A stretch of 46,813 nt of DNA from Nemertoderma westbladi (lineage: Eukaryota; Animalia; Xenacoelomorpha): NCBI GenBank assembly GCA_032718475.1, contig JAUCBJ010009101.1, forward strand, positions 1 through 46,813, written 5' to 3'. The translations under genes were made by a program, and so were the position numbers. The notes beneath the pieces were generated by a model, which saw nothing but the letters and a program-made list of their open reading frames with translations, was not told the origin of the DNA and did no database searches. Positions within the stretch are counted from its first letter, which is position 1, and every line of letters starts with the position of its first letter. Below, in pieces: positions 1 to 46,813 of this stretch.

Positions 1-1984
1 AAAAAACTAAGCAGCTTTATTTTAAACTTCATGGCCTTTATATTAATTAATAATAATTTATAACAAAACAACAAATAATTTTATAACTTTTTACATTTTT
101 GATAAACTAAAATGGGATCTGGTAAGATCTGTACAGATCAAGATAAATTCTGCAAAGAACTTATGATTCACTTCTTATTATCATTATTTCTTATTCTTTC
201 TTATTATTATCATTTTTATTATGATCTTCACATTTAGGCGATGCCAAAATGGACTTGATCTTTACGAGAATCGATAAGATCGTTATACAGTACAGATCTT
301 AGTAGAACTAATAATTTATCAAACTAAGGTAGAGAATTGCATACGTTGATCAAATTAATCATATTGACACAGCCTGCGGTCTCTAGTAAATACAGTATAT
401 GTACAGTAGGATATGCCAATATTGCAAAAGTTCGAGAGGTATTTGCCCGTAACTTTTTAAAATATTGGAACTTTTTCTCTAGTATGCCCATACAAAATTT
501 TGTTGAAAATGGTTAAAATCTTCAAAACTTATTTACGAATGTATTTTTCATTAAAGACAGATGGACAGACAGAAAGACGGACGCACGTACAGTACATGAA
601 ATTTTGCCCTATTTACTAATTATCATTGTGCGTTAAGGCTCGCCTTTACTGCGTGGCTCGACCCACAATCGCAGAAAACCATGATCACGAAATTTTAAAA
701 ATTACGTGTATCACCAAATTTCAGTTCCAGAACGAAAAATACCTGTTATGCCTCTGAACTAAACATTAGATATATTGTACTGTATGGCCTTAACTCAACT
801 CCACATCCGAAAAAGCGATGTAAATTAGAATTTGCATGGTTTTTGGCAACTTTATAATTTGCTTTATAATTTTTTATTTTGAAAAATCCTGACATAGGGT
901 GCGAGAAAGTGGTGAAAGTTAAGTGTAGTAGGATGAAAGTTGAATGTAGTTGGGTGGAAGTGGAGTGTAGTTGGGTGAAAGTGAGTCAAAGTTGGTAGTA
1001 GTTGGGTGAGAGGGAGTCAAAGTTGAGAGTAGTTGGGTGATAGTTGTGTGGAGAGCTGGATGTTCTGTGGGACGAGTCACGCAGTCAGGGCGAGCCTTAG
1101 CGCACAATTGCAATTAGTAATAATAAAGCAAAATTTAATCTCCGTCAGTTTACAAAAGCCCGCCTCTGTAACCTGCTACTTTCCCTCAAATGGTAACAAT
1201 CGTTTATTGTTTTGGTTAGAAAAGCCCGCCTCTGTAACCTGCTCCTTTCCCTCTATTGGTAGTAGGTAAAAATAACGTCATTCCCATCTTCCCCCATTCC
1301 GATCTCCCTACATTCCCTTCTTCTTACATTCCCACCTATCTTCCCACATTCCCATCCACCTTCCCGTATTCCCATCTTCCCATCCACCTTCCCACCGACC
1401 GAGCCACCTACCTACCTCTTTAAACAAATGTTGACCTATTTTATTTCGACTTTCCTGGGCACTCTGGGAAAGTTCACATTGGCTTAAAAACAAGTATTTT
1501 TTTTTAATTATAGAGACATAAATTCAGGCACTATAAATTCAAATATTCAAGCACTTTGTGTTTCCCTGTATGGGTTGTACATATCTTAGTTTACATATAC
1601 TGTATGTCGCTGTATATTGGACTTCTTGGGTCTTAAGTTAACCCTATACTGGGCTCCCTGATACAGTATTAAAGGTAAGAAAATTCAAAGTACAGTACTA
1701 AATTTGTATAACATTCGAATAATGAATTTATCATGTGTCATGTTAATGTGTCCAGATGTTGTGTTAAAGCCAGTGTGTTCTTCGCATATTTAACATTAGC
1801 CTATGCCTATGAGGAGTATTGTTGTTGTAAGATAAGTCAGGGGAAGGGAAATACAACTCAACCACTAGATAAAGCGGCTCTCTTTACTACTTTCAGCTAT
1901 CCCGGGAGGTTGATTGACCAGGCATTTCTAAGCTTTGATATTTAGCCGCTCCAGGTAGACTTGCATTAGGCAAATTCCAAGTGA

Positions 1985-2085
1985 TTTCCTAAAGGTTATT
2001 TTATTCCTATTAGGAACCTAATAGGATCCTATTAGGAGCCTAATAGGATCCTATTAGGAGTCTAATAGGATCCTATTAGGATCCA
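1985..2085. repeat. Quasi-palindromic 11-bp tandem repeat (CCTAWTAGGAN)n
   Basis: About 7 consecutive copies of cctattagg/cctaatagg with 2-nt spacers at ~2006-2084. Confidence 0.85.
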
Positions 2086-3244
2086 ATGACGTTATTTGAA
2101 AGCGTTACTGTATGATACATAAAGGATAATTACATAATTATAATTGCATTAAACATACTGTATAATATTGAATATTATGTCTATTAATTTTGAACGAATT
2201 ATAGCATTGCCATTCCCATAACAGAAGCTTCCAATGCGATTTCGTCGTTAAGGCTGTGACCCTCCTGTGTATCAATACCGTTTACATTAACACAGCGCCA
2301 GTTTAGTTTGTACTGTAGCTTCATTAGTTTGGAGTTTTGGTGCGTGGTATATGTAGACATCTGCAGGTCTGGATCGTTCGCCAATAGTCTCTATCTCTCC
2401 TTTGTATATTTAATTGTTAAATTCATCAATTATACTAGAACCAACCTGCAATAAATACAAAACGTTAGTTTGTTACAGTATTTCATAAATTCAGCAGTGG
2501 GTGCCAAATAAGAACATGAAGCTTTTAAAAAGCTCATATCTCAGCAATTCCTCACAGAAGTTCAGAGTTTGTTACTGTACAGTGTACATATTATAATTTG
2601 TGGAAGTTGGGTGCCATACAGTATAGTTTGGTGTAAGTTGGAAGCAGTTGGGTTGAAGTTGGGTGTAGTTGGGTGGTAGTTGGGTGTTTAGGCAGACCCG
2701 TAATCACATAATGACAATTGACCATACCATACCAAACTTTTACAGTACTTTTTAACTACAATATTTTGTTTTTTATTGCCATCTCTCTCATATTGTCTTC
2801 TTTGTTTTTATTTGGCTTGTTTGTTTTGGGCTTGTTTTGTTCACCGATCATTGTGCTGTGGCTGTCCGATCCTCTGCTACTTTCCCTCAATTTGTACTGT
2901 GGTTGGTGCCGTTAACAACATAGTTTATTGTTTTGGTTAGAATGCTGCCGATGTAACCTGCTCCTTTCCTTAAATTGGTAGGTAACAACAGCGTTTATTG
3001 ATTCCCACATTCCCACATTTCCATCCAGCAAACCTAAAACAATAAAAGTTGTGAAATAATTGTTGAACTGTATCAAAATCTAATTACTGTAATACATTAT
3101 GATAATGCTGTAATGTATTGTATAATAATTTCAGATCAGACAGTCAGATTCATAATGATGTAATGTAGGTCTACAAAACTTCTACACATTGACCTGACTG
3201 CCTGACTGCGCCTGACACTCGCTAATACTAAATATTCACTTCTT

Positions 3245-3478
3245 GGTGGCCTTTTGTGGTCTTTTGCTGTCTTTTGCTGTCTTTTGTGGTCTTTTGCGGT
3301 AATTCAGTAATTCGTCTTGCAGTATATCCATGCCTCCTATATCCTTTTGTGGTCTTTTGCAGTCTTTTGCGGTCTTTCGTGGTTTTTTGCGGTCTTTTGC
3401 GGTCTTTTGTGGTCTTTTGTGGTCTTTTGCGGTCTTTTGTGGTCTTTTGCGGTCTTTTGCCGTAATTCGTAGGACCCT
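3245..3478. repeat. 10-bp tandem repeat (GGTCTTTTGY)n, probably the subterminal array of a MULE-like MITE end
   Basis: Repeated ggtcttttgc/ggtcttttgt ending in gtaattcgtaggaccc, similar to the GGGTCC-type termini of other MITEs in this window; partner end not found. Confidence 0.6.
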
Positions 3479-3711
3479 TTAATTACTGCTGAATAGGGCT
3501 CAACAGAAGCTTCGGCTTCGGTTCGGTTCGGGCCGAAGTTTGGCAATTTCGGTTCGGTTCGGCTTCTGCAATTGATACTGCAGAAGCCTGGAGCAAACTT
3601 TGCTAAATATTCCAAGTAGTACATTGACTGATTGAGCTAAGACCAGAAGACAGTAAGACTAATCAATCTGTCCATCGTTGTACTAATTAATTTTGGGGTG
3701 TAAACGTTAAT

Positions 3712-3966
3712 CAGACACTGGTGCAGAGCTGACAGTGGTGCAGACAGTGGTGCAGTCGTGCAGACACTGGTGCAGACAGTGGTGCAGACAGTGGTGCAGT
3801 CAGTGGTGCAGACAGTTGTGCAGACATTGGTGCAGACAGTGGTGCAGACACTGGTGCAGACAGTGGTGCAGTGCAGACACTGGTGCAGACACCTGGTGCA
3901 GACAGTGGTGCAGACAGTGGTGCAGACACTGATGCAGGCAGTGGTGCAAACAGTGGTGCAGGCAGT
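3712..3966 (+). repeat. 12-bp tandem array (CAGACASTGGTG)n, left arm part 1
   Basis: Direct reading; the array resumes at 24559 after the LTR element. Confidence 0.95.
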
Positions 3967-3971
3967 GGTCT

Positions 3972-5222
3972 TGTACGCGCTTTTGAAGACCTTTAGCAGT
4001 TTAACCTGCCAAAATTTATATGTCTTTTGGTTTATAAATAGACTTTAGAAAATGACAAGTATTTAATACCAATAAACACAACATTAGCCGAAGCCAGCCT
4101 AGTGCGCATCCATTCACCCGCTGGATATACCCGGGAGACTGGATTCGGAGGGCTTAGATTGTTATTGCAGTGTAAGCTTACTGTATTATTCGATTGATCA
4201 TTAATAAATAATTTCTGACTAATATTATTCACTTTCGGGAAATATTAACAGTTCCTTTAGGACGTGGCGCTCTATTTAGGTAAACAGAGATATGACTTAT
4301 ACTAAACACAACGGTAAGTCGGTAAGGCTTATGATTCACGTATGAGGCGCATTCTTTAGGAAATGCTTAGTTATCAGTCACAATCATGCACACTACCGGT
4401 AACACACAATGCTGCACACTAATCTGCCGACCGTCAATGAATTTTATCATATATAAAGAGAACAGCAATTGACTCATGTAGTGCCTATCAAATAGCATTA
4501 AACTCACTACAAACCACGATAATATAAGTCGCAATCGCTATATGTAACCTGTCTCTCTAACCTGTAGTGTATCAAGAAAATTGGGAAATTTGGGTTCTTT
4601 ATAGATGTTCTCCAAATAATATTCAACCAACTGATACAAAATAATAACAACAGTAAAAGCATTAAGACGGTAGGTTAAGATATGATATGACAATGTATGT
4701 GCCGCTAAGACTGGACTGTGCCGAGTTGAACTGGACTGATAACAGTTATACGCTCTATAATCTAAGCCTACTAATGTTTCTTCTAAAGTCTGAAACGAAT
4801 TGACTCTAGAGCCGGTGTTCCTGGCCTAGATAGAAACAACACAACAGTATCAAGAAAAACAGCTACTGTCCCTAACACCGTTGCAGGTATCTTTTACACA
4901 GAGAGGAATAGCTCTCATTGGCAGAACACCAGATTCCACAAGTTCCACGAATATCTAAATGCCGAACTATCAGGAATTTTGCAACCCTTGGCCAACACAC
5001 AAAATGAGTCACTCCGCTCGGTTGTCCTGGTTGCATACTCTGCTGCTATAGCTCTGGTTGGCCGATAGAACATAGTAAAGAGCCCCTCGTATAACAAATC
5101 AGCCAATCAGTCGGTCGCTTTGCATCATTCGAGTTAGAGAGCTTTTTAGAGTATTCCAGCGCCTGGGGGGAAACTGGATTGCAAAGCAAAGGGGCCAGTT
5201 ATATCCCACAAAAGCTTTTACA
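3972..5222 (-). repeat. 3' LTR (1251 bp)
   Basis: Direct repeat of 23302-24553; by eye about 6 transitions and 2 short block indels. Confidence 0.97.
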
Positions 5223-5230
5223 CCGCTCCC
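5223..5230 (-). promoter_or_regulatory. Putative short polypurine tract
   Basis: Minus strand reads TTTTCT-GGGAGCGG immediately before the TG of the 3' LTR. Confidence 0.6.
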
Positions 5231-5300
5231 AGAAAATGGGATTTGAGTCTATAAAATATACACAATCACAGTTTCTAATATACGTAAATACTCTAAACAG

Positions 5301-5723
5301 TTAGTCTTTCTTACGCGGACGGCGTTTACGCAGTTTTTTAAAGCTAGCCAGAGTCCTTTTCTCTTTGGGGCGAGCCACTTTACAAGGAGGGCTATAACTC
5401 CTGGGTGAAGGGTGCAATATAATTGCATCAGAGGGTGTAGGATTATGGTCGGTGTATCCGCCAGTCGAAGTGCCGGGTTGATTGACATCAACGTCGGGGG
5501 AGAGGGGTCTAACGGCTTTAAGAGCTCGTTTTAAGACAGCCGCTCTTACGGGTCCTTTACGAGTGGTCTGAACGAGAGCCGTGGGTGGACCATAGGCAGT
5601 TAGAAACCTCCGGGGTTTAATGGTTCTTTCCAACTCGCGTTCGCGGGCTCGGTATTCGTAAGGCTGTCGATATACTTCCTGTAACTCGGGGTGTGAGTTA
5701 ACAAATAAGTCCTTTATATTCAT
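5301..5723 (-). CDS. ORF2 segment 3: 140-aa basic, K/R-rich C-terminal part
   Basis: Same frame as 5733-7094, separated only by TAA AGG AAT AAA; ends in KKLRKRRPRKKD (NLS-like or nucleic-acid binding). Confidence 0.65.
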   Translation of the reverse strand: MNIKDLFVNSHPELQEVYRQPYEYRARERELERTIKPRRFLTAYGPPTALVQTTRKGPVRAAVLKRALKAVRPLSPDVDVNQPGTSTGGYTDHNPTPSDAIILHPSPRSYSPPCKVARPKEKRTLASFKKLRKRRPRKKD

Positions 5724-5732
5724 TTTATTCCT

Positions 5733-7094
5733 TTAGTCCGGATCCTGACGGATAAAATTGATTAGGTTATATGAATGAAGGTCGCTAGGATTAACACTCC
5801 TGAGAAATTTGCGTACGAACTTGGTTGAAATACATTCTCCGACGCGCTTCAGTAGTTCGTAACTCGATATGCGTGATTTCTGTTCGACAGAAGCGAATAG
5901 ATAAGGATGGAACGCATAAACTCCTTCGTAAGCGCGTCCAGGATAATAACGATGGCGCGAATCACAATGTAAATCAGCATTCGCTTCCCAAGCTCTGATG
6001 TAACGTAGTGTGATCATTTCATCTACGCTTTCCAAATCGCGATTAAAAGGGCAATCGAAACTGGCGTGTCCCTTTAGTTGACAATGGTGACATTGAGTCA
6101 TAAATTGAGGGCAAACCGCAAAAATATGCAAGTTATTGAGTCTGCAATATGCGCAATAAATTTCCATCGTCGGTTGTTCTTGGAAATAGGAACAGCGGAC
6201 GTTTGCGTCCATGGGCGTATCATGGTCTCTCGATGCGCATAACCGACAACGTTGCCTAGAAACATAGTTGGCATGTCGATAATCGTACGCAGTGAGACAC
6301 TGTGGACCTTGATACCATTCTATGATGTAATCGTTGTCGCTGTTCCGGGGCGCGATAGGCTGAATCTCCTCAGATTCTAGACATATTGGTTCGTCTTCCA
6401 AGTGCATAGCTGAGGTGGGCGTGTCTGTCTCTTCAGGTGGACCTATTGTCTGAATTTCCACGACAGAATAACCTGTGGGGATTCGAGGTCTTTGTATAAC
6501 AGAGGAGTGCAAGTTCGATATACAAATCTCTTTGAAAATGGCGAATCCAGCGCTATCCAACTTCTCTGCAACTGAGTTTCTTAGGCTGAGCTTGGTCAAA
6601 GCGCGGTCTTTAAATTGGCTATCCACGTTGCGGAACGGGGTTAAAAATCGCCGGAAACATTCGAAGCGGATGAATTTATTATGTTCATCTAGCTTAGCGA
6701 GTTTGGTCCCAAGTATCAATGGATGGGCGCGTATAGTACGACTGCACACATCGGCTAGCCAACCGGCAAGTGCGGTGTTTTCAAAGATCGTGTAGATAGC
6801 TAAGGAGGGACGGAGTGGAACACTCATGAAGCTATACACGGCGCCAGGTGCGGTCAATGGTCCATCAAAGTTTAATCGAGAATAATGGTCTCCGTATACT
6901 TGTTGATAGTTGATGGGATATCCAACTTTGAAATTCCATCCGTATTCCTGAAAGGCAAGATGTCCGATGGAAGTTCGTTGCACCTTTGTAATGTTGCTAG
7001 ACGTATTAGCATACATGGTGCGGAAGAAACCTCGACCTTCTGCCCAGGGAGCAATCAGCTGAGTATCAACGAAAGGGTATGGAATGTTCTCCAT
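5733..7094 (-). CDS. ORF2 segment 2: C-terminal half of a DEDDy-like exonuclease domain plus three CCHC zinc knuckles
   Basis: FVDTQL, SIGHLAFQEYG and NFDGPLT...VY motifs; CRLCASRDH..C, CAYCRLNNLHIFAVC, CHHCQLKGHASFDC; the frame stays open upstream to the TGA at 7149-7151. Confidence 0.75.
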   Translation of the reverse strand: MENIPYPFVDTQLIAPWAEGRGFFRTMYANTSSNITKVQRTSIGHLAFQEYGWNFKVGYPINYQQVYGDHYSRLNFDGPLTAPGAVYSFMSVPLRPSLAIYTIFENTALAGWLADVCSRTIRAHPLILGTKLAKLDEHNKFIRFECFRRFLTPFRNVDSQFKDRALTKLSLRNSVAEKLDSAGFAIFKEICISNLHSSVIQRPRIPTGYSVVEIQTIGPPEETDTPTSAMHLEDEPICLESEEIQPIAPRNSDNDYIIEWYQGPQCLTAYDYRHANYVSRQRCRLCASRDHDTPMDANVRCSYFQEQPTMEIYCAYCRLNNLHIFAVCPQFMTQCHHCQLKGHASFDCPFNRDLESVDEMITLRYIRAWEANADLHCDSRHRYYPGRAYEGVYAFHPYLFASVEQKSRISSYELLKRVGECISTKFVRKFLRSVNPSDLHSYNLINFIRQDPD

Positions 7095-7148
7095 ATTCCG
7101 AAAGTCGTTTTGGAGATCTCCATAAACAGCTGAGCCGATTTTAAGGAT

Positions 7149-9434
7149 TCATTCGTTGAACAACATCTCGAGTACGGGCTGGGGTAACATCGATCCATCG
7201 ATACCCATGGCCGGTTTGCGTTCGGTGTCAATGACGTAACGCTGCGCGAGTTCGAATTGTCCATGTCGGAGATTCTTTTGTGTTTCGGTGAGAGTTTCAA
7301 AGGAATAATCAATCACGTCGGAACACGCTCGAGTAAACACGTGGGTAGAACCAGCTAATCCGCGTATGTGGATCATGCGCGTAGTTCCTAGTTCTCCGAC
7401 CGGAACGCTACCTTCATTATCGTAGGTGACAACTCCATACATCTCAATAACATTAAGAGTTTCATTCCACTCCTTGGTGGCGTTCTCTAGGGTCATCCCT
7501 ACTGGATGCCACAAGGTGGCGCATTGGTTAGCGTCAGGGAGATCACTATACTTCATGTGCCGAGTGGTATACGTCTCCACATTTCCATATCTTTGTATTT
7601 TCTCTTCTTCAAATAATACATCTAGATTCCAATGGACTAATCGAGTTTTAATAAATCCATCGAGATTATAAGGAGGTTCTATATCCTTCTCGATTCGAGA
7701 AATGTTATATGGTTTTCTAAATGAGTTTACCTTTACTAACTGATCCAGATGTTTCTGCAATTGTTCGAGTTCGACAATGTCTAGAGGATTTATTAGTGGT
7801 AGAAACTTTAAATTATGCGTCGGGTCTTCTGGTTTTACCATATAATATTGAGTCAGATTAACGTAATAAGGGTGGTCTTTAATCCCATAAAACGAGTTCT
7901 GTAAAGGTCTAGCGCGTATGTTGACATCGTGTACCATACGACGGACAAGATCCGCTCGATTGTCCGGAGGTTCAACGAGTATACCGTCAACACGAGCGGC
8001 CTCGATCGGCGGACGCTGTAACATAGGGGCGTCAGCGATAAGATTTTGCGATCCTGTACTGATATCAACCGGTTGAGGTTGTATCGTCGCGAAGAGTTTG
8101 TCTCCGAAATGTGGAATCATCGAGGGATGACGGATGGTTTTAGAGTAGAGATCCGTCATAAGGATTTGAGCTTCAGGTTGGGCTAAAGCGGCTTCTTCTC
8201 TCTCGTCCATTTTCGTGCGTTTCTCTTCGAGTAGATTTTCTTCCGCTTGTCTCTGTAAGCGTTCATCTAAAAATTCTTGTAGAGAATACGTGCGTCCAAG
8301 CTCGATGTCCTCCTCTAGGTTTTGGATTTCTCTATCGAACTGTGGCAAGGCTAACTCCTTCACCGATTGGACTTGTTGTTGTAATTTATGTTTCTCTAAA
8401 CAATCTTGTGTTCCCTTTCCGATCTTCTGTCGAATAGCGTCTAAAGCGTTTCTTATAACGCTCTCCTCAACTTCCGTGGCGGGTTGCATCGGGTTTAATC
8501 CTGGACGATTGTAAGGATCAAAGGGCGATATTAGCTGCCCGCGTCCCAATCCGGCTAAGTAGGATGGGCGAATGTCTAACGAACCCACTACCGGAGCACC
8601 ACCGATTAATTGTTCGGGTAACACTAAGTCTTTGAACAGGGAATATAGTTCGGGAGGATCAGTGATACTGTTAGGATCAAGAGTTTGAGGTCTCACTAGG
8701 GAATGAGGAGGCCTGACCGAGTATTCCGGAACTCTGATCATGGGTTTATTCAGTGATCGTTTAAGACGAGCGATCGTAGGTGGTACATCGAACAGGTTTC
8801 GCTCGAAACTCCCGTAAGTGTAACGCGTAAAGCTGTGTTCAGCGCAACATCTCCGCGGATGTTTATGTCTTTCAGTTTGTTGGTTGGGTCTAGGGCATTC
8901 GTCACAATAATACCAAAGACGTACGTCCTGTAGAGGAAACGCGGGTGATCGTTCTCCAGTTTTGCAATATTCTTCCATTTGTTCAAAACTATCCGGGATA
9001 ACAGGTAGTGGACGATCGGCGGTAAGATACATCATCGTGAAATAGAGCCATTTGAGTTCTACCACAGGGTCATGATGTATACCTTGAGGATATCGAGTCT
9101 CTAGGTTCTGCTGACTGGCGATGTTGAGATAGGTTTCTCTCAAAAATTCTAGGTATTCGTTGAAGTCGATGCGTTTATCCGGTTCCTCAACGTTTTCTCT
9201 TTCCAGTCTATTACGAATAGAATTTTCGTGATCTATTCTCGGTTTATCGTTACGACTCCGCTGGGTATGATATTTAAATAGAACCATTTCCCTCTCTGTA
9301 TCTACATCGTCCGTATCATGTAAATCGATAGGATGGCCGGTAGTTAAGAAGTCCATATACGTACCATTACGATTCGTATAGCGAGCGGTGAATTTTCGAT
9401 AATCCAATTCACGCGCAAGTTGCTCTTGGGACAT
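7149..9434 (-). CDS. ORF2 segment 1: 761 aa, Cys/His motif, coiled coil, N-terminal half of a DEDDy-like 3'-5' exonuclease
   Basis: Long open frame; CDEC..HKH..CC..H; E/Q/L-rich helical stretch; VVTYDNEG (ExoI D-x-E) and LPQPVLEMLFNE. Confidence 0.78.
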   Translation of the reverse strand: MSQEQLARELDYRKFTARYTNRNGTYMDFLTTGHPIDLHDTDDVDTEREMVLFKYHTQRSRNDKPRIDHENSIRNRLERENVEEPDKRIDFNEYLEFLRETYLNIASQQNLETRYPQGIHHDPVVELKWLYFTMMYLTADRPLPVIPDSFEQMEEYCKTGERSPAFPLQDVRLWYYCDECPRPNQQTERHKHPRRCCAEHSFTRYTYGSFERNLFDVPPTIARLKRSLNKPMIRVPEYSVRPPHSLVRPQTLDPNSITDPPELYSLFKDLVLPEQLIGGAPVVGSLDIRPSYLAGLGRGQLISPFDPYNRPGLNPMQPATEVEESVIRNALDAIRQKIGKGTQDCLEKHKLQQQVQSVKELALPQFDREIQNLEEDIELGRTYSLQEFLDERLQRQAEENLLEEKRTKMDEREEAALAQPEAQILMTDLYSKTIRHPSMIPHFGDKLFATIQPQPVDISTGSQNLIADAPMLQRPPIEAARVDGILVEPPDNRADLVRRMVHDVNIRARPLQNSFYGIKDHPYYVNLTQYYMVKPEDPTHNLKFLPLINPLDIVELEQLQKHLDQLVKVNSFRKPYNISRIEKDIEPPYNLDGFIKTRLVHWNLDVLFEEEKIQRYGNVETYTTRHMKYSDLPDANQCATLWHPVGMTLENATKEWNETLNVIEMYGVVTYDNEGSVPVGELGTTRMIHIRGLAGSTHVFTRACSDVIDYSFETLTETQKNLRHGQFELAQRYVIDTERKPAMGIDGSMLPQPVLEMLFNE

Positions 9435-9571
9435 CGGGGTTCGATATAACGACCATCGTCCTCTGTAATGGTGGGATCGGCTTCACCACGTATTAAGCTA
9501 TCCACAAATGCTTGTAAAGGTAGAGTATATCGCTCCCTAATACCAAGATCATCTTCTATCAACTCCGTCAT
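9344..9571 (-). CDS. Probable N-terminus of ORF2, offset by one frameshift
   Basis: 75-aa ORF overlapping the start of the 761-aa ORF; one extra C in GAA CCC CG ATG would fuse ...GRYIEP to MSQEQ... Confidence 0.4.
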   Translation of the reverse strand: MTELIEDDLGIRERYTLPLQAFVDSLIRGEADPTITEDDGRYIEPRCPKSNLRVNWIIENSPLAIRIVMVRIWTS

Positions 9572-10423
9572 ATCTGCTATCTGAGTTTATTAATATCACA
9601 ATGAGTTTATGTTTAGGCGAGCGGGCGTCGCTGCCTACCTCTCTTTGCCCCCGGACAGTGGGATTCTCAGCGCCGATGTACCGTCGTCGCGGTGTTTACG
9701 CCAACATGTAGCAACAGCACGACAACGATAACCGGCACAAGTCACTCCACTGTCCGTCCCAAAGGCTTGGATCCACTTGAGGTTCTTTCTATAGGAGAGT
9801 TGGGCTACTTTTGCAATTGCGACTAGCTACTGTAAACATACTTTAGCAGTAACATTCACCTATAAACGCACAAATTCCACACAACTGTCACCAATTGTAC
9901 ACATACAGGCCATTTGTCCATTAGTCCTGAATGAATAGCAGTTAGAAAAGCCGTTAGGCCTTCCAGAATGTCACGTTATTACTGTGTATCCTTGGATACT
10001 AACAGTGTGCTATGTATTCTCTATGCTATGCAATGGGACAAGCTTTCTATTGTTCTCTTAACTTGCTTCTAATTCCAGCGTGGGTGTTGCTATGGTGACA
10101 TTATGGAATGCTAGCGGTAGAATTAGGGTAATTCTCATGCATACAGATCTGGAATGCTATTTAATAGTAATTCTTTAATTGTCAATATCCTCTTTATGCA
10201 TGATTTTATTAATTTTATCGGCTATTGACTATAATATGTTGGAGATTCTCGCACTCTAATACACTCAATAGGATGAATCTCCGCTCCCATGATCTATTAA
10301 TTAATGGAATTTTGGGAATGTTATAAATTGCACAAAATGACAATTTATGAAATTCATTTATAATATGAATTTAAATTTATTCCCGTGAATTTTATTATTT
10401 GATGTTAAAATTGACACGATTTT

Positions 10424-10685
10424 TATTCCAGAGCATGTCTGGGGACTGAGGATCCTGAATTCTATAAAAATTGTCTTTTAAGAGTATCGGTAAGTGCAGC
10501 GATATCTTAATTGACTAGAAATTTTAAAGGATCTGAATTTTACAGATTTTAATAAATATTAAATTAATATTTAAGATGGGCACCGATTTATTCCAGAACT
10601 TGTCTGGGGACGTTAACCACTGATTCTAGAATTTGTCTTTCAAGTATATCGGTGGGTGCCACGATATCTTAATCGACTAGAATTA
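10424..10685. repeat. Two diverged ~100-bp direct repeats (period ~165 bp) in the pol-ORF2 spacer
   Basis: ttattccaga-N5-tctgggga...gtatcggt...gtgc..cgatatcttaatygactagaa at ~10424 and ~10589. Confidence 0.75.
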
Positions 10686-11224
10686 CAGATGGTCAAAGGT
10701 TTAACAGATTTATTTGCGTTTTTACGCTGCTGTTAGAGGGACATCATGCTACTATATGTATTATTTAATATAAGGTAGAAGAGCAATATCGCACGAAGCA
10801 ATGTCAGTGTGAAGAGGCAAGTCGTTTCCAAGGTCTACCCAGAGCTTGGTTTAGCCGAGACACGAGGATCTGAACTTTGCATTCCTAATACTCTGCCTAC
10901 CAATAATACTTGAATATAGTAGTGGCTTTATTGTACTTTAATAAGTACGGACATTTCATCTTACTGTAGTCACGTATTTATAATATGATACGGACAGTAA
11001 GGAAAGAGAAAATTATTTCTCGCCGTCATACTAAATATATATTATATATGTAATTTCGTAATAAACACTAATATATTGCACTAATCTACCAAATAATCTA
11101 AAATAACCTTCTACTAAATAAAATTGAATAAAAACGATTATAATAAAGTACATAATAAAGTTCGCATATAAAAATATAATAAAAATAGATAAAACAATAT
11201 AGTCATACACCCACTCCAGACGTA

Positions 11225-14200
11225 TCACGTTGGGGAGTCCCTAGATGTTTGAGGAATTAGGGAGGTGGTCGTGGGAAGAGTGTCTTGCCTTCCATAGTTT
11301 CCGGAGAGTTCTCTGTCTCTTTCCAGTAAACATAAACGACCAACTGGGCGGTTGAGTTGTTGCGTCTCAAAGATTATGCCTGGCTTCTTGAAGTTACGCC
11401 GCATGACGACGAGTTCTACCGAGCGTACTAAACCATCATCCGAGATGTGAGTCTCGATGATACGACCTGTCTGCCACCGTTTATGTGGGAGATCTGAATC
11501 TACAATAAGCACCATATCTCCGGCACTGACGTTTTCTTGCTGCGCAAACCACTTAGTTCGAAGTTGTAGCGTGGGCAGATAATGTTTCTCGAAATGGTCA
11601 GCGAAACGACGGGATAGCAACTGCATAAGTTGCCAAGTTCGATGGCAGTATTCGTCTCCGTCGGCAATCTCCGATCGTGGGAGCATGGCTACAGGTTTCT
11701 TCAGTAGGAAGTGCGCGGGTGTTAGCGCTTCCAGGGAATCGGGACTCGATGAGACTGGCATAAGCGGTCTCTCGTTGAGATAGGCAGCTATTTCCTCCAT
11801 TAATGTCCGCAAAAGTTCGTCGGTGAGATACGCGCGGCATGGCACTATAAAGTGAAATGCGGTCTTGACACTTCTAATTAATCTCTCCCAACTTCCTCCC
11901 CACCAAGGGGCGTCGGCGGCGTTGAAGGTCCAGCTAGACGCTGTTATCCTTAGCTGATCGTCCACCTGTCTTTGGTTCCAGTCCTTCACGTAAGCCTGTA
12001 TTTCGTTGTTGGCACCAATGAAGTTTGTTCCCTTATCCGATCTCATGGTATTACTCGTCCAGAAGCGAGCGATCTGTCGGCGTAAACTTAAGACGAAACT
12101 GTTGGTAGATAGATCGTTCACCATATCGAGATGGATGGCTCTGAAAGTCATGCATACGAAGATGACACACCATCTCTTGACTATAGTCCTAGCACGATAT
12201 ACTTCAATAGGGCCAAATAAATCTACACCAGTATTAGTAAAAGGTGGTTCATAGAAGCTTACTCGTTCCCTAGGTAATTCTGCCTCTCGCTGTGTTAAAG
12301 GCCTACTGAATGCTTTCCTACAGGGTATGCAGTTCCTTAGAACTTGGTTCAGAGCTCTACGGGGTTTATCAAAATAATAGCGAGTTCGAATTTCGCTAAG
12401 AACTCGTTCTCTACCAGCATGATAAAGTTTACTGTGAACATCTACAATCATCTTGATTTGTACTTCAAGATTTCTAATGAGTATGGGGAATTTAGTGTCA
12501 AAGGATAATGGCGCATTGGTGAGCCTTCCTCCAACACGTATTAACCCATCTATCATTGTGCTAGAGAATCGATCCCTTAAGCGCATCTGCGGATTTCTCA
12601 ACAACAGGAAATACTTATCGGAATCCTCATAGCATTGCAGGAGTCTCAGTATCTGCTTATAGGTTTCTTCATGCTCCTGGTAACTAATTTTCTCCTTTAG
12701 AAACCGGTCGGATGTCTTATATTTGGGTAAATTTTTAATAACATGAACTTGCGCAGATGTCAATGGAGCGGTATCACTAATGGTCTTCGTCCTGGAATAG
12801 TGATGATGAAAACATCTCCTTAAATACGTGACGGCTTTACAGAGCCGATTCCAGGAACTGTAGTGATGCATTGCTCTCTGCAGCAGGGGTGAGATTCCTT
12901 GCGAGATGTCTGGTATTCCAGATTTCCAATCTCTATCTCTAATTTCCGCAACAGACTTATTTGTGGCGAGGGATTGTGGATCCGAAGCATCGTTTCTGGA
13001 AGTATGTAATACAGATAGATCGATCGTCGGTTTAAATAACTTCGATTTACTCGCCCGGGTTTTAGGTTTGACTGTCTCCGCTCCCTTGGCTTGTCTAATC
13101 TCCGCCGTAGTAAGGTGAGGAGGCCATTCATCCTCTTCCTTGCTCAGGAAGTCGGGTCCACCCAACCAGTCTGGAGTATCTATCAGTTCCTGTGGAGTCG
13201 CTCCCCTGGAGGCGATATCGGCTGGATTAATCGTACCAGGGCAATGTCTCCATTGATCTATCTTTGTGCGACTAAGAATAATAGCTACCCTGTTAGTAAC
13301 AAAAACGCTGAACTGACAGACTTCATTGGTTATATACTCCAACACGAGTAAAGCGCCGGTCCAATAAACAGTTTTCTCCAGTGGATAGTCGATTTGTTCT
13401 GTTACGTTCCGGCCGATGGCTGTAGCGTATAAAGCCGCCTTTAACTCCGCTCGAGGAACCTTTAACTTGTTGTTAATCAATGCCTTAGAGGTAACCAAGG
13501 CGACCTTGATTCCATCCGGAGTTTCGACTCGCAGATATGCCACTATACCTATTCCCATGTCGCTGGCGTCTCCAAACACATGGAGTTGATAGGAATAAGT
13601 AGGGAGAACATGACCAAAATATGCACGGGAAATTATAAAGCTCTCGATGGCAGGTAGAGAATCTTCCCATTTCATCCATTTCTTTAACAGTTCTCCCTTA
13701 AGCGGATCGTCCCATGAGTGGTTTTCAAGCCACATTTGTTGTACTAAACTCCGAGCAATCAATATAACTGGGCTAATAAATCCCAATGGGTCGAAATAAG
13801 TGCTCAGGATACTTAAACAAATCCGTTTGGTCCGAACTGGATTATCTCGCTGTTTGAGCTGAAAAAACAGGATATCTCTTTCAGTGTCCCACTTCAAGCC
13901 AAGCGTCTTGGTTTCTGGAAGATCATCCTTTATTAAGTCTAGGTCTTTCGCTCCTCGGTCTTCTACCGGTATTGCTTCCAGAAACTCACGGGAGTTGCTG
14001 GTGAATTTCGTCAGTCGAAATCCACCTCTTTTCAAACACTCTACTGTTCCTTTCGCGACATCAATGGCTTCTTCTACTGATGGAAGGGACCTTAAATTAT
14101 CGTCCATGTATATATTACGCTTGATGTTGTCTATCACCTCTTTTGAGAAGGCGTCTCGGTTGTCATTCGCAGTGGTCCGCACCACGGAGCAGGCGTTGGA

Positions 14201-17200
14201 AGGGCTTGATATGATCCCAAAAGCCTGGATGGTCATCCAGTACTCTACCGGTTTCTGGTTGAGATCTCCTTCAGGCCACCACAGAAATCTCAGGCTGTCT
14301 CTATCTCTATCCAGCGCCTTGACTTGTAAGAACATTCCTTCTATATCGGAGGCGAACGCGATGGAATATTGTCTTAATCTTAAAAGTATTCCCAACAAAG
14401 ATTGGAGTAAGTTGGGTCCTGGTAACAACTCGGAATTGAGGGATTGGCCCATATATAGAGCGGAGCCATCGAATACGACTCGTACTTCGTGGGGTTTACC
14501 GGGTTTGGGAACGTAATGATGTGTTAAGTAATACGTTCTCTCAGTCACTGGTGTTCCTTCAGGTACTCGCTCCGCGTATCCCTTTGTTATAAATTTCTTC
14601 AACTGAGTTTGGTACATTTCTTTAGCTGAAGCATTAGCCGTAAGGCGTCGATGCAATTGAGCGATTCTTTTCTCTGCCAAGGGTCTGTTATTTATAAATC
14701 TAGGTTCTCGTTTTCGAAATGGTAGGCCGATTTCATATCTACCTCGGTCTTTTAAAAAACGTGTAGTTGTTTCCTGGATTTGCTTGGCTCTTTCTTCTTC
14801 TATCGATAGGGCCTTATCGTATGAATTGGGCTCTACCAATTCTTGAGTAAAGAATCGTACGGCGAGTTCGTCCCGAGTTCTAGGGTTGTAGCGCTCTATC
14901 TCGTCATTTAGTTCGTCATTGTAATCAATGGGTCCCGATGGGCGAATCAGTTGACATAGGTTCACCTGATTTTTCCAAGTTTTGTTTTCTGTAAGTAGGT
15001 CGATTGTGTTCTCTTCATCGAAGAGTTGGTAGATGTCGTCATTATCTGAGGAGTATGGTGTTCCCTCAGTTAGTTCGTCCACCTCACTGCTCTCCACTTC
15101 CCAATCATTTACTTGGTATATTCGTTCTTGTGGCATTCTCTCTTCGAGAGTTTTGCGGGAAGGGCCAGTAAAGTACCAACCTACTCTAGTTCTTACCGCA
15201 TAGGTTTGCAGTGGCTGCGGTTGAGCAGGCCGTTTCTCCAATGTCTCGAGCGCCTCATGCGCGTTTTGGCCGATGAGTATTTGCACTCCAGGATAATCTG
15301 TCTGGAATCGAGGTATCTTAAGATGTTGGATGCTCTCATCCTCGTCCCAATTATAAAGGTCTGCTTGGGTAGTAGCGAAGTTCTTTATAGCCACCATTTT
15401 TACCGACCTTATACCTTGTGCTCCTAATTTATCCTGGGGGGTGGACAACACACCTACATAGTAATCTGCCGTTAGGGTAGATTTCCAAACCTGCATAATT
15501 CCTGACATATTCAATTTAGTCCGGAATTTGGGTTGTCCAGCAAAGATATCTTCGGCTAGTTCTTGATCGATGAATGTTCCTGTGCTGCCGGAGTCAAGGA
15601 GGGCGTTCACTATGTAACTTTTGTTAGGACCATGAACTCTTACCTGCACTACAGGAAATTCTCTGATTCCTACGTTGGAAGTTGGAGCTTTCCAAGATGG
15701 TTGTCTGGCAAAAGTAGTTGGGGGGAACTCATTGTTGGTGTCCTTTTCATAAGTAAGTGCTCGATACACCGCGGTATTGATTAGATAACAGGATTCGTTG
15801 GCGTCGGAGAATTCGTCCGTATAGAATCCTTCCATCTCAGACTCTTGATCAGTGTCATTTACATCACTGAATTGGACATGTAGTTCGGGCTCACTTACCT
15901 GACTCGGGTTGTCTCGTTCGAACTCACTGTGTAACAAGATGTGATGTTTCGCGCCACACTTTGCACACTTTAGGCAATTATAGCATAACCGCTTATCCCA
16001 CACGACTGCACGTCTGTCTACAAGGGATTTCTTTAGAAATTCAGCACACGCACTCAAACGGTGGGTCCCGTCGCACAGCGCACAGTTAGGTTTTATGTTA
16101 CTCACTTTACCTTGGGTAACCTGATGCACTCTCGTTCTTTCTTCGGGCTTTCTTCCGTGCATTCTGTTAGGAGACTGAGGAGGGGTCTTGGCAACCTGTT
16201 CTCTCCTATCGTTGGTTCGAGCCTTGTATTTACTTACGTCTTTTGGGGTTTTGTTAACGTAGTAAAATTTGTCAGTGTCTTTCCCGCTGTCCTCTTCTTG
16301 AGAAGCTTGGCTTTCGCCGTCGTCAGTGTAACACACCGGTGTGACTCTTCTCCTAGAAACGGGTTTCTCACTTACCTTATTTTCCGATGTTTTTTCTCTG
16401 GACTGCTTGATGAGTTGTAGTTTTACTTCACCATCTAAGAAGGACATGAGATCAGCCATGGTAGGGCTTCGTCGTTGCTGCTCATTCATATACAACACTT
16501 TCTTGTCCCAGCGTGTACATACTCCACCCTTTGGTAAAGTAGAGACTACTGCTCCAATAACCATGGAACTCTGATATTCATGAGACTTACCTAACCAGTC
16601 CAATTGTCTACAGATCTCCTGAATCTCATCGGAAAACTCTATAATCCCGCTACTAAGGAAGTTTCGGGGGGCTACTAATTTTGCATACAAATACTTAGCT
16701 ATGTTATCCTTGTTACCATACCTGATGTTTAATGTATCCCAAACTTGTCTTAATCCTTCTGGATGTCCAATAAACTTTAACGCCATTAACTTGGGAGGTC
16801 CTTCCAAACACTTGATGAGGAACCTAAGTTTCTCTCCGTTAGATAGTACAGAGTTCTGTATGCTATCTTTGTAATATTCATTGAAAGGTAACCATTTCAT
16901 CTCATCTCCATTGAATTTGACGATCTCTCCCACTTTGACCGCTTGGCGGGCTTCTGTTCTAGCCATCTGACGCGTAAAGCTTTCTTGGGCCATCGTGTTA
17001 TTTAATATCGAATTATCGGTATATAAATTTCTCGGATCATTATCAGTTCTATAGGGAATATCATTAACAACAGGTTTATAATGACCCCTAATAGGGTTTG
17101 CTATAGGAGTTTCTACTTCACTAGCAGTATAGATGCGTGTAGGCTCCACACCTTGCGCATGTAATACTTCAGACCTAACAGGTTGACACAATGTTACTGG

Positions 17201-19315
17201 GGGTATTGGTATACCCTTTTGACTATTGACTATATTGACTAATTTGTCACGTTCTAGCGCGATGCTTTGCTGCACTTCTTGCAATTCTGCCCTACTTTCC
17301 CTTACTGTTCCCTTAAGTTGGTAGACAGTCTCCTGCATCTGTCCGAGCAGGAGATTCATCCCCCGCCGTCCCTCCTCTACCCACTCGACCGCCGAAGCGG
17401 GAGTCGCCAACATTGTAGCGGGCTGACGTGGGACGACGGGAGACAAATCTTTGATTTCTCTCTCAGCTTCCAGGACAGGGATATTCTCATGGACTGTTCT
17501 ACCGGGTACAGGCAGTGTAGTACTGTGTAAAGGAAATTTAGAGTTAAGCTCTGGAAGTACAGGGGTCTCTAGCACAGGAGTGGCTTTGGGAACGACAGGC
17601 CCAATTATTTCAGGCTCATCAACTATTGTAGGGAGTCCTTTGACCTGAATAATTTGTTCTGTGGGTTCTGTACTACCTAAGTCTGTGCTAGCTAGTTGTC
17701 TTCTAACCGCTGGGGGCAAATCAGGCAATTTGTGACAGTGAGATGTTTTTCTACGCCTGCCTAGACGAGATCTATTTCCTCCGCCTTCAGGATCGGTGGT
17801 CTCGCCTTCCTCCGATGATGTGTATCCTTGGCGCTTGGGAGTAGATCGACTCCTCATCTGCATTTGACTAGCAGTTAACTGTTTATTTATGCAGTCTTGC
17901 GTCTCTTGAAGATTTTCCAACTCCAGTTGTGTGGTCTCTTCAGACGCTCTCTGTTCTGCGTCTGCCAATGCCATTGCTGCTGCTGCTTTGGCTGCTTCCA
18001 CTGCCGCTGCCGCTTTTGCTTCTGCTACTGCCTCTGCCGCTTTCGCCGATGCTACTGCCTTTGCCGCTTCCACTGCCGCTGCCGCTGCCGCTTTTGCCTC
18101 TTCCACTGCCGCTGCCGCTTTCGCCGCTGCTACTGCCTTTCTGTCCTCTATCCGTTTTTTCTTTACTTGTTCTTCTTGGACTCTAGCGAGGCGGAGTTTT
18201 TCATCAAATTTAGCTTGGTTTGCAGCTAACATTTCCTCATCGATTGAGTCCAACACAAGCTTGGCTCCTTCACTATTGGGGCGAAGGCCAGCCAGTCGTC
18301 TCCTCAATTCTTCATCACCTAGGAAACATTGATAGTCTGACAGATAGATGTCTATGGCGTCTCTCGTTCGCGGTCTCTCTGCGGTCACTTCGCTTTCCTC
18401 TTGAGAAAAGGTGGCATCAGTTGATTCTTCATAGGTTGGTCGCTCCACCAGCTGGGATTTCCACTGGGCCGTTTCTTGTACTTTGAGACCCACCCGCTGG
18501 AACCAAGTCTTGACAGCAACCTGCAACGACGTGTCCTGTCTTCTTTTGGAAGTTTCCTCAAAGGCTGATAGGATTAGTCGAATGCGTAGGGTTTTTTCGC
18601 GTACTTGATATAGCAGCTCTTCCTGCTCTTGAGGTCTTTGGGGTTGTCGAAACAGTTGTTCTTCTAATCGCTCCAAGGAGCCGAAGAATCCCTGCACATA
18701 TCCTGCTGCCGACCTCTTCCAAACAGCTGGATCCATCGTATCTTTAGCTACTCCCATCCTGTGTATATCTTCCCAAGTTGCTTCGGACAAATCTAACGGG
18801 AGTCCGGGTCCGGGAAAGTTCCATTGTGACTCGACAATAGACATCAATTCTTCCCTGGCGTATCCCGCATAACTATCTTGGGTCGCTCGCTTACTTCTCG
18901 CCCAATCGGCTTGATGTTCCTCCACCGCAATCAATATTGTCGTTAGCACTGCGGCAGGAATGGTGAGAAGGGGATCCGAGTAGGCTGTAGCCGCCATCTG
19001 TACTCCGTGTTCGGGGGTCAGCTCTACAGTATCCGAACTACTGGAGCTATCGGGTCGCTGGGAACGAGTTTCTTGACTAGGCTGTTGCTGCTGTTGGACA
19101 GCTGCTTCCTGGTTCCGTTTGACCTGGGCCCGAGTGCCGATGATAGACCTACGGTGTTGGATTAGCTTAGGGTCTGATACTACTACTGGAGGGATGACCT
19201 TTCTTTCAGTAGGAGGTGAGCTGAACTCCTTTCTTAATCGCTCCACACTCCTATCTGTGTCACAGATGGTTGTATCGATTAGACTGTCTGACAGGTTTTG
19301 CTGGGTGTCAGACAT
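11225..19315 (-). CDS. BEL/Pao Gag-Pol polyprotein, 2696 aa
   Basis: DUF1759-like KFNGDEMKW..EKLRFL..CLEG; Cys/His knuckles; protease ALLDSGS; RT SDIEGMFLQV..YMDD; RNase H LHVFGDAS..VPRAELKA; integrase H-H-C-C, GVDLFGP, SDKGTNF, WGGSWERL. Confidence 0.97.
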   Translation of the reverse strand: MSDTQQNLSDSLIDTTICDTDRSVERLRKEFSSPPTERKVIPPVVVSDPKLIQHRRSIIGTRAQVKRNQEAAVQQQQQPSQETRSQRPDSSSSSDTVELTPEHGVQMAATAYSDPLLTIPAAVLTTILIAVEEHQADWARSKRATQDSYAGYAREELMSIVESQWNFPGPGLPLDLSEATWEDIHRMGVAKDTMDPAVWKRSAAGYVQGFFGSLERLEEQLFRQPQRPQEQEELLYQVREKTLRIRLILSAFEETSKRRQDTSLQVAVKTWFQRVGLKVQETAQWKSQLVERPTYEESTDATFSQEESEVTAERPRTRDAIDIYLSDYQCFLGDEELRRRLAGLRPNSEGAKLVLDSIDEEMLAANQAKFDEKLRLARVQEEQVKKKRIEDRKAVAAAKAAAAVEEAKAAAAAAVEAAKAVASAKAAEAVAEAKAAAAVEAAKAAAAMALADAEQRASEETTQLELENLQETQDCINKQLTASQMQMRSRSTPKRQGYTSSEEGETTDPEGGGNRSRLGRRRKTSHCHKLPDLPPAVRRQLASTDLGSTEPTEQIIQVKGLPTIVDEPEIIGPVVPKATPVLETPVLPELNSKFPLHSTTLPVPGRTVHENIPVLEAEREIKDLSPVVPRQPATMLATPASAVEWVEEGRRGMNLLLGQMQETVYQLKGTVRESRAELQEVQQSIALERDKLVNIVNSQKGIPIPPVTLCQPVRSEVLHAQGVEPTRIYTASEVETPIANPIRGHYKPVVNDIPYRTDNDPRNLYTDNSILNNTMAQESFTRQMARTEARQAVKVGEIVKFNGDEMKWLPFNEYYKDSIQNSVLSNGEKLRFLIKCLEGPPKLMALKFIGHPEGLRQVWDTLNIRYGNKDNIAKYLYAKLVAPRNFLSSGIIEFSDEIQEICRQLDWLGKSHEYQSSMVIGAVVSTLPKGGVCTRWDKKVLYMNEQQRRSPTMADLMSFLDGEVKLQLIKQSREKTSENKVSEKPVSRRRVTPVCYTDDGESQASQEEDSGKDTDKFYYVNKTPKDVSKYKARTNDRREQVAKTPPQSPNRMHGRKPEERTRVHQVTQGKVSNIKPNCALCDGTHRLSACAEFLKKSLVDRRAVVWDKRLCYNCLKCAKCGAKHHILLHSEFERDNPSQVSEPELHVQFSDVNDTDQESEMEGFYTDEFSDANESCYLINTAVYRALTYEKDTNNEFPPTTFARQPSWKAPTSNVGIREFPVVQVRVHGPNKSYIVNALLDSGSTGTFIDQELAEDIFAGQPKFRTKLNMSGIMQVWKSTLTADYYVGVLSTPQDKLGAQGIRSVKMVAIKNFATTQADLYNWDEDESIQHLKIPRFQTDYPGVQILIGQNAHEALETLEKRPAQPQPLQTYAVRTRVGWYFTGPSRKTLEERMPQERIYQVNDWEVESSEVDELTEGTPYSSDNDDIYQLFDEENTIDLLTENKTWKNQVNLCQLIRPSGPIDYNDELNDEIERYNPRTRDELAVRFFTQELVEPNSYDKALSIEEERAKQIQETTTRFLKDRGRYEIGLPFRKREPRFINNRPLAEKRIAQLHRRLTANASAKEMYQTQLKKFITKGYAERVPEGTPVTERTYYLTHHYVPKPGKPHEVRVVFDGSALYMGQSLNSELLPGPNLLQSLLGILLRLRQYSIAFASDIEGMFLQVKALDRDRDSLRFLWWPEGDLNQKPVEYWMTIQAFGIISSPSNACSVVRTTANDNRDAFSKEVIDNIKRNIYMDDNLRSLPSVEEAIDVAKGTVECLKRGGFRLTKFTSNSREFLEAIPVEDRGAKDLDLIKDDLPETKTLGLKWDTERDILFFQLKQRDNPVRTKRICLSILSTYFDPLGFISPVILIARSLVQQMWLENHSWDDPLKGELLKKWMKWEDSLPAIESFIISRAYFGHVLPTYSYQLHVFGDASDMGIGIVAYLRVETPDGIKVALVTSKALINNKLKVPRAELKAALYATAIGRNVTEQIDYPLEKTVYWTGALLVLEYITNEVCQFSVFVTNRVAIILSRTKIDQWRHCPGTINPADIASRGATPQELIDTPDWLGGPDFLSKEEDEWPPHLTTAEIRQAKGAETVKPKTRASKSKLFKPTIDLSVLHTSRNDASDPQSLATNKSVAEIRDRDWKSGIPDISQGISPLLQRAMHHYSSWNRLCKAVTYLRRCFHHHYSRTKTISDTAPLTSAQVHVIKNLPKYKTSDRFLKEKISYQEHEETYKQILRLLQCYEDSDKYFLLLRNPQMRLRDRFSSTMIDGLIRVGGRLTNAPLSFDTKFPILIRNLEVQIKMIVDVHSKLYHAGRERVLSEIRTRYYFDKPRRALNQVLRNCIPCRKAFSRPLTQREAELPRERVSFYEPPFTNTGVDLFGPIEVYRARTIVKRWCVIFVCMTFRAIHLDMVNDLSTNSFVLSLRRQIARFWTSNTMRSDKGTNFIGANNEIQAYVKDWNQRQVDDQLRITASSWTFNAADAPWWGGSWERLIRSVKTAFHFIVPCRAYLTDELLRTLMEEIAAYLNERPLMPVSSSPDSLEALTPAHFLLKKPVAMLPRSEIADGDEYCHRTWQLMQLLSRRFADHFEKHYLPTLQLRTKWFAQQENVSAGDMVLIVDSDLPHKRWQTGRIIETHISDDGLVRSVELVVMRRNFKKPGIIFETQQLNRPVGRLCLLERDRELSGNYGRQDTLPTTTSLIPQTSRDSPT
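17970..18140 (-). repeat. Ala-rich coding minisatellite (AKAAAAVE)n in the Gag N-terminal extension
   Basis: In-frame gcc/gct-rich repeats. Confidence 0.85.
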
Positions 19316-19706
19316 GTTTAGCTATACAGTTGAATGCTTACTGCTATAGTTACAGTTAAAGCAAGTCTAGTAATTCAGTATGACCGTTGGCCTAGTACCG
19401 GTAATTTATTACAGTATATTAGAATACCGGTATACACTTATAATATATATAAGTATTGTAAACTAGGTTTGTCACAGAGTACCGGTATATAATTTTAGCA
19501 CAAATATATATAAATATATAATAGGTCTATCGTGAATACCAGTATGCAGCTTACACTTATAGTATATATAAGTATAATTATGAACTAGAATTAATTACAG
19601 AATGATAGAGTTTGAGTTGCTGGGAACCTGAAGCTTATTAAGGCAACAATAAACAGCGCAAATAACTTAAACTTCATGATTTGAGAAATAAAGATTCTAA
19701 AAAACA

Positions 19707-19747
19707 GCTGACGTTTCGATTTATTAAACAATAATCAATTTCAAAGC
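19707..19747 (-). ncRNA. Degenerate minimal hammerhead ribozyme-like motif in the Penelope pLTR
   Basis: Minus strand GCU-UUGAAAUU-GAUU(N11)AAUC-GAAAC-GUC-AGC: stem I, stem II and GAAAC/GUC present; core is a U3-A8 variant with a non-consensus A9>U. Confidence 0.55.
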
Positions 19748-20051
19748 AAAAACAAATAAATACCTGAAAATTAGTGAAAGACAGTACTAAATACAAAATA
19801 CAATAAGGCTGGTGAAGATTGCAATAACAATACAAAAAAAACAATTTACAAAATAATGGGTGTGGCTAGTGTGCAAAAAATGGTTGTAATTGAATATGGA
19901 AGGCGTGTACAGCAGTACAGTACTACAGAAACAACAAGAGCGGATAGTACAAGACAGTCCAGTAAGAAAGTCAGGACCTACCGGTACACGAATAAGGCAG
20001 TACGTGAGGTAGGGGCGGGGGGGGGGGGGGGGGGGGGGGTATATCAAGGAA

Positions 20052-21278
20052 CTACAGTAGGGAAAGGAAAGTCAAAGTTGTTTGGTCATTTAAAGTGGGG
20101 CGAAGTTTCCTAATGAATAAAGTCTCTTTAATGAGAAGTTCGCGCAAGTTACGTGATGTTGATAAGATGCTGAAATTTTCTTTTAACGTGGGATGATCGG
20201 CGGTGGAGGAGTGTTCAAAGATAGAAGAATTTTTTGGACGGGAGAATTTTCCAGAGTTGTACAAAAAGCCAGTGTGTTCCTCAACACGTTTAGCCAGGTG
20301 GCGTACAGTGCGTCCAACGTAAGAAGCATCGCAGCTTCCACAATTATAATGGTACACAACACCCGACCGTATGTGTTCAGGAATCTGATCCTTGTACGGG
20401 AAAAGGGAGGATAGCCTACAGCTGGTTTGGAAGACAACTTTTAAATCCAAGTGAGAAAGACTCTGTCGGAAAAGGCGTAACAGACGTTTCTTTACAAGCG
20501 CGCCGTGGTGGCCGGTAAAAGGAAGGCAGATCAAAACACTCCGTTTGGGTACTGTAGTTATAGGGGGTGATCGTGGTTCACTAATACGATTGAAGAATTT
20601 TTTAATGGCAGAGTTAATGAAAGCCAGTGGGTAACCATTACAACGAAGGGTATGAGTGAGTTCTAGTAACAAAGAGTGACACGTGTTGTAACTAGATGAA
20701 ATATTAAAGCAACGAAAAATCAACGTAAACACCAATCCAAACTTATACTGTATAGGGATAAAGCTGTTAAAATTAGAATAGAGACCAGTGTAGGTCGGTT
20801 TTTTATAAGTGCTAGTCTGAAACTTTGTATTAAAATTTTGTTTAACCAAAATATCTAGAAATGGCAGGCACGAGTTTACAGACTGCTCACAGGTGAACTT
20901 GATATTAGAATGTTGAGAATTTAAATAAGACAAGAAATCAATCGACTGAGAGATATTGTTAAACACCAAAAACGTGTCATCCACATACCTTCTGTAAAAT
21001 ATGGGTTTGAAATTGGGGGGGCATTTATTTAACCAGACAGTTTCATGGTGTGCAAGGAAAGCATTGGCTAATACGGGGCCAAGGGGGCTGCCCATTGCTA
21101 CACCATCTAGTTGTAAGTACATTTTACCATTGAAAATAAATGTACAATCTTTAACAGCTAGCGACAATAAGGTTTTAAACTCTGCACGATTGAGACCGGA
21201 GATTCTAGGTTCCACACTATTGAGAGGTGTGAAAGAAGACGGATTGGGTTCCGGTATAATAAATAAATTGTTTAACAC
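20052..21278 (-). CDS. Penelope-like RT (C-terminal part) plus GIY-YIG endonuclease, N-terminally truncated
   Basis: GVAMGSPLGP..LAN, YRRYVDD, LPFLD, YKKPT; GVVYHYNCGSCDASYVGRT..R..EH..E..LN. Confidence 0.95.
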   Translation of the reverse strand: MLNNLFIIPEPNPSSFTPLNSVEPRISGLNRAEFKTLLSLAVKDCTFIFNGKMYLQLDGVAMGSPLGPVLANAFLAHHETVWLNKCPPNFKPIFYRRYVDDTFLVFNNISQSIDFLSYLNSQHSNIKFTCEQSVNSCLPFLDILVKQNFNTKFQTSTYKKPTYTGLYSNFNSFIPIQYKFGLVFTLIFRCFNISSSYNTCHSLLLELTHTLRCNGYPLAFINSAIKKFFNRISEPRSPPITTVPKRSVLICLPFTGHHGALVKKRLLRLFRQSLSHLDLKVVFQTSCRLSSLFPYKDQIPEHIRSGVVYHYNCGSCDASYVGRTVRHLAKRVEEHTGFLYNSGKFSRPKNSSIFEHSSTADHPTLKENFSILSTSRNLRELLIKETLFIRKLRPTLNDQTTLTFLSLL

Positions 21279-22408
21279 GATATCAATAGTTTCTACTAGT
21301 AGAAACTATTTAAGTTATTTGCGCTGTTTATTGTTGCCTTAATAATTACAGAATACCGGTATAATTTCAGCCTAAATTTATAGAAATAAAGATAATAGGC
21401 CTATCGTGAATACCGGTATACCAATTATTTAAATAATTGAATTTCTGAATTTAAAGGTTACCTAGTTACTTTAACTTACTTTATTACCGTTATTTAAGCA
21501 GTATTCCAACTGATATTGAGACCTAGTTGTTGTATGGCAGGCCTACTATTTATAAATCGTTTGAGTTGATTTATAATATTTATATACCCGTTTAAAATGG
21601 GTTTTGTCAATATTTGAAATAAATGTTATTATTTCTGGGGGAAGTCACTACACAGAAGCTGTGCGCTCTCAGTGAAGTGCTACTTATGGGACACTAAAAC
21701 AGATAATTCTAATTTACCTAAGTTACTTAATACTACAAATTACTTACGATACGGGTGAGATTAAATCTCTAATTAAACACAACAAAATATTACGTACGAA
21801 ATTTTTAGGGTAATTTTACAGGAAGTCTACAAACCAGCCTAACAAAGGGTTAGAATTCTGGTTATTACAACGGACAGGGTACTACGGTATTTGAAAATAA
21901 TAAGTAGTAGTAAATATATTGCGCTGTCCAGATAGGAAAATACCACCGCCTGACGACCTATAGCCGTATCGCTATAGGTACTACGTTATGTATCACGGAG
22001 TGTTCCTACCTGGAAGTTAATTACCGCGGACTACCAGATCCAACGTGCCTATTAACCACTTTACAACACAATACACTGCCCACGCACTAATTACTTTCGG
22101 AAAGCACTGTACACTAAACCCTAAATTAGGTACAAGTACTGGTACAACAAATAATCAGTAGTTAAATATACTTGAACAGTTAAAAGAACCACGGCATCTG
22201 CTGGAGTGACCGGAGCACAAAGTCACCAGTCTTTACCTACGCCAAGCAGCCCGTGTAGTACCGGGGTTAATTTAACTATAACGGTATGTGTAACAAGCAC
22301 AATTACTGTAGGAATAAACTTGGGGACATGAATGTTGCGAATAATCGCATAAACTCTGAATAATAAATATTACGCTACCCGTACAGAATACTCAAACAAA
22401 ATACAAAC

Positions 22409-22930
22409 CAAACGCTGGCAGACTACCACCAAGCCTAAATAAACTACAGTATGTGCAGATTCCGAAATGGTTAGTTAGTATGCGTTCTAACACGGTAGTA
22501 CGACTTATTCTTTAAGAGGGGATTGACCTTACAGCTCTGGCTGCCCCAACTTACTAACTGGCACTTTATCAGACAAACTCTACACACGCAGCAATCTCTT
22601 CAGACCTAATAATAGCTAGACAACAATCCAGCCTACAAAATATCTGAGTAATAACTATTACGGTACCTGAACAGACCACACAAACAAACACAGACTAAAA
22701 AACGCTGGCAGACTACTATCAAGCCTAAATAAACTACAGTATGTGCAGATTCCAAAATGGTTAGTTAGTATGCGTTCTAACACGGTAGTACGACTTATTC
22801 TTTAAGAGGGGATTGACCTTACAGCTCTGGCTGCCCCAACTTACTAACTGGCACTTTATTGGACAAACTCCACACACGCCGCAATCTCTCCAGACTCAAC
22901 AACAGTCAGACAACAGTCCAGCCTACAATT
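22409..22930. repeat. ~230-bp direct repeat, period 290 bp, in the BEL leader
   Basis: aacgctggcagactac... at 22411 and 22701, nearly identical for ~160 bp, then diverging. Confidence 0.92.
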
Positions 22931-23125
22931 ATCTGAACAATCTGAGCAGACTTACACGTCTTCAGCTCAATATTAACTTACATGTAAATAAAACCGACAG
23001 AAATAAGTAAAATCTCAATAAAAAACCAGGGCGGCCGTTCCCTGATTAAGTATTAAGACCTACCGGTATACAATAATCAAAATCGAATAATACTAATGTA
23101 CTTATACTGGAAGTACCGGTTAGGA

Positions 23126-23236
23126 CAGTTGGGCCTACAGACCTACAGCAGTACCGGTTCTGGCAGTTGGGCCTACGGACCTACAGCAGTACCGATTCTG
23201 GCAGTTGGGCCTACGGACCTACAACAGTACCGGTTC
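23126..23236. repeat. Three 38-bp tandem repeats in the BEL leader
   Basis: gttgggcctacrgacctacarcagtaccgrttctggca starting at 23128, 23166, 23204. Confidence 0.92.
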
Positions 23237-23301
23237 AGGTTTACCGGTCGACCGGTACTTTCAACTTTATTGCTTACTGCAATAAAGACAATAACTGTTA
23301 T

Positions 23302-24553
23302 TGTACGCGCTTTTGAAGACCTTTAGCAGTTTAACCTGCCAAAATTTATATGTCTTTTGGTTTATAAATAGACTTTAGAAAATGACAAGTATTTAATACC
23401 AATAAACACAACATTAGCCGAAGCCAGCCTAGTGCGCGTCCATTCACCCGCTGGATATACCCGGGAGACTGGATTCAGAGGGCTTAGATTGTTATTGCAG
23501 TGTAAGCTTACTGTATTATTCGATTGATCGTTAATAAATAATTTCTGACTAATATTATTCACTTTCGGGAAATATTAACAGTTCCTAACGCTCAGGTTTC
23601 TCCTGGGCGCTCTATTTAGGTAAACAGAGATATGACTTATACTAAACACAACGGTAAGTCGGTAAGGCTTATGATTCACGTATGAGGCGCATTCTTTAGG
23701 AAATGCTTAGTTATCAGTCACAATCATGCACACTACCGGTAACACACAATGCTGCACACTAATCTGCCGACCGTCAATGAATTTTATCATATATAAAGAG
23801 AACAGCAATTGACTCATGTAGTGCCTATCAAATAGCATTAAACTCACTACAAACCACGATAATATAAGTCGCAATCGCTATATGTAACCTGTCTCTCTAA
23901 CCTGTAGTGTATCAAGAAAATTGGGAAATTTGGGTTCTTTATAGATGTTCTCCAAATAATATTCAACCAACTGATACAAAATAATAACAACAGTAAAAGC
24001 ATTAAGACGGTAGGTTAAGATATGATATGACAATGTATGTGCCGCTAAGACTGGACTGTGCCGAGTTGAACTGGACTGATAACAGTTATACGCTCTATAA
24101 TCTAAACCTACTAATGTTTCTTCTAAAGTCTGAAACGAATTGACTCTAGAGCCGGTGTTCCTGGCCTAGATAGAAACAACACAACAGTATCAAGAAAAAC
24201 AGCTACTGTCCCTAACACCGTTGCAGGTATCTTTTACACAGAGAGGAATAGGCAGAACACCAGATTCCACAAGTTCCACGAATATCTAAATGCCGAACTA
24301 TCAGGAATTTTGCAACCCTTGGCCAACACACAAAATGAGTCACTCCGCTCGGTTGTCCTGGTTGCATACTCTGCTGCTATAGCTCTGGTTGGCCGATAGA
24401 ACATAGTAAAGAGCCCCTCGTATAACAAATCAGCCAATCAGCCGGTCGCTTTGCATCATTCGAGTTAGAGAGCTTTTTAGAGTATTCCAGCGCCTGGGGG
24501 GAAACTGGATTGCAAAGCAAAAGGGCCAGTTATATCCCACAAAAGCTTTTACA
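23302..24553 (-). repeat. 5' LTR (1252 bp)
   Basis: Direct repeat of 3972-5222; upstream of gag on the minus strand. Confidence 0.97.
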
Positions 24554-24558
24554 GGTCT

Positions 24559-24750
24559 GGTGGTGCAGTGGTGCAGACACTGGTGCAGACAGTAGTGGTG
24601 CAGACACTGGTACAGACAGTGGTGCAGACAGTGGTGCAGACAGTGGTGCAGACACGTTGTGCAGACAGTAGTGCGGACACTGGTGCAGGCAGTGGTGTAG
24701 ACACTGGTGCAGACAGTGGTGCAGAAACTGGTGCAGACACTGGTGCAGAC
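24559..24750 (+). repeat. 12-bp tandem array, left arm part 2
   Basis: Continuation of the 3712-3966 array after the TSD. Confidence 0.95.
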
Positions 24751-25371
24751 AGAAAAGGGGCGAGCAGGTTAGTAAAGGAGCAGTTTAGTAAATGAGCAGG
24801 TTTCAGAGGAGTATTGGGGGAACCAAAACAATAAACGTTATTGTTTTGCGGGCTAAGAATACCCAAGGGCCAAGAATACTCGCAGGCTAAGAATACTCGC
24901 GGGCTAAGAATTCCTGAGACCTTACTGTAGTTAGTGAATGTATATCCCCAGCATGAGACAATAACTTAATGAGCTCGTTTTATTATACAGTAATAAGCAG
25001 TGGCTCCAGTAAAGGTAAACAAATTAAACATACTCTGTATAAGGTAGGTCATGTATGAACAATCAAACACTCGCTTAAACCTCATTCCTTGGAGACATTG
25101 CTGCTTACAATTTATAGGCATTATTGTTTATATGAAAACGGGAATACCGATTAATTACTTTCGTACACACCACTTATAATTATTTGTTATCAGGGCACAT
25201 TCACCCCCACGCACCCCTCATGTACTACATACGTCCTCCCTACTTCATGTAGAACCTTTCAGTAGTTACTTGCATATATGTAGATAATAAAGTCTATGAT
25301 AAAATATAATATAATATATAGTGCCTGGTGGTATTGTGTTTTCTGGTACTCTGGTATTTCACTATTTTCAC

Positions 25372-25779
25372 CAGGTGTCTGCACCAGGGTTTGCACCACT
25401 GTCTGCACCAGTGTCTGCACCAGTGTCTGCACCACTGTCTGCACCACTGTCCGCACCAGGTGTCTGCATCACTGTCTGCACCACTGTCTGCACCAGTGTC
25501 TGCACCACTGTCTGCACCAGTGTCTGCACCACTGTCTGGACCACTGTCTGCACCATTGTCTGCACCAGTGTCTGCATCACTGTCTGCACCACTGTCTGCA
25601 CCATTGTCTGCACCAGTGTCTGCATCACTGTCTGCGCCACTATCTGCACCACTGTCTGCACCAGTGTCTGCACCACTGTCTGCACCACTGTCTGCACCAG
25701 TGTCTGCACCACTGCCTGCATCACTGTCTGCACCACTGTCTGCACCAGTGTCTGCACCACTGTCTGCACCACTGTCTGC
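25372..25779 (-). repeat. 12-bp tandem array (CACCASTGTCTG)n, right inverted arm of the foldback element
   Basis: Reverse complement of the left array, running into the right TIR. Confidence 0.95.
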
Positions 25780-26289
25780 TTAACGTTTACACCCTTAATT
25801 TTGAACTGAACTTCCATTTAAATGGCATTATTTTTTTAATTGTTTCCAGTTTACTTGGGTCAGTGGGTAGTTTCAAAATTAGCTTAATTATACAGTAGTT
25901 TAGGTTAGGCTAAATATTGATGTTTTACTTTGTAGTACCTATTTTTTAATTAATCATAACTTTGATACATAATACCAAATATACCTACTACCTTATATAA
26001 ATAGTATTACAAAGACTACCTGTACTTTTAGTGAGGTTTTCTAAATTTGATGTCACTACTGTACGGCTTACTACGGGTGAAAATGTGGTGCATATAGTAA
26101 GTATTAGGGCTCGATCGGAGTTGGGATTTGGCCGGAGCCGGAGCAGGAGCCGGAGTTGGACAATTTGGCCGGAGCCGGAGCAGGAGCCGGAGTTTTTCAA
26201 AAAATTTAAAAATTTAATTATTTATTTTAAAAAAAATAAAGTATGGTTATCGTTCGCCAATCGCTCATAATCAATCATACTGTAGGTCT

Positions 26290-26676
26290 TGTTGCTCAGT
26301 TGCTCTGAGACCCTTGTGGCTCGGCGGCAGGGGATGCGGGATCGTGGCCTAGCCTGCGTTCTCGGGGGAGTTCGGAGGCGGCTTCAGTTCGCGCTCCTCC
26401 GCTCCAACTCCCTCTGTTTGCGAGGTGGCCGGCGTCCCTGGAGGGCGCTGGGCTTTGGGGATGGTGCGGGTCTGCGGGGGAATGACCTCGCAGACCATTA
26501 TTAATTCACGGTGCACCATTTTTAATTGTATGTTTAAACCTTATTGTCTTAATTGTATTGTTCTGATTGGTGGTGGGATGCTGGTGCAGTTTTATATTTA
26601 GTTTTATAGCAATTTTATTTTTAATGTTTGTGTCATTAATATATCATTTGGCCATATCGCTACATAAACATTTACA
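26290..26676 (+). mobile_element. 3' fragment of a non-LTR retrotransposon, CRE-like C-terminus
   Basis: 13-bp direct repeat ATACTGTAGGTCT (26277-26289, 26677-26689); GC-rich ORF end RRRLQFALLRSNSLCLRGGR followed by an AT-rich 3' UTR. Confidence 0.6.
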
Positions 26677-28185
26677 ATACTGTAGGTCTAATTAATTTCA
26701 TAATTTATAGATTTACGACTTTTCAATTTAAAATTTAAGTAATTAATTTATCATGGACAGACGGCCTGACGCTGACGGCGACGGCCTGATGCTGACGGCG
26801 ACGGCCTGACGCTGACGGCTAAAAATTACCTACAGTACCTACCGGTACCTCGCTAACTGTCTAACTGCAGAACTGTGGTAGAGGTGTGTACTGTAGGTAG
26901 CCTACCGTACGTGTACCAGTACTGCAGTACAGTATGCTGGCATGACAGCAGTAAATGGCTGCAGTGGTACAGCTGTACAGTCTGACAGTGTACAATCATA
27001 GCATTTACGATTTTTTAGGGCCTATCTGTAATAGTCTGCTAGTCAGCCAGCTGGCCAGTACCAGTACTGCAGTACAGTCAGTCAATCCAGCAGTCATTGA
27101 CTTTTAGTAAATACTGCAGTAGGCCCTACTCAGGGATGGCAAAAACCATGGTTTTTTGAAAAAAAATTTTTGGTTTTGGTTTTATTGTTTGGTTTTTTAT
27201 GGTTTTTTTCGGTTTTTTATGGTTTTTTATGGTTTTTCTGTGGTTTAATTAAATCCAATACAGCAATACATACAAATGTAGGGTCTACGTACAACAGTCT
27301 GACAGTACAACCCTTGCTGCGGCTGCCTTGCGCTTGCCCAATAGAACAAAATACTGGAATAACTGAATAAGGCCACATACAGTCAGACAGTATGCTGGTT
27401 TGAAGCGTTTCTTCTGCTGTTCTGTCCTTACTCTCATCCAACCCATCACCCCATGTCAGCATGTGACAAAATACTAACATCGTAAAAATACATACCAACG
27501 TCCAGACGTCTGCACTGCTCCACTGCACGCCAGGCTGCAAACCAAAACCACCACTGAACCGCGCACAACGCCTGCGCACAATTTTTCAGCCGCACAGTAT
27601 TGGACAATATACCGCGCATGCACCGATAAAAACGCGCACACAACATTTTAACAATGTAAACGAGAAACATACGCCAGCGAAGCGATCAAAACCTTTTCAT
27701 GGGTCCGTCTAAAAGCCACATCGGACCCAATCGGTACCACATCGGACAAAATCGGACCACATCGGGGCCACATCCCACATCGGACCACATCGGGGCCACA
27801 TCGGAGCCACATCGGCCACAAATTAGCAATTTAGGATGTAAATAACAAGTTCCAGCACCAACTGACCAAACTCGTATCAGTAATTCAGTAATTGTTAGTC
27901 TTTCTGACAACAGGTCAGGCTGGTAACCGGTACTGCACTGCAGTAGGTACTAGATACTAGAATATCTAATGCAGAGACTATTGCCCCTACTTATACAGCA
28001 GTACAGTACAGTACTGGACAGCTGGACGCAAATCCCATCTTGGCGAATTAATATCCCGCCTCAATGTTATATTCTCAATTTAGGGAAAGGAGCAGGTTGC
28101 AGTGGCACGTTATATTAACCAAAACAATAAACTAAACACAATTATTATTTTTGATATTAATCATCTATTATCATCAACTATTGAC

Positions 28186-28475
28186 ATGTCAAAACTTCAC
28201 CCCTGCGATTCTTGTACGGCTTTGTTTGCAGACAAGGCGAGCCTCGATGATCACAACGCAACCTGTCTCAAGACCAACTCTTGTCCACACTGCTGTAAAA
28301 AAGTTGTTGGAAAGAATTGTTTGGGCTGCGATATCTGCGGATTGTGGATCCACGCGGCTTGCTTAAACCTATCCACCACCGATATTCAAGTTTTGGCAAA
28401 GTGCAAACACTGTAGAATTATTTGCTCTAAATGTGAATCCAAAGGAGAATTAACAATAAAGACAGACTCCCACAC
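28186..28475 (+). CDS. Partial zinc finger + PHD finger ORF, probably LINE ORF1 or transposon cargo, cut by the gap
   Basis: CDSC..F.....L..H...C followed by CPHCCK..CLGCDICGLWIHAACL..ICSKC (C4-H-C3). Confidence 0.65.
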
Positions 28476-28575
28476 NNNNNNNNNNNNNNNNNNNNNNNNN
28501 NNNNNNNNNNNNNNNNNNNNNNNNNNNNNNNNNNNNNNNNNNNNNNNNNNNNNNNNNNNNNNNNNNNNNNNNNNN
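28476..28575. other. Assembly gap (100 N)
   Basis: Run of N. Confidence 1.
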
Positions 28576-29771
28576 CATCTGTTATTTGCGTCGAATTTCC
28601 CCTGGAGAGGGAGGAATGTTTATTGCGTCCAGTTCCCCCCCCCCCCCCCCCCCCCCCCCCCTATCTGAATAATTTTGAGCTGAGCAAATATGTAGTACCA
28701 CACCTTTGGCTGAGAGTTAGTGAAGCCTTTGATGCTGTTATTCTGATGTTCTGTTATCTGGTTATGTTCCAACTTTAAACGTTAACAACGTTCATACATC
28801 GGTCCCAATCGGTACCACATCGGACCAAATCGGTACCACATGGACCTAATGGGTACGAAATCGGACCCAATCGGTACCACATCGGACCAAATCGGTACCA
28901 CACCGTTCTCAAAAAGGTTCCAAGCCAGACTCAAAAGGTACCAGCCCGGACCAAAGCTACTGGTCGCAATCAGCACCGATGTGGCTCCGATGTGGCACCA
29001 ATTGGGTCCGAATTGGTAGTGATTTTCTTATTATTTTGGTTAATGCAACATACATGTAACTGTAAGCGTAACGTGTTATTTTACTTTAGTTTGTTTTATT
29101 TATTTATGTTTATTAATTTGGCATAATGATATAATGTAATACCAAAAAAAATACCAACATCTAGGAGGAGAAGAGTGTTTTGTACGCTTGATGACAATTG
29201 AATTCCCAATAGACTGTATGGTTTAAGAATTCCATGGAGTTTTATCACCGAACATCTAATTGTCAATCGAAAGATACATTATTGTAGTAACACGATATGC
29301 GATCCGAGGATTCAATCATGCAACATATTCTTCCACCAATCGGAATGGTCTGTGGAGTCGTCTGGGATCTCTGGACCATGTGCGGTACCGATTAGGTCTG
29401 ACCGGGTCTGATGTGGTAGCGATTAGGTTCGATGTGAACCCGATTGGGTCCGATGTGGTACCGATTTGGTCTGATGTGGTACCCATTTGGTCCAATGTGG
29501 TACCCATTTGGTCCGATGTGGTACCCATATGGTCCGATATGGTACCCAATTGATCCGATGTGGTACCGATGTGGTCCAATGTGGCCCCGATGTGGTCCGA
29601 TGTGGCCCCGATGTGGTCCGATGTGGCCCCGATGTGGTCCGATGTGGCCCCGATGTGGTCCGATGTGGCCCCGATGTGGTCCGATGTGGCCCCGATGTGG
29701 TACCGATTTGGTCCGATGTGGTACCGATTGGGTCCGATGTGGCTTTTAGACGGACCCCTTTTCATTAACAT

Positions 29772-30080
29772 TGCAAAATGAACAGATAAAATAGAAACGC
29801 GAGCAAAACTCAAAGTGAGAGAAATTTGTTCATTCTAACAGCTGCGAACAGTGCAAAAACAGCAAAATGATAAGATAAAGAAACGCGAGCAAAACTCAAA
29901 GTGAGCGAAATTTTTTCCTTCTAACAGTGCAAAATGAAAAAGAAACGAGAGCAAAACTCAAAGTGAGCGAAATTTGTTCATTCTACATGTAACAGTGCAA
30001 AATGAAAAACAAACGCGAGCAAAACTCAAAGTGTTCGAAATTTTTTCATTCCAACAGTGCAAAATGAAAAAGAAATGCGA
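29772..30080. repeat. ~60-bp tandem repeat, 4-5 copies
   Basis: aacgcgagcaaaactcaaagtg...ttcattctaacagtgcaaaatgaa repeated. Confidence 0.85.
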
Positions 30081-31396
30081 CTACCAGTCTGCTTTATATT
30101 ATTTACAGCGTTAATTGTAAATTTTATGAAAAACCATAATAAACCATAAAAAACCAATTTTTTCGCCTTTTTTTAAAAGTTGGTTAAACCAAAAAACCAT
30201 AAAAAACCAATGGTGAGAAAAACCATTGGTTGCCAACCCTGGCCCTACTGCAGTATTATCAGATTATACTTGATATTGAAGCTGTACTACAGTCAGACAG
30301 TACTTATAGTGTTATACAATTGTTCAGATTAGAATATGCACGAAATATAATACTTTATTAAAAAATTAACTCCGGCAATATTTTTACCGGAGCCGGAGAA
30401 GGAGCCGGAGGCCGGAGCTCCGATCGAGCCCTAGTAAGTATACAGTAGTTTAGGTTAGTAATAGTAATATACAGTAATGTAAATATTGCCATTTTATTTT
30501 GTAGTACTTATTTTTTTAATTAATCATAGCTTTCTTGCTAAGTCCGCAGACCAAATAGCTGAATAGGTACCAGTCTGCCACTGCCAGTCAGCCAGTATAG
30601 TGACGTAAATACGAATTTATGACCATAACTTGCTAACTTTCTGAACTTCGGTTCGGATTCGGTTCGGTTCGGCCCCATAAAGTGCCTTCTGTTGAACCCT
30701 ACTGCTGAATGTCAATATTATTATACAATGGAATACCAGTACTGCAGTAATGGATTCCAATTCAATATTTCAGTATTTCCAAAGCTACTCCAAAAGTTGA
30801 ATTTTAAACTCTACTCTAAAAGTTGAATTTTAATAAAAAGTTGAATTTTAAAAAATAAAGTTGAAATTTCAACTCAGTTGAAAATAGAACTTCTCCCCGA
30901 CTGCCTAAAATGTGGGCGAATCGACATGGGGCGAAAAGGTCGAAGGGCGAATCGACCCGTACCCGATCCCGAACCCAATACCTGAATAGGCCTACTGGAA
31001 AACCGGGATCCCAGTGAAAAATCCAATCCCGGCAGTCGGTGAGAAGTCAAAAATTGGACTTCAAGTCCAATTTTAGACTTCAAGTCCAATTTTGGACTCC
31101 AAAGTCCAATATTGGACTTTAGTACAACTCCAAGTGTACCCATGCTGCCATACTGTATATCGGTATTTAAATCAAAACTGCATCCCGTATCAGTAGTACA
31201 GTACATATATATTACATAATTACAATGCAACATTATTTTAATGATCAAATTAATTATTATATGTATTATAAACAGGGATCGCACACGTACAGTCAGACAT
31301 TAGTAGTTACTTTTTGCGCTAGTGGTATAGCTTTGCGGTAGCCTTACTGCCTTAGCGGTGTATACCGCGGTAGCGTAGTTGAGTTATAGCTGTATA

Positions 31397-34352
31397 CCCT
31401 ATTGAAAAGTTTTATTTTCTGCGCCGAACGCGGCGCCGGGTGCCAAAAATCCTGCGCCGGCTCTGAGCAAAACCACGCCGGGTGCAAAAAATCCTGCGCC
31501 GGCTCTGTGCAAAACCACGCCGGGTGCAAGAAATCCTGCGCCGGCTCTGTGCAAAACCACGCCGGGTGCAAAAAATCCTGCGCCGGCTCAGTGCAAACCA
31601 ACGCCCATGCCAGGTGCAAAAATCCTGCGCCGGCTCTGTGCAATGCAAAATGCAGCGCCGGGTGGAAAATAAAACATACAATCTGCCTGTTATACCAGTA
31701 GGCCTATACTGTACAGTACCTGTAGTTTATTCGGTTATCTATAATACTGCAGCTACACTAATCAATCCGAGTTTACTTAAACGAACGAAAGTTGTGGGTG
31801 GGTGAAATGAAAATAAGGATACAGAGACGGAAAACCTTAATAAAGACAAATGCAACAAGTACAGTAGGTACGTTGTTTTATTCCAAAAGTGTAACATTAC
31901 GAAACAACTACTTAAGAAACACTGCATGTAAATTTTTGTTGTCAAGTAAAGTGTACATTTTTTGAAATTACTCAAATGTTACAATATGAATTATAGAAAG
32001 AATATTAAAGACTACTTCAGTTGGCCTACAATAAATAGTCCTTGTATTTATGTACTGCGTTCTACTTTACTACATACTACGTAATGTGGTCCTATACGTC
32101 TATGCTACAGATACGGTATGTCTGAATGAATAATGACTAGCTGTATGTTATTGTTATGTTATTAATATCGCCAGAATAACAATAAAATATTAATTTTTGC
32201 ACATGTACGTACACGTACAGTAGATTAAAATAAAATGAACACATATCTGGCAAAGTACGCTAATAAGCGTATGTATGTACTATTGTAAGAAAAATACGGA
32301 TAATGGTATTCAGGTAAAATTAGTAAAATATTTAAAATTATAGTTTATTTACAGTACTTACAGTTGGTGCATGTTAATTATTAAAAAAAAATGAAATTAC
32401 AGTAAAATTAAATTAAAAACCGGCAAAGCATACTTACAGTAGGTTCAAGGGCTTCAACAACATACAGTACTAAAGGCAAAGATATTAATAAGGACAAGTT
32501 TACAATACTCTATAGGATACAACACAACAATACGTAGTTATACGGAAAATAAATTTGGTACCGCAGGTAGTACCGCATGTCGCATAAGTAAAATATTACT
32601 GCTGAAATAAAACGCGCAAAGTAAAGTAACTACAAAAGATAGGAAAACAATTAAACATAAAAAAACACTATTTTAAAATTTAACACAAAAAAATGTTTTT
32701 TTGGGATTGAAAAAATGAAAATAATAGGTACTGTAGCTAGATTTTAATAAAGATATCGTTGTATCAGAAAGATATCGCTTTCGCTACTGCCACGTGCCAC
32801 TTGGCGCACAGGAGTATCACTATATATTCATTTTAAGGGACATTTCGCAGTCTAGTCTATTTTTGAATATGCTCAATCATGGAGTACCAAGGGTATTACG
32901 TGCATTAATTAACAACACTTTCCAGTAATGATAAAGGATTCAAAATGTTTACAACGCTGTCTGCAAAGTTGTTGCCTGTTAGCATTGGTGGAGTTAGGAA
33001 CGAAACTGGAAGAAATTACTTCGCTCAATTTTGTCAATCCCGTTGATAAACTTGTATGTTGTTATAAGGTCGGCTAGTACACGGCGATATATTAATATCG
33101 GTAGTTTGAGTGCAAGTAGTCGGTTTTCATGACAACTCAGCCAGCGATAGTACAACTGTACAAGGCGAGTGACCACACGTTGTTGTACTTGTTTAAGACG
33201 TTCAATATTTATCATGTAGGAGGAATGGCGAACAAACAACTGTGTCGTATTCAAGGAGAGGCCGACAAGGGATTTGTATAACAGGGTCAGAGGGTAAACA
33301 TCGGAGCTTCCAAATATGTAAAAGTTCTTCGTATTAAATGTACGACTCGCATGGCGCGGGCTGCAGTCTTTGTGCAGTGAGCTGTGATGCTGTGAAGGAC
33401 AAGTCTGGTGTAAATGTACTTCCAAAATCACGTTCCTCGGTTGCCGATAAAAGTGTCCGTCCATTCAGCCATTCATTGTGTAAAACGTTGCTTGGGGATT
33501 TCTAGAACCTAGATGCTTGCATGACCTTGCACTTGGGGTCATTGAACTGCAATTTCCAATGGTTACACTTACACATGTGTGTCGGTAATAAATTGTTTCA
33601 TTATCAATAGTGCCATTGCCATAGTATAAGTCGTTTTGTTTTATTCACTGTTCAACTTATTCTGTCTGCCTGTTTTATTATATGTGCAGTTTTATTTATA
33701 CGCTTCTATGACAGCGGTGTCTCCATCCAAATAATATAATATAATATAAATATAGCTTATACTATACAGCAATATTAAGTAAATATATAAACTGACTATG
33801 ACCAATAGCAATAATGACTGATCAGCTGATAGCTGGAACTGTGATAGCCTACCTGCCTGCCTGCCTACTGCATAACCCAGTCTGCCAGTAACCTGATAAC
33901 AGCATAAGGTTAAATACGTAAATAAATGACCAGTTGCAGTCAGCCAGTGCTGCCGTATGAGTTTCCTTTCTGCCTCATGCATGGCCAGTTGTTATTGTGT
34001 TGCTGTGCTGTGCTGTGATGTCTGCTGTCTCAGTCTCACTGTCTGCCTGGTGCTAGGTTCGGCTGATTTCTGCGCCAGGCAAATATGTACGCCGGGTGTG
34101 CTGGGCTGATTCCTGCTCCGGCGCCGGGTCAATTTCTGCAGCGTCGACGCCGGGAATATTTCGACGCCTGCTGCGCCGAGCGCAGCATCTCTACCATTGG
34201 CAGTGCTCCGCCGGCCACGCCGGCGTAGCACATCTCTGCGCCGACCCTTCTGGCTCATTGCCTGGCGTAGCACATTTCTGCGCCAGCTCCCGGCGCAAGT
34301 TCTAGTGCTGCGCCGAACGTGCTCGGCGTACATGTAAAACTTTTCAATAGGG
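31397..34352. mobile_element. Non-autonomous TIR element with an 8-bp TSD and internal 42-bp tandem repeats
   Basis: TIR CCCTATTGAAAAGTTTTA / TAAAACTTTTCAATAGGG; TSD GCTGTATA (31389-31396, 34353-34360); TGCGCCGG-rich subterminal repeats at 31430-31660 and 34070-34330. Confidence 0.88.
32820..33600 (-). pseudogene. Degenerate CR1/L2-like LINE ORF2 3' fragment
   Basis: LYKSLV, IERLKQVQQRVVTRLV, ENRLLALKLPILIYRRVLADLITTYKFING; frameshifted. Confidence 0.8.
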
Positions 34353-35132
34353 GCTGTATAGTTCATTCATACCCATACTGCCATACCTGTGGTAATTTCG
34401 TATGGCAAAAATAAGACTACTGTAAACTGTACTCTATTGCTATTATGTTATTGAGTTAATGTTTATTGACTAATTGTTTTGATTAGGTTCACCGTGTCAA
34501 GTACAATGCACACATCTCTGCATCTCCAACCAGACACTATATAACATTGGAGTTGGAGGTGTCTCATTCAGTCATTGGTTCCCCCAAGCTTGACACTAGA
34601 ACAAAGCCGCCTCCGATTTGCAGGACATCGCTTTAAGCCGTGAGGACCAGCCAGTGCACCTCATGGAGTGAATAAGCATGGTGGACAGCCCATGACTTTC
34701 TTGAGATGCATCTTTCTTACTGTCTTAAAGGACACTGCCCTTGAAGATGCGGATGATCTAGCAAATGTCATGGGTGATAAGGCTGTAAGAGTGTAAGGGA
34801 GTTGTGGAGGCGCACTTTTGTCAACAAGCCGGCACAGCATTCTTAATACATAATAGGGCCTATACTGCTATATACAGATATATATAATGCAGCTGCAATG
34901 AATCATGCCGATTGTAGTAGTAGTATGTGGTGAGGTTATAGGGCTCCTACAATTGGTAAAGTCAAAAGTGGCCGTTTATTGTTTTAGTTAGAAAAGCCTG
35001 CCTCTGTAACCTGTTCCTTTCCCTCAATTGGTTTATGATTATGACGTGTGTTACTTGTTACTTCTGTACTTATTATGTGGAGACCCCAACGCGTTAATCA
35101 GTTACTAATCCCATTTCATTATCCTGTTATCG

Positions 35133-35853
35133 CCAGACTGGAATCTCTATGTTCAGCACGCCTGAGGTGCGCCGGGCATAAAATAATTTGCGCCAACCGA
35201 TACTAAATTTACAGTACGCCTACCACAAAAATATGTCCCTAGCACATATAGCCTAAAATGTGCGCCAACAAAGAAAGTTTAGAAACTAATATTAATTACC
35301 TTATATCGTATTGAATTGAATTGAGTTTACTCTTTATACAGTAGTAAATAAGATATTTAGTAGGCCTAGATATACCAGTATACAAGATTACAAGAATACA
35401 AATTGTACACTTCAACAATAACAAAGTGAGAAATAACAGTTTGCTGTAAGAGTTTTAACAAATTACTATAAAAATACCAACAATAGGCTAACCACTAACT
35501 GACTAACCAGCATACAAGGATACCAATTGCAACAAATTACAGTACACTGTACGTACACTTCAACAATAACAAAGTGAGAAATAACAGTTGTAAGAGTTTT
35601 AACAAATTACTAGAAAAATACCAACAATAATAACATAGTAACTGGTTGAGTTTGAGTTAAATTGAGTTAATCTGATACATAGCTAGGTATGGCTGTATGG
35701 ACACTTCCCAGATTGAGAGCCTAGTTGGTCAACAACCTTACTAATTTCTACGCCAACACTTGCTTATATGCATTAGTTTCTGCGCCGGCTGCGCCGGCGC
35801 TTGCTTCTGTGCGCCAGAGATCTCCCTGAAAGTGCCGAGAGATTCCAGTCTGG
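35133..35853. mobile_element. MITE
   Basis: TIR CCAGACTGGAATCTCT / AGAGATTCCAGTCTGG; flanks TGTTATCG and TGTTATCC (7/8 TSD); internal ~80-bp duplication. Confidence 0.8.
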
Positions 35854-36766
35854 TGTTATCCAGCTGTTTTATAATACCCTTCGTGTTGTATGGAAAAATT
35901 ATGCTTCATGCTTCAAAGTATGCTTCATGTACCTTTAAGTTCGATTCTCAATGTCACGTCCAAAATTGGACTTAAAGTCCAATATTGGACTTTTGTAAAA
36001 ATTCAAAGCCTTATAAAAAATGTTCCCCCTGGTGAATTTCAGGTCCCCCTGTTCAAAACTCTTATTTTTTGATATATTTTCGATTAAAGAAAAAAAATCC
36101 CGCCCGATCCTATTACCCAAGGCCCTGGAACAATTGGCTGATTTGAAGTCCAATATTGGACTCACAGAAGTCCAATTTTGGACTTGAACTGGAGTCGAAG
36201 TCCAATTTTGGACTCAAGTCCAATTTTTGACTTCTCACCGACTGCCCGGTCCCGATCCCGAATGCCCCAGTGAATTTTAACCGGGGGTGAATTTTTAGGG
36301 GGGTGGAAATTCTCTGCTACACCGGTCCGAATCCCGAAAAGTCTGATCCCGTTTAAACACTACAATGCCAAATGCACCTTCTTAAATATTCGAATACAGG
36401 GTAAACTGGCAGACTCCAGGGTAATTTGGGACATGGGGGAATTTGGGACAGGCTGGCTGGCTGGGGTAATTTGGGACAAGTATTTTCTTAACTGTGATTG
36501 CAGTCAGGCAGTGGGGTTTGGTGGGTTGCTTAAATTATAGGCCTACACTTAGCTTCAGACTTTATATGCCTATTTTAAAGTGTAAGGCTGTACGGTAAGG
36601 TGTTCGCTTTCAGGCATTTCGCCCTCTTGCAGCATACTGCAGTACTGGCAGACTGGAGAACTGCAGCAGCAGCAGATTAACACCTTACTCAAAGAGACGC
36701 AGCAGCAGCCACGCAGCATGTAGTCGTGGTCTGGTGCTATACATATATTCCATGACTCAGCTTAAA

Positions 36767-37717
36767 GGGTCCTACTAAATACTACAAAAAGCACAAAACG
36801 AGCACAAAAAAGCACAAAAAAGTCAAGAAAAGCACAAAAAAGCACAAGAAAAGCACAAAAAAAGCACAAAAAAAGCACAAAAAAAGTAAAAAAAAAGCAC
36901 AAAAAAGCAAACTGATAGCTGTTTATTGAGCTTGTAATAGAACAGATGATAGAAGCAATATCATGTAGTGCAGTAGTGTCTAGGCTACCGGAAGGATAAT
37001 CACATGTCCAGTATGCTTTCATGTCATATACCGGGTAGCTGCCAGTGAGTGAGTACCAGCACGAGCACTTACAGCCCTACCACGAGCACCGTAGTGCAAT
37101 ATCAGGCTAATGTCAGAATGTAAAGATGGTTCAATTCAAATATCAGGATAGAACTTATAATACCGGTACTGTAATAGACTTTGTTATTGTCACATTATGT
37201 CAACTTATCAGCGTTCTGGTTAATTACTTGTAACACTGCTATAAGTTTTATTCCCACTATTGCTATCATTTTATTATAAATAAACTCGAAACTCTGATTG
37301 CGGTGCTCTGTAATTTACTCTGTCAATTTACTGTAGTTTTATTAAGCTATTAATCTATACCGGTGCTGTATGTGTTTTATTATGTTTTTTTTATAGTGAT
37401 TTTAATTACAAATACACTTTGCAGTATTGTGGCCTTTACATACTGTAGGTCGGAACGTTGTGCAAATTAATCAATCATACGCGTATGGGTTACCTTCGTA
37501 TGTGGGAGGGGGTGGGGGGGGGGGGGGGGGTCTGTAACAATATCTCTCATATTTCCCCCCCCCCCCCCCCCCCCCCATGTCTCTTGATGTGAGAATGTTT
37601 TTTTGTGCTTTTTTGACTTTTTTTGTGCTTTTTTTTTTTACTTTTTTTGTGCTTTTTTTGCGCTTTTTTGTGCTTTTCTTGACTTTTTTGTGCTTTTTGT
37701 AGTATTTAGTACGACCC
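36767..37717. mobile_element. MULE-like MITE
   Basis: TIR GGGTCCTACTAAATACTACAAAAAGCAC / GTGCTTTTTGTAGTATTTAGTACGACCC; 9-bp TSD CAGCTTAAA; inverted (AAAAAGCAC)n arrays. Confidence 0.9.
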
Positions 37718-38025
37718 CAGCTTAAACAGATTAAGATGAAGGAAATTGAGACATGGGTAAGCGGAAGATCACTTTCATACATTTCAGCATTTTGCCCTCT
37801 AGCAGCAGACTGGAGAACTGCAGAGCAGACCAATTACCGACCCCACCAAGACACAGCAACACTGAGAAGTATCTCAGTATTGCTTATTCAGTTATTGCAT
37901 CTGCGATACTATATTGCGATACTACTTATTGCAATACTGAGATACTACAAAGAGCTCCAGATTTTTTCTAACTCATATTCTTCTATCTGTCTATGTCTAA
38001 TACTGTAATATGTCTAATCTAAAAT

Positions 38026-39012
38026 ATGATCACATCTTGTTGTAAGATATTTGTAGATGATACGAAGATATACAGACAAATTTCTAGTACAGATGACATC
38101 AACTTCTTGCATGCAGACTTAAACCGGCTTGTTGAATGGGCAAACAAATGGCACTTCAGCACTTACAGACTACAGTTTAATTTTTCGAAGTGTAAAATAC
38201 TTCACCTTAGTCGTAAAAATCCATTAACGCCATACTACATGTCTAACACAGTTACAGAGTTATGGACTGATGGATGCAGTATGCGAAGAGAAAGACCTCG
38301 GTGTTACTTTTAGTTCCAATATGTCATTCTCCGCTCATTGTTCTAATATTGCTGCTCGTGTGACACATATTCTTAACTTAGTAAAACACGTTCACGTTTA
38401 TGGAACCGATAATGTTTACTAAGTTATATACTGATATAAGTCTATAATTCGTCCGCTACTCGAATATGGTACAGTTGTATGGTCACCGCACACCGCACCG
38501 TATCTTCAAAAGGATATCGAGCACAACAAGTGCAACACCGCGCAACCCGTATGGTACCTTCACTACAGCATCTGTCATATAAGGAGTGTCTTCATTCTGT
38601 CATTCACTTAAAATACCGACACTGATTTACAGACGAGCTAGAGCGGATATGATATCAACATACAAGTTTGTTCACAAACTTGATAACGTAGCGTAGACTA
38701 TAGTAACTTTTTTTGAACTCAGAAGCCAGCGTCACTCATATTCGACAAGAGGTTCATCACTGACATTGTACAAACAAAACACCGCAGGTCAACATCTGTT
38801 GCTGTTCCACACTAACAGTTTTGCGTCTCGTATGATAAACTTATGGTATATGTTGGATGAGAATGTCGTTAATGCTCGAGATTTTCATGGTAATCCTTGT
38901 GTAAACTTATTTAAAAATCGTCTTGATTGTGCCATGAAGTCCAAAATGAATATTTATAGTAGGATGGCTAAAACGTCTGTCCTTATCTGATCTGATCTGA
39001 TCTGATCTGACG
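38026..39012 (+). pseudogene. Degenerate 5'-truncated CR1-like LINE (RT 3' half) with a (TCTGA)n tail
   Basis: KIFVDDTKIY..DL..L.EWA.KW...FN.SKCKILHL; RPLLEY; NLFKNRLD; microsatellite tail at 38985-39010. Confidence 0.85.
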
Positions 39013-39049
39013 GTATCTGACACTTGTTCCACCTTGCAGCCTTGGTTCA

Positions 39050-39230
39050 AAGTCCACCTTGGTGTAGTGGTTATATTGAATTCACGTCTCGTGGAGGTTG
39101 TGGGTTCAATCCCGGCATGGGGGCCAAGGTAGTTTTCGTTTCGGCACGAATGTTTTTAAGGGTTTAACGAGGAATCTCTGCCTTGCATCCTTAAATGATA
39201 GCTAAATGAGTACTGGAGTTTCTGCCCATG
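39050..39230 (+). mobile_element. tRNA-derived SINE, degenerate
   Basis: A box TGGTGTAGTGG, B box GGTTCAATCCC, then ctctgccttgcatcct..taaatgagtac resembling a conserved SINE central domain; no clean cloverleaf. Confidence 0.55.
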
Positions 39231-39807
39231 TCAGCATGTGAAGTTTCCCCGGTATTCCCCTTAAACACGGGGGGGGGGGGGGTCAATATAACACCTCCCC
39301 TCTGAAACAACGATACTAACTGAAACGAACTAAAAGGAATTCAAATAAAATAAGCTATAAATTTTAAACTTGTTTTTAGCGGCTGGCGCCAAATTTTGAT
39401 GCCGGCCCATGTGAAGAATACCAGGATTTACCTTTTCGGTCGACTTTTATTGGAATTTTATATACGGTATGCAGATTTTAATTTTTTTTGTTTATCTTTA
39501 TTAAGTGTATTATAGAGAGCTTATTTATGGCTTATAACCTGTACATACAGACATATACTAATTCGTTTATTGTTTTGGTTAGATTCAGCCCTTCTGTAAC
39601 CTGTGTTTTTGGTGAAAACCTGGTATTCTTCACACGGGGGTAACTGCAAAGTGAAATATAACGGCAGAGAGTCTGGTATTCTTAGCCCATGTGAAGAATA
39701 CCAGAATACCTTACTACTACATAATAGTACTTAACTAATTATTTATCAGCCTATTATTGCCACATGGGTGTGTGGGTGGATGGGAATGTGGGAAGGTGCC
39801 CGCTGGT

Positions 39808-39960
39808 TGTTTATTGTTTTGGTTAGAAAAGTCAGCCGCGGTAACATTCTCCTTTCTCTCAATTGGTAGATATCAAAATCGTTTATTGTTTTGGTTAGAA
39901 AACCCTGTCTCTGTAACCTGTTCCTTTCCCTCAATTGGTAGGTAACAATTGTCGTTTATT
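39808..39960. repeat. Dispersed ~70-bp repeat family
   Basis: gtttattgttttggttagaaaa..ctgtaacctgytcctttccctcaattggtag, also at ~1155-1265, 2923-2995, 34975-35030, 39565 and inverted at ~24765-24835. Confidence 0.8.
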
Positions 39961-41176
39961 GTATATCTTCATCCTATATCGCATTTTTAATATAATATAT
40001 AAATATAATTACATGCCTTTGTGCATTTAGATGCATACCGGTATGCCTGTACTGCTACTTCATATGATGATACTGATACTGATACTTTAACAGGGCAACG
40101 TGAAACGTGATCCCCTATTCAGCTACTGGCTATTTACCTAACAGACAGTTAGGTAAATATTATATCTCTTTCTCCTGATTGGTTGTAGGATCAGATGCTG
40201 TCAGATCAGATCAGATCAGATCAGATAAGGACAGACGTTTTATTCTACCTCTATTTATAGTGATATACCGGTACCAGTTAGACAAGTTGCCACTGCCCAG
40301 TTTACATTCCATCGGTACTTATATTAAATTTTACTTTACAATTTTTACTTCATTAAATATCAGGTTCTTTGTTTTTAATATTTTCATATGAAGTGCGCAG
40401 TATTTTTTATTATTTCATATTATTTTTTATTTGTTTTTTATGTTGTTGCCCACATCGAAGTTTTTACCGTATCGTTTTTAACAGAAAAATTTTAATCATA
40501 TCGTGCCAACTAGTTTAATTTGTATTATTGCAATATGTAAAATTATCAACATTGTGGTTTTTACTTTCAATCTATGTCGTATAATTTTGAACCCCACTAT
40601 CTGATTATTGTTTATTTATCCTGGTATGTTTGTACCTATAATGTATAATGTATGTACTGTACCTTACATACAGTACTTAATAAAAGAAATATACGCATAT
40701 GCGTAGAATCCTTGTAGATTTGCCAGTTCATTGTATTATATAAGACAGTAAGAATTTATGTGTTGTGCTGTTGTATGTATTAATTGTTATTTGCATTTGG
40801 CGTATTAAACTAAACTAAACTAATGTCTATGTATTATCTGTTCTGTATATGATACCGGTCCGGTACTGCAGTACTGTATCCGTATCCCTAAACACCTGAC
40901 TGCCGTACCTATTATATATATTATATAGCAAAGCAATATATCTATATATAATATATATATATATTCTGAAATGTTTCCGATGCAACATACAGACATAATA
41001 AACGGTACTCATACGGCGATCGCTCAACTACCTACGACTCAGAGAACGTTTTATATAATTTCAGTTAACTGGTTTAATGGCTTACAGGAGGTAGGTCCTA
41101 GGACCAGTTCTTTCGTAGATTGTAGTACCAGTACCGTACCGAGTTAAGGCACCACGCAGCCACGTGCATTCCTATC

Positions 41177-42765
41177 ATGTCTGCAAAAGGGTCCACTGGC
41201 TCAACTGGTATTGCCTCTTCATCTTCGGAGGACAACGATGACTTAAAGGATGACCTTCTCAAAGCCGTGAAACACGGAGTAAAACAGTTGATGGAGGAGG
41301 CTGTCACCCGTAAATTTATTCATGAAGAAAGCGGAAGCATCAGATCCCTTTGCATGTCCATAGAAAATTGTTTGGCCCATGGACTCAAGCGGTGGCCCCT
41401 CGGAAAACCCTCAACATTGTCGCTCATCAATAAAATACACAAATTGGTTCCGAAAATTCGTGATTTACCAAAGAATGTGCGGCTTCTGGAACAGAAAATA
41501 GAAAAGGCGCATAGTAAAAACAAGTTGTTACCGGTTTTAACGAAAAATTTATGGATCCGTTTGGCGATATTCGAGAAATCCATCGTGTCCGCCATCGAGT
41601 ATTTGGCGGATAATTCGGGTAAATACTACGAGTCGTGGGGCTTCATGCGGGACCCGGTCCGTGCGCGGATACTGAGCGCGTTACTGGTTGGACCGTGCGC
41701 CTTGGAGTACTCGAAGATGAAGATTCCGGACCACTTGTGGACCGACCCGCCGGCGGACGAGCTCGTCCAGCGGCACAAAATCCATTGCCAGTCAGATAAA
41801 TCCAGTCTGGAGTCCCCGAAACGGCTGACAATGCGAGTCGCTATGCACAACACAATGTGTAGCTCCAGTCAGGAGGACGTCGTGAGACAGCAGACCATGA
41901 AGGACTACGTGGCCTCGCTGCATCAAAATTCGCGTTCTACGCTGCTCTATGGGAAGAACAACGTTATGGTGCAACCGAGGGACGGAATGCAGCCGTTGGC
42001 GGGTTACCTCTCGCTGCACCGCGCGTCGGAGACCATGTTCCTCAAGTGGACCCCCAACCAGTTAATGCACACGGGCGAGGGCGAACCCGATGGTAAACAG
42101 CCAGGTGTCTGGGCATTCGCGATGAACATCTGTCTGGAGGAGGTCGTCTACTTGCACTGCCATCGGAAGGCGGAGACCGAGGGCGACTCATTGGTGCTCG
42201 TCGGGTTCGATGGGGTCCAACAACCTCCAATTATATTCCCCGCGGGAACTCCGTTCCTCGCGTTCCTGTCCGTGCTGGAGAACGGGTTGCTCCCGGGGGC
42301 GAGGTTGGATCCCCCGCTCCCGTCGGCCGCAGGGAGCGGGGGAGTAGCTCATGGGAGCAGCTCCCAGGATAGCGCCAACAATGAGGATAAAGACGAGCCT
42401 GCGGAAGGATGCGAGGGTAATGGAAACGAATGCTCATCTCCCGGTAAACTCAATAAGGATTACGTGTTCCGCATTGTTAGTACGCGTATACAGGACGACG
42501 CTGTTATGGAACAAGCCGCTTCTATATTCCCCTGGTTGTTTCTCAGCCGCAAGAATTCGGATTCGCCCGCTAGAGGCGCCATCAGCACACCAGCGACTCC
42601 CCCCGCTACCCCCAGACACGCGGCTGGCAGCGAGACCTTCTCCTATTGGTCCGCTGCGACGACAGGTAGTAGCTTTTCCTCAATGAACACGACCCCCGCC
42701 TGTTCGCCTACTCGACACCGCATTAAAGACCTTTGCGATACAATGCAGACGCAGATTATATCAAG
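41177..42765 (+). CDS. SGSM1: SGSM1/2-like (RUN and TBC domain Rab-GAP), coding exon 1: RUN + PH-like domains
   Basis: VKQLMEEAVTRKFIHEES, LVGPCALEYSKMK..DHLWTDPPADELVQRH, SLHQNSRSTLLYGKNNV, LKWTPNQLM; donor AG|GTAAGT at 42765/42766. Confidence 0.93.
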
Positions 42766-44658
42766 GTAAGTTGTTTTCTGTATAAAGTTAGTTTTTCTCA
42801 CAATATTAGTCTGGGGAACACCACCTTAGCATGTAATATTTGAATGGATACCTAACAGGTCTATTTATTTAATGTTCTATAAAAATAATACAATACCAAT
42901 TTAGATGAACTCTTATGTTGCGATACTACTTCCATAACATTTTTTCTTAATATTATTCCAATAGGGAGAGCCGTGTTACCAACTTATAAACTCTGTTTTT
43001 TTTGTATCTCAACATATAATGACGGGTTTGTAGTATTGGTGTTAGATGTCTAATTAGATTCAAAATTAATTCAATATCTATCTATATTGCATATCTATAG
43101 GATATACCCTATAATAAAAAATGATAAATAAAAAGTTCTTAAATAAATAAATAGTGCCATATAAGATAGGGTTACACGTGTTTGCATTAAAGTAAATAAA
43201 TGGGCCTTTGAGCCAGGAATTACTAACAGAGTTTGACGACTTATTTTTAGATGCGGTTCTGATATCAGTATCGTTAACTATTTAATGAGTTTGTTCACTA
43301 AAGAAAGTCTAAGCCATTTTTATGCCAATAGGAAGGGGGAACTATAGTGCCTTGTTATGTTTACCATCGAACTCGCAATCACAGACAACCATTGTACGCG
43401 GTTACATAGATAATCATATATACATTATGCAACATATTTCGTGTGATATCACTTGTAAATGCATCGTATATAGTGGATGAGAGGAGATACCAGGTACATA
43501 CAATATCGTAGAATGGTGCGGCTGATTAATTGTGGTGCCTGGATGATAATTGAATTGTAGACAAGCTAGAGAACAAGCAGGAATCAGTTTATTATCTGTT
43601 ACCGGTATAGGCAAATAGGAGCTGATTACGGCCAACTATTATTTGGTTAGAATAACGTACCACTATAACCTGCTCCAATCCCTTGATTGTTCGTTCGCAG
43701 AGATTGGATTTTCATCAACAACCCCCCCCCCCCCCCCCCCCCCGCTTTCGAATTAATTGTCTGCAATTCAACTCCAATTCATTTTGTCTGCAATTAATAT
43801 AGCATTAGAACCATTTAGAAGTAAAAACTACTTAAGCCATTTATTATTTATTGCTCAGCCTTATCCCTATCTCTGAGTAACTGAATTGGTTCTAGCGATG
43901 AAGGTTTCGGCGAGCTATAATGCACACGCCGTGATTTTATGCTAATAATTTCCTGAGTTTTTGTTTGCTGATTCTTAAATGGCCGCGATATTATCGAGTT
44001 AATTAACGTTATTGAGAACGGGGTGACTCGAAGAATATCCATTCCTTCGGAATATTATTATTCGTGTGAATAATATTATTTATATCAGCTATTACGTTGG
44101 GTAGAAACCGAGTAATTTCACTGCGATTTCTGCTTAGCTTTATTTATTTCCGAAACCATATGTAACTTTATACAATATGTTCGTATATATATATTTATTG
44201 ACCAAGTACTTACATAAGAATAACAAAAGTATATCGCACCACAAGTCACAATCGACAAATACATCACAGTAACATTAACACAATAGAAGTAATAATTTAT
44301 TCATCTTTGTTACAGTAATATTACGTCATTAATCACGATTTACGATTTTACAGACCTTGTCCATCAGACATCGTATGTATAATAATAATAATAGCGGTAG
44401 AAAAATACGTTACATATGATATGGTGATAAAAAGTTAAATATTAACTGATAATAACTGAGACATAAACTATTTCTCATGGACATTTAAACACTTAATGGA
44501 TAAATTCCGCGGACTTTATTTTTTTGAAGCTGGCTAATATTTATATCAGGTGGACGGAGATGAGCAGTTAGCTCGCATTCACTACATGTGTACCAATTTT
44601 GATTTAAATTCATAAAGTTGTTACATGTAGACTTCCTTCTACTAACATTAGGCGACAA

Positions 44659-44844
44659 GCCGACCGACCGACCGACCGACCGACCGACCGACCGACCGAC
44701 CGACCGACCGACCGACCGACCGACCGACCGACCGACCGACCGACCGACCGACCGACCGACCGACCGACCGACCGACCGACCGACCGACCGACCGACCGAC
44801 CGACCGACCGACCGACCGACCGACCGACCGACCGACCGACCGAC
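44659..44844. repeat. (CCGA)n microsatellite in the SGSM intron, possibly part of a DINE-1/HINE-like element
   Basis: About 46 perfect copies. Confidence 0.97.
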
Positions 44845-45411
44845 GGTTGATATTGATGTAACCGTATGGGCGTATGCTAAGCTCGCTGACTTCATGACTT
44901 GTCCCACGCGTATTTCCGGAACCGGTATAAAGCACCATCTCTGTATATTGTCGCTAACAACATAGCTGACTTCAATTGCATTTGCTTACATATCTCAATT
45001 ACAGCTGCTACCGCGATTATCTCTCCTTTTTTTCCTACGGGGGTGGCAGGCGTGGCACTCACCACAGGAAGCAGAAATGACGGGGGCTTTGTCTATAGAT
45101 AGAGATACCCGTAACGTTTTATCCCTGTGGACAACCTATCACACACAACTTTTCATTCAAAACGCTTGAGTGATTTAATTAGTGAATTAGTGAAGCAAGG
45201 AAAGTAGCCGGATAGATATCGATATCTATAGCTATGCAGACAGACATCGATAGCTACATTTTACCTAGGGAAACTATCTGTAGGGAGTATCCTTTGCTAC
45301 TAATGGAATTATGAGATAGTACATTTACCTGAGTTTCATGGAAGCATTCTTAGTTATTAATAATAATCATAGTTATTATAAGAATTTTATTATATTTTTG
45401 CTCCATTGCAG

Positions 45412-46741
45412 GGCGTTCTACGGCTGGTTGGCGCATTGCCGGCACCTCAACACCGTTCGCACCCATCTCTCTGGCCTCATTCACAAACGAATCGAGCCGC
45501 GCACCGACGCTGCCGTTGGCGTTACGCTCGACGATTGGAACCGATGCCTCCGACCCGACGGGTCTGTAAGCGATTCCTCCGATCTCGTACGACGGGTTTA
45601 CTACGGAGGGGTTTCGCACTCTCTCCGTCGGAACCTCTGGCCGTACCTCCTCGGCCACTACAAGTTCAACAGCAGCGGCGAGGAGCGCAAAATCGTCGAT
45701 GAGATTGCGGAAGGCGGATACTTCGCGCTGCTCGAGGAGTTAGAATCGGTGGAGGAAGCCATAAAGAACCGGGATAGTTGTTCCTCTACCAGTAGCAATC
45801 GCTTGTCCTCGGACAGCTCGGTCGAGGGCTCGCCCGGTTACGCGCTCGTCCATCAGAACTCCTCGCTCTGCTCCGAGGTCTTCGAGGAAGTCGACTCGAG
45901 TTTCCCGAGTTCCGACCCGCTGGGGAGTCTCGGTCGAGGGAGCGTAGCGAGTTCGGATAGGAGTTCCTCGTTGGCGCGCTCGTCGGACGACGGCGATACG
46001 ATGCGGGACCGGGCCGGATCGACCCGTACGGCCTCGGATTCCGTCGATAAAGGTCTCTACTCGAAGCAGCTCCTCGACGCCTTCGCCCTCAACATCCACC
46101 GCATCGACAAGGACGTCCAACGCTGCGACCGAAACTACTGGTACTTCACGCGGGACAACCTCGACAAATTGCGCCGCGTTATGTGCTGCTACGTGTGGAA
46201 AAATCTATCTGTCGGATACATCCAGGGAATGTGCGACCTCGTCGCCCCTATTCTCGTCATCCTAGACGACGAACCTAAATGTTTCAGCTGCTTCGTCAAC
46301 CTCATGAAGCGAATGACCAAGAACTTTCCCCACGGCGGTACTAGCACCATGGACAGCCACTTCTCCAACATGCGTTCCCTCATACAGATCCTGGACCCCG
46401 AACTGTTCGAGTTGTTCCACCAGAATGGCGACTACACCCACTTCTACTTCTGCTACCGCTGGTTCCTCCTCGACTTTAAGCGCGAGCTCGTCTACGACGA
46501 CGTCTTCGCGGTGTGGGAGACCATCTGGGCCGCCCAGTCTGTGACCACGAACAACTTCGTGCTCTTTATCGCGTTGGCTCTTGTCGAGGCCTACAGAGAC
46601 ATTATCCTCGATAACAACATGGACTTCACCGATATCATTAAGTTCTTCAACGAGATGGCCGAGAAACACGACGCCCAACACGTTCTCCAACTCAGCCGCA
46701 ACCTCGTCCATAGACTCCACGAGATCATTGAGAACAAGTGA
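45412..46741 (+). CDS. SGSM1: SGSM1/2-like, coding exon 2: TBC domain
   Basis: Acceptor ttgcag| at 45411; the phase-2 join gives QIISRAFYGWLAHCRHL; IHRIDKDVQRCDR, GYIQGMCDL, YFCYRWFLLDFKRE, NNMDFTDIIKFFNEMAE; spliced product 972 aa. Confidence 0.94.
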
Positions 46742-46813
46742 GTCTATTATCGACCTAGGTACTGTTATTGAATCAACATAACTTCAGGTTTGTTATTGAT
46801 GTGCTGATTGTGT

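Follow-up and report, generated by a model that had tools for sequence, protein, structure and literature searches.

Between the gag-pol frame and the 3′ LTR of a retrotransposon, at the place expected for a viral envelope gene, lies a second large gene, ORF2, on the minus strand of the window, i.e. the whole 46,813-nucleotide stretch of Nemertoderma westbladi DNA that was analysed. What does this gene encode, and what might it do for its element? An earlier note had proposed a DEDDy 3′-5′ exonuclease with zinc knuckles in a BEL/Pao element. The element occupies 20.6 kb of the minus strand, or 18.8 kb without its nested insert, and is organized as follows outside ORF2:

23302..24553, minus strand: 5′ LTR, 1,252 bp, TG...CA
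19600..21353, minus strand: nested Penelope-like fragment in the 5′ leader, with a partial RT and, by eye, a GIY-YIG-like motif
11225..19321, minus strand: single gag-pol ORF, 2,698 aa, PR-RT-RH-IN order from motifs
9572..11224, minus strand: AT-rich spacer, 1.65 kb, GC 0.35, every ORF at most 63 codons
3972..5222, minus strand: 3′ LTR, 1,251 bp, with a short purine-rich tract just before it

The gag-pol product matches Pfam families DUF1759 (4.7e-12), Peptidase_A17 (7.8e-35), DUF5641 (1.7e-19) and Integrase_H2C2 (2.5e-6), the first three of which are BEL/Pao-specific and each exceed the curated cut-off. Its motifs fall in the order PR-RT-RH-IN (LDSG at 1242, YMDD at 1738, DAS at 1918, integrase from 2290). 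The two LTRs differ by 9 mismatches and 4 gap openings in 1,262 columns (97.8% identity) and are flanked on their outer sides by the 5-bp target duplication AGACC; TG...CA ends with a 5-bp duplication are what is expected of BEL/Pao. Domains, gag-pol order, LTRs and target duplication support the assignment to BEL/Pao (Belpaoviridae), in agreement with the earlier note. The Penelope-like insert is foreign to the family, as joints omitting it (19592-19599 to 21345-21354) are found in all four runs (X1, X3, X4 and X5). A simple scan of the spacer gives five acceptor-like sites.

ORF2 is one minus-strand frame (9482-5301) of about 1,400 codons, and the motifs that had been quoted from it lie where they were placed. 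Over this span there are 3 stops in the ORF2 frame, including the terminal one, vs. 74 and 97 in the other minus frames. Of the two internal stops, the TGA at 7149-7151 had been recognized and that at 5733-5735 had been missed; the copy in the window cannot make the full-length protein. The Met at 9571, the upper limit of the range given earlier, is out of frame with the main ORF in this copy. Near this short frame, length differs in about half of the family depth in the runs. The parts of the gene are:

9345..9571, minus strand: short frame with an upstream Met, not in the ORF2 frame in the window copy
7470..9434, minus strand: ORF2 N-terminal region, about 655 aa from the in-frame Met, no known family
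6745..7470, minus strand: predicted EXD2/WRN-type 3′-5′ exonuclease domain, broken in the window copy by the stop at 7149-7151
5880..6248, minus strand: three knuckles of the CCHC type (6248, 6155, 6092) plus a conserved tail, common to the homologs P0005 and P0006
5301..5732, minus strand: 143 in-frame codons after the second stop, Met at 5723, basic, NLS-like end

The N-terminal region contains a Cys/His cluster (8906-8835), a Pro-rich stretch and a predicted, E/K/R/Q-rich coiled coil (about 8402-8165); the first and last of these, like the basic tail, had been described before and are indeed present. The region matches 0 Pfam and 0 NCBIfam families, and its residues 17-330 have no match in a language-model feature atlas, an empty result that is evidence of neither novelty nor absence. 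All three knuckles exist as claimed, but only that at 6092 is a canonical CX2CX4HX4C, the other two being CX2CX5HX4C (6155) and CX2CX4HX9C (6248); their profile matches are to nucleocapsid, Lin28 and Air2 knuckles. The final 143 codons may be either the C-terminal part of ORF2 or a small ORF of their own. The best 19-residue Kyte-Doolittle mean in the four ORF2 pieces is 1.21, i.e. there is no hydrophobic segment, and no viral glycoprotein family was found in Pfam. This supports the earlier view, likewise drawn from sequence, that ORF2 is a non-env gene whose product has no membrane anchor.

The gene is present in other copies as well. ORF2 is covered in all four runs; X5, which is RNA by guess only, was left out as expression evidence. 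At the first stop, 98% (X1), 97% (X3) and 100% (X4 and X5) of the depth differs from the window. Among the contig pieces listed for ORF2, 10 of 11 are gap-free (518 substitutions in 4,474 bases), while the eleventh has 18 gap letters. In the 14 ORF2 rows classed, synonymous changes make up 7 of 10 shared variants (neutral 0.286, p 0.008) and 1 of 4 private variants, compared with 8/9 and 3/7 in the gag-pol control, a test resting on 40 of 4,446 listed differences picked by the tool. ORF2 is thus shown to be a family gene under coding constraint. Some copies carry one-base losses (6347), and a joint from 6398 to 9203, which removes the nuclease, is present in 3 of the 4 runs. Splicing was rejected as its origin, given that it lacks GT-AG ends when read along the element strand, that 2,804 bases are lost and that it is present in DNA runs. 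The family as a whole consists of many diverged copies together with derivatives that do not have the nuclease.

The ORF2 sequence of the window has no exonuclease match in Pfam, PDB, NCBIfam or PHROGs: its exonuclease region matches none of the Pfam families at E<=10, and 0 of its 4 PDB sequence matches are exonucleases. The exonuclease call is therefore indirect and is made through P0005, a metagenomic protein. Residues 120-251 of P0005 align with residues 1-141 of the post-stop ORF (E 3e-4 among 1.84 billion), and the pairwise value against the post-stop half-domain is 2e-12, with 0 of 2000 shuffles as good. For P0005 residues 30-290, 25 of the 30 listed atlas matches, which compare language-model features, fall in the PF01612 set (score 0.94, 177/256 features), and the Pfam exonuclease family gives E 0.039, under the cut-off. 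The P0005 domain model was built from a 3-row alignment containing no known exonuclease and has a mean pLDDT of 39.7; EXD2 or EXD1 appears in its first 12 Foldseek matches listed, the best at E 1.3e-3, and none reaches E 0.001. VIA ranks EXD2 first among 48,161 chains (Z 6.5, rmsd 3.0, 79 aligned; next 4.9), a Z below 8 being middling on the tool's own scale. This model and the other one made (mean pLDDT 33.2) are both of poor quality, and 3-row profiles retrieve no PDB exonuclease domain. A DEDDy-like fold of the EXD2/EXD1/WRN kind is thus predicted, by way of P0005 only and a low-confidence model; the fold claimed earlier gains support along this path and none from Pfam or PDB matches of the window sequence.

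The predicted active site consists of D(7421)-x-E(7415) at ExoI, D(7118) at ExoII and Y(6794)-x3-E(6782) at ExoIII. The ExoII residue lies opposite D130 of P0005 in a significant alignment. ExoIII had been assigned to PLTAPGAVY, but the alignment with P0005 moves it 14 residues on, to PLRPSLAIYTIFENT (YTIFE), and for this reason the domain end is set at about 6745. A candidate ExoIII with Ser for Asp was dropped once this alignment gave Y-x3-E. At ExoI, VTYDNEG of the window lines up with SIDVER of P0005, but 1530 of 2000 shuffles score as high; because the piece bearing ExoI has no significant alignment to P0005, ExoI is placed by motif only. About 101 residues separate ExoI from ExoII and 108 separate ExoII from the ExoIII Tyr, which reflects long insertions. 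Both the window and P0005 have Y-x3-E instead of the Y-x3-D of DEDDy enzymes, so that a D-E-D-E site is predicted, and the domain is filed as DEDDy-like, short of PF01612 membership. Exonuclease activity is uncertain: Glu occupies the fourth acidic position, where Ala nearly abolishes the activity of TbRND (PMC7797062).

Four representatives were taken from the 1.84-billion search. P0004, an acidic repeat matching by composition, and P0007, a motif match through knuckles only, were set aside. Relatives are only 26-31% identical. P0006 retains the module with twice the number of knuckles, has D-x-K at ExoI and no ExoIII, and its nuclease looks dead; its contig bears a TGG-type primer site. A word-index search found 0 homologs among 1,932 longer candidates; with P0005 as query it retrieves P0005 itself only, and with a 3-row profile P0006 only. 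No homolog was found in viral contig scans or in a metagenome scan with a single protein, and a plasmid scan gave no match, while a metagenome scan with an alignment yielded 1 locus out of 141 pattern matches. The exonuclease-plus-knuckle module is shown to have distant relatives, one of which looks dead.

A further feature of the element concerns its priming:

23291..23301, minus strand: primer-binding position; no TGG start of the tRNA type
24079..24089, minus strand: 11-nt LTR site, candidate self-primer, exact complement of the primer-binding position, with a 3′ LTR copy at 4739-4749

An 11-nt complement was equalled in 11 of 5000 shuffles. The 11-mer is contiguous with no AG directly upstream, so that a primer built from an intron need not be invoked, and one X3 contig diverges right after its primer-binding copy. 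The LTR site is nearly palindromic and may be a TATA-like promoter element. With an 11-nt LTR complement and no tRNA site, as in Tf1, the element shows a Tf1-like self-priming signature at the sequence level.

What ORF2 does can be weighed against these data. We tentatively favour, as possible rather than probable, a role in counter-silencing, in which its exonuclease and knuckles would shield the element from host RNA silencing. ORF2 would be translated from a subgenomic or spliced RNA, and the knuckles would hold single-stranded RNA and present the 3′ end for digestion, like those of RNase D in trypanosomes. Targets would be piRNAs and siRNAs or tailed decay intermediates, which would be trimmed, while dead versions may only bind target RNAs, as a decoy. 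The 26-31% identity, the dead-looking P0006 and the nuclease-deleting joint speak for conflict-like, accessory behaviour. The evidence cannot tell counter-silencing from RNA transport or primer trimming. Transport, which we consider unlikely, would make ORF2 an RNA-binding adaptor that coats unspliced genomic RNA for export or transport machinery (cf. CERV with Cer1 RNA and the exonuclease-fold protein Egalitarian with dynein cargo), with a nuclease inactive in practice. However, two proteins that are only ~31% identical both retain D-x-E, D and Y-x3-E, which suggests that the metal site is under selection; moreover, the CERV domains are unrelated and the basic tail lies downstream of a stop.

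It is improbable that primer maturation is the task of the nuclease, by 3′-5′ trimming of a cut RNA to the duplex edge in 11-nt self-priming, or that it trims a cDNA or genomic RNA end. The missing TGG site and the exact complement fit such a role, as do the pairing of the 11-nt site in the minimum-energy fold, the equal length of the Tf1 self-primer (11 nt; PMC7175516) and the action of RNase D-type enzymes on 3′ ends of structured RNAs. Nevertheless, RNase H alone suffices in Tf1 (PMC7175516), the site is unpaired in the centroid, is nearly palindromic and may be a promoter element, and the contig that carries the dead-looking P0006 has a primer site of the TGG type. Even harder to credit is that the domain is no DEDD exonuclease at all, or that ORF2 is a decaying passenger useless to the element: the lack of a direct profile match, the weak models, the two stops and the one-base losses would agree with this, whereas three methods (Pfam, under its cut-off; atlas; fold) point P0005 to the same family, and the synonymous excess and gap-free divergent pieces argue against a passenger. 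Very improbable is proofreading or repair of cDNA ends that allows an 18-kb RNA genome, like nidovirus ExoN. The element is long, and DNA is the substrate of EXD2 and WRN, the closest matches in fold (single-stranded DNA for DEDDy), but ORF2 is a separate frame with RNA-type knuckles, unfused to RT, with dead-looking relatives, and longer planarian elements have no exonuclease among their listed domains (PMC6431247).

Few counter-defence or accessory enzymes are known from animal retrotransposons. What is new here is the BEL/Pao host, the exonuclease-plus-knuckle module with distant relatives, and a 670-residue N-terminus that belongs to no known family; DEDDy extra ORFs in LTR elements were already known from rotifers. 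In the literature, such accessory genes were found described only in retroelement groups other than BEL/Pao. A conserved BEL/Pao exonuclease-like gene would carry the rotifer-element gene type into another LTR superfamily, and the self-priming signature gives a second link that is open to testing. On the boldest reading, rather unlikely as a whole, this is a tRNA-independent BEL/Pao lineage whose D-E-D-E exonuclease-knuckle enzyme trims the element's RNA into a primer or destroys host piRNAs directed at it; the module would then be the type member of a retroelement family of accessory nucleases, widespread but still unnamed, in which some forms are live and others dead.

By structure and by language-model features, the homologous domain best matches the PF01612 group of EXD2, EXD1, WRN-exo, Nibbler and Egalitarian, from which ORF2 differs by its long insertions, its ExoIII Glu and the lack of a significant sequence match. 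Nibbler has a role in small-RNA pathways, and the rotifer elements Juno and Vesta are Ty3/gypsy-like. TbRND, in which a DEDD domain with CCHC knuckles trims RNA 3′ ends, shares with ORF2 the order of exonuclease and knuckle run, and its structure 7c42 is in the fold and profile lists; it is a cellular, mitochondrial enzyme with four knuckles, a short linker and an ExoIII Asp (PMC7797062), whereas in ORF2 the linker spans about 165 residues, the tail behind the knuckles is conserved and the predicted fold matches EXD2 more closely. The resemblance is probably convergent. In Tf1/sushi elements, too, 11 nt at the primer-binding position are complementary to LTR-derived sequence; Tf1 is Ty3/gypsy, has no extra nuclease in the account cited and has a mapped transcript 5′ end, while here the complement is known from sequence alone (PMC7175516). 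Cer1 of C. elegans, also a Ty3/gypsy host, had been named as a DEDDy precedent, which finds no support: its CERV protein has H, M and G domains, and the main text of the CERV paper contains 0 occurrences of ‘exonuclease’ or ‘DEDD’ (PMC10309623).

The rotifer precedent named with it is correct: a DEDDy ORF3 is known in the bdelloid LTR retrotransposons Juno and Vesta, called retrovirus-like, and in Athena/Terminon (Rodriguez et al. 2017, PMC5408684). The same source notes small-RNA pathway roles for EXD1, Mut-7 and Maelstrom, and reports for ORF3 in rotifers neither a clear tie to copy number nor a significant deviation from neutrality (PMC5408684). ORF3 and ORF2 are both non-env genes after pol with a DEDDy-type fold, an altered acidic motif, a family-specific distribution and a putative activity. 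ORF3 is described as DEED with no coiled coil, whereas the gene of this BEL/Pao element has D-E-D-E, three knuckles and an E/K/R/Q-rich, coiled-coil-like stretch in its ~1,400 codons. With its different catalytic signature and its RNA-binding module, a conserved gene of this kind in BEL/Pao would suggest repeated recruitment of 3′-end nucleases against host RNA surveillance.

The contig carries a complete LTR retrotransposon. Its two LTRs (1,252 and 1,251 bp, TG...CA) differ by 9 mismatches and 4 gap openings (97.8% identity), and a 5-bp duplication lies outside them. Its 2,698-aa single ORF contains DUF1759, Peptidase_A17, Integrase_H2C2 and DUF5641, each above the Pfam cut-off, in the order PR-RT-RH-IN. 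These four domains and their order place the element in BEL/Pao, as the earlier note had stated. The features discussed below are the following:

24553-3972, minus strand: complete LTR retrotransposon (20,582 bp), delimited by the LTR pair and target duplication
19600-21353: 5'-truncated Penelope-like insert of ~1.75 kb in the leader, with a 417-codon frame (RVT_1, E 3e-5)
9482-5301, minus strand: ORF2, one frame with two internal stops

The Penelope-like insert is flanked by a 12-bp duplication and carries a short inverted end repeat, as well as a GIY-YIG-like motif recognized by eye. Joints omitting it occur in all four sequencing runs compared (X1, X3, X4 and X5, of seven listed), so the family unit is ~18.8 kb. 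By the rule of 20-kb internal length, as worded in the accessible text of PMC6431247, the element is large, not giant.

The insertion site lies within a 12-bp satellite array, and another array lies inverted nearby (3731-3969, 24566-24751 and 25376-25779). Direct repeats are found within the leader (2 x 229 nt and 3 x 38 nt; 22410-22928 and 23112-23236) and in the 1.65-kb spacer between pol and ORF2 (2 x 56 nt; 10465-10682); enhancer, packaging or subgenomic-promoter elements are possible roles for them. The second Gag zinc knuckle (~15990) seems shortened in the window copy relative to the BEL/Pao pattern, and X5 has loose ends at 15972, near this knuckle. Outside the element, two very long frames (41126-42769 and 45320-46741), separated by a (CCGA)n run, belong to a host gene that encodes RUN, Rab-binding and TBC domains and is presumably SGSM-like.

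In X1 and X3, the summed contig depth of most of the element is ~1000x that of the nested insert, a ratio that is not a copy number, and element reads span <90% to >99% identity; together these indicate many diverged copies. ORF2 is present in 4/4 runs, one of which is labelled as a second organism. The other two minus-strand frames contain 74 and 97 stops over the ORF2 span. At the first internal stop (7149-7151), 98% (X1), 97% (X3), 100% (X4) and 100% (X5) of the depth reads otherwise, and the stop is therefore private to the window copy. Around the ORF2 5' end, the window copy differs in length from 42-100% of the depth, so the frame break after Met 9571 is not general. The second stop (5733-5735) lies outside the 40 tool-selected differences, of 4,446, that make up the variant listing; since 143 codons stay open after it, we argue that the tail is coding. 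Eleven ORF2 contig pieces are listed: 10 are gap-free although they carry 518 substitutions over 4,474 bases, and one contains 18 gap letters. The longest pieces were retained by the tool, a selection that may favour gap-free ones.

Variants were classed for 14 of the 15 listed ORF2 rows, the first-stop row being left out. Synonymous changes make up 7/10 shared variants, against a neutral 0.286 (p 0.008), and 1/4 private ones. This behaves like the gag-pol control (8/9 shared and 3/7 private), the sample being small and tool-selected. ORF2 is thus a real gene of the element family, retained in other copies with an excess of synonymous change, as the earlier note's reading demanded. The same note had called it non-env, and this holds, because the ORF2 pieces tested have no transmembrane-like segment. 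Two joints were also seen: one, in 3/4 runs, yields a deletion derivative that has lost 2,804 bases (6398-9203) and with them the nuclease and the larger part of the N-terminal region, and the other, from 13260 to about 15035, drops part of pol in 4/4 runs.

The earlier note had also read a DEDDy exonuclease fold directly from the window. There, with the stop read as X, the region matches no Pfam family and no exonuclease among the PDB sequence matches; NCBIfam and PHROGs add nothing for the ORF2 region, and the first 655 residues match no known family in the searches made. The fold is indicated through a homolog. Among 1.84 billion representative proteins, 4 matched the ORF that follows the first stop, and two of these are informative. 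P0005, a metagenomic protein of 648 aa, aligns with residues 1-141 of this ORF (pairwise E 2e-12, 31% identity; score 135 vs. 27 +/- 5 for shuffles, 0/2000 as high). P0006 (633 aa) matches the ORF2 knuckles and the tail that follows (0/2000 shuffles for each), as well as the P0005 N-terminal domain (0/2000). From these alignments, the three proteins share one layout, namely: an N-terminal domain, an acidic linker, three knuckles and a conserved tail.

For the P0005 domain, the best Pfam family is DNA_pol_A_exo1 (E 0.039, below cut-off), and 25/30 matches in a protein-feature atlas fall in the DNA_pol_A_exo1 set (177/256 features; score 0.94, a scale whose calibration is not established for protein parts). 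A model from a 3-row alignment is poor (pLDDT 39.7). With it, the top 12 of the listed Foldseek matches are EXD2 or EXD1, none of those listed being at E<=0.001, and 29 of the 43 listed are proteins that we take to have the DEDD fold. In the VIA comparison, EXD2 is the top chain out of 48,161, with Z 6.5, a middling score, and an rmsd of 3.0 over 79 aligned positions (residues 2-90 of the model); the next is at Z 4.9. Called through P0005, the window domain very probably has an EXD2/DEDD-type exonuclease fold. Profile matches of ORF2-type knuckles include those of nucleocapsid, Lin28 and Air2, and a nuclease fold joined to RNA-binding knuckles is predicted.

ORF2 and P0005 both read D-x-E, D, Y-x3-E. 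ExoI is positioned in the window by motif only, the piece that bears it scoring no higher than shuffles against P0005. The earlier choice of PLTAPGAVY as ExoIII had to be given up: it would end in Ser, and the P0005 alignment pairs PLRPSLAIYTIFENT with PLCHDQLYYIYCENT instead. In Trypanosoma brucei RNase D, the Asp of ExoIII is a metal ligand, and the enzyme with Ala in its place is almost inactive (PMC7797062, from the portion available), whereas the predicted site of ORF2 and P0005 has Glu. P0006 has D-x-K at ExoI and lacks ExoIII, so the family includes both live-looking and dead-looking members. On its contig (124-2025), P0006 combines a dead-looking nuclease domain with a tandemly duplicated three-knuckle-plus-tail module. 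Non-coding sequence follows P0006, as do a TGG-type site at 2963 and the opening of an acidic ORF that Pfam does not usefully match; such a layout fits an LTR element and does not prove one.

ORF2 is a conserved, non-membrane accessory gene, and its protein would act in trans on RNA 3' ends. We tentatively favour counter-silencing as its role, since the module diverges rapidly, persists in dead form, resembles small-RNA-pathway nucleases and is dispensable in cis, given the deleting joint. An RNA export or transport adaptor is a close rival, possible if doubtful; primer trimming by the nuclease, the other close rival, is unlikely. A non-nuclease or passenger role is less likely still, and proofreading by the nuclease the least probable of all.

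No TGG follows the 5' LTR. The 11 nt after it (23291-23301) are the exact complement of a site 464 nt into the LTR (24079-24089), a match with a frequency of 11/5000 in dinucleotide shuffles. In an RNA starting at the LTR 11-mer, the ends pair in the minimum-energy fold, not in the centroid, and one X3 contig diverges directly after the primer-position 11-mer. Tf1 uses its first 11 nt as the primer (PMC7175516, in the text accessible), and here a similar 11-nt complementarity occupies the primer-binding position of a BEL/Pao element that lacks a tRNA-type site. The LTR site, close to a palindrome, might instead serve as a promoter element; the element is a candidate for Tf1-like self-priming within BEL/Pao.

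In the accessible parts of the published accounts, DEDDy ORF3s are known from rotifer Juno, Vesta and Terminons, with motif DEED and activity not demonstrated (PMC5408684; reviewed in PMC5718144 and PMC6431247), the available text on CERV of C. elegans Cer1 mentions no exonuclease (PMC10309623), and the extra ORFs described for BEL/Pao are env-like (PMC554778; PMC13524379). Neither an exonuclease ORF nor self-priming was found for BEL/Pao in the literature searched, including the accessible text of PMC3601003 and drawn from a collection with few subscription journals and no Repbase Reports, so an earlier description may exist. A link between ORF2 and self-priming is possible. ORF2 is a real accessory gene of a general kind already known, in a new host group, set apart by its predicted catalytic signature and a knuckle module with unnamed relatives.
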